A DNA stretch of 64,000 bases, taken from contig NC_042998.1 of NCBI RefSeq assembly GCF_006345805.1, positions 30,194,001 through 30,258,000 of the forward strand. The letters are read 5' to 3'. The notes below the pieces were generated by a model. The model was not told the DNA's origin and searched no databases. It saw only the letters and a program-made list of their open reading frames with translations. Positions 1 through 64,000 of the stretch are shown here, in pieces. The stretch comes from Octopus sinensis (Eukaryota). How positions within the stretch are numbered: the first letter of the stretch is position 1; every line of letters starts with the position of its first letter. The translations under genes and the position numbers were made by a program.

Positions 1-1015
1 CCATAAAAATTAAATTTTCGATGTAATCAAGTCTGAATTTGTGTGTGAGTCGCCAAAGTTACATCTAAATGGCAAATCGGAATCCACAGAGAATGATTTC
101 CGTTTAGTCTATTGTATACATCCCATATGTGAATATGAAACCCCATGGAACCATGGGGTTTCAAATTGTTCCGATCATGCATTGGCACGGTGTATGATAT
201 AATACTGTATCTGATATGATCAGCTAAAAAGAGATAAATTCATCATCAACAAGACTTTATATATATACTTGACTATTCTTAGACAATATAGATTTTTCTT
301 TTCTGCTAAAAGGAGGTAACTTTCATGTATCTAGATGTTAATAGAGAAAACGATATTGTATTGATTACTCAAACGCTAAATGATGAAGGAACTCACGAAA
401 AAGACATAACTCATCGAATTTGCATTAGCATTTACCGTAGGAAATATGCAGATTTTCAAGGGTTTAGGGAAGGTTTTAACATTCAATATGATATCGAATA
501 ACATTATTTTACAGATTGCCGATAGAAGACAGTACAGAAGACAACTTCTAGTGTAGCATGACAACAAAAATAATAAAATAAGAGACTTAGGTAAAAGAGA
601 GAAAGAGATGCCGACCTGCAGGCATTGAAAAATGTATTTTTGGACATTGCAAAATCAGCTGCATAAAGTAATGCAAGAATTAAATCATTGCAATGCTGTT
701 ATTCAATGAAATACTGCAGTATAAGGATGGAATTTGTTTCTTTAAAGACATAACAAAAATACATGACCCACCAATTTCTTTTACTACTGAGTTTCTTCAA
801 ATAAGTATTTAATTTTTTAATATTTTTCAGTTACTTCTGTGAGGGATAGACTCGTAAGTTTCAGATCTCCAGTAGGTCAGTAACAGGTAAACTATATTTA
901 CATTGGTTCAAACCTCAAGAGGTTTGCTCAGAAATTCTAGTGGAATAAACACCACAAACCACTTCATTTGAAATCAACGGTTTGTTTACTTCCTCTGCAA
1001 TTTCGACTCATTCCT
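1..1015 (+). repeat. Old decayed repeat family, copy 1 (possibly transposase-derived)
   Basis: Patchy similarity to 1500-2345(-) and 10880-11500(+), e.g. gatgccgacctgcaggcattg vs gatgcccaaatgcaaacctta. Reading frames are broken by many stops and the family is not identified. Confidence 0.35.
688..969 (+). repeat. 282-bp inverted duplication, left copy
   Basis: Reverse complement of 2422-2703. One substitution seen (gtttcttt vs gttttttt). Confidence 0.97.
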
Positions 1016-1093
1016 TTTATATACACATATTGACACATACCGACATGTATTGATACAAACACTATGTGTTTATCTATGCGCATGTGTGCATAT

Positions 1094-1408
1094 ATCACCG
1101 TGATCACCGTGACCGACCAGGCTATCAGATGTTGCTACACATCGCTGGTCACAAAGCGCTTCGCATTGTTTTAGCCTTCAAATGGCGCCACCCCGCTGGC
1201 TAAGCGAGCAGGCCAACAGAAGAAAGAGTGAGAGAAAGTTGTGGCGAAAGGGTACAGCAGGGTTCGCCACCCCACCCCCTGCCGGAGCCTCGTGGAGCTT
1301 TAGGTGTTTTCGCTCAATAAACGCTCACAACGCCCGGTCTGGGAATCGAAACCGCGATCCTACGACCGCGAGTCCGCTGCCCTAACCACTGGGCCATTTC
1401 GCCTCCAC
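1094..1408 (-). mobile_element. tRNA-derived SINE, family A (tRNA-Arg-like head)
   Basis: Minus-strand head gcgaaatggcccagtggttagggcagcggactcgcggtcgtaggatcgcggtttcgattccc has A/B boxes. Its 3' part recurs at 56657-56784. Confidence 0.85.
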
Positions 1409-1499
1409 GTGTGCATATATATATATATATATATATATGCATGCATGTATGTCTGTATGTTTGTATGTATGTATGTATGTCTGCTATAGTGACTAAAAA

Positions 1500-2345
1500 T
1501 ATATTTAACGGTTTAAGTCTTTCATTGTTTTTGTTTTCATGTATGAGAGTCCATCAATAGTTATCAACCCTGTCACAGAGAACATCGGCTTTTGCTTCCA
1601 TTTTGGATTAGACGATGGAAGTTTACGTGATCTTTCATGCTTTAATTCGAAATGTAGACGAACAACGATGTTTCATGTGAAAGGCTTGATAATTGTTGAG
1701 GGACTTCCTTAACATGAAACTAATGGTAGTCTTAACCTATTTATATATTAATATCTTCTGAATTGTATGAAAAAATACTAGAAGCAGCACCTCCAAGGAG
1801 TAAGCTTCTGTTAGACTGAATGTTAGCATCATGACGAACCATTTCAAATATTCTACGAAATGTTTCACTGTTACGGTAAAGGATTTCTTTGAAATCTAGC
1901 AGCTGCAAAATCTTAACAACTGTAGACCGCTCTATACACATGATCTGCAAGCACAAATTTTTAACAGGACTTTGATTGGAGATAAGAAATGGATTCTTCA
2001 CAAGTCTGTTAACTGCAAGAAACAACACCTAAGCTCAAATCATAAACCTTTATTACATCCTCAGCTTCAGGAACATCCTACCTGTCTGCTGTGGCATGAA
2101 TTTAGTAAAAGTCACTAAGCTTATCGGAGTGTTTTGGTGTTGTAACATTTGCAGACTGCTTTGAATGTGTAGAAGTAGAGGGATGTTGATACTGGTACCG
2201 TTGAAGTGGTTGCCGTTTTAAGGGATTGGTATGCTATTCTTTGTACTGCAGAGTTGTTCTTCATGGTTGGTTACACATGCGATTGGCCTTAGCTGGCCTT
2301 TAAGATTCAACGCTCAGACACATACACGCATACACACACACACAC
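1500..2345 (-). repeat. Old decayed repeat family, copy 2
   Basis: 2060-2345 aligns in reverse with 10880-11170 (e.g. ctaaattcatgccacagcagacaggtaggatgttcctgaagctgag vs ctaaattcaggccacgacagacagagaggatgttcttgaagccgag). Frames contain many stops. Confidence 0.6.
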
Positions 2346-2348
2346 ACA

Positions 2349-2386
<38 letters not shown>

Positions 2387-2421
2387 TGTGTGTGTGTGTG
2401 AATGTATGTGCACATGTATGT

Positions 2422-2703
2422 AAATGAAGTGGTTTGTGGTGTTTATTCCACTAGAATTTCTGAGCAAACCTCTTGAGGTTTGAACCAATGTAAATATAGT
2501 TTACCTGTTACTGACCTACTGGAGATCTGAAACTTACGAGTCTATCCCTCACAGAAGTAACTGAAAAATATTAAAAAATTAAATACTTATTTGAAGAAAC
2601 TCAGTAGTAAAAGAAATTGGTGGGTCATGTATTTTTGTTATGTCTTTAAAAAAACAAATTCCATCCTTATACTGCAGTATTTCATTGAATAACAGCATTG
2701 CAA
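2422..2703 (-). repeat. 282-bp inverted duplication, right copy, directly abutting the PLE 5' junction
   Basis: Reverse complement of 688-969. Homology ends at 2703, where the PLE frame begins. Confidence 0.97.
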
Positions 2704-3972
2704 AAATCTAGAAAGGAACCTCCATTTAAAAAAGAATTACAATTACTTGAAGATAGTATATGGAAGGTGGTAAAAAATATTGAATTCCATAAATACCCAA
2801 ATAGAAATAATGAATATTTAAGGAATTTATCAATTAAAATTAAAGATATGAGAAATATGGATGGTATTATAGTACAATCTGATAAAACAAGGAACTTATA
2901 TAAATTAGATGTTAAATTATATGATAAACTATTAGGGAAAGAAATAATTAAAAAATATAAAATTGTTCCAGATGATATTCTTTATAATATTAATAAGGCC
3001 TCTAAAGTAGTAATGTTAAAATATGAGTTGGATAATAAAACTGAACCTTATGTACCTTTGCACCCCAGAATTACTCTTAAAGACCATAAAGATAATTTTT
3101 ATTCAGACCCTAAAGTTAGATTAATTTGCCCATGTAAATCGGATCTAGGTAAATTAAGTAAATTTATTTTAGATAAATATATTGATAAGTTAAATAAACT
3201 TAATTATTTAAAATTATGGTTTAGTAATAATAATACTTTGAAATGGTTTAATAATATTAAAGATAAAAATTGTTATAAATTTATTCAAATAGATATAGAT
3301 AATTATTATTCTTCTATTAATGAAATTGTGTTTAATAAAGCGCTTATTTTCGCAATGAATAAAGCGGGTATGTCACGGGAAGAAGTTAATGTAATTAAAA
3401 TGGCTAAGAAATCGCTAATTAAATATAAAAATAAATTATGGGCTAGGAATGATACTAGAGATTGTTTTGATATACCTATGGGAGCACCAGATTCTGTACA
3501 GGCTACTGATTTAGTAGGTATTTTTCTTTTATCTGAAATCCAATTAGAAAATCTTAAGATAGAGGGTGGTTTATATAGAGACGATCTTCTACTAGTTACA
3601 AAGAATTGTACTAATAGGAATCTACAAGTATATAAGAAAAAACTATATAGTTTCTTTAAAAGATATGGTTTAAGTATTACTATATATAAGGAGAATTATA
3701 ATGTTAATTATTTAGATGTTAATTTTAATCTTATTACAGGTAAAACACAACCATATCATAAACTTAATGAGAACCTTAGATATATAAATGTTAATAGTAA
3801 TCACCCATTTTCTATTAAAAAATCGTTGATTAATAATATAAGTAAACGTATTTCATTACTCTCTTATGATATAGAGATTTTTAATAAACATGCTAATTAT
3901 TATAATGAGGCCCTTAGAGGGGCAGGTTATAATAGGAATATTAATTTTATAATATTAGTGATAAAGATTTAA
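2698..3972 (+). CDS. PLE reverse transcriptase (5'-truncated; the frame shifts near 3945-3948)
   Basis: PLE RT motifs SDKTRNLY, ITLKDHK, RLICPCKSDLGKLSK, FIQIDIDNYYSSI (A), FDIPMGAPDS (B'), GLYRDD (C), NYLDVNF (E) and thumb YINVNSNHP. The TTG 'start' at 2698 lies in the inverted duplication and is not a real start. Confidence 0.95.
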   Translation: MQKSRKEPPFKKELQLLEDSIWKVVKNIEFHKYPNRNNEYLRNLSIKIKDMRNMDGIIVQSDKTRNLYKLDVKLYDKLLGKEIIKKYKIVPDDILYNINKASKVVMLKYELDNKTEPYVPLHPRITLKDHKDNFYSDPKVRLICPCKSDLGKLSKFILDKYIDKLNKLNYLKLWFSNNNTLKWFNNIKDKNCYKFIQIDIDNYYSSINEIVFNKALIFAMNKAGMSREEVNVIKMAKKSLIKYKNKLWARNDTRDCFDIPMGAPDSVQATDLVGIFLLSEIQLENLKIEGGLYRDDLLLVTKNCTNRNLQVYKKKLYSFFKRYGLSITIYKENYNVNYLDVNFNLITGKTQPYHKLNENLRYINVNSNHPFSIKKSLINNISKRISLLSYDIEIFNKHANYYNEALRGAGYNRNINFIILVIKI

Positions 3973-4964
3973 TTGTTAATTTTCGAGATACTTCTAATAA
4001 TAATTATAATTTTGTTAGGTTTAGTGGTAAAAATAATAGATATTATAAAAAAAATAATAAAAATGATAAAAATATAAATAAGAATAATAATAATAATAAT
4101 AAATATAATAATAATAATATAAATAAGAATAATATAAATAAAAATAAATTTAATAATTATTATAATAATTATATTGATAAATTTAATAATATTAATAATT
4201 CCTTAAATGCTGTACATAGATATAATTCTGATAATAATTTTAATAAAATAAAGAATTATAAATATATTTATAATAATGATAATAATAATAAGGTTAATAA
4301 GAATAAAATTTGGTTAATAGTTCCTTATGGAGATCAAGTAAAAACGAATATTATTAAAGAGATTTTAGATGTTATAGAACTATTTATTAGAGATAATCGT
4401 AAATATAGAAACATTTTCTCTTTTAATAATTTTGGAGTTGGTTACTCTACCACTAATAATGTTGGTAACATTATTTCTTCATTTAATAAATATAAACTGA
4501 ATAATTTTTATAAAAAGAAATTATTTGATAATAATATTAATAATGATAAGACTTATATTAATTGTACATGTAGAGATAAATCTAATTGTATTTTAAATAA
4601 TAATTGTGATATTAACGATGTAGTGTATAAATGTATAGTTACATTACATGATAATAACTTTAAGAATAATAATTACAAAAAAGCGGTTTATATAGGTTCT
4701 ACTTCCTCAAAAATAAAACTAAGAATCGCACAACATATGAATTCTTTTAAAAATAAAAACTTAATCAACTCAACCGGACTTAGTAAGTACATTTGGAGTC
4801 TTAAATCACTAAATATTAATTATAGTTTAATTTGGGAAATAATTTGTAAAACTAAATCATATACTATAGGAGCTAATTGTTGTTATTTATGCTCTAATGA
4901 GTTTAAAGAAATTTTATTTTATAAGTATGATAATTACTTAATACTGGTGAAGAGCGCAAAATAA
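3945..4964 (+). CDS. PLE ORF continuation: Asn-rich insert, linker, Cys motif and GIY-YIG endonuclease
   Basis: Translated codon by codon with no stop from 3945 to 4961. Contains IWLIVPYGDQVKTNI, YSTTNNVGNII, CTCRDKSNC...C, VVYK...VYIGST...KLRIAQH...TGLSKYIWSLK...WEII...CYLC. Confidence 0.93.
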   Translation, partial: FYNISDKDLIVNFRDTSNNNYNFVRFSGKNNRYYKKNNKNDKNINKNNNNNNKYNNNNINKNNINKNKFNNYYNNYIDKFNNINNSLNAVHRYNSDNNFNKIKNYKYIYNNDNNNKVNKNKIWLIVPYGDQVKTNIIKEILDVIELFIRDNRKYRNIFSFNNFGVGYSTTNNVGNIISSFNKYKLNNFYKKKLFDNNINNDKTYINCTCRDKSNCILNNNCDINDVVYKCIVTLHDNNFKNNNYKKAVYIGSTSSKIKLRIAQHMNSFKNKNLINSTGLSKYIWSLKSLNINYSLIWEIICKTKSYTIGANCCYLCSNEFKEILFYKYDNYLILVKSAK

Positions 4965-5014
4965 AATGCAGACATAAGTTACTTTACCTATATAATAAGT
5001 TTCATGATAAATAG
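4940..5014 (+). CDS. PLE ORF C-terminal tail after a second 1-nt frameshift
   Basis: The shifted frame reads NTGEERKIKCRHKLLYLYNKFHDK*, restoring the terminal KCRH motif typical of this endonuclease type. Confidence 0.8.
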   Translation, partial: NTGEERKIKCRHKLLYLYNKFHDK

Positions 5015-5309
5015 CAATAATAGTTCCCTTTTAGGTTACTTTAGTTTAGTTTAAATTAGTTTAGATAATATATTTTTGGTTATGTTGTCTAGGCTTTAAT
5101 TATAGTTAGTCTTTATTTATATTTCTTTGTTTTAATTAGTTCATTTTTAATGTATATATTTTGGAGGATATATTTATATGTTTATGGGTGTTATTTAGTG
5201 GTGTTTTTATTGAGTTTTGTATGTATGTGTGAATGTTTAAGATCCCTTTGTTTTTTGTTTTTTATTTGGTATGTTGAATTGACAGATTTTATTGGGTATT
5301 GTCTGTTAT

Positions 5310-6110
5310 AATAAAGTACACACACCCATAACAAATATAAGTGCCCACTTCATTCGATGTACCTGGAATTGCATGTGAGCCTCGGCATATACACCTAACG
5401 GCCACTCCCGCCCCACATGGATAAATAAACACATACATCCCCAAAAATGGGCGTAATCCCATTCACACCAATTATATGTATACAATTATACACACTAGAA
5501 TAATACATAACTAACCCAAATATACAGAACATACTAAAAATCACCAACTAACCACCATCACAAATGAAACCCACACCCATACAATGACAAAATTCCCCCC
5601 TCCATACCCAATTTACACCCACATAGTAATCCCAATATATTCATCCATATATGGACGTAAGTGCGTGAAGCACATGCACACAATTAATACGTACAACCCC
5701 CTAATACACACTTATATACATACGTATTAAGCTCGACATCCACAGTGATATGATTACACCCACTCACACCCAGATGGGTGAATTGCACAACCAGGGAACG
5801 CACACACACACGTGTGCGTTTTTTGATTGTGCAATTCGCCCATATGCATGTATGCGGGCGCGATTACATTGTTGCATATATCGAGCCCAAATAGCATGCA
5901 TATGTACATGTGAGGGGTACATGCAAATGACGTGCGCGTGTACCCCCTGCATTTATACCCGTGCGTGAATATACACATGGAGACTACCACACAGGTACAG
6001 ATGTGTATAGTAATGGGAGCCCCATCACTACACTCAATGTATACTCTCACCCATCCGCACGGATGTGTAAGTGTATCTCCGGTGTATATGTTGAGGTTTA
6101 TATGTAGCGT
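5310..6110 (+). ncRNA. Putative long fold-back RNA structure in the PLE 3' region
   Basis: Apex stem 5774-5805:5812-5843 (27 Watson-Crick, 4 G.U, 1 mismatch). Outer stem 5370-5395:6081-6106 (20 Watson-Crick, 6 G.U, no mismatch). Confidence 0.75.
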
Positions 6111-6164
6111 TGTGGAGGCGAATGTCGTTGAAATTGTGAATGAATGGGTGGAGTTGGGAATTGT

Positions 6165-9100
6165 AACCGGGTGGTGGACTAGCGTTGCTTGGAATTGTGA
6201 ATTGATTAGTGGGGTAGTGAGGTAGGCATCGGGAATAGGTTTGGGTTGCTGTAAGTTGTTTGTTAGAGCTGCTAAGGTGAGCTAAAGCTCATAAATATAT
6301 ATAATGATTTTTCATGGTAGTTTTTTAAAGAATCCATTCATTATAAATTTTTTTAAGTAGTGTTGGTTTGCTACGTGGATATAGTTTTTAGTTCCATTTA
6401 TTCTATTTCTCCATTCATAATTTAAATGACGTTTAATTTCTATGGCGCGTATTCTTTTTTTACATAAGTTATTTCTATGGTAACGTAATTTTGGTTTGGT
6501 TTTTTTAACGGCTAAGAATTTAATTTCACTTTATTATTTGAAATTGACTTGTAGTATGTATTTTATTTATCCTTATGTCATATTGTTATTTTTGATATTA
6601 TGGTTAATTACGATGTATTTAATGTTGTTTTTATAGGAGTGTTTATGTATATGAGATTGTGTGTGAGTTTTTAGTTGTATAATTATATTTATCTGTATGA
6701 GTGTGTGTGTGATATTGTGTGTATATATCGAGTTTAGTGAGTATGTATATGCGTATATGTGAGGGAGTATATGTATCTGTTGTGTGTGTGTGTTTTTTTT
6801 GTGTGTGTGTGTGTGTTTGTGTGTGAATGTGTATATGGGTTTGTTATTTAGGTTTTGGGATGTATGTGTTAATTTGTCTGTGTGGGGAGGGAGTGGGTTT
6901 TGGTGTATATTGAGGTTTATAAATTAGGATAGGTATGTGTATAAGTCGTGGGTCTGTGGTTTACGAGTGTGTATTTGTGTGTGAATGTTTAGGTTTAGGG
7001 GGATTACTATATAGGTTTGTTATAGAGTTTAGCAAAGGGAGATTTTATCGTTATATGTTTTTATGAGTTTTGGTTTATCATGGTTATTTTAGGGAATTCG
7101 TGGTAATTTGTCTATTTTCGATTTTGGTTGTTTTATTACATTGTTTCATTCATAATTTTTGAGTGGTGTTCGTTTTGCCACGTGTATAACCGGGTGGTGG
7201 ACTAGCGTTGCTTGGAATTGTGAATGGAATAGTGTAGTAGTGAGGTAGGCATAGAGAATGGGTTTGGGTTACTGCAAGTTGTTTGTTAGAGCTGCTAAGG
7301 TGAGCTAAAGCTCATAGATGTATATAATGAGTTTTCATGGTAGTTTTTTAAAGAATCCATTCATAATAAATTTTTTTAAGTAGTGTTGGTTTGCCACGTG
7401 GATATAGTTTTTAGTTCCATTTTTCTATTTCTCCATTCATAATTTAAATGACGTTTACTTTCCATGGCGCGTATTCTTTTTTTACATAAGTTATTTCTAT
7501 GGTAACGTAATTTTGGTTTGATTTTTTTAACGGCTAAGAATTTAATTTCACTTCATAATTTGACACTGAATTGTAAGTATGTATTTTATTTATCCTTATG
7601 TCATATTGTTATTTTTGATATTCTGGTTAATTACGATGTATTTAATGTTGTTTTCATAGGAGTGTTTATGTATATGAGATTGTGTGCGAGTTTTTAGTTG
7701 TATAATTTATTTATCTGTATGAGTGTGGGTGTGTAAATATTGTTGTATATATCGAGTTTAGTGAGTATGTATATGCGTATGTGAGGGAGTATATGTATCT
7801 GTTGTTGTGTGTGTGTGTTTTGCGTGTGTGTGTGTTTTGGTGTGAATGTGTATATGAGTTTATTATTTAGGTTTTGGGATGTATGTGTTAATTTGTCTGT
7901 GTGGGGGAGAGTGGTTTTTGGTGTATATTGAGGTTTATAAGTTAGTATAGGTATGTGTATAAGTCGTGGGTCTGTGGTTTACGAGTGTGTATTTGTGTGT
8001 GAATGTTTAGGTTAGGGAGATTGTTATATAGGTTTGTTATAGAGTTTAGCAAAGGGAGATTTATCGTTATATGTTTTTAGGAGTTTTGGTTTATCATGTT
8101 TTTTTTTTAGGGAATTCGTGGTAATTTGTCTATTTTCGATGTTGGTTTTTTTATTACATTGTTTCATTCATTCATAATTTTTGAGTGGTGTTCGTTTTGC
8201 CACGTGAATAACCGGGAGGTGGACTAGCGTTGTTTGGAATTGTGAATGGAATAGTGTAGTAGTGAGGTAGGCATAGAGAATGGGTTTGGGTTACTGCAAG
8301 TTGTTTGTTAGAGCTGATAAGGTGAGCTAAAGCTAATAGATGTAATAATATGATTTCATGGTAGTTTTTTAAGAATCCATTCATAATAAATTTTTTTTAA
8401 GTAGTGTTGGTTTGCCACGTGATATAGTTTTTAGTTCCATTTATTCTATTTCTCCATTCATAATTTAAATGACGTTTACTTTCCATGGCGCGTATTCTTT
8501 TTTTACATAAGTTATTTCTATGGTAACGTAATTTTGGTTTGATTTTTTTAACGGCTAAGAATTTAATTTCACTTCATAATTTGACACTGAATTGTAAGTA
8601 TGTATTTTATTTATCCTTATGTCATATTGTTATTTTTGATATTATGGTTAATTACGATGTATTTAATGTTGTTTTCATAGGAGTGTTTATGTATATGAGA
8701 TTGTGTGCGAGTTTTTAGTTGTATAATTTATTTATCTGTATGAGTGTGGGTGTGTAAATATGTTGTATATATCGAGTTTAGTGAGTATGTATATGCGTAT
8801 ATGTGAGGGAGTATATGTATCTGTTGTGTGTGTGTGTTTTGCGTGTGTGTGTGTTTGTGTGTGAATGTGTATATGGGTTTGTTATTTAGGTTTTGGGATG
8901 TATGTGTTAATTTGTCTGTGTGGGAGGGAGTGGGTTTTGGTGTATATGGAGGTTTATAAGTTAGTATAGGTATGTGTATAAGTCGTGGGTCTGTGGTTTA
9001 CGTGTGTGTTTGTGTGTGAATGTTTAGGTTAGGGGGATTACTATATAGGTTTGTTATAGAGTTTAGCAAAGGGAGATTTTATCGTTATATGTTTTTTAAG

Positions 9101-9224
9101 AGTTTTGGTTTATCATGGTTTTTTTTTAGGGATTTCGTAGTAATTTGTCTATTTTCGATGTTGGTTGTTTTTTACATTGTTTCATTCATAATGTTTTGAG
9201 TGGTGTTCGTTTTGCCACGTGAAT
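6165..9224 (+). repeat. Three tandem ~1.02-kb G/T-rich repeats
   Basis: Units start with aaccggg at 6165, 7188 and 8210 (1023, 1022 and ~1015 bp). The + strand is strongly C-depleted. Confidence 0.97.
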
Positions 9225-9990
9225 TTTATTTTTAATTCCATTTATTCCATTTCTCTCCATTCATTAATTTAGAGATGTTCGTTTCCAGAGCGGTTATACT
9301 TTTTATACATATGTTAAGTTCCTTGGTAAAGTAATTTTGTTTGGTGTATATGTTGAGGCTTATATGTACTTGTGGATGTGTGTGAGTGGGGTGGGTTTTG
9401 TATTAGTTATGGGTGTGTGGTTTACGTGTGGTTTTGTGTGTGAATGTATAGGTTAAAGGAATTGCTATATAAGTATGTTTAGTGTTTTTAGTAAAGGGAG
9501 GTTTTATCATTTCTGTTTTGTGAGTTTTAGCTTATCATGGTAGTTTTAAAAAGAATCCATTCATAATTTTTGTGTTTATTTGTCTGTGTGGGGTTGAGTG
9601 GGTTTTTGGAGTATATGTTGAGGTTTATATGTATGTATTGGTATGTGTAAGTGGTGTGGGTATTTGTATATGTCGTGGGTGTGTGGTTTACGTGTGTGTA
9701 TTTTGTGTGTGAATGTTTAGGTTAGGGGGATTGCTATATAGGTTTGTTATAGAGTTTAGTAAAGGGAGATTTTATCATTATATGTTTTTATGAGTTTTGG
9801 TTTATCATAGTAGGTTTGATAAGGAATTCGTAGTAATTTGTGTCTATTTGCGATGTCTGTTGTTTTATTGCATTGTTTCATTCATAATTTTTAAGTAGTG
9901 TTCGTTTTACCAAGTGAATATCATTTTTAATTCCATTTATTCCATTTCTCCGTTCATAGTTTTGAGTGATGTCCGTTTTCTAGAGTGTGA
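9225..9990 (+). repeat. More diverged sub-unit copies of the tandem repeat
   Basis: Recurrent modules gtctgtgtggg, ggtgtatatgttgagg, gtgtgaatgtttaggtt, aagggagattttatc and ttcataattttt. Confidence 0.85.
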
Positions 9991-10418
9991 ATGTGGGTTG
10001 TATGTGTGTGTGTGTGGGAGTATGAATAAGTATTGTGTTGAAGTATTTAGCTATTTTATTTATTTATAGTTGCCTAGACATTTTATGTGTATGTATAGGG
10101 ATATATATATAGGTGTGTGATTTAGTGTATGTAGTTAGATATGGTGATATATAATTAGGTATATGTGTATGGGTGTATATATAGTTTATTATTATATTAT
10201 TATTATTTTTTTTTGTTTTGTTTTATATTTTATATTTTATATTTTATATTTAATTGTTGATAGGTTTTTTTAGTTTATATATTGTTTATATATTGATTAT
10301 ATATGGATTATAGATGGGTTATATATGGATTATATACTTATATTTTTTCATTCATACTTTAATTATTTTAAAATTATTATTTTTATATTTTAAAATATTG
10401 ATTTTTTAGATTGGAAGT

Positions 10419-10461
10419 CCACCTGAAGATTGTCGATCAAGACAAGAAACGATTGTAGTGG
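10419..10461 (+). ncRNA. Minimal type I hammerhead ribozyme (PLE-type)
   Basis: ccac-CUGAAGA-uuguc(gaucaa)gacaa-GAAA-c(gauu)g-UA-gugg. Intact core, 5-bp stem II, 4-bp stem I, predicted cleavage after GUA at 10457. Confidence 0.88.
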
Positions 10462-10479
10462 CGGTTTTTTTTACTATTT

Positions 10480-10632
10480 ATTAAAATTTTATGTATTGAT
10501 TAAGTCTTTCCTTGTTTGTTTTGCAAAATAGTGGTTTTGTCTCTAATAATATTTTATAATATTTTACTATAAAATCGATTTAATACTAAATCTGATGTTT
10601 TCCCTGTAAATTTGGATTTATTCCCTAATATT
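10480..10632 (+). repeat. PLE 3' terminus / pseudo-LTR segment
   Basis: Aligns with 20955-21107(-). Both copies end at TA repeats. Confidence 0.85.
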
Positions 10633-10879
10633 TATTATTATTATATATATATGTATATATATATATATATGTGTGTGTGTATATATGTATGCGTAGATAT
10701 ATTTGTATTTGGGTATATGTGTGTGAATACATATATTTACATCTATGGGTATGAGTGTATCGGTATTCGTCTGCATGTAAGTAGATATACATACATATGT
10801 GTATGTATATATATATATATATGTATACGTGTGCGTATGTATGTATGTGTGTATGAATGTATATATATGTATGTGTGTG

Positions 10880-11500
10880 CGTATGCATGTGTATGCGTGT
10901 GTGTCCGAGCGTTGAATCTTAAAAGTCAGCTAACGACAACCGCATGTGTAAAGAAGTATGAAAACTTCAGAAGTTGATAGAAATAAAGTACCAATTCCTT
11001 TAAAAGGATAACCACTTTAGCAGTACCAGAATCACCATTCCACCTCATCTACACATTCAGATCAGTCTGACAACGTCCCTCAGTGGCAAAACACCCTGAT
11101 AAGATCAGTGATGACTACTAAATTCAGGCCACGACAGACAGAGAGGATGTTCTTGAAGCCGAGAATTTTAAACTGACAGAGACAATATTTACATATCGCT
11201 TGAGCAAACACAACTAGGTCTGATAATGCAGGAAAACGGTGGCATAATCGAGTAACAGCACACATAGAGAACTACGTTGTTTCGAAACAATTGTAGTGAT
11301 TAAAAAATAAGTGTCCAACCGTACCCCTTCCTGCTGACTCCAGTTTTTTTCCATTATGTATTCACACATGACAGATGCCCAAATGCAAACCTTATACAAA
11401 GTCCGTATAATTCTACTATTTGATAGTGCAGGGTAAATCTGAGAGTGGACGAGCCTTATGCTGCATTCTACTACGTTCTTAACAGAATACACCATAACTA
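10880..11500 (+). repeat. Old decayed repeat family, copy 3
   Basis: Diverged homology to 2060-2345(-) and patchy homology to ~600-800(+). Confidence 0.55.
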
Positions 11501-11520
11501 TATGTGTGTGTGTGTGTGTG

Positions 11521-11712
11521 TGTCTCCCATTACTGCTTGACAACCGGTGCTGGTGTGTTTACGTACTCGTAATTCATCAGTTCAACAAAAGAGACATATA
11601 GAAAAGTAGGAGGCTTAAAAAATAATTCATAGTATCCAGTCGGTCGACTAAAACGCTTCAAGACGGTGCTCCAGCATAGCCACAGTCAATTGACTGAAAC
11701 GAGTAAAAGAAT
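11521..11712 (+). mobile_element. SINE family B, 3' half
   Basis: cttgacaaccggtgctggtgtgtttacg ... ggtgctccagcatagccacagtcaattgactgaaac. Confidence 0.85.
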
Positions 11713-12305
11713 ATACATACAAATACATATATGTATGTATGTCAGGTCACTTTCGAGCGCTACTGGTAACATGTAACGCAGTACAACCTGTTGCATGGTC
11801 GGGTCGTCGGCGACTAAACCCGCAACTCCACCAAGTTTGCTTGGTGAGGAGGGTATTTATTGGACACCCTGCGGTATGAAAAACAAAACCCGTCAAAGGG
11901 CGGAGGAACTCTTGAGAGTCAACAGCCATCCAATAAATGTCTTAAGGTTGTATCATGCGCGGGAACATAGAAATAATCGGATTGAATACCCGATCGTGCG
12001 GTTAAACCATTGGGAGTGGAGGACTCCTACCCTTTGTTAGGGTATCCTTCTAGGAGAAGGTAACTCAGGTAACTGGGATAACTCCGACATAAAACCTGCG
12101 GCTCACTGGTTACCGATGATGTTGACTTGTTCTTCTTTCCGGATTATGGCTGTTGTTGCTTAGTGAGTAGGATTGACTCAGTGCACAGCCTTTCCTCATT
12201 AAAAAAAAATCTTCTTGCACAGGCATTGCACGATAACAACATTGATTAATATTCATGCAATAGCCATACTCGACAACGAGGGAGCAGCCACCATGTATGT
12301 ACGTA

Positions 12306-12363
<58 letters not shown>

Positions 12364-12368
12364 TATGT

Positions 12369-12402
<34 letters not shown>

Positions 12403-14419
12403 CCATCCCAGAGTAGTTCTAAAGAATGAAAGTCTAAGGATTTGATGTCCTATGAAAATCGTAACATTGGAGCAACCAAAGTAATGAGCCCAGTTGAAAA
12501 TTATTTCCATATTCCGAATATGCTTAATCGTCTGGGAGATATAATAATGCATAACAATGCGGCAGTGCTAGCGTGTTTCAAACACAACCGAAAAACATTT
12601 AGCTTCACTTTATTACCATAGAATATGTTTACCATCATTGAAATATGCTGCCAGTCTAATAATGATTTTGCAATTTCCATTTTAGTTCAAAGAAAAAAAA
12701 GACATATAAAGTTGCACTGATATCAGGGTACATAATAGGTTTCATCTTTTGTATTTCTTCGTCAGCTTTATGGGAAATTTTGGGAGATTGCTTAATATCC
12801 AAGCTTGACGTTTATAGAACATTGACTGCTCTTCAACATAGAAAATACTGAAGATGGTCTGTGACTATATACACACTTAAACAAAGCCTGGTGTGACAGT
12901 AAGCTCTATAAGAAGCAAGGATCTTGTCAGTAGCTTTAGCAAACTACCTGAAGTGGTTTCTCGTACAACAACTTGAAATGGATTGAATATCAAATATCCG
13001 AGACATGTACGGTGGTTAAATAATATATTTAATATGAATACTGGCGTATGTCGCAAATAGAAGACTGAGCAGTAAATGCCATTGTTGCCAAATGTCAGAA
13101 AGACACTTTCGAAACTAGAAGGAAACAACAACACTTGTTCCAAGCAAACACTACAAGCTGAAGTGTATCACTAGACACAAGTCTGCGTCCAATATTACAT
13201 TACTGTTGACGGAAGAGCTAGACAGTCATTATTGGAGAAAAAAATAGATCTGTAGACCGGTTCATGTCCTTCAAAACTGCTTCAGCGGATGGCAGACAGG
13301 TAGCAGTATATTATACATTCCTGAGACACCATCAATAACTGATGAATAAGTAAACGGACGGAGGAGAGAAAGAACACACGAAAAGAATAAAGCGCTAAGA
13401 ATATCAAAGAAAAAAATTAAACATGAAAGTAAATCTTCAAGAACGTAATAGGAAATTAAATAAATGACAAAAGTAAAAGAATAAACCACACGCAAAGTAA
13501 ATGATAGAGTAGAAAAAAAATTAAAGGAGAGAGAATATATATATAAAATATGAGAAGAAAAAACATTAGGAGGGAAGCGAATAAATAAAGTCAAAATCTT
13601 AAATGTACAGCATTCGAAAATTTGAATGATGCACGAGAGGTAATTTAATATACATAAAATGTAGAAATACAGAGGGATATGTATAGAGCATAGGTGACTG
13701 CAAACTAAGTAGAAATCGCCTACGTTAGAAGGTCAGGAATAAATATATATGAAAGTCTTTTCTTTAGACGTGCTGTGTTCAAATCACAATTATCTTTCCA
13801 TTTTAACATTTTTTTTTCTTCAGAATTCTGTTGCACAAGTCCCCTGCACATCGTTTCGGAAACAATTACTCTTAATCCTGTCACCGTCAACGCTTTCTCT
13901 CATTGCATCTTCAGAATAGATACACAAGTATACACAGACGAACGCGCAGAGCGTGCAGGCAAACGCAAATACACATAAACACTTAAACGCATACACATAT
14001 ATATGTATATATGCACATGTGTGTACATACATTTACATGTGTGTGTGTGTGTGTATTTCTGTGTAATTATGTATTTATGTATGTATAACCTTTTCACGAA
14101 CGTTATTGACAGTTATTGAACAGAAATTATCAATATACAAATGTTTCAGCTAAACAAATGTTTCAGAATCTGGCAAACATTGATGAATTAATGATATATG
14201 GGTGTTCGGTAAGAACATTTATTTTCTTTGCATCTATGTATTGTCTCAGAATGGATTTTTGTTTTTAGAAATTTCCAAACAGACGTCTTGTTCCCCAAAT
14301 ACATTTTTAATTCGTACTTTCTTTGTCAAACAAATCGGGAAGTTATAAACACATAAATAAATTGTCGCTTAATAAAGTAGTTTAGTCCTGTGACAGTTAC
14401 GTCTGTAAATATAAGAAAT

Positions 14420-14675
14420 GACGCAGGAGTGGCTTTGCGGTAAGTAATTTGCTCACCAGCCACCTGGTTCCGGGTTCAGTCCCACTGCTGGCACCTTGGG
14501 TAAGTGTCTTCTACTATAGTCTCGGGCCGACCAAAGCCTTGTGAGTAGATTTGGTAGACGGAAACTGAAAGAAGCCCGTCGTATATATATATATATTCAT
14601 ATATATATATAAGAGAGAGAGAGAGAGAGAGAGAAGAAGCCCGTCGTATATATATATTCATATATATATGAGATA

Positions 14676-14757
<82 letters not shown>

Positions 14758-14975
14758 TGTGTGTGTGTGTGTGTCTATGTATATGCTTGCGTATCTGTGT
14801 TTTTTGTCCCCCCAATCGCTTGACAACCGATGTGGTTTGTTTACGTCTCCGTCACTTAGCGGTTCGGCAAGAGAAACCGATACAATAAGTACTAGGCTTA
14901 TAAAGAATAAGACTTGGGGGTCGACTTGCTCCAATGAAGGCGGTGCTCCAGCATGGCTACAGTCAAATAAAAGAA
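14420..14975 (+). mobile_element. SINE family B, full length with internal microsatellite
   Basis: tRNA-like head gcaggagtggct...ggttccgggttcagtccc, body ccttgggtaagtgtc, internal TA/GA/TG repeats and shared 3' tail. Confidence 0.9.
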
Positions 14976-15344
14976 TAAATGGATAAATGTCAGATATTTT
15001 CGGTGGAATGAGATAGGAAAAATACATCCATTCGAGACATAAACGGCCAAAAATGATTTCAGTTCTCCTAAATAAATGATATTGAAAATTTTATAGAAAC
15101 ACACATCTACATACATGCTCGTATATATACACATACATATATATTTATGTATGCGTATATATGTGTGTGTATAAATAGGATAAAATCTATATAAGAATTT
15201 ATCAAGTAGGCAGCGTGAAAAACCTGATAGGGAAAAAATATTAATTATTCCCTTTAAATATATTTATTCATAGTAAGGGCATCTATGTATAGTAATACCC
15301 CTATATATATATATAAATAAATATATATATATATATATATGTGA

Positions 15345-15502
15345 ACTCCTTTCAGTTTCAATCTAACAAATGCATTCACGTACCCTTGGTCGGCCCGAGG
15401 CTATACTAGAAGTTACCTACCCAGAGTGTCACGCGATGATGATGGAACCCTGAAGCATGTGGTTGGAAAACAAGCTTCTTACTACACAGCTACATCAGCG
15501 CC
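15345..15502 (-). mobile_element. SINE family B, degenerate 5' half
   Basis: ttggtcggcccgaggctata ... catgtggttgg on the + strand. Confidence 0.75.
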
Positions 15503-15544
15503 TATAAAGCCATGGCTGTTCATACATATGTATATATACGCACG

Positions 15545-15730
15545 CGTCGAGCTACCAGAATCATTAGTACGCCGGACGAAATGTGTAGCCGTATTTCGTC
15601 TGCCGCTACGTTCTGGGTTCAATTGGATAAGTACCAGTTACGCACTGGTGTCGATATAATCGACTTAATGGTTTTGTCTATCCTTGTTTGTCCCCTCTAT
15701 GTTTACCCCCTGTAGACAATAAAGAAATAT
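15545..15730 (+). mobile_element. SINE family C, internally deleted
   Basis: gagctaccagaatcattagtacgccggacgaaatg ... aagtaccagttacgcactgg ... aataaagaaat. Confidence 0.85.
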
Positions 15731-15739
15731 CTATATATG

Positions 15740-15778
<39 letters not shown>

Positions 15779-15962
15779 TATATATACATATATATATATA
15801 TGAAAAGACAAGTCAAAATAGAAAATGTGAAAATGATTTTATAAAGAACGTTTCAGTACCGGTTTCGGTCATTTGAGACCTTTTCAATTGTAACTATTAA
15901 ATACATTTTCTGTTTTGACTTGTTTTTTCATATATATCAACTTGTGTGTCCCTTTTCATCCT

Positions 15963-15999
<37 letters not shown>

Positions 16000-16071
16000 C
16001 ACGCTTGTGTGCTGAAGTATTTTGTCATGGGGATGAATTTCTTTGTGTGGAGTTCAGGTGTCTTGGAACTT

Positions 16072-16598
16072 TCTAACTAGAAAGGGTATGGCCTGGTCAG
16101 CCTGTAATGACATGCATAAGATCTGGTCATCAAATCTAAGTAGAGACTTCAAACTTGAAATATTCAAAGCCACAGTCGAACCAATTCTACTATATGGCTC
16201 AGAAACCTGAACGTTATCAAAGAAGCTTGAGAGGCGGTTGGATGGAACCTACACTCGCCTCCTTATGAGAGCTCAAAATCTCTCGTGGAAGCGCCATCCA
16301 ACCAAAATGCAAATATATGGGAAACTACCCCCTGTGTCATCTCTTGTGAAAGGTAGGAGAGTCCAGTTTGCTGGACATTGTTGTAGAGCTGAAAAAGAAG
16401 TAATTTCTACTCGTCTCCTCTGGAAGCCATATATTCGCAATACCAGAGGGCGCACACTCTCCTACCCTGATGTAATTTCCAGGGATACAGGCATCCAGCA
16501 ACAGAACCTCCGTAATGCCATGATGGACCGTGAAGTCTGGCGTAGCATGGTAAATTCCATTGTCTCGACCACGGTCGAACAATGATGATGAATGATGA
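16072..16598 (+). mobile_element. RTE-clade LINE 3' fragment with 13-bp target-site duplication
   Basis: Reads ...PILLYGSET*TL...RRVQFAGHC...DREVWR, ends in an (ATG)n tail, and is flanked by tgtcttggaactt at 16059-16071 and 16599-16611. Confidence 0.92.
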
Positions 16599-16649
16599 TG
16601 TCTTGGAACTTCAAATTTCGCATTCAGGAAAGGGACTATCCCTTTGAAA

Positions 16650-17259
16650 TTAGCAGCGCACGTGGTGGTTCTTCTTTGGAGTGTATAAGTGTGAAATATT
16701 GCTTGTGTATGCAGGGAAAGAAGATTTAATTCCTAATATTTATGATCTTTTGACTATATGATATTTGGTTTTTCAGATATGTTCACATTTGGTAGCCCGA
16801 CATCTGTATTTTCTGACTCCAGCAATTTTATCGGGGGGGGGGTTATATATTACATCTTCTTCGATAGGGTGTTGCATGTTTTCTATTTTTGTCTCTGAAT
16901 GTCGCCATATATTGTGAATACCTTTTCGTTGAAAAAATTGCCCGTCATTCCGATATATACGTCGTTGCTACCCCTTTGGAATCCGTGATTTTGGCCTTGT
17001 ATAAAGTTGTTTGTCGAGAGAGCTATTGTTTAGGGGAAATGGTTTGGAGATCTGAGGTTGTATTGTCTTTTGGGGATGCTTCTGGTGCTTTATAGTTTTT
17101 ATTGTGGTTCAATATTATTGACAGTATATTAGGTAGGGGTTAACTATAGTTAACTTAAACAGTGTTTCTGTGAATAGCTTGTGGTATTAGTGTGAATGTT
17201 GGAAGTAATTATCTATTAATTATAAGAACATCCAAGCTATGTTAGTGTTTACATTCATG
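16650..17259 (-). mobile_element. Decayed PLE linker + GIY-YIG fragment, similar type to the 2704 element
   Basis: Minus-strand translation VNTNIAWMFL*LIDNYF...YHKLF, PLNNS..LYKAKITD, DVYIGMTGNFF...FRDKNRKHAT. Confidence 0.75.
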
Positions 17260-17276
17260 TTATATATATATATATA

Positions 17277-17684
17277 CTCTTTACTCTTTTACTTGTTTCA
17301 GTAATTTGACTGCGGCCATGCTGGAGCACCGCCTTTTGTCGAGCAAATCGACCCCGGGACTTATTCTTTGTAAGCCCAGTACTTATTCTATCGGTCTCTT
17401 TTGCCGAACCGCTAAGTGCCGGGGACGTAAACACACCAGCATCGGTTGTCAAACAATGCTAGGGGGACAAACACAGATACACAAACACACACACATACAT
17501 ATATATATATATACATATATACGATAGGCTTCTTTCAGTTTCCGTCTACCAATTCCACTCACAAGGCATTGGTCGGCCCGGGGCTATAGCAGAAGACACT
17601 TACCCAAGATGCCACGCAGTGGGACTGAACCCGGAACCATGTGGCTGGTTAGCAAGCTACTTACCACTCAGCCACTCCTGCGCT
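17277..17684 (-). mobile_element. SINE family B, full length
   Basis: Reverse-complement match to the other B copies over both halves. Confidence 0.92.
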
Positions 17685-17694
17685 ATATATATAT

Positions 17695-17733
<39 letters not shown>

Positions 17734-18287
17734 GGCGAATACTCATTATAAATGTCACCACCAGTGGCCTAGCATGTATAAAAATTCAATAGGCAACATA
17801 TTTGTATTTCAAAATAGAAAATTACCCTTTAACAGGTAATTTTACATGCTAGAAATAGCAGCCAACACGGCTAAAAAAAAACACGATTTTATAGCAAATT
17901 TCGAAGTAAATGAAAAATAAAAACATTTACCTTGTTATATAACGGCTATACCATGGTTTTGGATTACTTTAGCAGAATAATATCGTTTGCTATCTTTTAA
18001 TAGATAATTTAGCAAGACCATATTATCTCCCAAACCTGTTAAAGGGTAATTTTCTATTTTGAAATACGTATATATATATATATATATGAATGGTTAAATC
18101 ACTGCGCAAAATTCTAAAATTCAGAAAATTGCAATGCTAAACGCATCATATGAAGAACTGAGAATGCATAATAGGATATTGTTAATTATATACTAAAATT
18201 TCATTCACTCTCTCTCACATATACGTTTTATTATACAAGTGAATATATTGCTACATATGTAATACACATATAGATAAACACGTATAC

Positions 18288-18328
<41 letters not shown>

Positions 18329-18386
18329 TACATATATGTTATTAATATATATACCTGTGCGTGTACATAAATTTATATATACATAC

Positions 18387-18449
<63 letters not shown>

Positions 18450-18452
<3 letters not shown>

Positions 18453-19030
18453 TCACCCACCAGTGTAAAATTAACAGCAGACCTTGAAGCAATCCAGAGA
18501 AGATTCACAAAGAAGATCCTCTCTTTGCAACAGCTCAGCTACTGGGAAAGGTTGAAACAGCTAAGACTCTACTCCCTAGAGAGAAGACGGGAGAGGTATG
18601 CAGTAATATATATCTGGAAGATCCTGGAAGGAATTGTGCCAAATTTTGGCATTGTAAGCTACACCAATGCTAGAACGGGACGACACTGTATAGTGCCAAA
18701 GATCCCAGCAATGCCATCACGCTTTAGGACCAGCTTCTGCAACAGCCTGGGTTTCAAGGGCCCACAGCTCTTTAATATTCTCCCAAAGAGTCTGGGGAAC
18801 TTGCACAAAGTAGATGTAGCAGTTTTTAAATCAAAGCTGGACATCCTCCTGTCGAGAGTCCCAGATGAACCTACCTCACGGCAAGAGGTGCAAATGAGAA
18901 TAGCTATGTCAAAGTCCATTCTTCACCAAGTGCCACATATTAGAGGAGATTCTTCGTAATAACAGTGTAGCACAAAACGGCGGTGCATCAGCATGGCCGC
19001 AGCTCTGAGCTGAAACAAGCAAAAAAAAAA
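18450..19030 (+). mobile_element. CR1-like LINE 3' fragment
   Basis: WSP...[12 protein letters not shown]...[20 protein letters not shown]...GPQLFNILP...FKSKLD...PDEP. Begins directly after (TA)n. Confidence 0.9.
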
Positions 19031-19049
19031 AATATATATATATATATAA

Positions 19050-19270
19050 ATGGTGGGTTGCGCGTGTCTAAGGCGAATCTTCAGTACGCCGTGAAAATTT
19101 TTTAGCGGCATTTCGTTCGTATTTAAGTTCTGAGATTCCACCGAGGTTGACTTTGTTGTTCATATTTTAGGATTCGATAGAATAAGTACCAGTTGAACAC
19201 TAGGGTCGATGTAATTCACTGAACATCTTCTCCCAAAACTACCGGCCTTTTGCCAAAATTTGAAAACAAT
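19050..19270 (+). mobile_element. SINE family C variant, degenerate
   Basis: gttctgagattccaccgaggttgacttt ... aagtaccagttgaacactagggtcgatg. Confidence 0.7.
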
Positions 19271-19502
19271 ACATGTGCATTTGTGTGCAGATGTGTTTGT
19301 GTGTATATGTGTGTGTGTATGTGTGCATATATGTCTGTGGGTATGCATGTATATTTGTATGTGTCTATATATGTACAAGTTAGGTTCCTCTGATGAGTCT
19401 ACGAAACATTATGTTACATGACGCCGAATGATGCGGTTTCAAATGAAATATATACTACTAAACGTATAAAATGTCTCCTTTTTTCGTTTGTCTACTCAGT
19501 TG

Positions 19503-19517
19503 TAGATAGATAGACAT

Positions 19518-19590
<73 letters not shown>

Positions 19591-19765
19591 GAGATAGATA
19601 GACAGATAGATAGATAAACAGATAGATAGATAGATAGATATAGACAGATAGACAGATAAATAGATATACATATATAGACCGATAGACAGATAGATAGATA
19701 GACAGATAAATAGATAGATAAACAGATAGATAGATAGACAGATAAATAGACAGACAGACAGATAA

Positions 19766-19860
<95 letters not shown>

Positions 19861-19866
19861 TATAGA
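19503..19866. repeat. (TAGA)n / (CAGA) compound microsatellite
   Basis: Seen directly. Confidence 0.98.
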
Positions 19867-20399
19867 TATGACACATTCACCGAAAACGCCACCGTAAATA
19901 AAACTGAAAAGCGTACTGGTCGAATGACACATATGTCCATAGATAATGGTACAAAAATAGCTTCATGGGAATAGCACAATGCCGAATGTTTTTTTTGTTG
20001 TTTTTTTTACTTATTCAAAATAAAACAGTTTTCAAAAAAATATACTTTTGTTATTCTCTGTTTGGGTATATGCGGCTGTCAGTTATGTATATCTTCCAAC
20101 AGGTATCTGATAGAAAATAAAAATTCCATTACTATCTTTGTTGTATTAGCAATACGAAAGCTTTCCAACACACGCACAAAAACAGACTGTTTTAGACATT
20201 ACTACATGTGGGGTGCTTACAACTAATTTAATGTGTATTATAGCAGACTATTATTTGTTTTTATATATTTCACCTTTTTTCCCTAGTACCAGGTTTAAAA
20301 TTTGACGAATGCTACGACTGTGACTCCGGCTCATATGTATATTACACAAACACACACAAACACATACACCCCCTACACACACAAATACACACACATATA

Positions 20400-20845
20400 G
20401 GCGCAGGAGTGGCTGTGATATAGGCGCAGGGGTGGCTGTGTGGTAAGTAGCTTGCTTACCAACCAAATGGTTCCGAGTTCAGTCCCACTGCGTGGCATCT
20501 TGGGCAAGTGTCTTAAACTATAGCCCCGGGCCGACCAAAGCCTTGTGAGTGGATTTGGTAGACGGAAACCGAAAGAAGCCCGTCGTATATATGTATGTAT
20601 GTATGTATGTATATATATGTGCGTGTTTGTGTGTCTGTGTTTGTCCCCCTAGCATTGTTTGACAACCGATGCTAGTATGTTACGTCCCCGTCACTTAGCG
20701 GTTCGGCAAAAGAGACCAATAGAATAAGTACTGGGCTTATAAAAGAATAAGTCCCGGGGTCGATTTGCTCGACTAAAGGCGGTGCTCCAGCATGGCCGCA
20801 GTCAAATGACTGAAACAAGAAAAAGAGTAAAAAAGAGTAAAGAGT
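20400..20845 (+). mobile_element. SINE family B, full length with duplicated head start
   Basis: ggcgcaggagtggctgtg occurs twice in tandem, followed by the canonical body and tail. Confidence 0.92.
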
Positions 20846-20954
20846 ATATACGTCTAGACAAAATGTTTTGAATGAATGTAACGAAAGTAACACACATACA
20901 CATATGGAAAGGGAGGGATATTGTTATAGATTAAGTTATATATATATATATATA

Positions 20955-21243
20955 TAATAATATTAGGGAATAAATCCAAATTTACAGGGAAAAATTAGAT
21001 TTAGGACTGAATCCAATTTTATAGTAAAATATTATATAATATTAATTAGAGACAAAACCACTATTATGCAAATCAAACAAAGAAAGACTTAATCCAATAC
21101 ATAAAAATGTTTATATAAATTAAATAAAATTAAATTTTATTTTATTTTATTTTATTTTATTTATATAAAATTTTTTATGTATTGGATTAAGTCTTTCTTT
21201 GTTTGATTTGCATAATAGTGGTTTTGTCTCTAATTAATATTAT
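20955..21243. mobile_element. Solo PLE terminus in inverted (fold-back) arrangement
   Basis: 20955-21107(-) matches 10480-10632. 21036-21107 and 21172-21243 form a perfect 72-bp inverted repeat. Confidence 0.88.
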
Positions 21244-21394
21244 TAAGCTCCACACGCATCTCCGACAGAAGGTAATGGCGAATTTCTGCTGACTCTTTCC
21301 TCCTGCATCTTGCAGCTCACCTGCGTCCCGTCCAAGTAGGGGCCCTATACGCCAAGGAAACCGGGAAACCGGCCCTTATGAGCCATAATGAGCG

Positions 21395-21434
21395 ATATTT
21401 GGGGGGGGGGACAAACACAGATACAGAGACATAT

Positions 21435-21477
<43 letters not shown>

Positions 21478-21640
21478 TACGACGGGATTCTTTCAGTTTC
21501 CGTCTACCAAATCCACTCGCAAGGCTTTGGTCGGCCCAAGGCTGTAGTAGAAGACACGTGCCCAAGGTGTCATGCAGTGGGACTGGACCCGGAACCATGT
21601 GGTTGGTAAACAAGCTACTTTCCACACTACCACTCCTGCG
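21395..21640 (-). mobile_element. SINE family B, 5' half
   Basis: tttcagtttccgtctaccaaatccactc ... cactcctgcg. Confidence 0.88.
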
Positions 21641-21964
21641 GAAACACATACCTACAAATATAATGCAATGGATATAGATAGAATGATATTAGTCACAAAT
21701 TTTCTCGACCCTTGTGACTTATCAACACCACCTCGACCACCACCGAATTTGACAAACGGGAAACATTTTACAAAAGTAGTTGTTTCTTTATCTGGCTTAA
21801 CAGCCAGTTTCGACAATCCAGTATCATGCTTTTCTCTGAAATGTTATCACATACATACAGAACATACTAGTAGAACTGATTGTCGAGAGATCTGCCGACA
21901 GTGTCTTAAATCCTATTCAGTAGATATATATATATAGATTACCCTTTGTATAACGGTCTTTTTT

Positions 21965-22084
21965 CATAGCGTTTTTCCGATTGCCGGATAACGGACGAGA
22001 TGGTCGTGTGGATTTCCACCTCGGCATCCGAAACTCAGAGTTTTATCTTAGCTACCGAATAATTGTCACATATTATATTTACAG
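21965..22084. mobile_element. Half copy of the palindromic MITE at 46950
   Basis: ggatttccacctcggcatccgaaactc ... ctaccgaataattgtcacat ... tttacag. Confidence 0.8.
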
Positions 22085-22494
22085 ATAAATTCCTCTATTT
22101 ACATAATATTGAGGTATCTTTCTTTCTTTTGTTATCTTACCGTTTTTACCAATATATATATATATATATATATATTTCCTATGTATCCGTATTTTTGTCA
22201 TTTGAAAATTTTAGTAAGAATATTCTATTATTAATGCTGTTATTTTCGATTTAAGCGTGACAGCTAACATTACAATAACTTGGGATCATATAGCCATTAA
22301 CATCAAGTTCGTTTAAGGGACCGTGTTTCTTAAACTATTGTTGAACCAGTTTTATCGTTGTATCTTGTGCCTTCAGCTAGGCTTGTGCCTCCGAAAGTAA
22401 AATTTCATCATAACTGTTCAACATCTGAAATGATTTATGTGTTTAACTGAAAGGATTAAATATATATTAGTTTTCTTCAGTTTGTTTTTCGTGA

Positions 22495-22723
22495 AATTTA
22501 ATGAAAGTAACAAGGCTCTCTGTGTGGTTAGAAGTTTGCTTCCAAACCTCGTGGTTCCAATGTTGAGTCCAAACTGCGTGGCACCTTATGCAAACCATTT
22601 TCACCATAGTTGCGGTTTGACCATTACTTTGTGGGTGGCTTTTGCAGACGTAAACTGAAAGATCATCTTATAAATAAATAAATATATGTGTGCGTGTGTA
22701 TGTGTGTGTGTGTATGTGCGTAT

Positions 22724-22767
<44 letters not shown>

Positions 22768-22950
22768 TGTGTGTGTGTGTTTGTCTCCATCACCGATTGA
22801 CGACCGATGCTGTGTTTACATCTACGCCATTATCGTCACCGATAGAATAGGTACTAGGCTTTAAAAAACTATTACTAGTGTCTATTCGACTCAAATTCTT
22901 CAAGGCGGTGCCCCCAACATGACAGCAGTCTAATGAGCCAAAGAACTAAA
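22495..22950 (+). mobile_element. SINE family B, degenerate
   Basis: Remnants of both halves around a TG microsatellite. Confidence 0.7.
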
Positions 22951-23099
22951 AGATAATGATCGTCCGAACGCTGGTAATATCATTTGCAGAAGCATTACCA
23001 AACGCTGAGCAATCAGATTTCAGTAAGGTTATTGGTTGCAAATATTTGATTATTTCACCTTTTTATTTGTCTACCATATTACCACCTTTCTCTTTTTTT

Positions 23100-23281
23100 T
23101 TTTACTCTTTTTTACCGCCTTTAATCGAGCAACTCGATCCCGAGACTTATTCTTTTGTAAGCCCAGTACTTATTCTATCGGTCTCTTTTGCCGAACCGCT
23201 AAGTGACGGGGACGTAAACACACCAGCATCGGTTGTCAAGCAATGCTCGGGGGACAAACAGAGACACACAAACACACACAC

Positions 23282-23325
<44 letters not shown>

Positions 23326-23487
23326 TATACGACAGGCTTCTTTCAGTTTCCGTCTACCAAATCCACTCACAAGGCATTGGTTGGTCCGGGGCTATAGCAG
23401 AAGACACTTGTCCAAGATGCCACGCAGTGGGACTGAACCCGGAACCATGTGGTTGGTAAGCAAGCTACTTACCACACAGCCACTCCT
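23100..23487 (-). mobile_element. SINE family B, near full length
   Basis: Reverse-complement match over both halves. Confidence 0.9.
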
Positions 23488-24065
23488 CCACCCTTCATAA
23501 TTTGTATAAAATCCATACACACATATTCTTTTATCGGAATCTTACCGAGAGTTATTAAATGTGTTAAAGAAACAATCGAGACATTGTGATATAAACATGT
23601 TTTATGTTCCGGATGACTGAACTCGCAGACGGACGCTGATTTGCAACACACGACGCAAAATGTCAATATCTGAAAGTTACGTGGATTAGTTCTTGTCTAC
23701 GCCTGCTAGATTTGGTCCTCAAACATATGCAAACAGGTCTAAGAAAAATTCATCAAGTGAATTTTTGTCTTCGATTAGGACTCCATTTCTTTTTCACAGA
23801 CGAGTGTGTAGAGCAATTACGTCAGAAGCTAAAACAGCTGTCTTAGCTCTCATTTTGAAATTCTCGTTCTTCATTGAAAAGACTATTATATCGCAGTATG
23901 TGATACAAACTGATTTCCTTGTTTTTATTTATGAATGTATGCCTCGAAATAATACACAAATGTATTTCATAAATTCATACACATTATATATGCGTGTAGA
24001 TACGTGTATCTATATATGTATAAATAGGTATTTAGTATACATATACGTGTGTGTATATGTAATGC

Positions 24066-24104
<39 letters not shown>

Positions 24105-24144
24105 TGTATATATATATATATATATATTATATATGCATGTATAT

Positions 24145-24181
<37 letters not shown>

Positions 24182-24275
24182 TATATATATATATATATAT
24201 ATATATGCATGTATATATATATATATATATATATATATGCATGTATATATAAATATCTATATATATATATGCATG

Positions 24276-24308
<33 letters not shown>

Positions 24309-24365
24309 TATATATATATATATCTTGCATGTATATAAAAATATATGCATTTATATATATATATA

Positions 24366-25680
24366 TGCAGACGCAGCTACTGCATCATTTTGATGACATT
24401 TTGAGAGCCTTGGGAGAAGGTTCCAACACTGATGTCATCTACCTTGATTTCAGCAAGGCCTTTGACAGGGTTGATCATAAGATCCTTCTGAGAAAGCTGT
24501 CCAATATTGGTGTCACTGGAAAGCTGCTGCAGTGGATCAAGTGCTTCTTGTCTAACATAACCCAACATGTTGTAGTCGAAGGAGTCAAATCCAGCCCAGC
24601 CAAAGTCAGCAGTGGTGTCCCACAAGGCACTGTGTTGGGCCCACTTCTCTTCATCATCTACATAAATGATATTACTGACACCATCAAACACAGTAACATC
24701 AGAACCTTCGCTGATGATTCCAAGCTCCAGAAGGTCATCAATGGCGTGGATGACCGAATAAACCTTCAGTCAGACCTACTGGCTGTTGTCCAATGGGCGG
24801 AAAAGAATAACATTTGCTAAATAATGAAGACAAATTTGAACTGATCCACTTTGGAAGAGAGGACCGCTCTGAAACTCCAATACTCTCTTCCTTCTAGAGA
24901 AATTCTCATGGCATCCACAACATCAGAGACCTGGGAGTAACAGTGGACAACAACATAAGCTGGGCTACACATATAAGCAGCAAAGTTGACATGGCCCGCA
25001 GAATGTGTTCCTGGATTCTCAGAACCTTCCAGTCGAGAGATTCCCACGCTATTATCCTTCTCTTCTCCACTTTTGAGACCGACCCCACCTTGAATACTGC
25101 TGTCCACTGTGGTCTCCCTACACAAAACAAAATATTATGAGAATTGAAGCTCCCCAAAGGTCAATCACAAAAAGATAGATGGCATGTCAGACCTTGACTA
25201 CTGGGGTAGACTAGAGAATGAATTGTATTCACTCCAACGACGCCGTGAACGCTACATTATCTGTATGATGTGGAAAATATTCCATCAGCACTGTCCGAAT
25301 GATGTTGGCATCACCTTCAAAATGCATCCAAGACTTGGACCACGTGCCATCCGTCCACAACAAAAATCTAAATCGCATCACATAACGACAATACGGCACA
25401 ACTATTTCACCTCAATTGGACCTGCTCTCTTCAACATTACACCAGGGCACGTCAAAAAAGAAACTGACCACACAAAATTCAAGAAGTCTTGGACAAATTC
25501 CTTCAAACAGTACCGGACAAACCACCCACACCCGGATATGTCTCCGCAAACAATAACTCTCTGCTCGAATGGGCCTTGGTGCCCAAATCCAGAACTGAAA
25601 GACTTCGCCAGGTGGTGCTATTAAGTTAGACATGGCCTGGGCCAATACTGGCCAAAACCTTTCTAAGTTATTCTAAGTTA
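24366..25680 (+). mobile_element. CR1-like LINE, 5'-truncated RT and 3' UTR, inside an ATGCATGT(AT)n array
   Basis: [49 protein letters not shown]. Several 1-nt frameshifts and a ctaagtta repeated tail. Confidence 0.95.
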
Positions 25681-25687
25681 TATATGC

Positions 25688-25732
<45 letters not shown>

Positions 25733-26049
25733 TGTATATATCTATATATATATATATATGCATGTATATATATATATATATATGCATGTATATATATATA
25801 TTGCATGTATATATTATATATGCATGTATATATATATATGCATGTATATATATATATGCATGTATATATATATATATATATTATATGCATGTGTATATAT
25901 ATATATATATATATATATGCATGTGATATATATATATATATATGCATGTGATATATATATATATATATATATTATATATGCATGTGTATATATATATATA
26001 TATGCATGGTATATATATATATGCATGTATATATATATATATGCATGTG

Positions 26050-26081
<32 letters not shown>

Positions 26082-28501
26082 ATATATATATTAATTTATG
26101 CAACTATGTTCAAGTTTTATCTTTTTATATTAGATTTTTCCTTTTGATATTTTTAGATATTTTATAGTTAGTTCTGGACAATTGGTTTCCTAAATCGATA
26201 TCAGACGTTTCCAGACCTTCACAGTTTCCTGTTCAAGAATTGTACGTATTTAGATCAGTGTTCTTCCTTATAGACTGGGTGAAATTGTGTACACTTACAA
26301 GGAAATGCTACGTTACGGTAAACCATAGACCAACGATGCATTTTCTAGATGCAACGACAGTTTAAATACTGAAATGAACCACTTAAAATTAGAATTGTCG
26401 GAAAGCGTGACAATGTAGCAAGCAGGAATATATCACACGCAGTAAAAAGAATTCGCTAATAATGTGTTAAAAAAGATAAACGATTTATAAATGTGAACGA
26501 TACAGGATTGTTTTTTAAGCAGAAACTAATAAAATTTAAAAGGTAAATGAAGAAAATATCAGTTTGATTTTACAGTGAGTTTTGAGTAAATTCCTGGCTG
26601 AGTTTACTTGGTTAAATTGTATAAACTTAAAAGGGGTTTTTTGAGATTTTTTTACTCCCATAAACATTTGTTCTTGATTTTGGTAAAAGATCCCAGTTTT
26701 GATGGGAGGACGTTAGTTCATTATTTCGATCCCGGCTCTTGATTAATACTGTACTTTACCGACCCCCACGACACCCTGAAAAGATGAAATGTTGATCTCG
26801 TAATGGAAAGAGCCACGAAAAATATCGCTAATCATTCTGTCGTGCACACTGAAAAATTCTTCCCGCTCGCCGCCTTATTCGCTCCTGTAGTAATAATTTC
26901 TATGATAAATACATCAAACTACGAGTAGCAGCATGCATATGCCAGCGATCACTAAGGAAATACAAAGGAAATTTCGATGAATTAAAAAAAAAAAAAGAAA
27001 CAAACACCTTTAAAAATTTGTTTTAAAATTCATCGACAGATGAAATGGGTCTAGAACCAATAGCATTCTTAAAGCGCAGCACGAACTATTTACAGTATTT
27101 AGATACAAATCTTTACAGAGTTTCATTTCTACGCTGTATGATTATCTTCACGTATTCATATCTAAGTGAACTGCCGTCTGAGTCATGTTCTGTGTTGATA
27201 TATAGTAATATCACTATAAGACATCTTTGATGTGAGTGGAATTATAATGGAAGCATCTAGAAAGTGATGTCCAAGTTAAAGTGCATTGTACAGCAATAAG
27301 GTCAGGCAGAAAGAGAAAAAATTGAAATTACTGAAGCAAACATCCTTTTTACACTTCAGAATAAAACGAAGAAAATTTAATTTAATATTTTTGGCATCTG
27401 CGCTGCAATTCATAAAATTGGATCCTATTCGTTTATTTCTTAATCTATGGATATCGATTTTCATTAGACTGTTTCTGCAAAGTATAGCGCAGTTAAACAT
27501 ATTCCAATTTCATACCTATAACATATTAGTATGTGAAACGAAGAAAACGTAAAGGCATATCTTAAAATAAATACATACATAATCATTATATTTTCTATGG
27601 CAATTGTGCTATTTTACTAGGGAACATATGCACATACCATTTTACATAAGCAAAACGCCCCAGGCACAAGTCATTAGAGGATTACGGTTCTTATATTTAT
27701 ATTTTACTAAAATAGAAACGAAATAGAGTAGAGCCAGACGTGAGTTTTTAAACTACCGTTTCGTATCTTTAAAACAAATGTGCTGAAACGTCGCTAAAAC
27801 TGTAGGGATTTCTCAGGTGGGCAAATACGTAAAAAAATAAGCTCGCAAATCTTTATTGCCAATTGAAATTTAACATACTGAATTACTATAGTGTGAGGGA
27901 TAAGACTTACGCCAGACATTTATTGCCAAGAGAAATCATTTAAAGATACATTTTTTTATATATAGAATGGCGTTGTAATTCCAAATGTGGTTACTTTGGC
28001 AAAAATTATCTCCGTTGGCAACAAATAAACATCATTTTTGAGTCTCCTTTTAGGTTACATCACACGTTAATTTTATATCGGAAATAATTTAGTGACGCAT
28101 ACACACACCATTCAAAGTGGGCTATTCGGCGATATATGTATATGTGTATGTATATATGTATGTATGCTTGTGTGTGGATATATGTACATGGGATGCAATT
28201 AGACTGCTGTCCATGTTTAACGTTTTGGATTATTCTGACCCCAAATTTTTCATAAGTGAAGTCATTATAAGCGTAAGCTACAAGAAGGAGTTTAGCTATT
28301 AGAATACTCGCATGAGCAGACATTTGGAAGATGGTCGAACTTTTTAAAGTAAAGACAAAATATGTAAACCCAGATACGTCTCCGTAAAATGGCATTTTAA
28401 ACAAGACTGACGGATATCTAGTTAGATGGTCTTTATGTACGTAATAACCTTTCGTAAAACACCATGCCGTTGCGATGCTGAATTATACAATTTTGTTGCG
28501 A

Positions 28502-29015
28502 AGGCATGTGGCTTAATAGTTAGGGTATTCGGCTCACATTAATAAAGTTGTCAGTCCGATTTCCGGCGGTGCATTGTGTTCTCGAGCGAGATTATTTACT
28601 TCTTTTTGCTCCAATCCACTCAGCTAGCAAAAATATGTTCAATCTGTATTTCAAAGGACCAACTTTATCTCATTGAGTGTCACGCCGACTCTCCCTGACA
28701 ACTACGTTAAAGGCGGCGAGCTGGCAGAAACGGTAGCACGCCGGGCGAAATGCTTAGCAGTATTTCGTCTGCCGTTACATTGTGAGTTCAAATTCCGCCG
28801 AGGTCGACTTTGCTTTTCATCCTTTTGGGGTCGATAAATTAAGTACCAGTTACGCACTGGGGTCGATGTAATTGACTTAACCCCTTTGTCTGTCCTTGTT
28901 TGTCTCCTCTGTGTTTAGCCCCTTGTGGGTAATAAAGAAATAGGTACGCGTGTCTATGGTGTGCTCAGCCACTTATACTTTAATTTCATGAGCAGGCAGT
29001 TCCATTGATCAGATG
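28502..29015 (+). mobile_element. SINE family D (degenerate tRNA-like head), interrupted by a family C copy
   Basis: Shares tccactcagct ... ctacgttaa|ggtacgc segments with 52805-53040. Confidence 0.55.
28712..28945 (+). mobile_element. SINE family C, full length
   Basis: ggcggcgagctggcagaaacggtagcacgccgggcgaaatgc ... gagttcaaattcc ... aataaagaaataggta. Confidence 0.93.
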
Positions 29016-29714
29016 TACAGGGAGACGCTTCGTCGCAACCGACGGAATGACAGTCTTTTTAATGCTATTATGCTATGAAAAGGAAATTATGCTTTTGTAA
29101 CACGTTTCCTGTTTATTATATTGATTGCTGGTGATGCACTGTTGCTTAGTCTCTACTGATCTCTGATCAAGTAGACCTGGGTCCAATTTCATTCCATCTT
29201 TTATCAGCGCGTATGATTTTGTAGCGGAAAGCACCATTGCTTATTTACGACAATGAATAACCAATGTGTCATTCATTTCTTGTGATGTCATTATATGACT
29301 CAAAGGAGATGTAGGTGATATTCCTAGAAAATTGAGCGCCTCTTTTTGGTTCAGCGTAGACTTGTTTGTCTATTAATAAAATTATCTCTTCCGTTGTTTC
29401 TAATTTCCGCTGTGACTGTGTAGTGTATTGCATGTGTGTATGTGTTTCTATTTGGGATCGATGTCTGTACACCTATATATATATATATTGACCATTGTAG
29501 AACAGGAATTGTTGAGAGAAAAGAAAACAGAAACAGTGAGAAGTAAACAATGAGAAGAAGGTCTCAATATAGGAAAACAGCAAAGGCTATAACTTTGACA
29601 GAAGTTGTTTCTGCAAAATTACGATATAGAGAACTAAAGAGCGAGAGAGGAAGAGAACTATAGATTTTAAAATGTCTCAAAATTAAAGATGACAAATAAT
29701 CCTGTGTACTATAA

Positions 29715-30282
29715 GCACAAGGCTAGACATTTCTGGGGAGGGGAATGGTCGATCACATCGACACCAGTATTAGACTGGTACTTAATTTATCAACCCTGAA
29801 AAGATAAAAGGTAAAGATGACCTCGACGGAATTTGAACTCAGAACGTAAGGACGGGCGAAGTATCGATAAGCATTTGCCCAGCATGCTAACGATTCTGCC
29901 AGCTCGCCATCTTTAACGGTGACCGATAATTCTTTTTACAATAGGCACGAGGACTGAAACTTTTGGGAGGTAGTAAGTCGATTACATCGACCCAAGTGCG
30001 TAACTGGTACTTATTTAATCGACCCCGAAAGAATGACAGGCAAAGTCGACTTCGGCGGAATTTGAACTCAGAACGTAGCGACAGGCGAAATACCTATTTC
30101 TTTACTACCCACAAGGGGACAAACAAGGACAGATAAATGGATTAAGTCGATTATATCGACCCCAGTGCGTAACTGGTACTTATTTAATCGACCCCTAAAA
30201 GACAAAGGCAAAGTCGACATGGGCGGAATTTAAACTCAGAACGAAACGGCAGACGAAATACGGCTACGCATTTCATCCAACG
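29715..30282 (-). mobile_element. Cluster of three SINE family C copies
   Basis: Three repeats of ctggtactta...atcgacccc...aagtcgac...cggaatttgaactcagaac. Confidence 0.88.
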
Positions 30283-30552
30283 CCTTTAACGGTACAAATA
30301 ACGTCAATGAAATCTACTACAGGAAAAATCGTAAATAAACTATTGACAGGAAGATCAGTAAGTTTAAATAATATATCATATGCCGACAGACAAAACAAGG
30401 CAATGTAATTTTGTTTGCTAATTATTTGCCTGCTATGGCACAGTTATAATTTCACGTTCATTAAACAAATCTTGTAAAATAATGTCATTGGCAAAACATA
30501 TTGGTTATGATTATGACAGGTGTCCGTAGAAACCTTATAACTTTGCTGAAGC

Positions 30553-30693
<141 letters not shown>

Positions 30694-30794
30694 GAGAGAC
30701 ACAGAGAGAGAGAGAGAGAGAGACATCCACAACATAGATGCATGTATGTATGTATGTATTCATGCATGTATGTGTGTATGTATGTATGTATATA

Positions 30795-31800
30795 TGTCAT
30801 TATCCAGTTTATTTCAAGATTTCTTGCCAATAGAGAAAGAACCAGTTTCTAACCTAGATCTAAGATTCCTTCATTGGAAATTCAACATCAACAACAGCCT
30901 ATGTATGTATGTATGTATGTGTGTAGATTTGTATGTTTTATGTATGTATTCTCATGCATAGAGTTACAAATGATAAACTTCTGGAAAGTTTTACAAAATT
31001 TTACAGTTCCAGTGAGGGATTTGATCTGTAGTCTTCGAATTAGTTTTGTCCTTTCTGGTTTTGAGAAGCCCAATTTCTCAAGATTGGTATTTAGGCAGTG
31101 TGTTATATATTACAGGGCCCCAATAATTACAGGTATAAACCTGAACTTGTAATCTGGATAGAGTAACTGCAGATTTTTCAATAGTTCAGCATAGGTGTTC
31201 TATTTTTCACTGATGTTCAGCTTTATGTTAACATCCGCTGAGTAGCCGCTTGGGCGGCTAATTTCCACAACTGTGCACAGTCTTTCTTCTCTGTCCCAAA
31301 TTATTAAACCACGTCTGTTGTGCTTAACTTGCATTGATGTTTTCATTGGAATATTCCATCAGTACTCCATTTTATAATAAATGGCAATGGCTTCAACCAT
31401 ACTCTGTGTTCTTATTTGTTTTTCCTCGGGGTTATCCTTCCGAAGGATTTCATTATATAGTGTCCCAGCTAAAGCATCATGTCTCATCTTTAGATATATA
31501 CCGTGATGACATTTTCGGACAACTGTTTATGATGTGAGTGATAACTTCCGTCTTAACTCCATGCGGTGTTTGAAATACGGCGAGGTCTTTTAACGAACTC
31601 ATACAAGTAATCACGATGTAGGTAGGTGATATTGAATCTTATTAATCGTTTTATCACATCGCATATTTTACTGTAATGTAATAACATTTCCAGTATTTCC
31701 TTATTAGGTATCTTCGACGAACACACCACGTCCCTGGAAATGAACATACACGTATAGCTTTGACCAAGAGATGGGAATTTACATTTGCACGAGCAAATGT
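30795..31800 (-). mobile_element. RLE-type non-LTR retrotransposon 3' fragment (R4/Dong-like)
   Basis: Minus-strand E.ITHIINSCPKMSSRY...RHD, EY*WNIPMKT...KHNRR.LIIWDREE.LCTVVEIS, EK..Y..L...YPDYKF.FIPVIIGAL (PD-(D/E)xK). The 3' UTR ends in (ACAT)n. Clade name is inference. Confidence 0.85.
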
Positions 31801-32821
31801 AAATTATGGTTTGTTTACCTATGAAACGCTTGGCAAGTTGACAAAACCAGTTTTATTCTTGTTATGATGGAATTTGTTTTTATATTTCTCATTTCAACCT
31901 TCACATTCTTACTGTGTTTTCTTCCTTTCTTTTGCTTTCGCGTATTCCACAATGGCAATTACACCATAACTTTACTTATTTATACATTTTAGTTTTCGAA
32001 GGCTGCCAGTTATTAAATGTTGACTACTGTTGAGATTTCTTGGCATTGGGTGACCACAATTTTGTCAACAGAATACAAACTATAGCCAAGCAGCAAATTT
32101 TCCTTCTCTTAATGATTTACACGAAAACTTTTGTTGTCCTATGTCCTACATTAAATTGTAGGGCTAAACGTACGTGTTTTTCGTTTTTTGTTCTTTTCGG
32201 TATCTATTTTGTAAACTTATAAAACCATTATCTATACACAAGCACGTAGACGTGCTGCCGGTCGAATAATAATAACAGTAATTATGATATCCAAATTTGA
32301 CACGAGCTTGCAAAATTCGCAGTTGTTGTAATCGATTGAATTTATTGCAGCACTTTACTGGCTGTTATTTTATCGATCTCATAACCATGAAAACAAGCGT
32401 GTAAGTGGTTTTGAACTCCAGAAAAAAGAAGGGACTAATTACTTCAATCTATTTAGTTCAATACGGTATTATTTCTGCCATCCACCGCTATTCTAATAAA
32501 GTTATTAATGACTTATAGATTTGGCACACGGTCTATATTTGGAAAGATTTTCTACTGTTCAGTATTTGATTGGTATTTATCATGTTGCCTCCGAAATAAT
32601 GAAATATGAAGTCGATCCAGGTGGGATTTGAAATCACAGCATTAAGTGGCTTAAGCTGTGTCTGGAAACTTCTTCCTCCATAATAATTTCCATTCTCCTA
32701 TCTGTCTCCCCACGAGGGGTGTATGAAAAATTTTGAGCCTAACCTAGAAAAAGGGCTGCTAGATAGCTGAAACAAGTTTTTCTGGTAAGTACAGTCTTTT
32801 CGGAGTATTCTTGATCATTTT

Positions 32822-33058
32822 ATAGGGCGGCGAGCTGGTAGAATCGTTAGCGCACCGGGCGAAATGCTTAGCGGTATTTCGTCTGTCGTTACGTTCTGGG
32901 TTCAAATTCCGCCGAGGTCGACTTTGCCTTTCATCCTTTCGGGGTTGATAAATTATGTACCAGTTACGCACTGGAGTCGATGTAATCGACTTAATCCGTT
33001 TGTCTGTCCTTGTTTGTCCCCTCTATGTTTAGCCCCTTGTGGGCAGTAAAGAAATATA
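32822..33058 (+). mobile_element. SINE family C, full length with 16-bp TSD
   Basis: Flanked by tattcttgatcatttt at 32806-32821 and 33059-33074. Confidence 0.95.
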
Positions 33059-34861
33059 TATTCTTGATCATTTTCATGATAATTTTATTTTTATTTTCCT
33101 TGTTGCAGATTTTTGAATAAACATGTGTCTTGTACCATGTTTTGTTTTCTTCTTTTGTTTTTAGGCTCAAGACTTTTCATACACCCCTCATGTCTTATAA
33201 TGGTCTCAGCAACAAGGTCAGAAACGTGAGTGAATGCTATAGTTTATTAATCGAATTCAGTACTTGACACGTTTGTCATTTCATCAATTCTGAATTGAAA
33301 GTTACCCTCGGTGGGATTTTATTTCAGAACTTAAAGGAGTCACAATTCAATGCCGTTGTGTTTTCATTGTATCAAACAATGAAAATAATATCTTTCTAAC
33401 CCATGACCACGGCCTAGAATTTGGAGGAGGAGTTTAACTGACACCACCGCCTGACCGATACTTTGTCTTATTGACCTGTTTTTAGAACCGGAAGTGCTGA
33501 CATTGGTGGGATGTAAAATGCCAAAAGAAATATCGCATTGATTTTTTCCGAGGCTCTAACCATTCAGTCAGTTCATTGTCTTTTGTTTCTAAGTAGGCTC
33601 AAGAAAAGCAAGTGGGTACGTTTATATCATTGACTTCATGGCTTAACTTGTACCTTATCTTTTGACATTAGAAGGATGGAGCTGACCTCGACAAGATTTG
33701 AATTCAGAAACTAAAGAGCTAGAAAATATACCATGAGGTATTTTCGAATGCTCTCACTATTCTGCCAACTGAACGCCCTGAAAATAATAAAAATAGCAAA
33801 TTTCACAGGGTGAGTTAGCTGATTAAATCGAACCGTAACCTGAATTGTATTTTATATTACCAACCCTAAAGGACAAAATGTAGAGATGCCCTTGGGAGTA
33901 TTAATTCAAAGCATAAACAGCTGTAACTAAATACAAAGAAACATTACATCCGATGTCCTAAAGAGTCACTCGATACAAGTGACTAATCTGTTTCAGATAA
34001 AATCCCACCTGGGTCCATAGATAATGAACAGACACCTCTGACCTGTTAGTGCTACTGAAGAACACAGCTTGTTCGCTATATATTCTAGTCACGGAGCTAA
34101 TGTTAACTGGGACTATCCGAAATGCGCTGAGCCACGAAACTGTCCTGCACACACCCGTCCAGTACCTGTGGCTCGCCGGCTTGTAAAGATATGCCACATA
34201 GATAGAAGCAAGTGCGGAATGGATCTGACAGTCAGCTGAGTCCATTATAATGATCGTTAATTGCATTACTTTAGCTGGGAAGAGTGATGATTGACAGTAT
34301 TTCTCTATTACAGTGCCTTTGACGAGAAGGATTTTCTGGTGGACTAGATGGAAAGTGCCGAAGACAGAGATGCTCGAATTTAGCTAAACATTTCTTGCAT
34401 AGATTTTGATTAATTCTTCATTGGTAATCCAGAAAGTTAGTCGAAGTGTACAGACGACAAAATAATCACAGTAATATCAATTCGAGTTTTTATAAATTTT
34501 TGTTTACCAATATTGTTTATGTTTGTATGTGTACATATATTCGTTTCAATGGAATAATTTCCATGAGATAACGATAGTGGGAGATAACGATAACGATAGT
34601 AGGAATCTTCTACAGTATAATGTCATATACACTACGTTATGGAAGTAATTCATAGTTACTGAAGATGAGTAGAAATATTTACAAAAACGGTATTTGATTA
34701 ATATGTCCATGATTTGAATTTACAACACAAGGCCGGTTCATTTCGTGGAACACACACACGTATATTCAGTAAGGAAAAGTAAAAGAAGCAGAATGCCATA
34801 GGTCCGAGTAGAGTGTTGGATTGCTCTAATCTGGAGATGAATTCATCAATTCTTTATAATA

Positions 34862-35438
34862 TTGGGTTGTCCGGAAAGTTCGTGCCGATTTATAGTAGCT
34901 CAGCTTTCGACTTATTTTAGAACATGGTTGAGTCAATAAAATAAGATTTGACTACACCTCAATTTAGAGCACAGTTTAAACTATCTTTTCGTGGGAAAAG
35001 GTTTATGTTCCTATAGCCTGTGTTAATTCTGTAACCCTTTAAAATGAAAGATAAGAAAGTCCATTTTCGGTACTTGATGCTTTGGGAACCAGGGAAAAAT
35101 TGCTGCAGCTCGGCTGGGATGTGTTACCCTACTCTCCATATTCACCAGATTTCCACTTTTTCCTTCAGATTTCCACTTTTTCAGGTCTCTGCAGAATAGT
35201 CTTGATGGTAAAAATTTCAATTCCTTGGATGACGTAAAAACATACCTTGATGAATTCTTTGCCATGAAACCACCTCAATTCTGGGAAGAGGGTATTTTCA
35301 AGTTAAAGGAAAGATGGAGACGCATTGTGCAACAAAATGGTTCATATTTGGTTGATTGAAATGTAATGTAATGTAATGGCAAGTATTTATTGACTTTTTT
35401 TTCTTTAAAAGTCGGCACGAACCTTCCAGACAACCTAA
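34862..35438 (+). mobile_element. Internally deleted mariner with ~30-bp TIRs and TA TSD
   Basis: TIRs ttgggttgtccggaaagttcgtgccgattt / aagtcggcacgaaccttccagacaacctaa. C-terminal transposase PSDFHFFRSLQNSLDGKNF...LKERWRRIVQQNGSY*. Confidence 0.92.
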
Positions 35439-36499
35439 TATAAACGTAAGTAAAAGTTTCCAGGACCATTGCTTTGGTTATATGGCGGAAACTCTTCTCA
35501 CACATTCTTTGACGTTCACAGCACCAAACAGAGCGGTTAAGACAATGCTGATTGGCATTGCATTAATCCTGTGGACTTTTACGAAGACCCATTACCTTTT
35601 ATGGCTTTATGGCAGTATTGTAGGTCGTAGACTTGACCTAACAATACCTGTGAGTGAGGATTTTAAAAGCCATCAGAATCCCGTTTCCAATTAGAACAGA
35701 AAAAGCAAATATATTTCATAACACTACAGATATTACAAGAGCAAAATGTTTACAATGTATACAAAGCCCAAAATCGTCCAATAGATTTATAATTTTTCAT
35801 AGCATAGAACTATGATTTTATACATAAAATATGTGCTCCTATACGACAGGCTATTGTCCACTTATGACAATTCTAATGTTTATACCTTTTTCTTATGGAA
35901 AATGGCTTTGTGTGCTGAGGGTGTGTGTATGTATAAGGGAATTTGATGTGAGTGAAGTATGAAGTGTGAAGATGGAGTTGTGCAATTTGTATTTGCAGAA
36001 ATGTAAGTTTTTTAAATTCGTCAATAGAGTAAAATAAATACTGAAGAGATGAAAAAACTATGCGCCAATGATGAACAGGTTGAAATCATTGTTCATAACC
36101 TACAGAAATATTTCACCAAATATACTTGGTGGAAACAGGCAGATGACAAATATGGAATTCTGAGGTGTATGATACAGAGCGTTTAGTCAGTATAAAGCAT
36201 CGGTTGCATCATTACTAAACTCCAATATCGACCGTAAACTCTTGTGTAAAATCAAGGTGACTAATTTCCCTTGAGTAAATTTAGAATGAAGAGAAAATGC
36301 TGTCTTATGTTGTTTCGGTTGGTTTCAAACGATTCAAGAAAAGGAAAAATTTTGCTAAGAATCTTCAATAAAACATAAAATAATCACCGATCTCTAAGTC
36401 AAAAGCGCCCTCCTGCTGAAAATGGGCAGATATATATATATAATATATATATAATATATATATATAATATATATATATATATATAATAACATACATGGT

Positions 36500-36670
36500 A
36501 TGGTTACGCACTGGCCTCGATATATTCGACTTAATCCGTCTGTCTGTCCTTGTTTGTTCTCTCTGTGTTTAGCCTCTTGTGGATAGTAAAGAAATAGCTA
36601 TTTTGGTCTGCCGTTACGTTTCGAGTTCAAATTCCGCCGAGGGTCGACGTTGCCTTTCATCCTTTCGAGT
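36500..36670 (+). mobile_element. SINE family C fragments (tail followed by internal part)
   Basis: gttacgcactgg ... aaagaaatag then gttcaaattccgccgag. Confidence 0.75.
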
Positions 36671-36879
36671 TAGCGCTAGTCTCTCATTGTCGCTCTCTTT
36701 ATGTTACTCTTTAACTGATTCCCCTCCTGTTTCCAACTGGCGTATCCATGGATCTACTCTACAGCAAGATAACTATACCTGTCCCTTCTATACTGTTCCC
36801 GCTCCCAGTTAAATGGATTTCGACTTGTCAGATACTTAGTGGCCCTCTCGATGTTGATGCCGCGCAACAATTACCAAGT

Positions 36880-37025
36880 GCACCCTGTAAAGGGGTCGGC
36901 GTCAGGAAGGGAATCCAGCTGTAGAAATCTTGCCACAACAGACTACTGAAATCTGTTAAGACTCCTAGCCTCGCCGTCAGCCGTGAAACCATCCAGCCCA
37001 GGCTAGCACGGAAAAGACATTAAAT
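36880..37025 (+). mobile_element. SINE fragment with Nin-like central domain
   Basis: caccctgtaaaggggtcggcgtcaggaagggaatccagctgtagaaa resembles the Nin-domain core. Recognised from memory, single copy here. Confidence 0.5.
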
Positions 37026-37486
37026 TCTCATTATTATATGTTTGACTTATGCTTTCTATTTGCACAATTTGACTCCAAAACCTCACCCAGAGACCTCAAG
37101 AGACAATAAGTTAGAAGTTCAAGTCGATGTTATGACTAGGGTGCCATATTTTTGGTTTCACACTAAGTATTGTTCTAGAGAATATCTGCCAGAGCATAAG
37201 AAATTTAGAAGCTTGTTTCTCAAAGTGATTTGGTGATAAGATGATAGTGCGATCTTACGATGATAGTAAAAGTTGTTTGCTATCATGTGCATTTAAAAGT
37301 ACATTTCACAATGTTTCCAGATTAAGATGCTTTTTGGAATTACATACGTAGACAATATTTTATTATTATTATCATTATTATTATTATTCAGGACACAGGC
37401 TGGAACGGACTCGGAATCATGGGGTTAGTAGCCCGCGCTCTTAACCACTACGGCATATGCCCACGGTTATATGGTATCTGGAATAA

Positions 37487-37521
<35 letters not shown>

Positions 37522-37586
37522 TTAATAATAATAACATCATCGAAAAATAACTTAGGAATGAGAACCCAAGTTCGAAATTTCCCTAA

Positions 37587-37632
37587 GACACCTGAAGAAG
37601 GCTGGAGGGTTTATCAGCCGAAACGTTGTGTT
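37587..37632 (+). ncRNA. Minimal hammerhead ribozyme in a solo PLE pseudo-LTR (~37540-37705)
   Basis: gacac-CUGAAGA-a-ggcug(10 nt)cagcc-GAAA-CGUU-guguu, with palindromic ACGU stem III. Confidence 0.82.
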
Positions 37633-38242
37633 AACAACAAACAAGATGAGGACAAATATCCGTCAAATGTAAATAAAGTACATAATTCCCCATCTCTTTA
37701 ATATAGAACTGGGGTACAAATATACGAAACCCAGCATACCCATCATGACTACCCGCCTGATAAGGGTACACCAGGCACATGCATCACAACCATATGTGCG
37801 CGACATGGTGATATCATATCAAGATAAACAGCGCATGACCTTGCAGGTGGGGTCCAGTTAGAATTTTCTTCTGGTCGAGTAGCCCATCCCGATCAAAAGG
37901 TCCCTGAATACGGGTTGTTTAACGATGTTGAATGAAACACCCATGTTCCCAGAGGTGAATTATCCAAACGCCTAAGAATTCCTCTCAACACATAGCTATG
38001 AGGCTCTCCCACTATTTCTCCTCGTGATTAGAAACGCATATATCGTCAGCGACCAAAGAACATGCTCAACTAATTAAGGTAAAAAAACTGAAAACCAAAT
38101 CTGAGGTATTGAGCAGAATATTTGCTGTTGCAAAACAAAACAATGTACATAACACTTCCAGTCCGTCAAGATGAGATGCCACGAAATCCACTGCCTGGTA
38201 TATCATCATCATCATTATTATTATTATTATTATTATTACGAA

Positions 38243-38825
38243 GGCGGCGAGCTGGCAGAAATGTTAACATGCCGGGCGAAATGCTCAGCAGTATTTCGTC
38301 TATCGCTACGTTCTGAGTTCAAATTCCGCCGAGATCGACTTTGCCTTTCATCCTTCCCGAGTCGATTAAATAAGTACCAGTTACGCACTGGGGTCGCTGT
38401 AATCGGCTTAATCCGTTTGTCTGTCCTTGCTGGTCGCCTCTGTGATTAGCCCTTTGTGGGTAGTAAAGAAATAGGTATTTCGTCTGCCGCTACTTTCTTA
38501 GTTAAAATTCCGCCGAGATCGACTTTGCCTTTTATCCTTCCCGGGTCGATTAAATAAGTACCAGTTACGCACTGGGGTCGCTGTAATCGACTTAAACCCT
38601 TTCTCTGTCCTTGCTGGTCCCCTCTGTGATTAGCCCCTTGTGGGTAGTAAAGAAATAGGTATTTTACCCGTCGAACTCTCTAGCTTTAAATTTCACCGAA
38701 GTCTACTTTACTTCTCATCCTTTCGGAGTCAAATAAAACAAATACCAGTTGAACACTGGAGTCGTTGTAATCGACTCATCCTCTCCACCAAAATTGCTGT
38801 CCTTGTGGCAAAATTCGAGACCATT
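38243..38825 (+). mobile_element. Head-to-tail trimer of SINE family C
   Basis: One full copy, then two head-less units starting after aaagaaataggtattt. Confidence 0.9.
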
Positions 38826-39169
38826 AATATTATTATTATTATTATATAATCCTTAAACATTTTGGGCTTCAGGCAGATTTCTGCTGCACCACCGCTACAC
38901 CTCCGTGTTGCTGGGGTGTGAACAGCATTGTGTGTTCTTTTCTGTTGTTGCCTGTGTACAAACTCTTCCTTGTATTGTATTGTGTCAGTTTGTTTTCTCT
39001 TGAGGTGTGGTGCAGTTTTGTTGTATTGCTGTTCTTAGCAAGTTTATTTTATTGATAGTGTGTAGTGTTGAGAATCCAGGTATAGTTTCTACGTTTTTTT
39101 CTTATGTATTTTTTTACCATGCATAATGCTCCAACTATCATTCGTATTGCTTTTATTTATTACTGAACA

Positions 39170-39372
39170 TGGTGGCAAGCTGGCAGAATCGTTAGCAAGC
39201 CGGGGAAAATGCTTAGCGAAATTTCGCCCATCTTAACGTTCTGGGTCCTAGATCAACCTTGGATTACATCCTTCAGGGGTCGATAAAACTTATACAAATT
39301 GATTTCCGGTGGGTTTGACATGATCGACTTATCCCTGCCCCAGAAATCGTTGGTCTTGTGGGAAAACCAAAA
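39170..39372 (+). mobile_element. SINE family C, degenerate
   Basis: ggcaagctggcagaatcgttagcaagccggggaaaatgcttagc... Confidence 0.75.
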
Positions 39373-39496
39373 TGGGTAATCAATATTATTGGGACGGAGT
39401 GTAGTCGTTCAATATCTCCCTGCACATGATCAGTAATTCTTACAGCAAAATGAGTGAACCAGCTGAATCCTCTAAAATGTCTTAAATACGTTTATC

Positions 39497-41674
39497 TAAA
39501 TCTTTGCACTGTAAGTTCAAATCTCTCTGGGGGTTACCTTTTTTTTTCGATCGATAAAGTGTTAATCATATACAGGGATTGATACTTCTTTCCTCTCTCT
39601 CCCTATTGGTAACGGGGTTGTATTTTATTAAATGAATCTAAATTCCACCCGTCTCTCTAAAACAACGCCACTGTGATTGGCAAGACATTACGTGGACCGC
39701 TGGCTGTTATAGCACGTGTTTCCTGTGCATGTAATGTTTCCTTTGCATGTTATGCAAACATTATAACGATTAAAGGCAATGTAGAACTCGACAGGAATAT
39801 TTTTACTTTGACCGGCAGGTTTAAAAAATAATTTCTTTATAGCTAAACATTTTTAAACTTCGTATACTTGTAGAATGCGTCACATAAAACATCTGTCTCT
39901 CTTGGCTTTCTTGAGGAAATTCTGTAGTTTGTAAGCTATTTCTTGTTAAATTTCACACCGCCGAAGTTCTTGTTGAACTTGTTAACAAACAACAGCAGTA
40001 ATTGTATTCACCTCAATAGCCGTCATTGATTGGTTGAAATTGCCGAAATACGGGAAATTAAACAGAAATAGCTTACAAACTACAGAATTTTCTCAAGAAC
40101 GCCAAGAGAAAAAGGTATTTTATTTGAAACATTCTACCAGTATACGAAGTTTAAAAGTGTTTAGTTACAAAGAATTATATTTTAAATCTGCCGGTCAAAG
40201 TGAAAAGATCCCTCGACAGTATTTGAAATCAGACAGTAAAGGGTGAACTAAATAATTCATGGTATTGAATCCCACACTCTTAAGTTTTCCTCATTCATTT
40301 TAACAAAGGGTAAATCTGTTGGAATAGATCACTGTCAGCACTTAGCAGGTTCATATTTTATCGACTCCGTCAGGATTTCCATCCACAAAATAAACTCGAT
40401 TATAACGCGCATCGACTATAAAAGGGAGTTAGCTATAAAATACAAAATATTTTGCTGAATGCTCTTCCGATTCGACTTTTGTTTCCTAAGATGATAACAA
40501 TTTGTAACATTTGTACATCGTAGACAGTACACTTACTATTTGACAGATATTTTAGCTTATCGAACTGGGAATAAAATAGAAAACAATACCGATCTCATAG
40601 GGATAACAAATCATACGAAAAGAGAATTAAGTAAATACCACTAAGTACATTCTCAGAACTCCTCATGACTTAAAAAAATCAACTGTCCTCATCTTTCAAG
40701 AAAAACCGATTGACTAGATAGACCTCAGTATATACATATATATTGATTTATATATTTATTTATTTAAGTACTTTTATATAAATCTTTGCACTGTAAGTTC
40801 AAATCTCCCTGGGGTTACCTTTTTTTCCGATCGATAAAGTGTTAATCATATACAGGGATTGATACTTCTTTCCTCTCTCTCCCTATTGGTAACGGGGTTG
40901 TATTTTATTAAATGAATCTAAATTCCACCCGTCTCTCTAAAACAACGCCACTGTGATTGGCAAGACATTACGTGGACCGCTGGCTGTTATCGCACGTGTT
41001 TCCTGTGCATGTAATGTTTCCTTTGCATGTTATGCAAACATTATAACGATTAAAGGCAATGTAGAACTCGACAGGAATATTTTTACTTTGACCGGCAGGT
41101 TTAAAAAATAATTTCTTTATAGCTAAACATTTTTAAACTTCGTATACTTGTAGAATGCGTCACATAAAACATCTGTCTCTCTTGGCTTTCTTGAGGAAAT
41201 TCTGTAGTTTGTAAGCTATTTCTTGTTAAATTTCACACCGCCGGAAGTTCTTGTTGAACTTGTTAACAAACAACAGCAGTAATTGTATTCACCTCAATAG
41301 CCGTCATTGATTGGTTGAAATTGCCGAAATACGGGAAATTAAACAAGAAATAGCTTACAAACTACAGAATTTTCTCAAGAACGCCAAGAGAAAAAGGTAT
41401 TTTATTTGAAACATTCTACCAGTATACGAAGTTTAAAAGTGTTTAGTTACAAAGAAATTATATTTTAAATCTGCCGGTCAAAGTGAAAAGATCCCTCGAC
41501 AGTATTTGAAATCAGACAGTAAAGGGTGAACTAAATAATTCATGGTATTGAATCCCACACTCTTAAGTTTTCCTCATTCATTTTAACAAAGGGTAAATCT
41601 GTTGGAATAGATCACTGTCAGCACTTAGCAGGTTCATATTTTATCGACTCCGTCAGGATTTCCATCCACAAAAT
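39497..41674 (+). repeat. ~895-bp near-identical direct duplication (39497-40391 and 40779-41674)
   Basis: Copies differ by a few substitutions and 1-nt indels, separated by a 387-bp spacer. Confidence 0.97.
39786..40220. mobile_element. MITE-like element with long imperfect inverted arms (second copy 41066-41503)
   Basis: actttgaccggcag...ctgtagtttgtaagctatttc vs gaaatagcttacaaactacag...ctgccggtcaaagt. Confidence 0.8.
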
Positions 41675-41859
41675 ATTGATCATTAACTGGCCTTGATACT
41701 TCTTTATATAAATAAATATATTTAAAGAGAATAATTAATAATTTTTTTTCCCTTTATGAGGCTTTTTCCCGCTGACTGCTTGATAAATTCTTATAAAGAT
41801 TTTATCCTATTCTTAAATTTTATGTATGTATGTATGTATGTATGTATTAGAAGATTTGG

Positions 41860-42190
41860 AGGTGATGTACAGATATTATATATTAGAAAAAATATGGTAT
41901 TTAGAGATTTGGATGGTGGTACATATACAAATATTTATTAATAGTAGGGGTACATTTCATTTTCGCTAAGTTCTCTTTTTGATAGGTTTATTATTTTGTG
42001 TTCTATGTGTTTTGTGTGTTGATTCGGAATTTTTTGTATGTTGGATCTGGAGTATGATTGGAGCTTCCTTTCCCTAAAAAAGGGGTTGTGCTGTTGCGTC
42101 TCCAAATTCCATTTTCAGGTTTTAGGTATTTTTGTCGAGGTAGAGTCTGTCTATATGGTCTGTGGGTGTTGTTTTGTTCCCATTTTTACC
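41860..42190 (-). mobile_element. Decayed PLE N-terminal ORF remnant
   Basis: Minus-strand KIINLSKRELSENEM...YVPPSK resembles the PLE N-terminal INLS..LS..E...K...VP motif. Confidence 0.5.
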
Positions 42191-42228
42191 AAAATAAAGC
42201 ACAACAGAAAAACAACCACGCGAGGACG

Positions 42229-42271
<43 letters not shown>

Positions 42272-42370
42272 TATATACATATTTCTATCTCCTTGTATGT
42301 GCATGTATGTGTGTGTGTTATGCAACTATGTACCATGTTTGTATGTATATATGGATGTGCATCTCTATAT

Positions 42371-42432
42371 GTGTGGATTCGTGTCTCCATATGTGTCCTT
42401 GTGTGGACACATATGGAGACACGAATCCACAC
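42371..42432. other. Perfect 28-bp hairpin with 6-nt loop
   Basis: gtgtggattcgtgtctccatatgtgtcc-ttgtgt-ggacacatatggagacacgaatccacac. Confidence 0.97.
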
Positions 42433-42528
42433 GAATCCTCTCTCTTTCCTTTCCTGAGCGTCTAATAACGCAGTACTTTTTCCACGTCCTCGCGTTGTTG
42501 TTTTTTCTTGCGTGTTCACATTTGGATT

Positions 42529-42578
<50 letters not shown>

Positions 42579-42953
42579 ATATGTATATATGTATGTATGC
42601 ATGTATGTGTGTGTGTGTGTATATATGTATATATGTATGTATGCATGTATGTATGTATGTGTGTATGTATGCATATTTATGCATGCATATACATACTTTG
42701 TTTTGTAGATCAACCAGAAATAAATATTTCCTCCTGTCCATTGTACAATCACACACAGAGATACACAAACATAAACACGCACACACACTGTCACATATAG
42801 GCATATATATATATATATATATATCTGTGTGTATATGTGTGTTTGTGTGTGTGTACATGCATACATAATCGCAAGAAATAAAACTAGTCTGTAAATATTG
42901 GGTCATAAAACCCGCAGATGCAGTCTTTGCAAACAAGTGTATACATACATATA

Positions 42954-43841
42954 TTTTAGATCTGATCGGTAAGTGTCCGGACTGTTGACACAGTAACAAA
43001 GCTAAAGCATGCAGAGTGATACTGCTTGGCATAAATTGACCTTAAATTCTGATGTGCATGCGCACTAAGATTTAACGTTCTGCCTCACTTCCGCTGGTTA
43101 ACGCATTGCTTGGAAGGAAGGTGTGTAGCGTGTGTTCATCTCGTTAACCATGACAAAGAAAGTTGTCATGGTGATACCTGCTCAGAGGCCAATGCAATGC
43201 TGCAGAAAGTGTATGGAGAAGATTTTATGAGCTATACACAAGTGTACGAGTGGTTCAGACATTTCCAAGATGGCCGAAAACATGTCGATATTCGACGAAC
43301 GTTCTGGGAGACAAGCAACCAGCACAACTCAGAAAATCATCGCAGATGTAGGTGCAGCTGTGAGGGAAAATCGTCGAATCACCAACCGTGAGATATCAGA
43401 GGATGCGCAGATTAGTTACAGTTCGATTCAGTCCATTATCACTGAAGATTTGGGTATGAAACGCGTCTCTACTAAGTTTGTGCCTAAATTGCTTTCGGGT
43501 AACCCAAAAAGACACTCGGGTTTCAGTTTCTGAAGGTCTTGATTGTGTCGAGAACGATGAAAATTTTTTCAAAAACTTTGCGTAATCCTCTGAGCAGGTA
43601 TCGCCAAGCTTTTGGCAAAATTTGATGAGATTCTCTGCTGAACTTTTTGACATGTTCAATGCAACGATCACACGCTACAAACCTTCCTTCCAAGCACTGC
43701 TGTAAATGGCGGAAGTGAGCTAGAGCGCCAAAGCTTAGTGTGCATTCACAGTAGAGTTCAAGGTCAATCTTTGCCAAGCGGCTTTACTCTGAAATCTTCG
43801 TTACTATAGCAACAGTTTGGATACTTATTCCTCAGACGACG
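42954..43841 (+). mobile_element. Mariner-derived fold-back made of two left ends in inverted orientation, TA-flanked
   Basis: The + arm encodes an HTH region ...VYEWFRHF...RRITNREI...LGMKRVSTKFVPKLL. 43576-43841 is a diverged reverse copy of the first ~260 bp. Confidence 0.85.
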
Positions 43842-43857
43842 TATGTGTGTATGTGTG

Positions 43858-44310
43858 TCGTTGTTGTTATTATTATTATTATAATTGTTAGTATTATGAT
43901 AATTGTTATAATTGTTATTATATTGTTACAATTGTTATTATTATTATAATTGTTATTATTATTATATTGTTATAATTGTTATTATTATTATAATTGTTAT
44001 TATTATTATATTGTTATAATTGTTATTATTATTATAATTGTTATTATTGTTATTATTATTATAATTGTTATTATTATTATATTGTTATAATTGTTATTAT
44101 TATTATAATTGTTATTATTGTTATTATTATTATAATTGTTATTATTATATATGTGCGTGTGCCGTTGTTGTTATCATTGTTATTATTATTATAATAGTTA
44201 TTATTATGATATATGTGTATGTTGTTGTTATTATCATTGTTATTATTATTATAATTATCATTACCATTACTTTTATGATTATGATTATTATTATTATTAT
44301 TATGATATAC
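43858..44310. repeat. (TTA)/(TTG) compound tandem repeat
   Basis: Repeated attgttattattattata modules. Confidence 0.95.
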
Positions 44311-45627
44311 GCATAACTCTCTTGTGTGCTATTTCTAAATGTCTTTGAAAACTTGACTCATGTCATATCATGAAACAATTATGTGATACTTTCTTCGTTT
44401 CACATCAAATTATACGGAAAAACATTCAATAACAAAACGTTTATTATTCACTGATAGTTGCTAACCCGCAGTTTGAGAGCTGTCATAGCATAGTTAACAT
44501 ACAATTGGTGTATGCTGCCATTTACAAGATGTTTCGTAAAAGGTGAATCCTGCGATGCTGTAAAATGTTATTAAAAATAAGCAGCGAAGACAATGTACCA
44601 CTCTATCTCAGATAACATTTTCCGAATTATTTTAAACATAAAACTTCAAGATAAATGAATTGATGCATGCATATTTTAGTGGTTTGCCCCGAGATATAGT
44701 GTCATACAAGCAGCAGTAGATAGGAAATAATGCACATGTATAGGTAGATTTATTCATTCGGACGCATAGCCTCCAACGAACAGAATTGCATTGAAAACAA
44801 AAGAGATAGGACGGGAAAGTAAGCGACACGATAAACGCGAATAGTTTAACGACATCAGAAGGGATATGTTGCAAAGCAAAGAAGAGTGCATAAAAAATAA
44901 TAACTAATATAACGTTGACATTAAAAAATAATATTCTGTAAACAGCGGGAAGAATTCATATGAGATAAATAAATAATTTACAGAAATAAAAGAAAGACAG
45001 ACGAAGAAACAAGATAATCGAAAAAAGAGGTCGGCAATGATTGAAAGATGAAATGAAAAATAAGTAGGATAAAAACGAAAAAAGGAAACGAACGAGGAAA
45101 CGAGAAAGGACAGAAATAACAAAGGGAAGACAAGAAAATAGAAAAAAGACAGAAGAAATTGATGAAAAACGACAACAGAAATTGTATCAGAAACAGCGAA
45201 ACGGAGTTAAGTTAGAGAAAATCGCGACGAATGAACGAGCAAAGAAACCGAATGGAAAACGGAAAACAAATAAATTTGAACAATCTTTAAACTAAAACAG
45301 ACAAATGTTTCCCTGTGGGGCCGTATATATATTTTTTTTCCGTTACTATTTTTCTTCCTGCTCACATAACTTTACTGCCATTTTCTTTCTATCCTCATAT
45401 CTCTCTAGCAAACATTAAACAGTGTTAGATGAACAAACATTTTATATATGCATCAAATTCACTGATGCACATTATCACACACACACAGAGGTAAGGTATA
45501 TTCATACAAAAATCTATATATATACATATAAATGTATATATGAGTATATATATATATACATAGTTAGATAGTAGATACATACATACATATACATGCATAC
45601 ATACACACACATATACATACAAAAATA

Positions 45628-45735
45628 CCCTGTTGTTGATGTTGAAATTCCAATGAAGTGACCTTAGATCTAGGTTAGAAACCAGTTCTTTCACTATTGG
45701 CAAGAAATCTTGAGATAAACTGAATAATTACATAC
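45628..45735 (+). mobile_element. Solo 3' end of the R4/Dong-like element
   Basis: Reverse-complement match to 30797-30898, followed by (ACAT)n. Confidence 0.85.
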
Positions 45736-45792
45736 ATACATGCATACATACATACACACACACACATACACATATTTATATATGTATTTATA

Positions 45793-45838
<46 letters not shown>

Positions 45839-45883
45839 TATATAATATATATACATATATAATAAATATATATATATATATAC

Positions 45884-45928
<45 letters not shown>

Positions 45929-46157
45929 ATATATAGAAATATATAAATATATATAAATATAATATAAATATATATAAATATATATAAATATATATAATAT
46001 ATATAAATATATATATATATATATATTATAATGTATATAAATATATATAATTATATATATGTATATAAATTATATAAATATATATATATGTAATATAAAT
46101 ATATATAATTATATATATGTATATAAATATATATAAATATATATATGTATATAAATA

Positions 46158-46525
46158 TATATAAATATATATATAAAGGTACCATCCACTCCATCTAAAT
46201 TCAGGACGTGGTATTGCAATAGTCTAAGGTTCAAAGGCCCACAGCTCTTCAATGCCCTGCCACAAAAATTAAGAAATTTTAAGGTGGAAGTAGATGTCTT
46301 CAAAATGGAACTAGACATCTTCCTCTCCATAAGACCGGATGAACCAAGAGCCCGATATGTGGTACAGACATGGGCAGCGGAATCAAACGCCATTATACAC
46401 CAACGGAATCAACAGCTGGGGCAAAGGCACATACAGGAGCAATGATGTGGAACACCCAGTTTGAGGAAGTCAGAAAGACCATAGTGGTGCTCCAGCATGA
46501 CCATGACTGAAACGACTAAAAGAGT
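46158..46525 (+). mobile_element. CR1-like LINE 3' fragment (similar to 18450)
   Basis: [15 protein letters not shown]...VDVFKMELDIFLS..PDEP, starting after (TA)n, with a ggtgctccagcatg...actgaaac tail. Confidence 0.85.
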
Positions 46526-46787
46526 GTATATATATATATGTATGTATGTATGTGTGTGTGTGGTGTGTGTGGGGTGGGTGGGTGGGCATGTGGGGTGTTG
46601 TGTGTGGTGTGTGTGCGTGGTATATATTATATATATATATAATTATATATATATATATATATAAATATATATTATATATATATATATCTATATCTATATA
46701 TATATATATCTATATCTATATATATATCTATATCTATATATATATATATATCTATATCTATATATATATCTATATCTATATATATAT

Positions 46788-46818
<31 letters not shown>

Positions 46819-46906
46819 CTATATATATATCTATATATAATCTATATATATATCTATATATATATCTATATATTATCTATATATATATATATCTATATAT
46901 AGATAT

Positions 46907-46949
<43 letters not shown>

Positions 46950-46950
<1 letters not shown>

Positions 46951-47188
46951 TGTAAATGTGATAATTATTCGGTAGCCATGATAGAACTCCGAGTTTCGGA
47001 TGCCGAGGTGGAAATCCACGCCGCCATTCTTCAGTTATCCGGCCATCGGAAAAATGCTATGAAAAATCTATAGCATTTTTCCGATGGCCGGATAAGTAAA
47101 GAGATGGCGGCATGGATTTCCACCTCGGCATGCTAAACTCGGAGTTCTATCATGGCTACCGAATAATTGTCACATATCACATTTACAG
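46950..47188. mobile_element. Palindromic MITE
   Basis: Terminal ctgtaaatgtgata / tatcacatttacag, with arms complementary almost to the centre. Confidence 0.88.
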
Positions 47189-48929
47189 TTATATGTATAT
47201 ATATATACATATATATATATGTGTGTGTGTGTGTGTATATGTATATATATATATATATAGGTAAATCCAAGACGATAAGCAGAAGGCAGCGAGCGTCAAC
47301 TGGAATGGGTATTTGTTTGTTATATTAGCCCTTAGTGAAAGTTTAGATGGAAAATTTAAATAGAAATGTGGTTTCGCGCATGGTTCTAAGTTGGAAAGCG
47401 GAAAAAGACCACTGTGGGCGTGTAAGCACTTGTATCGTTACATGGCCACACATACCATGACATATGTATACATGCGAATATGTACATTTATGTGCGTGTT
47501 TGTGTACTTATATCTATAAACGTCACAATGCTTCTCAATTATCTTTTATGCTGTCACTCAGTCTTTCTCACAATGATTTTCTTGCGTGCAATATTAGCAA
47601 GTGATCGGATCAATTCCTGAAACAAGCAGAGACGAATATATGAGATATATACCCAATATCACACAGATTTGCATTTGTATTTCACGATAGATCCTTAAAC
47701 GATTTCAAAAATAACACTAACGGAATAAGTGGCGAGGGAGTGTCTTCATCTCTGAAGAGTTTAGGAAATATTTGTAGTCCGCAAAAGAGTTCACCTACTA
47801 GTAAGTTTAGAACATACCTCAAAGACGTCTCTAATTTACGACCTAACAAATGTGTTACCTCTGCCAGCATAGGAGTAGCATTTCATAGGGATATCATAGT
47901 ACCATCGTTCACAAATGTTTCGTTTAAATGTGGAATACATCAGCCACAATTCCACATTAAGATTGATCATATTGTCATACTTACTAATCAGCGGGATTTA
48001 TCAACTCACCTTACGAAACACCTATTGGAATGTATTCGCGTTCTGTCAGAATTATCGACTCCATAAATGGTTTACTGAGATGTCATTATAACATTCACAA
48101 TGACATCGAGCATATCATAAATTTCATCACAAAAGGTGTGCAACAAATATTTTAAACTTTTGCCGATATTTGCAAACTATCTAGCAGTGTTCCTGAAATT
48201 TTCACAATCAGAAACAGAATGTAGGGTCATATATTACGTTGTTCCGAAAATTGAATGCCCCCAAAGGTCTTTAGTACTAAAATGATTAGCAGCGATAATT
48301 CATATATTCCATATGAGAAAATCATTATTATGATTAGCTCCGACAATGGTGAAGACTTTATTATTCTACGAATTTTCTCTCATTCTATCGACATTCATTT
48401 TCCATTGCCATCAACTAGACAGAAGTACATTACTTCAGGGTCACTGGAGTTGAACAGACACACTTTTATTGTGGCCAGTTTTATATTTCATGCTCACACT
48501 TGGTCCAAGTATATTTCTCTGCAAACACCAAAGTGTGAAAAAAGAAAGAAGGAAAGTGATGAAGTTTATCATTGAACACTTGTTAGATATAATACATTTT
48601 TCAGAGATTTACTTAAGTAGGTGTTGCGAAAACAAATTAGAATTACAGGAATTCATAAAAAGTGAAGCATAATGATAGTATATAACAATGCCGCAAAGTT
48701 GAACTTATCTGTAATAAACAGTCTCCAGCATCAGAAAAATTCCTTTTGCCAGAGGAAACTTCAAATTCAGACATGCATATGCAGAATAAGGAATACACGA
48801 AAGTATACTTGCGCTAGTCGCAAAGCACCGCATACCAATTTGGTATGTCATATCTTTTAAATTTATCAAGTAGAGGTACCGTGCCTCTACAGACACATGC
48901 ATATATCTATGTATTTATATATATTTACA

Positions 48930-48965
48930 TTTCTCGGCCTTTTGGCTCAGACCAGAAATTAGTAT
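48930..48965 (+). pseudogene. U2: 5' fragment resembling U2 snRNA
   Basis: ttctcggccttttggct is a 17-nt exact match to the U2 5' end as I recall it, followed by a partial match through ...tagtat. Confidence 0.5.
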
Positions 48966-49035
48966 TGAAGTATATATATATTTCGTTTTTGGATTTGGTT
49001 TGCAAGATTCTTTATATGAGTTCGTGTGTTGCAGC

Positions 49036-49232
49036 ATATTCTGTTTTGTCTGGGGAGAGTTATTTTCTTTTTGTGCCTTATAATCTAAGACACTCACCGG
49101 TAAAATTTTCACTTATTTCTTTAGAAAATTTTAGGAAAATAAAAATAAGAAATAAGTGGAAATTTTACCGGTGAGTGTGTTAAATTATAAGGCACAAAAA
49201 GAAAATTACTCTCCCCAGACACAACAGAATAT
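49036..49232. mobile_element. Palindromic MITE-like element (~86-bp arms)
   Basis: atattctg...ggggagag...ccggtaaaattt vs aaattttaccgg...ctctcccc...cagaatat. Confidence 0.85.
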
Positions 49233-49289
49233 ATTTATATATATGATAGCCGTCCACGCGTGACCGAGTAAAAACACTACTGATGTTTA

Positions 49290-49660
49290 GGAACACTGGG
49301 CACTGAAGACAACCATATACTTTAAACTTGCGGCTCCATTGGTGACCAACGAGCCCTGCTCTTCACAAACAATTACGACTGCAAGCATTGCAGACCAAGC
49401 CTCCCCCATTCATTACACTAGCCATGCATTTTGGAGCAGCCTGCTTGAATTCTTCATTGAAGAATACGTGTTCTTTCAAAGGTATCAACTCCCTCCTTTT
49501 CCCGTTTCCCTCCCATCCTTGGCGATTGCAAGCATTGCTCGCTCAGTCAGCCACCTGCATTTCACAAGTCTTTAATGAGAATTTTAGGCAGTCCTTAAAT
49601 AGCAGTCTTATCTTCTGCCACATTTAGTTGGCAAATATATTTTACGATTCCGTACTGTAA
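49290..49660 (-). mobile_element. Decayed RTE-clade LINE 3' end
   Basis: Minus-strand FERTRI ... CNACSRNCL*RAGLVGH resembles the RTE C-terminal Cys/His motif. Confidence 0.55.
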
Positions 49661-49790
49661 CGGTTTACCTCCCGCACAGAGTTTAATATAAGTTATTTCT
49701 CCTATTTCGAAACCAGTGACAGTTTGTCGCTGGAGAAAACATATAGTATTTTGCGAGCTGAATGATTATCACAAACTGAAGATTATCACG

Positions 49791-50114
49791 AACCACATGT
49801 TTCCGGGTTCAGTCCCACTGCTTGGCACTTTAGGCAAGTGACTTCCATTATAAATTCAAGGCTACCAAAACTTGTGAATGGATTTGATATACGGAAACTG
49901 AAAGAATCTGGTCGTATACATATATATATATATACGCATATGTTTGTGTTTCTGTGTTTGGTGTGTTTATATCTCCGTAACTTAGCGGCTCGGCAAAGAG
50001 TCCGATAGAATAAGTACGGGGCTTACAAAGAATAAGTCCTGGAGTCAATCTGTTCGACTAAAGGCGGTGCTCCAGCATGGCCGCAGTCAAATGACTGAAA
50101 CAAATAAAAGAATA
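49791..50114 (+). mobile_element. SINE family B, near full length
   Basis: Both halves present. Confidence 0.88.
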
Positions 50115-51012
50115 AAAATTATACATACATATATATATATATATATATGTCTATATATATATATGTGTGTGTGTGTATACATGTACATATATATAGATGT
50201 CTATAGATGTATGTATGTGTATATACACATATGTATGTATTATATATATATAAATACATATATATATATACATCTATATACACATATACACATACAAACA
50301 TATATATGCATATGTATACACATACAAACATATATATGCATATATATACACATACGTACATATATATATATATATATATACACATACGTACATATATATA
50401 TATATATATGTACATATATATATGCATGTACATATACATATATAAATATGTGTGTATGTTTGTATGTGTGTGTGTGTGGTGTGTGTGTGTGTGTGTGTAA
50501 GCATGTGTGTTTCTCTGTGTATCTACATTTATATATGCCTATATATTTGCTTGTTTTTGTCAACTTATTTTAGAAAATATATATATTTTCAAGACAATGG
50601 AATTTTTTTCTTTTTTTTCTGATTGTCTGTGTTCTCTGAATTTAATTCATCGGATGTATTACATGTGACAGCTCCTACGCCTACCTACTTTATTTTAATT
50701 CTCTGTCAACTGAATATTTTCCACAGGCCTTCCCTTAACCATGTTCCTACCTTCTCTTTCCTCTTCACACCTTCCCACCACTTATAGATATACAATAACT
50801 ACGCTTTAACGTATTGTTTTGGGGATTTTTTTTCTTTCATTCAAATTCAAATAAACAAGAACCAGTTAATATCTCTATATCTCTATTTCCTGCATTCTTA
50901 TCCACTCTAACAACATCTTTAAATTTCTTCTGTCGTTTCATTTCCTTTACTTAACTGTTGTAGCTATATTTATTGTGTGTGTGTGTGTGTGTGAACCTGA
51001 GTGTCTGCACTA

Positions 51013-51397
51013 TTTTGCTCTTTTACTTGTTTCAGTCATTTTGATAGTGACCATACTGGAGCACCGCCTTTTAGTCGAAGATATCGACCTCTGGACTAAT
51101 TCTTTGTTATCCTGATACTTATTTTATCAGTGTATTTTGCCGAACCGCTAGTTTACGCGAACGTAGCCACACCAACAAGCGACAGTGGAAGGACAAACAC
51201 AGACAGAAACACACACAAATATATATATATATACGCGATAGGCTTCTTTCAGTTTCCTTCTACCAAATCCACTCACAAGACTTTGGTCGGCCCGAGGCTA
51301 TAGTATATGATATATTCCCAGATGCCACGCAGTAGGACTGAACGCGGAACCATGTGGTTGGGAAGCAAGCTTCTTACCACACAGCCACTCCTACGCC
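51013..51397 (-). mobile_element. SINE family B, full length
   Basis: Both halves present. Confidence 0.88.
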
Positions 51398-51407
51398 ATA
51401 TATTATG

Positions 51408-51464
<57 letters not shown>

Positions 51465-52578
51465 TGTTTTCTTTATTAGCCACACAGGGCTGCACACAGA
51501 TAGAACAAATTACAAGGTAGAGCTTTTCTTTTGAAGGTTTAAAAAAAAAAAAAAAAAAAAAGGAAGGGAGTTTTCGATCAAAAGGGATCGTAAAGGAGAG
51601 AAAGAGGACAAAAAAAAAGGGGGGGGTTAAAAAAAAAAAAAAAAAAAAAAGGGGAGAGGAAAAAAAAATTGATCAATAGGGATCGTTATCACAGAAATGT
51701 CAATAGAAGTGTAAAGGTGAGGACAGGTGAGGTTTACCCGTGGAAAAAAGAAAGCCTACGGAAAGACCACGGTAACCTCGGTCAATGAAGTCACTTTTAT
51801 ATTTCTTTTTTTTTTTTTTTTTTGGCAAATAAGCAACTCTCTGTTTTCGATTTCTGGGTTCATAGGACTATGCTCAAGGTGGCTTCGTCGTCATTCATAC
51901 GTGCCATTCTTGCTACATTCACCCATCTTTTTTTAAACATTCGCTAGACAAAACTTGCCTCTCTACTCTCACTTTCCTTTTCAGTGGTACTTGAAGAAGT
52001 TGATGAGAGATTGACCAGAGAGGAAAGTGTTTGTCTCCAATCCTTTCAGACGCGTCCACCAGATACATTCTTTCGCCATAGCGCCAAAGGATGATGAAAA
52101 TAGCTCTTCCTCCCGTTTGAAGGAAGGAGCGTGACAATATTGACGATAGACTCAGCTGATAAACCGACTCGTCCCCACACGTGACAGCAGTTGTTCGACA
52201 TAAGCCCACAGGTCGGAAATTGTTGGACACTGAACGAGTGCGTGCAGAACGGTTCGTCGCTCTGACCGCATCTCGGGCAGGTCGGCCCCGTGTTTCTCGA
52301 GCCGTGTCTGTAGAGCTTATCCCGAACGGGTAGCGCTTCTCGGTAGCACGTCCGGCCAGGGATCTCTGGAGTTGTCCATGGGCCCTGGCCCGAAAGTCGT
52401 CCCGAACAGGCGGGTCAGGTACTCCTCGTCGACGTCCAGGTTCGCCCCGAGCTCGTCGTCGTACCTCCCCTCCACTAAACCCCTATAGAATGCTTTGGTT
52501 GTGTTGAAGTCACTTAAGGTCGACCCAGGACGGCAGAGTTGCTTGAGAGCAACGCGACACTCGCGGTGCCATTCGCCC
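51465..52578 (-). mobile_element. L1/Tx1-clade LINE 3' fragment embedded in a (GATA)n microsatellite
   Basis: Minus-strand LPVRDKL...CPRCGQSDE/TVLHALVQCP...LW...AKECIWWTR (zf-RVT type). The 3' UTR has AATAAA then (TATC)n, and (TAGA)n lies on both sides. Confidence 0.85.
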
Positions 52579-52656
<78 letters not shown>

Positions 52657-52658
52657 GA

Positions 52659-52806
52659 TACGACGGGTTTCAGTTTCTATCTACCAAATCCACTCACAAG
52701 GCTTTGGTCGGTCCGGGGCTATAATAGAAGACAACTGCCCAAGGTGCCACGCAGTGGGGCTGAACCTGGAACCCTGTGGTTGGGAAGCAAACTTCTTATT
52801 ACACAG
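52659..52806 (-). mobile_element. SINE family B, 5' half
   Basis: tttcagtttc...aatccactcacaaggctttggtcgg... Confidence 0.8.
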
Positions 52807-53040
52807 GTTAGGATAATGGGCTCACGATCGTAAGGTCGTGAGTTCGATCCCCGCGTTGGATAAGACAGTTTACTTCACTTTACTCTAGTCCACTCAGCTG
52901 GAAAACAGGAGTTGTATCTGTGATTCAAATGGCTGGCCTTGTCACATCTCTCACCCTGAAACTCAATGAGAACTATGTTAAGGTTACGCATGCTAATTTC
53001 ACTAGCGTTGATCCCTCGTTGTCGTAATTGACGGAGTACC
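52805..53040 (+). mobile_element. SINE family D
   Basis: B-box-like gagttcgatccc and segments shared with 28502-29015. Confidence 0.55.
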
Positions 53041-53393
53041 AGTTTGTGTGCGTGTGTGTGTGTGTGTGTGTGACATACATTTTTATGTGTATATGTAAAT
53101 ATTTGTGCATTTGTTTATGCAGGTGTGAGTAATCATCTATATGTATGTATGTGTCTTAACATATGTTTGCTTGTGTATGTGTGTATGTATGTGTGTGTGT
53201 GTGTGTGTGTGCGTGTGAGTGAGTGAGTTTTAATACGATAAAATGACAAAAGCGTATGGAAGAGAAACGAAACAACAGAACGATATTAACGATATTCTTA
53301 GCTTAGCTAAGAATTTTGGAAACAGGAATATAAATACAAAGAGCCATATTCTGGTATAGGTAGGAAATCACCGGTGTGGAGATCACATACATG

Positions 53394-53965
53394 CTATTTG
53401 CATATGATATCGTATTTATCACCAAAACCCTAGATCAGCTTCAGACCATGCGATAAGAGCGAACACAGTTCGCAGTGGCCTTAAAATGAACTGCATGAAA
53501 TCTTAAAACGTAGCACAAGGCCAAACGGAAATGGGGGCGATGAACTTGAGATAAAGAAGTAGGATTACATAGAGGGCATAGAATTTGCACAGAGACATCA
53601 ATGATAAAATCTCGAAGAGAATAAGGGCCGAATGGAAGGAATTTACTTGAATACGGTAAGTGTTCAAAACAATGCTGAGCCAGCCTTTTCAATGGCACCA
53701 TCCTCCTAGCCTTTATATGAAGAAGAAGAAAGAACATCGAATGGTTGTGTCCTAAAGAACCATATAAGATTCGTGCTAGGAATTCCATTGCGAGAGTAGT
53801 TCCCAAATGAGATAATTAAGAATGGAACGGAGTGAACGAAGGCTGTATCCAAGAGGAGGAAAAAGTCCGCTGCGAAGCCCTCCAAGACGAATGATTTGAG
53901 CTAATATGGATAAAAATGGCGTAATCAAGAAAGAATTGGAGACGCATTGTAACCGATTGTCAGGT
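53394..53965 (+). mobile_element. Strongly decayed RTE-like RT fragment
   Basis: LFAYDIVFI...L..M...GLKMN..K and ISKRIRAEWK remnants. Confidence 0.5.
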
Positions 53966-54124
53966 ATGTACAGTGACACATAGATACAGTGTGTATGTAT
54001 GATTCTGTGCGAGTGTGTATATATGTGCGTGTGCCTGTGTGTGGTGTGTGTGTGTGTGTGTTTATATACATATATAAGCTTGGTAAGCAAGAAGAAATAT
54101 ATATATATATAAACAAACTGTGTA

Positions 54125-55617
54125 TCACGCTTTATTTCAGGTCAAATTTTTGTTGATATTTTGAATATAACACATTGTAAAAACATGAAACTCGGTCCAC
54201 TGAAAGATCCTTGCTAGGTACATAGACGGTGAACATTTCAATTGTATTGATAAGCTACATACAAAGTTATGTTGAGTTGTGTATTTTGAAGTGCTTTCAA
54301 CTGTGTCACGTTTTATTGCAGGTGCACGAAAATGCCCCTGAAATGATGTCTGACCCCCTACAGAGAAGATGCAGAGTGTTACAGGTCTTGTGAAAGGCTC
54401 ATCTGTGGAAGAATTAGCCCAAGAGCTTAGTCAGGACACAGGAACATTGAAGGCGTATGTGGAAAACCCCATCACGAAACCAAAGCAAAACAATAGTACG
54501 AGAAGCAGTGTATCCCACTATGGTACCCCCCAAAATAGCTAGGCAAGTAAGAAAAGGCCTCGGTAGCACAGGTGCTGCCATATTTGAGAGTGCTGGGGTT
54601 GCTTCTTTGTCCAGAAACCCTCGTTATAGAATCCTTAAAGAGACGGCCAGAAATTTTGACTGCCTCACGAGGCCCATCCGAAGCGAGTTCCACAAAGAGA
54701 AGTGTATTGATTGGGCACGGAAGTACAAGAAAATTAATTTCCAAGGTGTCTTATTCGCGGACGTGGCCAGAGTTACTCTGAATGGCCCCGACGGATAGGC
54801 CGAAGTTTGGGTGCCTTTTGGAGCCTCTCGCCCGCATCGCATTCGGCATCAACAAACAGGTGACGCTGTCATGTTTGAGCGAGAATCATAGGAAGTGAAC
54901 TTGTCGGGCCTTTCCGTGTGCCAGGTCTCAAACTCACTAACAAATCCTACACCAGGTTTCTGGAGGAGTATTTTGCAGCATGATTAGATGATCTGCCACT
55001 CTCACGTCGACAGTGATTGATTTTTATGCATGACAATGCTCCTTCGCATTCAGCCAAGGCTAAAAATCTCGTACCAAACAACTTTGCGGATCACTGGCCA
55101 ATCACTGTAACTTGGCCTTTCTGTTCACCTGACCTAAAATCTATCGAACAGATCTGGTTGATCATGAAAGAGGAGGCATCCAATTTTCATCGAATGATGC
55201 CCTGTGGGAAAAGATCAAAGCATTGCTGGTACGATAACATTTCAGCTTAGTTGGCTAACAGCTTCTGTGGACAAAAGACTGTTTAATGTCATTTCTAAGC
55301 AAGAAAGTTACGTAGACAAATAAAGTACAGCACCAACAATTTAATTGTGTTTGTTTCGTATCTTCTACTGTTATTCTTCGGTAGCGTATTTCATTGTTAC
55401 AATAAAAGGGTAATATAATGATATTTCATTACCTTAAAGTGACATTTTCAGACACCTGCAATAAACTCAACGTAACTATGTGTGTAGCTTATCAATAAAA
55501 CTGAAATATTCGTTGCCTCCGTATCTAACAGGGATCTTTCAGTGGACGAAGTTTCACGCTCCTACTATGTTTAATATTAAAAATATCAACAAAGCTTTGA
55601 CCTGCAATAGAGCGTGA
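54125..55617 (+). mobile_element. Decayed full-span Tc1-like transposon with ~160-bp TIRs and TA TSD
   Basis: TIRs tcacgct(t/c)tatt(t/g)caggtcaaa...gtccactgaaagatcc at both ends. Transposase remnants WARKY..INFQGVLFAD, FMHDNAPSH, SPDLKSIEQIW. Confidence 0.9.
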
Positions 55618-55727
55618 TACACTATTTATTTTTATGAATGTGTGTGTGTGTATGCAAGTGTATGTGCTCGCATCGGCAGGCATTGCCTCAATTAAAGCTA
55701 TGATATTGATTTTCTGGAAAAAGTGTT

Positions 55728-55960
55728 CGAATGGTGGATGAACACATGCTGAAACAGCTGTTTTGTGGTGAGCTTACAGAGGGGAAACGCTATCTACGTA
55801 AACCTAAAAAAGGCATAAGCACAACCATGAAGTCACTTGGAATGGATCAGAAATTATCTGCAGCTCTTTGTGGTCATAATCGGATGTGTAATGTATGTGG
55901 GTGTCTTTTCAGAACATTGTCTGAAAAAAGCCATATCAGATGCCATAAGGATTGTAAGGT
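55728..55960 (+). mobile_element. RTE-like 3' remnant
   Basis: RMVDEHMLKQLFCGELTEGKR...KPKK resembles RM...PKQLLYGEL..G.R...PK. Confidence 0.55.
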
Positions 55961-56150
55961 GTAGGTACAGGAGGTGGTGAAACTCTGCATAGGGAGTATG
56001 TATGTATATATATATATATATGTAGATATATATTTATACAGATACACATATGCATGCGCCCATATACATATATCGTAAATATACATATATATACCACACA
56101 CACAACACACACACACACATATATTATAATATATATATATGTATACACAC

Positions 56151-56200
<50 letters not shown>

Positions 56201-56399
56201 CTGTATTCTAACGTGTATGATAGGCCCTTCTTTGTCAAAAGTTAGAGAGATAGAAGAATATTGGAGTTGCTTATACATGGATAGTATTATAATCCCTTAC
56301 AAAACCTTTTTTCCAAATTTGAAACTCAAGAAATTGGTGGGGTGGTCCATATACGCAAGGATTCCTTATACACATTAAGGTACGGTATATATATATATA

Positions 56400-56590
56400 C
56401 AATAAGTCCCAAAAGAAAACAAAAACAAACACAAAGGAACAACGTTAGGACGTGGTACATGTCTAGTATTAGCAGACGCTCAGGGAAGGAAAGAAAGATG
56501 TTTTAACGTTTCGAGCAAAGCTCTTATTCAGAAACTGAGGAAAAACCAATAGAAAAGGAAGACAGAGGAATAAAATCGCCAACGATACAC
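56400..56590 (-). mobile_element. PLE 3' terminus with mutated hammerhead, abutting (TA)n
   Basis: Minus-strand uuu-CUGAAUA-a-gagc(uuu)gcuc-GAAACGUU-aaa. Downstream ctttccttccctgagcgtc...ccacgtcct is shared with 42433-42530(+). Confidence 0.7.
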
Positions 56591-56656
56591 ATATCGTTAC
56601 AAACACACACACACACACATACACACACACACATATATATACATATATATATATAT

Positions 56657-56784
56657 GTTGGCCTGCTCGCTTAGCCAGCGGGGTGGCGTCATTCGAAGGC
56701 TAAAACAATGCGAATGCATTGTGACCAGCGATGTGTAGCAACATCTGATGGTCTGGTCGGTCACATGATGATGATGATGATGAT
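56657..56784 (+). mobile_element. SINE family A, 3' part with (ATG)n tail
   Basis: Matches the 3' half of 1094-1408(-). Confidence 0.88.
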
Positions 56785-57639
56785 ATATATATATCACTTA
56801 GGCTAGTAATCAAGCGTAATAAGTAATTAATGCACGTGCTTCAGTACGAAACGTCAATCGTGTGAAGAGCGATAATACAAAATTGGTTTGAGAAAGGAAT
56901 AAACAATTATGTTACGAACTTCATTAACTCCAAAGTTGTTTCTGCTATAAGGTACGATGCACTCATAGCTGAGTGCTTGAGTATGGTGAGTTCATATTTG
57001 AAACTACTACGTAGTTATAAGATGACACTCATGCGCTTAACTATGAGTGCATTGCGCCTTGTATCAGGAATTCTACACACGAGTATGCTCATTTACTTTA
57101 CAACGTGTCATAGGTATCCAGGGTCCTGCGATTGGCATTATTCCAGTAAAATTCATACCACTCTTATCTCTTTCTGTCTCTGTCTCTCTCTCTCTCACTT
57201 CCCTCATATGTATGGTGGTTATATGTATCTAAGCTGGTATGTTTATATAAGGGAGAAAGGAAGACGGGTAGAGAAGTGCATTCCAAATACCAATTACTGG
57301 TATTTGGATTGCATTTAATACATACATTTCAACTAGTTACGTAATCACATGTAAATGTGCGTTCTATCTTCATCAGTCCTTACGACGAAATGCGTAGCTG
57401 GAATCAAGCCCGTCTCTGCATAGATAATACACATGGAAGGCAATACTAACATAAGATTGAATGTTGATCCAGACGTTCAATTCAAAATTGTCTGGTGAAG
57501 AGTACTTCCTCAAGTACTACCCACGTAAAGCATATATGGGTGTACGTATGCATGTATGAATGTAGAGTGCATATATGTATAAATATGCACATACAGTAGG
57601 AATAAGGATGCATAAATGTGTATTTATATATATCTATAT

Positions 57640-58209
57640 ATATATACATATACATGCGTATATATATATATATATCTATATATATACATATACATGCGTA
57701 TATATCTATAATATATATACATATACTGCGTATATATATATATATATATACATATACATGCGTATATATATATATCTATATATATATCATATACATGCGT
57801 ATATATATATATCTATATATTATACATATACATGCGTATATATATATCTCTATATAATATACATATACATGCGTATATATATATATATATATATACATGC
57901 GTATATATCTATATATATATATATATATACACATGCGTATATATATATATACACATATACATGCGTATATATATATTATATATATATATATACATCTACA
58001 TCGTATATTATATATATATATATATATATTACATGCGTATATATATATATATACACATATATTGCGTATATATTATATATATATATATATACATATACAT
58101 GCGTATATATATATATATATATATATACATATACATGCGTATATATATATATATATATATACATATACATGCGTATATATATATATATATATATATACAT
58201 ATACATGCG

Positions 58210-58241
<32 letters not shown>

Positions 58242-58388
58242 CATGCGTATATATATATATATATACATATACATGCGTATATATATATATATAATATATA
58301 TACATATACATGCGTATATATAATAATATATATATACATATACATGCGTATAATATATATATATATAATATATATACATATACATGCG

Positions 58389-58419
<31 letters not shown>

Positions 58420-58424
58420 CATGC

Positions 58425-58464
<40 letters not shown>

Positions 58465-59332
58465 CAGGCGCCCCGTACCCCCCTTATCATTAATGTGAGC
58501 ACCTATTCTTATAATTGGTACGACTCTCTGTTTGTCTCTTTCTCTCTCTCATTTTTACTTGATCTGTCCCCTCTCTCATCTTTTCTCTCCACTCATCCTC
58601 TTTTTCTTCTCTCTCTTCCTCTGATTCTTTGGTCTAGTCTTCCACTACCCTCTATTTCTTTGTCTCGCTCTGCACTACACAGGTCATTCTTCGACACCCA
58701 TCCCTTCTCCTCTCTGATTCCTTCTTTCTCTCTCTTCTCTCTCTTTGTTGCGTTTGTCCCTCCTCTCTCTCTCTCTTCCTTTGCTTCTCTTTCTTTTCTT
58801 TCCCTCTTCTCTGTCACGTGACTGTTGGCCGAAATCTGCCTTTCAGCTCCTGACCCTCGTCGTGTTAACATCGTTGTTTTTCGTCCGCGCTATAAAGGCT
58901 TCTTCCAATGCGCCAGAGAAAAAAATTGTTTGCTTGTTTCTCAGTCGTAACACTTGTTGTTTTCACACGTTAATGCTTCTGTACATGTTTCTGTATTCCA
59001 TTAATTTGTTTTTTGTTTTTTTTATATCTGTCCCTTTTGCTGTCCTGGTGTTCGTATGCATTCGATCCTTCTTCCAGGAAATCTACGCTTCCAGCTTAGT
59101 TTTTCCTAATGCTCGTTGCTTAGTTTTTCTTGGAGGGCTGGCCGTGATCTCGTAATCTCAAGATTAAATCAGCCGAAATTACTACGATGATCCGGTTCTT
59201 GACTGAAGACTGAGGGTTTCGAGTGTCCTGTCCGTGTTTATTGTGTCGTCTTCTAAGAGTTATACGTTCTTGTCCTTTTTTATTTTTCTACATACCTTAA
59301 TATTATATATATATATATATACATATACATGC

Positions 59333-59369
<37 letters not shown>

Positions 59370-59729
59370 CATGCGTATATATATATTATACATATATACA
59401 TATACATGCGTATATATATATATATATATATATACATATACATGCGTATATATATATATATATACATATACATGCGTATATATATATATATATATATATA
59501 CATATACATGCGTATATATATATATATATATACATATACATGCGTATAGATATATATATACATATACATGCGTATATATATATATATATATACATATACA
59601 TGCGTATATATATATATACATATACATATACATGCGTAATATATATATATACATATACATGCGTATATATATATATATACATATACATGCGTATATATAT
59701 ATAATATATATTATATATACATTACATGC

Positions 59730-59766
<37 letters not shown>

Positions 59767-59790
59767 TATACATATATGTATATGTATACG
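57640..59790. repeat. CATATACATGCG(TA)n compound array, interrupted by an ~830-bp insert (58465-59295)
   Basis: The same motif is repeated on both sides of a CT-rich unique block. Confidence 0.92.
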
Positions 59791-60249
59791 TGTGTGTGTC
59801 TGTATACACACATGTAATTATTGTTTATTTGTATTGATTATTTTATGCTGTAATTATATTTTATTCGTTGCTTTCATCTTAGTTGGAACTCGATGGGTAT
59901 TCAGCATTTTTTTTTTTTTCCTTTTTGATGGAGCATGATTTCCTGGTATATATGGGGAATATTAAAAACTCTTAACTTTCGCTTATCAGACGGTTTAATG
60001 TATGTATTGAATTATTGAATCAAACAGAGGAATGAAGGTTCTGAAATATCAATAGTTTGTTTTCTGTTATTATTTTCATATAATTTGCCTATATTTCTAC
60101 GTTACAGTCTAACCCTAAATATACGCAATATTATTCTTGTTTAAATGGGCAATCTCGCATTTGAGTGTTCAATGGGGCATAGATATATAGCAATAAGACT
60201 ACTGGTAAAATCTGAAGCAATTAAATATAGCGTATACACACACACACAA

Positions 60250-60304
<55 letters not shown>

Positions 60305-60662
60305 CATATATACATAGATGCATGCATACGTATTTATGTCTATCTATACATATATATATATATATATACTTAGAAGCATAACTAGATTAATGTAAACATG
60401 AGATTTAAATAATGTCTGTATTTAAATCTTAAAATATTTGAAGAACTACTAAACTGAGAGCAATGGGATCGCCGAAGAAATCAAAACAAACACTTTCTAT
60501 TATGGTATACGGTGAATGACAATAGCTGCCGTTTAGTCAAATACCTTAAATGCAATAGTGAAAGGAATACATTGGTGGATCACAATCGTTGAAGGTTCTA
60601 TCAGATCACCATATCCCGGGTGTTATATTGTTGATAATTTGTAGATAGAGAGAGAGAGATAA

Positions 60663-60693
<31 letters not shown>

Positions 60694-60951
60694 GACAGAC
60701 AGACAGACCGACAGATAGATAGATAGATACGTAGGAAGATAGGCACACAGATATATGCATAAACCGTAAATATATATACTTTTCAAACATAATCAAACAC
60801 AATCTATAAACAATAAGATTTATATATATATTTATGTGTGTGTGTATGTTTATATGTATATATAGATGTGAATACATATATACATAGGTATATATATGTG
60901 TGTGTGTATATATATATATATATGTATATATAAACATAATCTATATATATA

Positions 60952-61364
60952 GGCGCAGTAGTAGCTGTGTGGTAAGTAGCTTGCTAACACATGTAAGTAG
61001 CTTGCTAACACATGGTTTCGGGTTCAGTCCCACTGCGTGGCATCTTGGGCAAGTGTCTTCTGCTATAGCCCCGGGCCGACCAATGCCTTGTGAGTGGATT
61101 TGGTAGACGGAAATTGAAAGAAGCCTGTCGTATATATGTATATATGTATATGTGTGTGTGTTTGTGTGTCTGTGTTTGTCCCCTTAGTATTGCTTGACAA
61201 CCGATGCTGGTGTGTTTAAGTCCCCGTCAATTAGCGGTTCGGCAAAAGAGACCGATAGAATAAGTACTGGGCTTACAATGAATAAGTCCCGGGGTCGATT
61301 TGCTCGACTAAAGGCGGTGCTCCAGCATAGCCGCAGTCAAATGACTGAAACAAGTAAAAGAGTA
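60952..61364 (+). mobile_element. SINE family B, full length
   Basis: Both halves, with an internal 20-nt duplication in the head. Confidence 0.92.
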
Positions 61365-61387
61365 ATATATGTATATATATATATATA

Positions 61388-61752
61388 GGCGCAAGAGTGA
61401 CTGTATGGTAGGTAGCTTGCTCACCAACCACATGGTTCCAGGCACATTCCCGCTGCGTGGCACCTTGGACAAGTTTCTTCTATTGTATCCTCGGGCCGGC
61501 CAAAGCCGTGTGTGTGTGTGTTTGTGTGTGTGTGTGTATGTTGGTGGGTCTGTGTTTGTTTCCCCCTTCCAACATCGCTTGACAACCGACGCTCGTGTGT
61601 TAGGTCCCTATAACTTAGCGTTTCAGCAAAAGAGTCCGATACAATAAGTACTAAGCATACAAAGTATAAGTCCTGGGGTGGATTTGGTAGACTAAAGGGA
61701 AGTTCCAGCATGGCCGCAGTCAAATAGCTGAAACAAGTAAAAGAACAAAAGA
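61388..61752 (+). mobile_element. SINE family B, older copy
   Basis: Both halves, partially deleted. Confidence 0.85.
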
Positions 61753-61864
61753 ACACACACACATATATATACACATATATATATTCGTATGCATGTATGT
61801 TATTATACATGCATATATATACATGCATATATATATTATACATATATATATATATTCTTTTAAA

Positions 61865-62248
61865 TTTTACTTGTTTCCGTCATTTGACTACGGCTATGCT
61901 AGAGCATGAAATATTTTAATCGAAAAAAATCAACCCCCAGGACTTATATTTTGTAAACCTAGTACTTTCTTCTATCGGTCACTTCCGCCAAACCTCTAAG
62001 TTACGGGGTCTTAAACATACCAGCGTCTGTTGTCAAGTGATGGCAGTGGGAACAATCACAGGCTCACACACATAACTACATAGAAAGACAGTCGTCTGTT
62101 AGATTCTCTCTGCCAAATCCACTCATAAGGCTTTGGTCGGCCCAAGGCTATAGTTGAAGACACTTGCCGAAGGGGCAGCGCAGTGCTACTGGACCTGGAA
62201 CCATGCTGTTGGGAAGCGAGCTCCTTAGCACACGGCGACGCCTGCGCC
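61865..62248 (-). mobile_element. SINE family B, older copy
   Basis: Both halves in reverse orientation. Confidence 0.85.
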
Positions 62249-62408
62249 TATATATCTATATATATTCATGATGAGTCCCTAAAAGGGACGTAAGCGATAA
62301 ATAAATCCTTTTTTCCCAATCATGTCCACCTTTATATTTTTCCTAACCCATATGCTGTGTGTGTGTGTAGTGTGTGTGCGCGCACATGTATCTTTTAAAC
62401 TGCATCTT

Positions 62409-62439
<31 letters not shown>

Positions 62440-63420
62440 TATATATATATGCGTGTGTGTATGTTATATGTATATATGTATATATATATATATAATACAT
62501 ATTGTGTGTGTGTGTGTGTATACACAAACCTAAACACACACATATGCATGTTTATATGTATATCGAACTCTACACACCCTTGTGTCTGGTTATATAAAAT
62601 CACATATAAATTTAATTACATGCTCTCTTAAAAAGCAATTACACCCTCATTATATACGCTCGTGAACAATAAGTACCATTCTTCTACGTATAAAGGCAGT
62701 CATACACATCTATGCATGCATGCGTGCATACACACATACATACATACATACATACATACATAATACACATACACATTTATATGCAAAGCTCAAGCCTCAC
62801 CTACACATATTCACAAATCCCGGCAACTCTTTTGAAATTCAACAGAAGGTCCTGTCGTTTAGTGACACGCTAAAGACTGGCTTAAAATTTTGTAAAGTGG
62901 CATTTAAAGAAATCTCATGGAAAATTATACATACTTAATTATTGTACTGATATACGAATAGTTCTGTACTTGTTCCTAGCCAACGTGGTTCTTTGTTTAC
63001 TCGAAGTGCAGACGAACTTTTAGAATCTTAAGTTCCATCCATTTGCTGCCGCTAGTTTCCTGGTGTTGCATGTTCCCATGCCATTAAAAATATGCGATGA
63101 CTTTATGGGTCTGCAAGAGAGTCTCTGTATAGTCGTTCGAAATAGTTGTTATTTTTTTTTTCCTTTTATCCAAATCACAGCCTACCATAATAAACGATAG
63201 AAAGAAGAAAAAAAAAGGAGAAAAACATCGGCTGATGTAGCTCTATGTAGTCATAACAAGACCGGATAGTCACGCGTGGAACGCATTAGATCGGTGGACT
63301 GCGTGAAGAATATTTCAACTGGGACTAAATGACAACAACGGGAGGTAAAGGAAAAACTTCGTGTGAATAGCTGCTTACAGTCACAAACACTATCAACCAG
63401 GCATATACAGAGTTTGTGTG

Positions 63421-63518
63421 TTTGTGTCTGTGTGTTTGTGTCTGTGTGTTTGTGTCTGTGTGTTTGTGTCTGTGTGTTTGTGTCTGTGTGTTTGTGTCTG
63501 TGTGTTTGTGTCTGTGTG
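63421..63518. repeat. 14-bp minisatellite (TTTGTGTCTGTGTG) x7
   Basis: Seven exact units counted. Confidence 0.97.
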
Positions 63519-64000
63519 TTTGAGTGTGTGTAGGCGAGTGATTATAACAGGGAGTGTGTATGTGTGTATGTGTGCTGATTCTATGAATAAAGGTGTGTGG
63601 GCGACTGTGTGTATGTGTGTAGGTGTGAGTGGGTGGCTGTATGTGCTGTATTGTGTAGTATATACGTAGGCCATATTGATTACCTACATAAATATTGATT
63701 TCTTTCATTCAAGAAATTTCAAGCCATACATACAGACTGAATTGCGTTACACACACAGACACACAGACATTCCCACACGCCCAAGCCTCGTACAAGTTAT
63801 AAGAACAAAATAGAGGCAAAAGCATTTCATGTATACAAGGATAGAAATTTTAATAATTAGACACGTAAAAACAACCAAACACACGTTCATAGTCACACAC
63901 TACACACACATATTATGTATGTCCGTCTGTCCCTATGTTTGTGCGTGTGTGTGACTATTCATATGTACATACATTACATATATACATATATATATATATA

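What the first reader, a model, noticed from the sequence alone, without database searches (positions are those of the whole stretch)
2704..10632. Penelope-like element with a ~5.4-kb structured, tandemly repeated 3' region between ORF and hammerhead
In canonical EN+ PLEs the hammerhead-bearing pseudo-LTR lies at or near the ORF end. Here the stop (5014) and the hammerhead (10419) are separated by a C/A-rich arm, a fold-back, three 1-kb G/T-rich repeats and a C-free tract. No SINE, TSD or other insertion scar interrupts this stretch, although the rest of the window is littered with them. The simplest reading is a young, unusually large PLE carrying a multi-kb structured RNA module. This is the best candidate for an undescribed system in the window. 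The RT/EN motifs most resemble the C-terminal-EN Hydra-type PLEs (inference).
Basis: partly seen in the sequence, partly recalled or inferred. Interest (0 to 1): 0.88.

Follow-up and report, generated by a model that had tools for sequence, protein, structure and literature searches.

The report
Octopod Penelope-like retroelement with repeat-swollen tail
This is a decaying copy of a known kind of jumping gene (a Hydra-clade Penelope-like retroelement) in an octopus-type genome. Its non-coding tail holds about 5 kb of fold-back and tandem-repeat DNA. That is an unusual size, but nothing shows it is a new functional system.

Summary
The coding part (about 2555-5014, + strand) is a Hydra-clade Penelope-like element (PLE). 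Its RT model matches telomerase RT best, it carries the DKT, CxCX5C, CxxC and CxH motifs, and it sits in a (TA)n target. A minimal hammerhead lies 170 nt from a 3' end that recurs in the window. The RT groups with Octopus and Argonauta copies, and the window's SINEs are octopod.

The stop-to-hammerhead distance is 5.4 kb. In cephalopod relatives the 3' region is 0.65-1.2 kb. The extra DNA is non-coding:
- an inverted arm (5311-5808);
- a palindrome centre with a very stable hairpin;
- three 1,022-bp units, 94-96% identical to each other;
- rearranged older units.

The fold-back and sub-repeats are far more diverged than the nearly stop-free ORF allows. They therefore did not arise in place after insertion.

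My best reading (about 0.5) is a long-3'UTR PLE lineage that carried this satellite-like block in its RNA. The main rival (about 0.27) is a nested foreign repeat block. The copy is not clearly "young": it has three frame changes and a degenerate N-terminus. Only the palindrome shows strong predicted structure. Sister copies from the host genome could not be reached, so the decisive test remains undone.

The parts
2040..2315 (+). Host repeat copy A (about 280 bp), left flank. It is not part of the element.
   Evidence: It is 75% identical to the reverse complement of 10907-11166. No other copy exists in the window or in loci L003, L006 or L007.
2315..2420 (.). (CA)n(TA)n(TG)n palindromic microsatellite that includes (AT)16 at 2352-2383. 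This is the upstream side of the (TA)n target.
   Evidence: repeat I24. The sub-threshold Rfam miRNA-like hits here are microsatellite artefacts.
2555..2690 (+). Degenerate N-terminal coding region of the PLE ORF, in a different frame and with in-frame stops. The 5' end of the element lies somewhere in 2430-2555.
   Evidence: There is a weak tblastn match of relatives' N-terminus (LKNIKKLNTYLKKLSSKRNWW against LKNIP…KRMRWKAFF, E 0.13-2.7). Stops are visible.
2701..3969 (+). Reverse transcriptase part of the ORF (423 codons, no stop). It holds the motifs SDKTRN and GLYRDD.
   Evidence: It gives E 7e-87 to 1e-105 against roughly 700-aa relatives. The AF2 model has pLDDT 91.8, and the top PDB matches are TERT (3du5_A, E 1.3e-10).
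3945..4310 (+). Frame change (about 3950) followed by an N-rich low-complexity linker built on (AAT)n-like repeats.
   Evidence: The closest relatives (P0202, P0168, P0126, P0121) also have a 100-170-aa low-complexity linker between RT and EN.
4311..4930 (+). CxCX5C linker (CTCRDKSNC) and GIY-YIG endonuclease (VVYKC…VYIGST…R…H…CYLC…E).
   Evidence: It aligns to P0002 residues 489-678 at E 5e-26. Invariant family columns are C85 C87 C93 C99 Y106 Y127 G129 R138 H142 C191 C194 E197. The top PDB fold match is T4 EndoII, but only at E 0.35.
4934..5014 (+). Last ORF segment after a further frame change. It contains the CxH motif (KCRH), and the stop is at 5012-5014.
5015..5310 (+). T-rich, C-poor proximal 3' UTR.
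   Evidence: Composition is given. It has no similarity to the repeat unit at nhmmer E<=10.
5311..5808 (-). C/A-rich arm. It is a diverged inverted copy of unit positions about 490-800.
   Evidence: nhmmer gives E 6e-12 and 3e-8. blastn gives 82.5 bits against 36±4 for block shuffles. There is no hit elsewhere in the window. Local 80-91% complementary segments are listed.
5774..5843 (+). Hairpin at the palindrome centre.
   Evidence: Free energy is -50.4 kcal/mol, z = -9.5, and 0 of 200 shuffles fold as well.
5808..6163 (+). Right arm, a diverged and C-richer partial unit ("unit 0", unit positions about 497-669 plus remnants).
   Evidence: nhmmer E 3e-12. It is 72% identical to the unit consensus, and 21 of 36 mismatches are unit T against arm C.
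6164..9224 (+). Three tandem units of about 1,022 bp. Each ends in a ~290-nt sub-repeat (S), and the second half of each unit is G/T-rich and microsatellite-like.
   Evidence: The GT half matches host TG/TA microsatellites.
9229..9982 (+). Older, rearranged partial units covering unit positions 222-336, 731-932, 697-1019 and 188-279.
   Evidence: They are 80-91% identical to the unit consensus.
9983..10418 (+). TG/TA microsatellite-like stretch followed by a nearly C-free AT/T-rich simple-repeat tract (10181-10418).
   Evidence: An equivalent AT-rich tract precedes the tail in the Argonauta relative (L003 12672-12790).
10419..10461 (+). Minimal type I hammerhead ribozyme motif. The predicted cleavage site is after A10457.
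   Evidence: It shares the string GAAACGATTGTAGT with the hammerhead of relative L002. Rfam and the single-sequence MFE fold do not recover it.
10462..10632 (+). 3' tail of the element family. It ends …GGATTTATTCCCTAATATT and abuts (TA)n.
   Evidence: The same tail ends at (TA)n in a second, 5'-truncated copy at 21129-20937, which is 86% identical.
10633..10910 (.). (TA)n/(TG)n microsatellite, the downstream side of the target. It runs into host repeat copy B (10915-11180, - strand).
20937..21241 (.). Second locus of the same family. Two 5'-truncated tail fragments lie head to head (21129-20937 on the - strand, 21150-21241 on the + strand) next to (TA)n.

Best explanation
The stretch from about 2430 to 10632 is one copy of a Hydra-clade Penelope-like retroelement from an octopod genome.

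**How such elements work (family knowledge, not tested here).** The GIY-YIG endonuclease nicks a (TA)n microsatellite. The telomerase-related RT then copies the element RNA from its 3' tail by target-primed reverse transcription. The minimal hammerhead, 170 nt from the 3' end, is the usual PLE ribozyme and is thought to process multimeric or read-through transcripts.

**What is unusual.** About 4.9 kb of non-coding DNA (5311-10180) lies between the proximal 3' UTR and the AT-rich tract, hammerhead and tail. It consists of a snap-back-type inverted arm, a palindrome centre, and a tandem array with old rearranged edges and three young 1-kb units.

**Inference.** This block was already part of the RNA, or of the template set, that was reverse-transcribed when this copy was made. 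That makes it a long-3'UTR lineage of the element carrying satellite-like, microsatellite-derived DNA. The last threefold amplification came from unequal exchange or template jumping, either before or after insertion. The block is most likely a passenger without a function of its own. The copy is now decaying.
For: **PLE and Hydra-clade identity**
- RT homologs score E up to 1e-105.
- The RT model has pLDDT 91.8, and TERT structures are the best matches.
- The DKT, CxCX5C, CxxC and CxH motifs are present, and no conserved CCHH is seen. These are the features given for the clade in PMC8557442 section 11.
- (TA)n lies at both ends.
- The hammerhead is expected 0.005 times per window by chance.
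- The tail recurs and ends at (TA)n.
- The RT groups with O. bimaculoides, O. sinensis and Argonauta copies with support 99/93 and 99/98. Window SINEs are 83-90% identical to Octopus loci.

**One unit rather than a composite**
- The whole stretch lies between the two halves of a single microsatellite target, which is flanked by two tail-to-tail host repeats.
- No TSD or termini appear at the block edges.
- No SINE or other dispersed repeat lies inside.
- The extra DNA is confined to the UTR.
- C depletion of the sense strand runs through the ORF, UTR, block and tail. A relative's 3' region is also C-poor and G-rich with internal (TG)n and (TA)n (L009, GC skew up to 0.68).

**The block pre-dates this copy**
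- The arms are only 63% identical, and the S sub-repeats are 80% identical to the unit consensus.
- Equal decay would have put 13-24 stops into the 2.2-kb stop-free ORF. The 2% per-lineage divergence of the three units alone predicts 2.6-3.4 stops, giving P(0) of 0.03-0.08.

**Long PLEs in octopus**
- In O. vulgaris, 336 recently active near-full-length PLE insertions cover 1,829,278 bp, a mean of 5.4 kb (PMC13282606).

**Snap-back structures in this family**
- Head-to-head inverted pieces at the 5' end of PLE copies are seen in the second locus of the window and in Argonauta.
Against: - No second copy of the ORF or of the 1-kb unit exists in the window, and none could be reached elsewhere. 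Linkage of the block and the PLE therefore rests on one locus.
- Cephalopod relatives have short 3' regions: about 650 bp in L003 and about 1.17 kb in L009. L003 has the same layout as the window once 5311-10180 is removed (proximal UTR, AT tract, hammerhead tail). A nested insertion would produce exactly that picture.
- The proximal UTR and the tail show no homology to the block.
- The "diverged edges, homogeneous centre" pattern is typical of an array evolving in place.
- The inverted arm would have to be part of the template RNA or be made by snap-back at insertion. In the latter case the ORF part would lie upstream of the 5' end of that cDNA, which needs a template switch to explain.
Confidence: 0.5

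Rival explanations
1. Nested insertion. An ordinary ~3.4-kb Hydra-type PLE inserted into the (TA)n. Later an unrelated non-coding repeat block was inserted at the junction between its proximal 3' UTR and its internal TG/TA and AT-rich tract. The block could be a satellite-bearing or fold-back-type transposon, or filler DNA from repair.
For: - Removing 5311-10180 leaves the same 3' architecture and a similar length (about 0.8 kb) as the Argonauta relative.
- The block has its own inverted and tandem architecture and much older internal divergence than the ORF.
- It shares no sequence with the UTR or the tail.
- AT and TA tracts are preferred targets for elements of this kind (PMC8557442).
- Octopus genomes are about 66% repeats, with 15% unknown repeats and 3% satellite.
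Against: - No TSD, terminal inverted repeats or Helitron-like ends appear at the block boundaries.
- No other copy of any part of the block occurs in 64 kb, while SINEs recur at least 10 times.
- The block has the same sense-strand C depletion as the surrounding PLE.
- A nested insertion would have had to hit the 0.8-kb UTR rather than the 2.5-kb ORF of a copy that is itself little decayed.
Confidence: 0.27
2. Two independent PLE fragments flank a resident host satellite or minisatellite. One is an ORF-bearing copy that lost its 3' end. The other is a short 5'-truncated tail copy, like the one at 20937-21129.
For: - Short 5'-truncated tail copies exist in the window.
- The GT-rich half of the units resembles host TG/TA microsatellites.
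- The array has diverged edges and a homogeneous centre, as arrays evolving in place do.
Against: - It needs a 3'-truncated ORF copy, which target-primed reverse transcription does not produce.
- It also needs two fragments in the same orientation that together make exactly one complete element.
- The whole lies within one microsatellite target between two tail-to-tail host repeats.
Confidence: 0.08
3. The 5.4-kb region is a functional, structured RNA module of the element, needed for example for RNA processing, packaging, priming or regulation. That would make this an undescribed kind of PLE system.
For: - The hairpin at 5774-5843 has z = -9.5, and the 990-nt fold-back has z = -5.8.
- G·U pairs in the hairpin keep + strand pairing.
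- No insertion scars were found.
Against: - The structure signal comes from an inverted duplication, which any palindrome gives.
- The 1-kb unit has z = -2.65, with 1 of 20 shuffles folding as well.
- No Rfam family matches.
- There is no conservation or covariation, because no homolog of the block exists in any relative.
- Relatives transpose with 0.65-1.2-kb 3' regions.
- The three units differ by ordinary substitutions and indels.
Confidence: 0.07
4. Assembly artefact. A false join or a mis-expanded repeat placed a satellite between two parts of a PLE.
For: - The three apparent frame changes are each consistent with a 1-bp deletion in A/T-rich sequence, as long-read assemblies produce.
- An O. 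bimaculoides relative has assembly gaps just downstream of its PLE copy (L006).
Against: - The units differ at 61 singleton positions and by indels. The array has ordered, diverged edges. The junctions are unique sequence.
- Nothing else in the window suggests a chimeric join.
Confidence: 0.05

Closest known systems
Hydra clade of C-terminal-EN Penelope-like elements (Craig, Yushenova, Rodriguez & Arkhipova 2021, PMC8557442)
   Same: - A single ORF encodes RT plus a C-terminal GIY-YIG EN.
- DKT replaces DKG, the linker is CxCX5C, there is no CCHH, and CxxC and CxH motifs are present.
- Insertion is into (TA)n.
- A canonical minimal hammerhead is present.
- Mollusca are among the reported host phyla.
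   Different: - Published elements are "generally short (<3 kb)". This copy spans about 8.2 kb, with 5.4 kb between the stop and the hammerhead.
- It has a 100-120-aa N-rich linker between RT and EN, shared with its Octopus and Argonauta relatives.
- This copy has no 5' pseudo-LTR.
Cephalopod copies of the same subclade: Argonauta hians (P0122/L003, P0126/L009), Octopus bimaculoides XP_052826861.1 (L006), Octopus sinensis XP_029653623.1 (L007)
   Same: - RT is 39-57% identical and groups with the window at support 99/93 and 99/98.
- They have a low-complexity linker, (TA)n targets, and head-to-head or pLTR arrangements.
- The 3' region holds AT-rich or TG microsatellite tracts, with a hammerhead-like motif 60-80 nt from the 3' end.
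   Different: - Their 3' regions are 0.65-1.17 kb.
- Outside the ORF there is no DNA similarity, and there is no fold-back or 1-kb tandem array.
Animal (non-LTR) retrozymes, tandem hammerhead-bearing non-autonomous PLE derivatives (bioRxiv 10.64898/2026.07.22.740005; de la Peña and colleagues, from my own knowledge)
   Same: Tandem non-coding repeats associated with a PLE and a type I hammerhead.
   Different: - In a retrozyme each monomer carries a hammerhead, and monomers are a few hundred nt long.
- Here only one hammerhead core exists in 2400-10700, and none lies in the 1,022-bp units.
Terminons / Athena giant PLE-derived elements of bdelloid rotifers (Arkhipova et al. 2017, as cited in PMC8557442)
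   Same: A PLE RT embedded in a much longer unit that also carries hammerheads.
   Different: - Terminons are telomere-associated, lack EN in the RT ORF, carry many extra ORFs and have telomeric repeats.
- Here there are no further ORFs of 80 aa or more with homologs, no telomeric repeats, and the site is internal in a (TA)n.
Transposons carrying internal tandem repeats that seed satellites in molluscs, such as tandem-repeat-containing MITEs and Helentron-type elements of bivalves (Šatović & Plohl 2013, listed; otherwise my own knowledge)
   Same: A mobile element with an internal satellite-like array in a mollusc genome.
   Different: Those are DNA transposons with defined termini and 100-200-bp monomers. 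Here the carrier would be a retroelement and the unit is 1 kb with a 290-nt sub-repeat.

Membership tests
Penelope-like elements (EN+) | Reverse transcriptase of the PLE/telomerase lineage | tested here: met
   - The AF2 model of window 2701-3969 has pLDDT 91.8.
- The top Foldseek PDB matches are TERT (3du5_A E 1.3e-10, then Candida, Tetrahymena and human TERT), followed by DRT2/9 and group II intron RTs.
- The YRDD motif and family-invariant columns appear.
- Sequence profiles (Pfam RVT_1, NCBIfam, PDB by sequence) give nothing.
Penelope-like elements (EN+) | GIY-YIG endonuclease fused to the RT | tested here: inconclusive
   - The motif pattern is conserved: Y106 (GIY), Y127-G129 (YIG), R138, H142 and E197 are invariant in 22 sequences.
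- The piece aligns to relatives at E 5e-26.
- The best fold matches are the GIY-YIG nuclease T4 EndoII (E 0.35, probability 0.72) and Hpy188I at rank 14, which is not significant.
- There is no Pfam hit.
Penelope-like elements (EN+) | Hammerhead ribozyme in the terminal or pseudo-LTR region | tested here: met
   - A complete minimal type I core and helices lie at 10419-10461, 170 nt from the 3' end.
- The motif is expected 0.005 times per 64 kb by chance.
- Rfam covariance models do not report it.
- Self-cleavage itself cannot be tested with these tools.
Penelope-like elements (EN+) | Pseudo-LTRs or tandem/inverted copy arrangements | tested here: not met
   - No copy of the tail or hammerhead lies upstream of the ORF.
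- The family does form such structures elsewhere: a head-to-head pair at 20937-21241, 980-bp pLTRs 98% identical in L009, and a head-to-head pair in L003.
- The feature is common in PLEs but not obligatory for a single copy.
Hydra clade of PLEs | DKT in place of the DKG motif | tested here: met
   The window reads QSDKTRNLY. D61, K62 and T63 are nearly invariant in 30 sequences. The criterion comes from PMC8557442 section 11.
Hydra clade of PLEs | N-terminal RWK motif | tested here: inconclusive
   Relatives carry RWK, RWR or RWM. The window's N-terminus is degenerate and reads …KRNWW… in another frame, matched only at E 0.13.
Hydra clade of PLEs | CxCX5C linker, no CCHH inside the EN, and CxxC and CxH near the conserved E and N | tested here: met
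   - The window has CTCRDKSNC, CYLC and KCRH, the last in a shifted frame.
- The conserved Cys and His columns of the family are C85, C87, C93, C99, C191 and C194, plus a C and an H in the last segment.
- No conserved C or H column lies between GIY and the catalytic E.
Hydra clade of PLEs | Insertion into (TA)n | tested here: met
   (AT)16 lies at 2352-2383 and (TA)14 at 10642-10670. The second tail copy and the Argonauta copies also abut (TA)n.
Hydra clade of PLEs | Short element (generally under 3 kb) | tested here: not met
   The element spans about 8.2 kb (2430-10632), with 5,405 nt between the stop and the hammerhead. The authors call the short length "general" and do not make it defining.
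Hydra clade of PLEs | Phylogenetic placement with the reference Hydra RTs, against Penelope/Poseidon, Neptune, Nematis and Naiad | not tested
   No reference sequences were at hand. The tree holds only database homologs of the same family.
Non-LTR retrozymes | Every tandem monomer carries a hammerhead | tested here: not met
   Only one CUGANGA…GAAA core exists on either strand of 2400-10700, and it lies outside the units.
Terminons / EN- telomeric PLEs | Telomeric repeats at the 3' end, extra ORFs and terminal chromosomal location | tested here: not met
   There is no (TTAGGG)n, only a single TTAGGTTAGG per sub-repeat. No further ORF of 80 aa or more with any family hit was found. The site is an internal (TA)n.
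Independent transposon as the origin of the block 5311-10180 (fold-back, Helitron-type or satellite-bearing) | Defined termini with TSD or TIRs, and other copies | tested here: inconclusive
   - Only chance-level 8-11-nt direct repeats in AT-rich sequence occur at the edges.
- Inverted matches of the left arm fall 300-600 bp inside the right edge, not at it.
- There are no other copies in the window.
- Genome-wide copy number is not testable here.

The most novel reading that the evidence does not exclude
A lineage of octopod Hydra-type PLEs carries a multi-kb fold-back plus tandem array as a regular part of its RNA. Such a lineage would disperse and seed satellite-like arrays. Its copies would also record a sense-strand-specific C-to-T (and A-to-G) substitution bias that follows the orientation of each repeat copy rather than the chromosome strand. 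That pattern would be expected from deamination or editing at the RNA or cDNA stage of retrotransposition.
Probability: 0.2. Interest if true: 0.55.

Novelty: new member of a known kind. Interest (0 to 1): 0.3.

Why it matters
PLEs make up about 7% of octopus genomes (PMC13282606). Their cephalopod lineages are barely described, and NCBI names their ORF fragments "GATA zinc finger domain-containing protein 14-like".

If the 5-kb block does travel with the element, this would be a retroelement that carries and spreads a satellite-like array and a long hairpin. That bears on how satellites originate from transposons in molluscs. It also bears on how much non-coding cargo a PLE RT can copy.

If the block is only a nested repeat, the locus is an ordinary decayed PLE. 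In either case it offers no evidence for a new molecular system.

Tried and rejected
- **Rfam.** Searches at the gathering threshold and at E<=10 found no hammerhead or any other ribozyme. The only hits were microsatellite-hairpin "miRNA" matches below threshold.
- **Sequence profiles.** Pfam, NCBIfam and PDB sequence searches of the ORF pieces and of a family profile found no significant family.
- **Sister copies.**
  - The RT piece found nothing above 59% identity.
  - The EN piece found nothing at all.
  - A 21-mer of the tail gave one chance hit in JGI metagenomes (L008) and none in viral contigs.
  - The cephalopod loci L003, L006, L007 and L009 share no DNA with the block, the UTR or the tail.
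- **Hyper-editing.** I tested whether the G/T-rich block is a hyper-edited copy of the ORF or of other window DNA, using k-mers in collapsed R/Y, A=G and C=T alphabets. Only self-diagonals appeared.
- **Proximal UTR as source of the unit.** One shared 13-mer exists, but nhmmer finds nothing at E<=10. I rejected this idea.
- **Arm similarity as mere microsatellite resemblance.** I rejected this too. The arm has no hit outside the element, and its score is far above shuffles.
- **G-quadruplex and telomeric motifs.** None occur in the block.
- **TSD or TIRs at the block edges.** Nothing convincing was found.
- **In-situ origin of the fold-back after insertion.** The stop-codon expectation rejects it.

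Full report

- The + strand between 2701 and 5014 encodes, in three successive frames, a 423-codon RT piece (2701-3969), an N-rich linker with the endonuclease (3945-4930), and a last segment ending at the stop at 5012-5014.
- A complete minimal type I hammerhead motif lies at 10419-10461 (CCAC CUGAAGA UUGUC-GAUCAA-GACAA GAAA C-GAUU-G UA|GUGG). It is the only such motif in the window. A first-order Markov simulation of the window expects 0.005. Rfam's models do not report it even at E<=10, and the isolated sequence does not fold into the ribozyme by MFE. From my own knowledge, this is usual for the very small PLE hammerheads, which act as dimers.
- The stretch between the stop and the hammerhead contains, in order:
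  - a T-rich proximal UTR (5015-5310);
  - a C/A-rich arm (5311-5808);
  - a palindrome centre with a hairpin of -50.4 kcal/mol and z = -9.5;
  - a diverged partial unit (5808-6163);
  - three 1,022-bp units that are 94-96% identical (6164-9224);
  - rearranged older partial units (9229-9982);
  - a TG/TA microsatellite-like stretch and a nearly C-free AT/T tract (9983-10418).

**What the coding part is.**

- The RT piece finds hundreds of ~700-aa proteins with the same layout, at E down to 1e-105. These proteins have an N-terminal …YSLKNIP…RWK…, then ADKTRN, GLYRDD, WFNPPYS, CNCRxKxxCP, and a GIY-YIG-like end.
- No Pfam, NCBIfam or PDB sequence profile recognises them.
- I therefore tested the fold. 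An AlphaFold2 model of the window's own RT piece has pLDDT 91.8. It matches telomerase catalytic subunits best (3du5_A, E 1.3e-10), ahead of bacterial DRT RTs and group II intron RTs. That is expected for a PLE RT.
- The endonuclease model (pLDDT 80) has the GIY-YIG nuclease T4 EndoII as its top match, but only at E 0.35. The conserved Y…YxG…R…H…E pattern supports the assignment.
- The diagnostic features given for the Hydra clade in PMC8557442 section 11 are met as follows:
  - DKT instead of DKG;
  - a CxCX5C linker;
  - no CCHH, with CxxC and CxH present;
  - insertion into (TA)n;
  - a canonical hammerhead.
- The RWK motif cannot be judged, because the window's N-terminus is degenerate.

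**Host and relatives.**

- In a maximum-likelihood tree of database homologs, the window's RT groups with fragments annotated in Octopus bimaculoides and O. sinensis (54-57% identity) at support 99/93. That group sits within a clade containing Argonauta hians copies at support 99/98.
- SINEs in the window are 83-90% identical to SINEs in Octopus loci. The host is therefore an octopod.

**Ends of the element.**

- The 170 nt after the hammerhead recur at 21129-20937 at 86% identity. Both copies end with …GGATTTATTCCCTAATATT… directly followed by (TA)n. So 10632 is a true 3' terminus of the family.
- The second locus is a head-to-head pair of 5'-truncated fragments.
- Upstream, the element begins shortly after an (AT)16 that lies inside a (CA)n(TA)n(TG)n microsatellite.
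- The two microsatellite halves are the tails of two ~280-bp host repeats lying tail to tail (2040-2315 and 11180-10915, 75% identical). Everything from about 2430 to 10632 therefore sits in one microsatellite target.

**How unusual the 3' region is.**

| Relative | 3' region |
|---|---|
| Argonauta L003 | About 650 bp from the stop to the (TA)n: about 300 bp, an AT-rich TTATATTT/(TA)n tract, then a ~220-bp tail with a hammerhead-like motif |
| Argonauta L009 | About 1.17 kb, lying inside 980-bp pseudo-LTRs that are 98% identical. The region is C-poor and G-rich and contains (TG)13 and (TA)n |
| L001 (metagenomic relative) | The whole contig is 2.4 kb |
| Published Hydra clade | "Generally short (<3 kb)" |
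| Window | 5,405 nt from the stop to the hammerhead, so 5-9 times longer |

- Long PLEs may not be rare in octopus. In O. vulgaris, 336 recently active near-full-length PLE insertions cover 1.83 Mb, a mean of 5.4 kb (PMC13282606).

**Anatomy and history of the extra 4.9 kb.**

- A profile of the three units hits both sides of position about 5810. Unit positions 490-715 match 5812-5581 on the - strand, and positions 497-669 match 5812-5979 on the + strand. The fold-back is therefore a real inverted duplication of part of the unit.
- The arm's similarity to the units scores 82.5 bits, against 36±4 for block shuffles. It has no counterpart elsewhere in the window, so it is not mere microsatellite resemblance.
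- Beyond the central 35 nt the two arms are only 63% identical. The ~290-nt sub-repeats outside the three young units are 80-91% identical to the unit consensus.
- I applied these divergences to the 2.2 kb of stop-free, AT-rich ORF. Equal neutral decay would have created 13-24 stop codons. Even the 2% per-lineage divergence of the three young units predicts 2.6-3.4 stops, giving P(0) of 0.03-0.08.
- The fold-back and the sub-repeat array therefore did not arise in place after this ORF copy was inserted. Either they came with it or they were inserted later as a ready-made block.
- No TSD, terminal inverted repeats or other termini mark the block. No SINE interrupts it.
- The block shares the sense-strand C depletion of the ORF, the UTR and the tail.
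- On the other hand, removing 5311-10180 leaves exactly the 3' layout of the Argonauta relative. The block also has no homology to the UTR or the tail.

**Structure and function.**

- Strong predicted RNA structure is limited to the palindrome: z = -9.5 for the hairpin and -5.8 for 5311-6300. Any inverted duplication gives this.
- A 990-nt unit folds only slightly better than shuffles (z = -2.65).
- The block contains no second hammerhead core, no G-quadruplex motif, no telomeric repeat and no ORF with homologs.
- No relative carries a homologous block, so conservation or covariation cannot be shown.
- I see no evidence for a functional RNA module.

**A compositional observation.**

- Where the C-richer right arm and the units differ, 21 of 36 mismatches are C in the arm against T in the unit, and none go the other way.
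- The reverse complement of the left arm shows the same tendency (19 against 2).
- Among the three young units there are 8 A-to-G singletons and no T-to-C, although T is twice as frequent as A. C-to-T singletons are mostly outside CpG.
- The bias follows the orientation of each repeat copy, not the chromosome strand. This fits a process acting on the element's sense strand (RNA or cDNA stage), or divergent transcription from the palindrome.
- The numbers are small, and I treat this as a lead only.

**State of the copy.**

- The ORF needs three frame changes (about 2680, 3950 and 4930). Each is consistent with a 1-bp loss in A/T-rich sequence, so assembly error cannot be excluded.
- The first 60 or so codons are degenerate with stops.
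- "Young" is therefore only relative.

**Verdict.**

- This is a member of a known family, a Hydra-clade PLE of an octopod subclade, with an exceptionally long, repeat-filled 3' region.
- Best reading (confidence about 0.5): the block was copied together with the element, making this a long-3'UTR lineage carrying satellite-like DNA. The last amplification to three units came from unequal exchange or template jumping.
- Main rival (about 0.27): a nested insertion of an unrelated repeat block into the UTR.
- Minor rivals: two PLE fragments around a host satellite (0.08), a truly functional structured module (0.07), and misassembly (0.05).
- The decisive test is co-occurrence and order of ORF, unit and tail in the host genome. 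It could not be run because no collection available here holds that genome.

Noticed in passing
window 20937-21241: A second insertion of the same PLE family. Two 5'-truncated 3'-tail fragments are joined head to head (- strand 21129-20937, which reaches the 3' end and (TA)n; + strand 21150-21241) with an AT-rich spacer. They are 86-88% identical to 10465-10661.
   Followed up: yes
window 2040-2315 and 10915-11180: Two ~280-bp copies of a host repeat, 75% identical, lie tail to tail with CA/TA/TG microsatellite tails and bracket the whole PLE. No further copy exists in the window or in the Octopus and Argonauta loci fetched.
   Followed up: partly
window 5806-5940 against units; 5311-5812; 6164-9224: There is an orientation-linked substitution bias. 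Unit T against right-arm C is 21:0, and unit T against rc(left arm) C is 19:2. Among the three young units there are 8 A>G singletons and 0 T>C, and C>T changes are mostly outside CpG. This suggests sense-strand C-to-T and A-to-G change tied to each copy's orientation.
   Followed up: partly
window 2322-2407, 10777-10891, 5772-5845: Rfam gives sub-threshold "miRNA precursor" hits (mir-3149, mir-297, mir-1277 and others). They fall on (CA)n(TA)n(TG)n microsatellite palindromes and on the fold-back hairpin. All are far below the gathering scores and are most likely artefacts of simple palindromic repeats.
   Followed up: partly
window 17274-17483, 20628-20831, 61163-61365, 61544-61744, 49959-50122, 23114-23270, 14788-14968 and others: At least 10 copies of a ~210-bp SINE are 83-90% identical to a SINE in O. 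bimaculoides (L006 1949-2158). A second SINE-like repeat matches O. sinensis L007 1080-1490. This identifies the window as octopod.
   Followed up: partly
window 23693-24820, 18336-18959, 25184-25624: These ORF fragments have non-LTR (LINE) reverse-transcriptase motifs (…[11 protein letters not shown]…, …FADDSKL…) and LINE C-terminal regions, interrupted by TA/TG microsatellites. They were not analysed.
   Followed up: no
window 57575-59817, 25728-26147, 45730-46950, 43860-44310: There are kilobase-scale TA/TG/CA and (AAT)n-type microsatellite tracts. The (AAT)n tracts cross-match the N-rich linker of the PLE ORF only through low complexity.
   Followed up: no
L003 (Argonauta hians BAAFZT010000013.1) 6810-13010: Two copies of a related PLE lie head to head (+ 10010-12356, - 9540-7458). 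A hammerhead-like motif occurs three times (9730, 12947, 6867). It has a ~55-nt insertion in helix II and weak helix I pairing, so it is not a canonical hammerhead by my pattern.
   Followed up: partly
L009 (Argonauta hians BAAFZT010000002.1) 8321-13052: This is a textbook pseudo-LTR arrangement of a related PLE. 980-bp repeats, 98% identical, lie on both sides of the ORF and are bounded by (TA)n. The upstream repeat starts at a position that corresponds to an internal (TA)6 of the 3' region. Further PLE fragments lie at 14406-15576 and 20158-21122.
   Followed up: partly
L006 (O. bimaculoides CM046609.1) 12001-12600 and 13801-15600: Assembly gaps (runs of N) lie directly downstream of a related PLE copy, so its 3' region cannot be read.
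   Followed up: no
Proteins P0122, P0168, P0202 (NCBI annotations): PLE ORF fragments of cephalopods are named "GATA zinc finger domain-containing protein 14-like" or "putative uncharacterized protein DDB_G0282133" in NCBI annotation. The cause is probably their N-rich low-complexity linker. These names are misleading.
   Followed up: partly

What the first reader, a model, noticed from the sequence alone, without database searches (positions are those of the whole stretch)
5806..9224. The 1-kb tandem repeats are A>G / C>T-converted copies of the hairpin 3' arm
5955-5980 (atacccgtgcgtgaatatacacatgg) versus 6813-6838 (gtgtttgtgtgtgaatgtgtatatgg) shows 10 differences in 26 nt, all A>G (4) or C>T (6). 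The block gcatatatcgagccc...gcatgcatatg maps to gtatatatcgagttt...gtatgtatatg the same way. These are both the deamination outcomes (A-to-I, C-to-U) and exactly the changes that keep pairing with the C/A-rich arm through wobble. Candidate causes are RNA editing fixed by retrotransposition (cephalopods have extensive ADAR editing), a strand-biased RT/ssDNA mutation spectrum, or selection for G.U-rich duplexes that evade dsRNA surveillance. The sequence alone cannot separate them.
Basis: partly seen in the sequence, partly recalled or inferred. Interest (0 to 1): 0.8.

Follow-up and report, generated by a model that had tools for sequence, protein, structure and literature searches.

The report
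Wobble hairpins in a retrotransposon tail
The repeats lie in the unusually long 3' tail of a dead Penelope-like retrotransposon whose coding strand has lost almost all its C to T, so its old inverted repeats now pair through G:U wobble and fold only as sense-strand RNA; this is a curious natural case of strand-specific hypermutation, seen at a single locus and without a proven cause.

Summary
About 170-300 nt of each 1,022-nt unit (the "S" segment) is homologous to the 3' arm B (5806-6164), well beyond shuffled controls. Over 195 aligned columns, B versus the unit consensus gives C>T 40, T>C 0, A>G 11, G>A 4 and 12 transversions. The C/T asymmetry is overwhelming. The A/G asymmetry is marginal (p=0.05).

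The "wobble with the C/A-rich arm" idea is wrong in detail. On the + strand, arm L pairs with the units mostly by Watson-Crick pairs and with B through A.C mismatches.

Wobble is real elsewhere. Inverted repeats inside the array differ by 48-51 G:U-type transitions against 2-3 A.C-type. They fold into ~290-nt hairpins only as + strand RNA (-106 kcal/mol, z=-9.5, versus -21, z=-0.07).

The whole region is the 5.7-kb 3' UTR of a 5'-truncated, AT-rich Penelope-like element, between its GIY-YIG end and a hammerhead-like motif. C depletion of the sense strand is element-wide, including ORF synonymous sites (C/(C+T)=0.09 versus 0.29-0.73 in five relatives).

Best reading: sense-strand transition bias acquired in the RNA/cDNA phase, with wobble as a by-product. 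Polarity (C>T versus mirror-image A>G) cannot be fixed from one locus.

The parts
2698..3972 (+). Reverse-transcriptase part of a Penelope-like element (PLE) ORF. The copy is 5'-truncated at about 2704 and broken by a frame change near 3972.
   Evidence: The 424-aa ORF carries a YRDD motif. 754 homologues were found, best E=7e-87, 35-48% identity, many carrying PF26215, PF28514, PF01541 or PF00078. The sequence left of 2703 is unrelated DNA that is duplicated elsewhere in the window.
3999..4964 (+). Poly-Asn linker (about 4000-4300), a Cys-rich motif and the C-terminal GIY-YIG endonuclease part of the PLE ORF.
   Evidence: Frame translation. 33% identity, E=2e-24, to residues 492-676 of homologue P0077, whose residues 599-639 score as Pfam GIY-YIG. 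The window protein itself gets no Pfam hit.
4965..5310 (+). Start of the 3' UTR. It is T-rich and C-poor, with no inverted partner.
   Evidence: Composition A .25, C .06, G .17, T .51, close to ORF 4-fold sites at A .33, C .05, G .10, T .52.
5311..5805 (-). Arm L: about 1.7 inverted copies of the S segment, C/A-rich on the + strand. It is the 5' arm of the palindrome centred at 5806-5811.
   Evidence: Composition A .39, C .30, G .11, T .21. Its reverse complement aligns to B 20 sd above shuffles and to unit segments 7681-7992. In the + strand global fold it pairs with 6691-6896 of unit 1.
5806..6164 (+). Arm B: the only S-type copy with balanced base composition (C .195).
   Evidence: The L:B hairpin folds on both strands but better as minus-strand RNA: -204.5 versus -156.1 kcal/mol for 5560-6050, z about -10 versus -6 to -7.
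6164..9224 (+). Three tandem units of about 1,022 bp: U1 6164-7186, U2 7187-8208, U3 8209-9224. G+T is about 70% and C 6-7%.
   Evidence: Repeat spacing of 1018-1023. Pairwise identity 95.1-97.2%. Composition.
7621..8040 (+). S segment of unit 2, with equivalents at about 6600-7020 and 8640-9040. This is the part homologous to B and to the reverse complement of L. C is .03 and G .31.
7038..7336 (+). Hairpin X1:Y2 across the U1/U2 junction, with arms 7038-7184 and 7191-7336. It folds only as + strand RNA.
   Evidence: -106.2 kcal/mol, z=-9.5 on +; -21.3 kcal/mol, z=-0.07 on -. 119 pairs: 53 A:U, 21 G:C, 45 G:U. Arm differences are 48 G:U-type against 2 A.C-type.
8056..8357 (+). Hairpin X2:Y3 across the U2/U3 junction, paralogous to X1:Y2.
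   Evidence: -84.4 kcal/mol, z=-6.2 on +; -18.1 kcal/mol, z=+0.17 on -. Arm differences are 49 against 2.
6107..6448 (+). Third long + strand-only hairpin, formed by the end of B plus the start of U1 against 6334-6448.
   Evidence: -91 kcal/mol, z=-6.2 on +; -31 kcal/mol, z=-1.8 on - for 6130-6429. Arm differences are 50 G:U-type against 3 A.C-type.
9225..10020 (+). Decayed partial units: the 3' third of the unit repeated twice, plus fragments. Segment 9774-9942 is a further X-type arm that can pair with 6142-6308.
   Evidence: Tile mapping, alignment. Purine/pyrimidine identity 89% over 169 nt. Arm differences are 51 against 2.
10420..10462 (+). Candidate minimal type-I hammerhead ribozyme: CCAC / CUGAAGA / 5-bp helix II / GAAA / C-GAUU-G / UA / GUGG.
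   Evidence: The core pattern has 5 hits in the window against 0.34 expected. The layout was read from the sequence. No Rfam family scores it, even in a 111-nt search, so this is motif-level evidence only. A related PLE (L003) has the same kind of motif about 60 nt before a (TA)n tract.
10465..10657 (+). 3'-terminal segment of the element, ending at a (TA)n/(TG)n microsatellite.
   Evidence: Two more copies, 88% identical, lie as an inverted pair at 20937-21129(-) and 21150-21245(+) next to (TA)n.

Best explanation
The finding lies in the 5.7-kb 3' untranslated region of a dead (5'-truncated, frame-broken) Penelope-like retrotransposon on the + strand.

This element lineage carries a strong transition bias specific to the sense strand. 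The dominant change is C to T, and it is visible everywhere in the element. A smaller and less certain A to G component shows mainly in the segments that have an inverted partner.

The bias follows the orientation of each repeat copy rather than the orientation of the locus. I therefore infer that it was acquired while the sequence was sense-strand RNA, or was being copied from it. Candidates are C-to-U and/or A-to-I deamination of the RNA, or a biased copying error. Reverse transcription would then have hard-wired the changes over retrotransposition cycles.

C>U and A>G are exactly the changes that turn G:C and A:U pairs into G:U. Old inverted repeats in the tail therefore still fold into ~150-bp stems as + strand RNA, with about 38% G:U pairs. 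The complementary strand, which gets A.C mismatches, does not fold. On this reading, wobble conservation is a by-product and not something selected.

Arm B is the least converted paralogue of one sub-segment (S) of the unit. It is not the literal parent of the 1-kb repeats. Arm L is an inverted copy of a half-converted S.

Shown: the anatomy, the homology, the substitution matrices, the strand-specific folding and the element-wide C depletion.
Inferred: the RNA/cDNA-phase timing, the enzyme and the polarity.
For: Context:
- PLE RT and GIY-YIG ORF on the + strand.
- A hammerhead-like motif and the element terminus lie downstream of the array. A relative has the same end architecture but only about 150 nt between its ORF and the hammerhead.

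Substitutions:
- B versus units: C>T 40, T>C 0, A>G 11, G>A 4, transversions 12.
- B versus reverse-complemented L: C>T 25, T>C 9 (p=3e-5).
- The overlap of the two conversions is 24 sites, which equals the 24 expected if they were independent from a B-like state.
- Transition:transversion is about 5:1 here but below 1 among the tandem units (28:33). This is a special process, not ordinary decay.

Element-wide bias:
- ORF 4-fold sites are A .33, C .05, G .10, T .52.
- C/(C+T) is 0.09 against 0.29-0.73 in five relatives. G/(A+G) is 0.24 against 0.24-0.66.
- UTR segments without an inverted partner have the same T-rich, C-poor make-up.

Orientation: L is C/A-rich on the + strand although both of its flanks are G/T-rich or balanced. 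The conversion therefore tracks the copy and not the locus.

Structure:
- Three long hairpins fold only as + strand RNA: z=-9.5, -6.2 and -6.2 against -0.07, +0.17 and -1.8.
- Arm differences are 48:2, 49:2, 51:2 and 50:3 in favour of G:U-type (each p<1e-11).
- The whole tail folds to -1397 kcal/mol on + against -720 on -.
Against: - Polarity is not determined. Every transition class can equally be read as the mirror image: A>G from an AT-rich ancestor, with B's C residues derived.
- B sits in the same transcript as the converted units yet is unconverted. An RNA-phase process does not explain that without extra steps such as orientation flips, late acquisition or protection.
- The 25 L=A/B=C positions cannot be made by + strand C>U in the present arrangement.
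- G is enriched (G/(A+G) 0.53-0.61) precisely in the segments with an inverted partner. It is 0.21-0.40 in the ORF and the rest of the UTR. C>T alone does not explain this.
- Relatives differ widely in synonymous-site composition, so the ancestral state is uncertain.
- No C-to-U RNA or plus-strand deaminase is known to me to act on retroelements in molluscs.
- This is a single locus. No sister copies were found and there is no expression data.
Confidence: 0.45

Rival explanations
1. ADAR-only mirror model. The tail was natively AT-rich and C-poor like the rest of the element. Its long intramolecular duplexes in the sense RNA were hyper-edited (A to I, read as G). Reverse transcription fixed the edits, turning about half of the A:U pairs into G:U. 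On this reading the units are closer to the native state, and the C residues of B are derived: edits made while that copy was in the inverted, A-rich orientation, followed by a second inversion.
For: - G enrichment is confined to segments with a bona fide inverted partner: X, Y and S have G/(A+G) 0.53-0.61, against 0.29-0.40 in partner-less UTR and 0.21-0.24 in the ORF.
- If every G:U came from A:U, 40-52% of such A residues changed. From my own knowledge, this is about the ceiling reported for ADAR on long duplexes.
- Arm Y has the purine/pyrimidine skeleton of an inverted copy of the pyrimidine-rich baseline, with half of its A replaced by G.
- Neighbour trends run in the ADAR direction. 5' neighbour: U .48, A .48, C .41, G .32. 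3' neighbour: G/C .69 against A/U .39. At B/U A>G sites, 5' U has p=0.03.
- Among the units, A>G is 8 against T>C 0, although T is twice as common.
- ADAR1 hyper-editing of dsRNA is documented in molluscs (abstract of PMC6651903, listed).
Against: - ORF synonymous sites show a pyrimidine shift (C/(C+T) 0.09) with no purine shift relative to relatives. The element-wide process is therefore C>T and not A>G.
- B then needs two successive inversions, or editing of a minus-strand RNA that has no route back into DNA.
- About 20 G>A changes in the three-way comparison remain unexplained.
- The neighbour preferences are weak and are confounded by GC patchiness.
Confidence: 0.2
2. Selection. G:U-rich duplexes are maintained because they are useful to the element or to the host. 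They keep an RNA hairpin while destroying the DNA-level inverted repeat and the foldability of the antisense strand. That would dampen repeat-triggered silencing, Dicer or ADAR attack, or palindrome instability. This is a natural counterpart of engineered hpRNA[G:U] transgenes.
For: - Extreme asymmetry of arm differences, 198 G:U-type against 9 A.C-type.
- Stems of about 120 pairs survive in three or four places, although the arms are only about 55% identical at DNA level.
- In the engineered design, replacing every C of the sense arm by T keeps the hairpin, prevents self-silencing of the inverted-repeat DNA and gives more uniform RNAi (PMC9263138).
Against: - The same G+T skew and C loss occur in UTR segments with no partner, at ORF synonymous sites and at unpaired positions of the hairpins. 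G/(A+G) is 0.47 unpaired against 0.54 paired, and C/(C+U) 0.13 against 0.18. Pairing is therefore not needed to explain the composition.
- A strand-specific transition bias gives the 48:2 pattern automatically.
- There are only two full paralogous hairpins, so no covariation test is possible.
- This copy is dead, and relatives have no such tail.
Confidence: 0.12
3. In-situ DNA-level strand-biased deamination after insertion. Candidates are transcription or R-loop exposure of the non-template strand, replication asymmetry, or a RIP-like attack on repeated DNA. The mutation type (C>T and A>G on the exposed strand) is the same as that which makes mitochondrial heavy strands G+T-rich.
For: - C>T and A>G on one strand is the classical single-strand deamination signature (my own knowledge).
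- If majority rule is trusted, the differences among the tandem units show per-base C>T about 3.7 times G>A, and A>G 8 against T>C 0.
- All L/B transition classes can be written as C deaminations on one strand or the other of a GC-richer palindrome: 41 on the - strand, 19 on the + strand.
Against: - The skew stops at the element's borders. The flanks and the rest of the 64-kb window are unskewed.
- L is skewed the opposite way inside the same locus, and B is not skewed at all.
- ORF synonymous sites are skewed while the reading frame stays open over 424 and about 320 codons. That points to evolution in an active lineage and not to post-insertion decay.
- The recent between-unit changes have transition:transversion below 1.
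- RIP is known only in fungi and hits both strands.
Confidence: 0.1
4. Artefact of low complexity. Two unrelated alternating purine-pyrimidine tracts ((TG)n, (TA)n, (CA)n) necessarily differ only by transitions, and G/U-rich RNA folds well anyway.
For: - Much of S and B is alternating purine-pyrimidine. In purine/pyrimidine coding it hits every microsatellite in the window.
- Rfam 'hits' in the region are microsatellite-type miRNA false positives.
Against: - Alignment scores lie 9-20 sd above dinucleotide-preserving shuffles.
- Non-repetitive landmarks are conserved in all copies.
- Hairpin z-scores of -6 to -9.5 against dinucleotide shuffles of the same G/U-rich sequence.
Confidence: 0.03

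Closest known systems
Canonical endonuclease-positive Penelope-like elements (Penelope/Poseidon, Neptune and Nematis type), as described in PMC8557442
   Same: - A single ORF with RT followed by a C-terminal GIY-YIG endonuclease, preceded by a Cys-rich motif.
- 5' truncation.
- A hammerhead-type motif near the 3' end.
- Insertion next to a (TA)n microsatellite.
- Inverted or truncated extra copies of the terminus nearby.
   Different: - About 5.4 kb of repeats lie between the stop codon and the hammerhead. A relative (L003) has about 110 nt there.
- The ORF is 20-23% G+C, with synonymous C/(C+T) of 0.09.
- It has a poly-Asn linker.
- The sense strand is G+T-skewed, whereas relatives L002 and L003 are A+C-rich in sense.
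Editing footprints of deaminases in retroelement paralogues (APOBEC G>A clusters in LTR elements, PMC4866542; DNA/RNA editing traces, PMC2873906)
   Same: Paralogous retroelement sequences differ by dense, one-directional transitions with few transversions. This is attributed to deamination during the RNA/cDNA phase and fixed on integration.
   Different: - The dominant change here is C>T on the sense strand. The APOBEC footprints described there are read as G>A on the sense strand (minus-strand cDNA deamination).
- There is no TC/CC context.
- Conversion is near saturation (95% of C).
- It affects an active lineage's synonymous sites, not just dead copies.
Engineered G:U hairpin-RNA transgenes, hpRNA[G:U] (PMC9263138)
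   Same: C-to-T replacement destroys the DNA inverted repeat but leaves an RNA hairpin held by G:U wobble. The engineered constructs have 18-26% G:U pairs. The hairpin exists on one strand only.
   Different: - This case is natural, not designed.
- Both arms carry conversions.
- 35-38% of pairs are G:U.
- No evidence of small-RNA production or of any silencing role.
Single-strand deamination asymmetries: the G+T-rich strand of animal mitochondrial DNA and transcription-associated strand asymmetry in nuclear genes (my own knowledge)
   Same: The same pair of changes (C>T and A>G) accumulates on one strand and gives G+T excess.
   Different: - Those act in situ on a chromosome region and are mild in nuclear genes.
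- Here the skew is extreme, bounded by a mobile element, and follows the orientation of each repeat copy.
Repeat-induced point mutation (RIP) of fungi (my own knowledge)
   Same: Repeated DNA riddled with C>T transitions. There is a possible CpA preference in the half-converted arm (13 of 17 CpA against 12 of 24 others, p=0.11).
   Different: - RIP mutates both strands and makes sequences AT-rich, with C>T and G>A together.
- It is known only in fungi.
- It destroys ORFs.

Membership tests
Penelope-like element (EN+) | Reverse transcriptase homologous to PLE RTs | tested here: met
   424-aa ORF with 754 homologues, best E=7e-87, covering 93-99% of the query. Many are ~700-aa proteins carrying PF26215, PF28514, PF01541 or PF00078. 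The YRDD motif was read from the sequence. The local Pfam copy gives no hit, and there is no PDB relative by sequence.
Penelope-like element (EN+) | C-terminal GIY-YIG endonuclease | tested here: met
   Window 4200-4961 aligns at E=2e-24 to P0077 residues 492-676. That span includes P0077's Pfam GIY-YIG match (599-639, E=1e-5) and the YIGST...R..H residues. There is no direct Pfam hit for the window protein.
Penelope-like element (EN+) | Hammerhead ribozyme motif in the terminal repeat region | tested here: inconclusive
   10420-10462 has a complete conserved core and a plausible helix I, II and III layout. The pattern is enriched 5 against 0.34 expected. No Rfam hammerhead model scores it, and the local MFE fold is not special.
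Penelope-like element (EN+) | Pseudo-LTR, tandem or inverted insertion structure; microsatellite target | tested here: inconclusive
   The element ends at a (TA)n/(TG)n tract at about 10640. Its terminal ~190 nt recurs as an inverted pair beside (TA)n at about 21000. No second full copy or direct pLTR was seen in the window.
ADAR hyper-editing footprint fixed by retrotransposition | Dense A>G, with no T>C, on the transcribed strand within dsRNA-forming repeats | tested here: inconclusive
   A>G 11 against G>A 4 (p=0.05) and T>C 0 in B versus units. The G:U pairs in the hairpins could come from A>G or from C>U, and the two cannot be separated.
ADAR hyper-editing footprint fixed by retrotransposition | 5' neighbour preference with G depleted; 3' G enriched | tested here: inconclusive
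   The trends run in the expected direction. 5' neighbour: U .48, A .48, C .41, G .32. 3' neighbour: G/C about .69 against A/U about .39. 5' U is enriched at the 11 A>G sites (p=0.03), but 5' G is not testable (1 of 11 against 4 of 28). The result is confounded by base-composition patchiness.
ADAR hyper-editing footprint fixed by retrotransposition | RNA-versus-DNA A-to-G mismatches in transcripts of the locus | not testable with these tools
APOBEC-type retroelement hypermutation | Strand-specific cytosine-deamination clusters between paralogues | tested here: met
   C>T 40 against T>C 0, and G>A only 4. However, the change is on the sense strand, not the antisense cDNA strand.
APOBEC-type retroelement hypermutation | Characteristic dinucleotide context (TC or CC; WRC for AID) | tested here: not met
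   In the half-converted arm, conversion by 5' neighbour is A 11 of 14, G 9 of 15, C 5 of 10, T 0 of 2. By 3' neighbour it is A 13 of 17, G 7 of 12, C 4 of 11. There is no TC/CC preference. The purine-5' trend is not significant (p=0.16).
RIP (fungal repeat-induced point mutation) | C>T on both strands of duplicated DNA, CpA-biased, ORFs destroyed | tested here: not met
   The change is one-stranded within each copy. Long ORF stretches stay open. The CpA trend is not significant (p=0.11). The host is an animal.
hpRNA-type (G:U) hairpin locus | Long RNA hairpin that exists on one strand through G:U pairs | tested here: met
hpRNA-type (G:U) hairpin locus | Transcription and processing into small RNAs that act on a target | not testable with these tools
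   No small-RNA or RNA-seq data are available. No target was sought.

The most novel reading that the evidence does not exclude
A retrotransposon lineage, in what is probably an octopod, carries kilobases of 3' UTR whose duplexes have been rewritten into G:U wobble by heritable deamination of its own sense RNA (ADAR A-to-I on the duplexes plus a C-to-U activity). The resulting sense-only hairpins are retained because they escape responses triggered by dsRNA or inverted repeats. This would be a natural equivalent of the engineered hpRNA[G:U] design. It would also be a direct genomic record of RNA editing entering the germline through reverse transcription.
Probability: 0.15. Interest if true: 0.8.

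Novelty: new variant of a known kind. Interest (0 to 1): 0.55.

Why it matters
If the skew was written in the RNA/cDNA phase, this element is a compact natural record of a strand-specific mutator acting on a retrotransposon. It would show how far such a process can go: 95% of C lost, and synonymous sites driven to 5% C while the reading frame stayed open.

It also shows a general consequence that is easy to overlook. One-strand C>U/A>G change does not destroy RNA hairpins. It converts them into structures that exist on one strand only and are no longer inverted repeats at the DNA level. That property has been engineered deliberately in plant RNAi constructs.

If the source genome is a cephalopod with very active ADAR, the locus gives a concrete place to test whether RNA editing leaves heritable footprints through retrotransposition.

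If it is only biased decay of one dead copy, it is a curiosity.

Tried and rejected
- **Rfam.** Scans at gathering and permissive thresholds found no hammerhead or other real family. The only hits were microsatellite-type miRNA false positives. No tRNAs were found.
- **Sister copies.** Two pattern scans of metagenome contigs, one for the S motif and one for the hammerhead, found nothing. A protein-word search with the spurious ORF 5932-6222 also found nothing. The closest PLE proteins are only 35-48% identical.
- **Tails of relatives.** The Argonauta hians locus and four ENA loci have no G/T-rich hairpin tail. The one G/T-rich block, in L003, is an unrelated 30-bp minisatellite beyond the element's end.
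- **Polarity tests that did not discriminate:**
  - three-way parsimony;
  - per-arm conversion fractions under the two models;
  - neighbour context;
  - paired versus unpaired composition;
  - outgroup polarisation of unit differences with the partial units, where there were too few sites;
  - comparison of the three copies of the 3' terminus.
- **CpG retention (a bisulfite-like pattern).** Rejected. 10 of 12 CpG cytosines in B are converted in the units. CpG observed/expected in the units is about 1.1.
- **Assembly fold-back artefact for the L:B palindrome.** Rejected, because the arms are only about 60% Watson-Crick complementary.
- **Pfam** on the window's own RT and endonuclease pieces gave no meaningful hit.

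Full report
**What is at the coordinates**

Reading 4500-10500 with the repeat finder gives the following layout.
- L, 5311-5805, is a C/A-rich stretch.
- A palindrome centre lies at 5806-5811.
- B, 5806-6164, has ordinary base composition.
- Three tandem units follow: U1 6164-7186, U2 7187-8208, U3 8209-9224. Repeat spacing is 1018-1023 bp and identity is 95.1-97.2%.
- Partial units run on to about 10020.

The units have A .22, C .065, G .25, T .46. The rest of the window is unskewed.

**Check of the observation**

The scores were 9-13 sd (units) and 20 sd (L) above 200 dinucleotide-preserving shuffles. Plain match/mismatch scoring gave 6-8 sd.

The homologous part is one sub-segment, S. B 5820-5981 matches 6668-6839, 7691-7858 and 8712-8877, at 86-89% identity in purine/pyrimidine coding. 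The remaining ~70% of each unit has no counterpart in B.

Over columns 5811-6005, B against the unit consensus gives:

| Change | Count |
|---|---|
| C>T | 40 of 42 C |
| T>C | 0 of 52 T |
| A>G | 11 of 47 A |
| G>A | 4 of 49 G |
| transversions | 12 |

It is only borderline for A/G (p=0.05).

B against reverse-complemented L gives C>T 25, T>C 9, A>G 16, G>A 10.

One caveat applies. Much of S is alternating purine-pyrimidine sequence, which in purine/pyrimidine coding matches every microsatellite in the window. 'Transitions only' is therefore partly built in. The shuffle controls and unique landmarks (ATATCGAG, GTGAGGG, GTGAAT) show that the homology is nevertheless real.

**What surrounds it**

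The + strand upstream encodes a Penelope-like element (PLE).
- A 424-aa reverse-transcriptase ORF at 2698-3972 has 754 homologues. The best has E=7e-87, and one comes from the octopod Argonauta hians.
- After a frame break come a poly-Asn linker and a C-terminal part at 4200-4964. This part aligns at E=2e-24 to the GIY-YIG region of homologue P0077.
- The copy is 5'-truncated at about 2704. The DNA to its left is unrelated and is duplicated in inverted orientation at 688-969.

Downstream of the array:
- 10420-10462 has the full hammerhead core and a type-I helix layout. No Rfam model scores it.
- 10465-10657 is a terminal segment ending at a (TA)n/(TG)n tract. Two further copies form an inverted pair beside (TA)n at about 21000.
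- A related PLE (L003) shows the same end: ORF, about 110 nt, a CTGATGA...GAAAC motif, about 40 nt, then (TA)n.

The finding therefore lies inside a 5.7-kb 3' UTR that is about 5.4 kb longer than in that relative.

**The wobble claim**

I aligned each 5' arm with the reverse complement of its 3' arm and sorted the transition differences by what they mean for the + strand RNA.
- L:B has 60-78 A.C mismatches and only 21-35 G:U. L:B is wobble-rich only as minus-strand RNA. It folds better that way: -204.5 against -156.1 kcal/mol for 5560-6050, with z about -10 against -6 to -7.
- L against the S segment of the units has 212-220 Watson-Crick pairs, 46-53 G:U and 21-23 A.C.
- In the global + strand fold of 4965-10640, L pairs with unit 1 (5402-5775 with 6691-6896) and not with B.

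**Where the wobble really is**

Purine/pyrimidine-coded comparison revealed inverted repeats inside the array. Each is invisible to ordinary comparison because both arms are G/T-rich.
- The end of each unit (X, e.g. 7038-7184) pairs with the start of the next (Y, 7191-7336).
- 6107-6212 pairs with 6334-6448.
- 6142-6308 pairs with 9774-9942.

Their arm differences are 48:2, 49:2, 50:3 and 51:2 in favour of G:U over A.C (each p<1e-11).

| Region | + strand RNA | - strand RNA |
|---|---|---|
| 7040-7339 | -106.2 kcal/mol, z=-9.5 | -21.3 kcal/mol, z=-0.07 |
| 8058-8357 | -84.4 kcal/mol, z=-6.2 | -18.1 kcal/mol, z=+0.17 |
| 6130-6429 | -91 kcal/mol, z=-6.2 | -31 kcal/mol, z=-1.8 |

In the first hairpin, 45 of 119 pairs are G:U, 53 are A:U and 21 are G:C. 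These are real, strand-specific RNA hairpins of about 150-bp stems.

**Is the bias local or element-wide?**

ORF 4-fold degenerate sites are A .33, C .05, G .10, T .52.

| Source | C/(C+T) at 4-fold sites | G/(A+G) at 4-fold sites |
|---|---|---|
| Window PLE | 0.09 | 0.24 |
| Five relatives (L001, L002, L003, L006, L007) | 0.29-0.73 | 0.24-0.66 |

The pyrimidine ratio of this lineage is far outside the family range. Its purine ratio is at the low edge of the range.

UTR segments without an inverted partner (4965-5310, 7340-7620, 10021-10419, 10458-10640) have the same T-rich, C-poor make-up. Their G/(A+G) is 0.29-0.40. Segments with a partner (S, X, Y) have G/(A+G) of 0.53-0.61.

Long stretches of ORF remain open, so the C depletion arose in an active lineage and not by decay of this copy.

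**Timing and strand**

L is C/A-rich on the + strand, between a G/T-rich flank and the balanced B. The conversion therefore follows the orientation of each copy and not the locus. The skew also stops at the element's ends.

Differences among the three tandem units have transition:transversion below 1 (28:33). B versus units has about 5:1. The process that separated B from the units is therefore not the recent background.

By majority rule, those recent changes still show A>G 8 against T>C 0, and per-base C>T about 3.7 times G>A. The polarity of the unit-1-specific changes is uncertain, and the partial units gave too few sites to settle it.

Together these points favour acquisition in the RNA/cDNA phase over an in-situ chromosomal process. 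This is an inference.

**Polarity cannot be fixed**

In the three-way comparison (columns 5806-6005) the three branches are about equal.
- 31 sites where B differs from the other two: 24 C/T and 5 A/G.
- 31 sites specific to the units: C>T 14, A>G 6, G>A 3, T>C 0, transversions 8.
- 32 sites specific to L: T>C 8, A>G 8, G>A 9, C>T 0, transversions 7.

The 24 sites where both the units and L have T against B's C equal the number expected if 95% and 60% conversion had occurred independently from a B-like state.

Every class can also be read as the mirror image, A>G from an AT-rich ancestor.
- If all G:U pairs in the hairpins came from A:U, 40-52% of those A residues changed.
- If all came from G:C, 61-85% of the C residues changed.
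- Neighbour context, per-arm fractions and paired-versus-unpaired composition did not separate the two readings.

The ORF comparison favours C>T as the element-wide process. The partner-specific G enrichment favours an additional duplex-specific A>G. I therefore rank a C>T-dominated sense-strand bias first (0.45) and an ADAR-only model second (0.20).

The unsolved point in both models is B. It lies in the same transcript as the units but kept its C. Orientation flips through the inverted duplications that PLEs are known to make (PMC8557442) could explain this, but that is speculation.

**Selection or by-product?**

A one-strand C>U/A>G bias turns G:C and A:U into G:U automatically. The 48:2 asymmetry and the sense-only folding therefore need no selection. 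The same composition is seen at unpaired positions, in partner-less UTR and at synonymous sites.

A functional reading remains possible. It has an engineered precedent: hpRNA[G:U] transgenes, in which every sense-arm C is replaced by T. They keep the hairpin while abolishing the DNA inverted repeat and its self-silencing (PMC9263138). With only two complete paralogous hairpins, no covariation test could be made.

**Comparison with known systems**

The element qualifies as an EN+ Penelope-like element on RT and GIY-YIG homology. The hammerhead and pseudo-LTR criteria are only partly met.

The substitution pattern resembles deaminase footprints described in retroelement paralogues (PMC4866542, PMC2873906), with three differences:
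- the affected strand is the sense strand;
- there is no TC/CC context;
- conversion is near saturation.

The pattern has the same chemistry as single-strand deamination skews (mitochondrial heavy strand, transcription-coupled asymmetry; my own knowledge). It differs in being bounded by a mobile element and tied to copy orientation. RIP does not fit, because here the change is one-stranded, ORFs are kept and the host is an animal.

**Limits**

This is one locus. No sister copies could be found. There are no expression or small-RNA data. The source organism is inferred only from the best protein hits and the repeat landscape. The hammerhead is a motif-level call.

**Verdict**

- The units are not simply copies of the 3' arm.
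- The A>G half is weak.
- The wobble argument was attached to the wrong duplex.

It is best filed as a new variant of strand-specific retroelement hypermutation, with an unusual structural consequence. Interest is 0.55.

Noticed in passing
window 688-969 (-) and 2422-2703 (+): A 282-bp inverted duplicate, 99.6% identical. Its + copy ends exactly where the PLE sequence begins (2703/2704). This may be a rearrangement linked to the insertion.
   Followed up: partly
window 12739-12765 (-), 37592-37624 (+), 43442-43462 (+), 46993-47034 (-): Four further matches to the hammerhead core pattern CTGANGA...GAAAC. Together with the one at 10423 that makes 5 in the window against 0.34 expected. None is scored by Rfam, and the one at 37592 lacks an allowed cleavage triplet on inspection.
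   Followed up: partly
window 20937-21129 (-) and 21150-21245 (+): An inverted pair of the PLE's terminal ~100-190 nt, 88% identical to 10465-10657, lying next to a (TA)n tract. It looks like an extremely 5'-truncated PLE insertion with the adjacent inverted copy typical of PLEs.
   Followed up: partly
window 2060-2320 (+), 10905-11163 (-), 56656-56764 (-): Copies of a SINE-like repeat (76-94% identical) with (CA)n/(TA)n/(TG)n tails. Two of them face each other across the PLE, so the element sits between their microsatellite tails.
   Followed up: no
window 4000-4300; 3970-3999: The PLE ORF has a ~100-codon Asn/Lys-rich low-complexity linker between the RT and endonuclease parts. There is one frame break at about 3972.
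   Followed up: no
loci L002 329-2152 and L003 10001-11560, compared with window 2698-4961: Related PLE ORFs have the opposite sense-strand skew at synonymous sites: A+C-rich, with C/(C+T) of 0.71-0.73. The closest relatives (L006, L007) are nearly symmetric at 0.29-0.35. Strand skew therefore differs sharply between PLE lineages.
   Followed up: partly
locus L003 13100-13690: A ~30-bp G/T-rich minisatellite (TTTGAATTTGCCGTGATCGA...) lies about 1 kb beyond the end of a related PLE. It is unrelated to the array studied here.
   Followed up: no
window 18336-18959, 23693-24820, 25184-25624: ORF fragments of non-LTR (LINE-type) reverse transcriptases, interrupted by TA/TG microsatellites.
   Followed up: no
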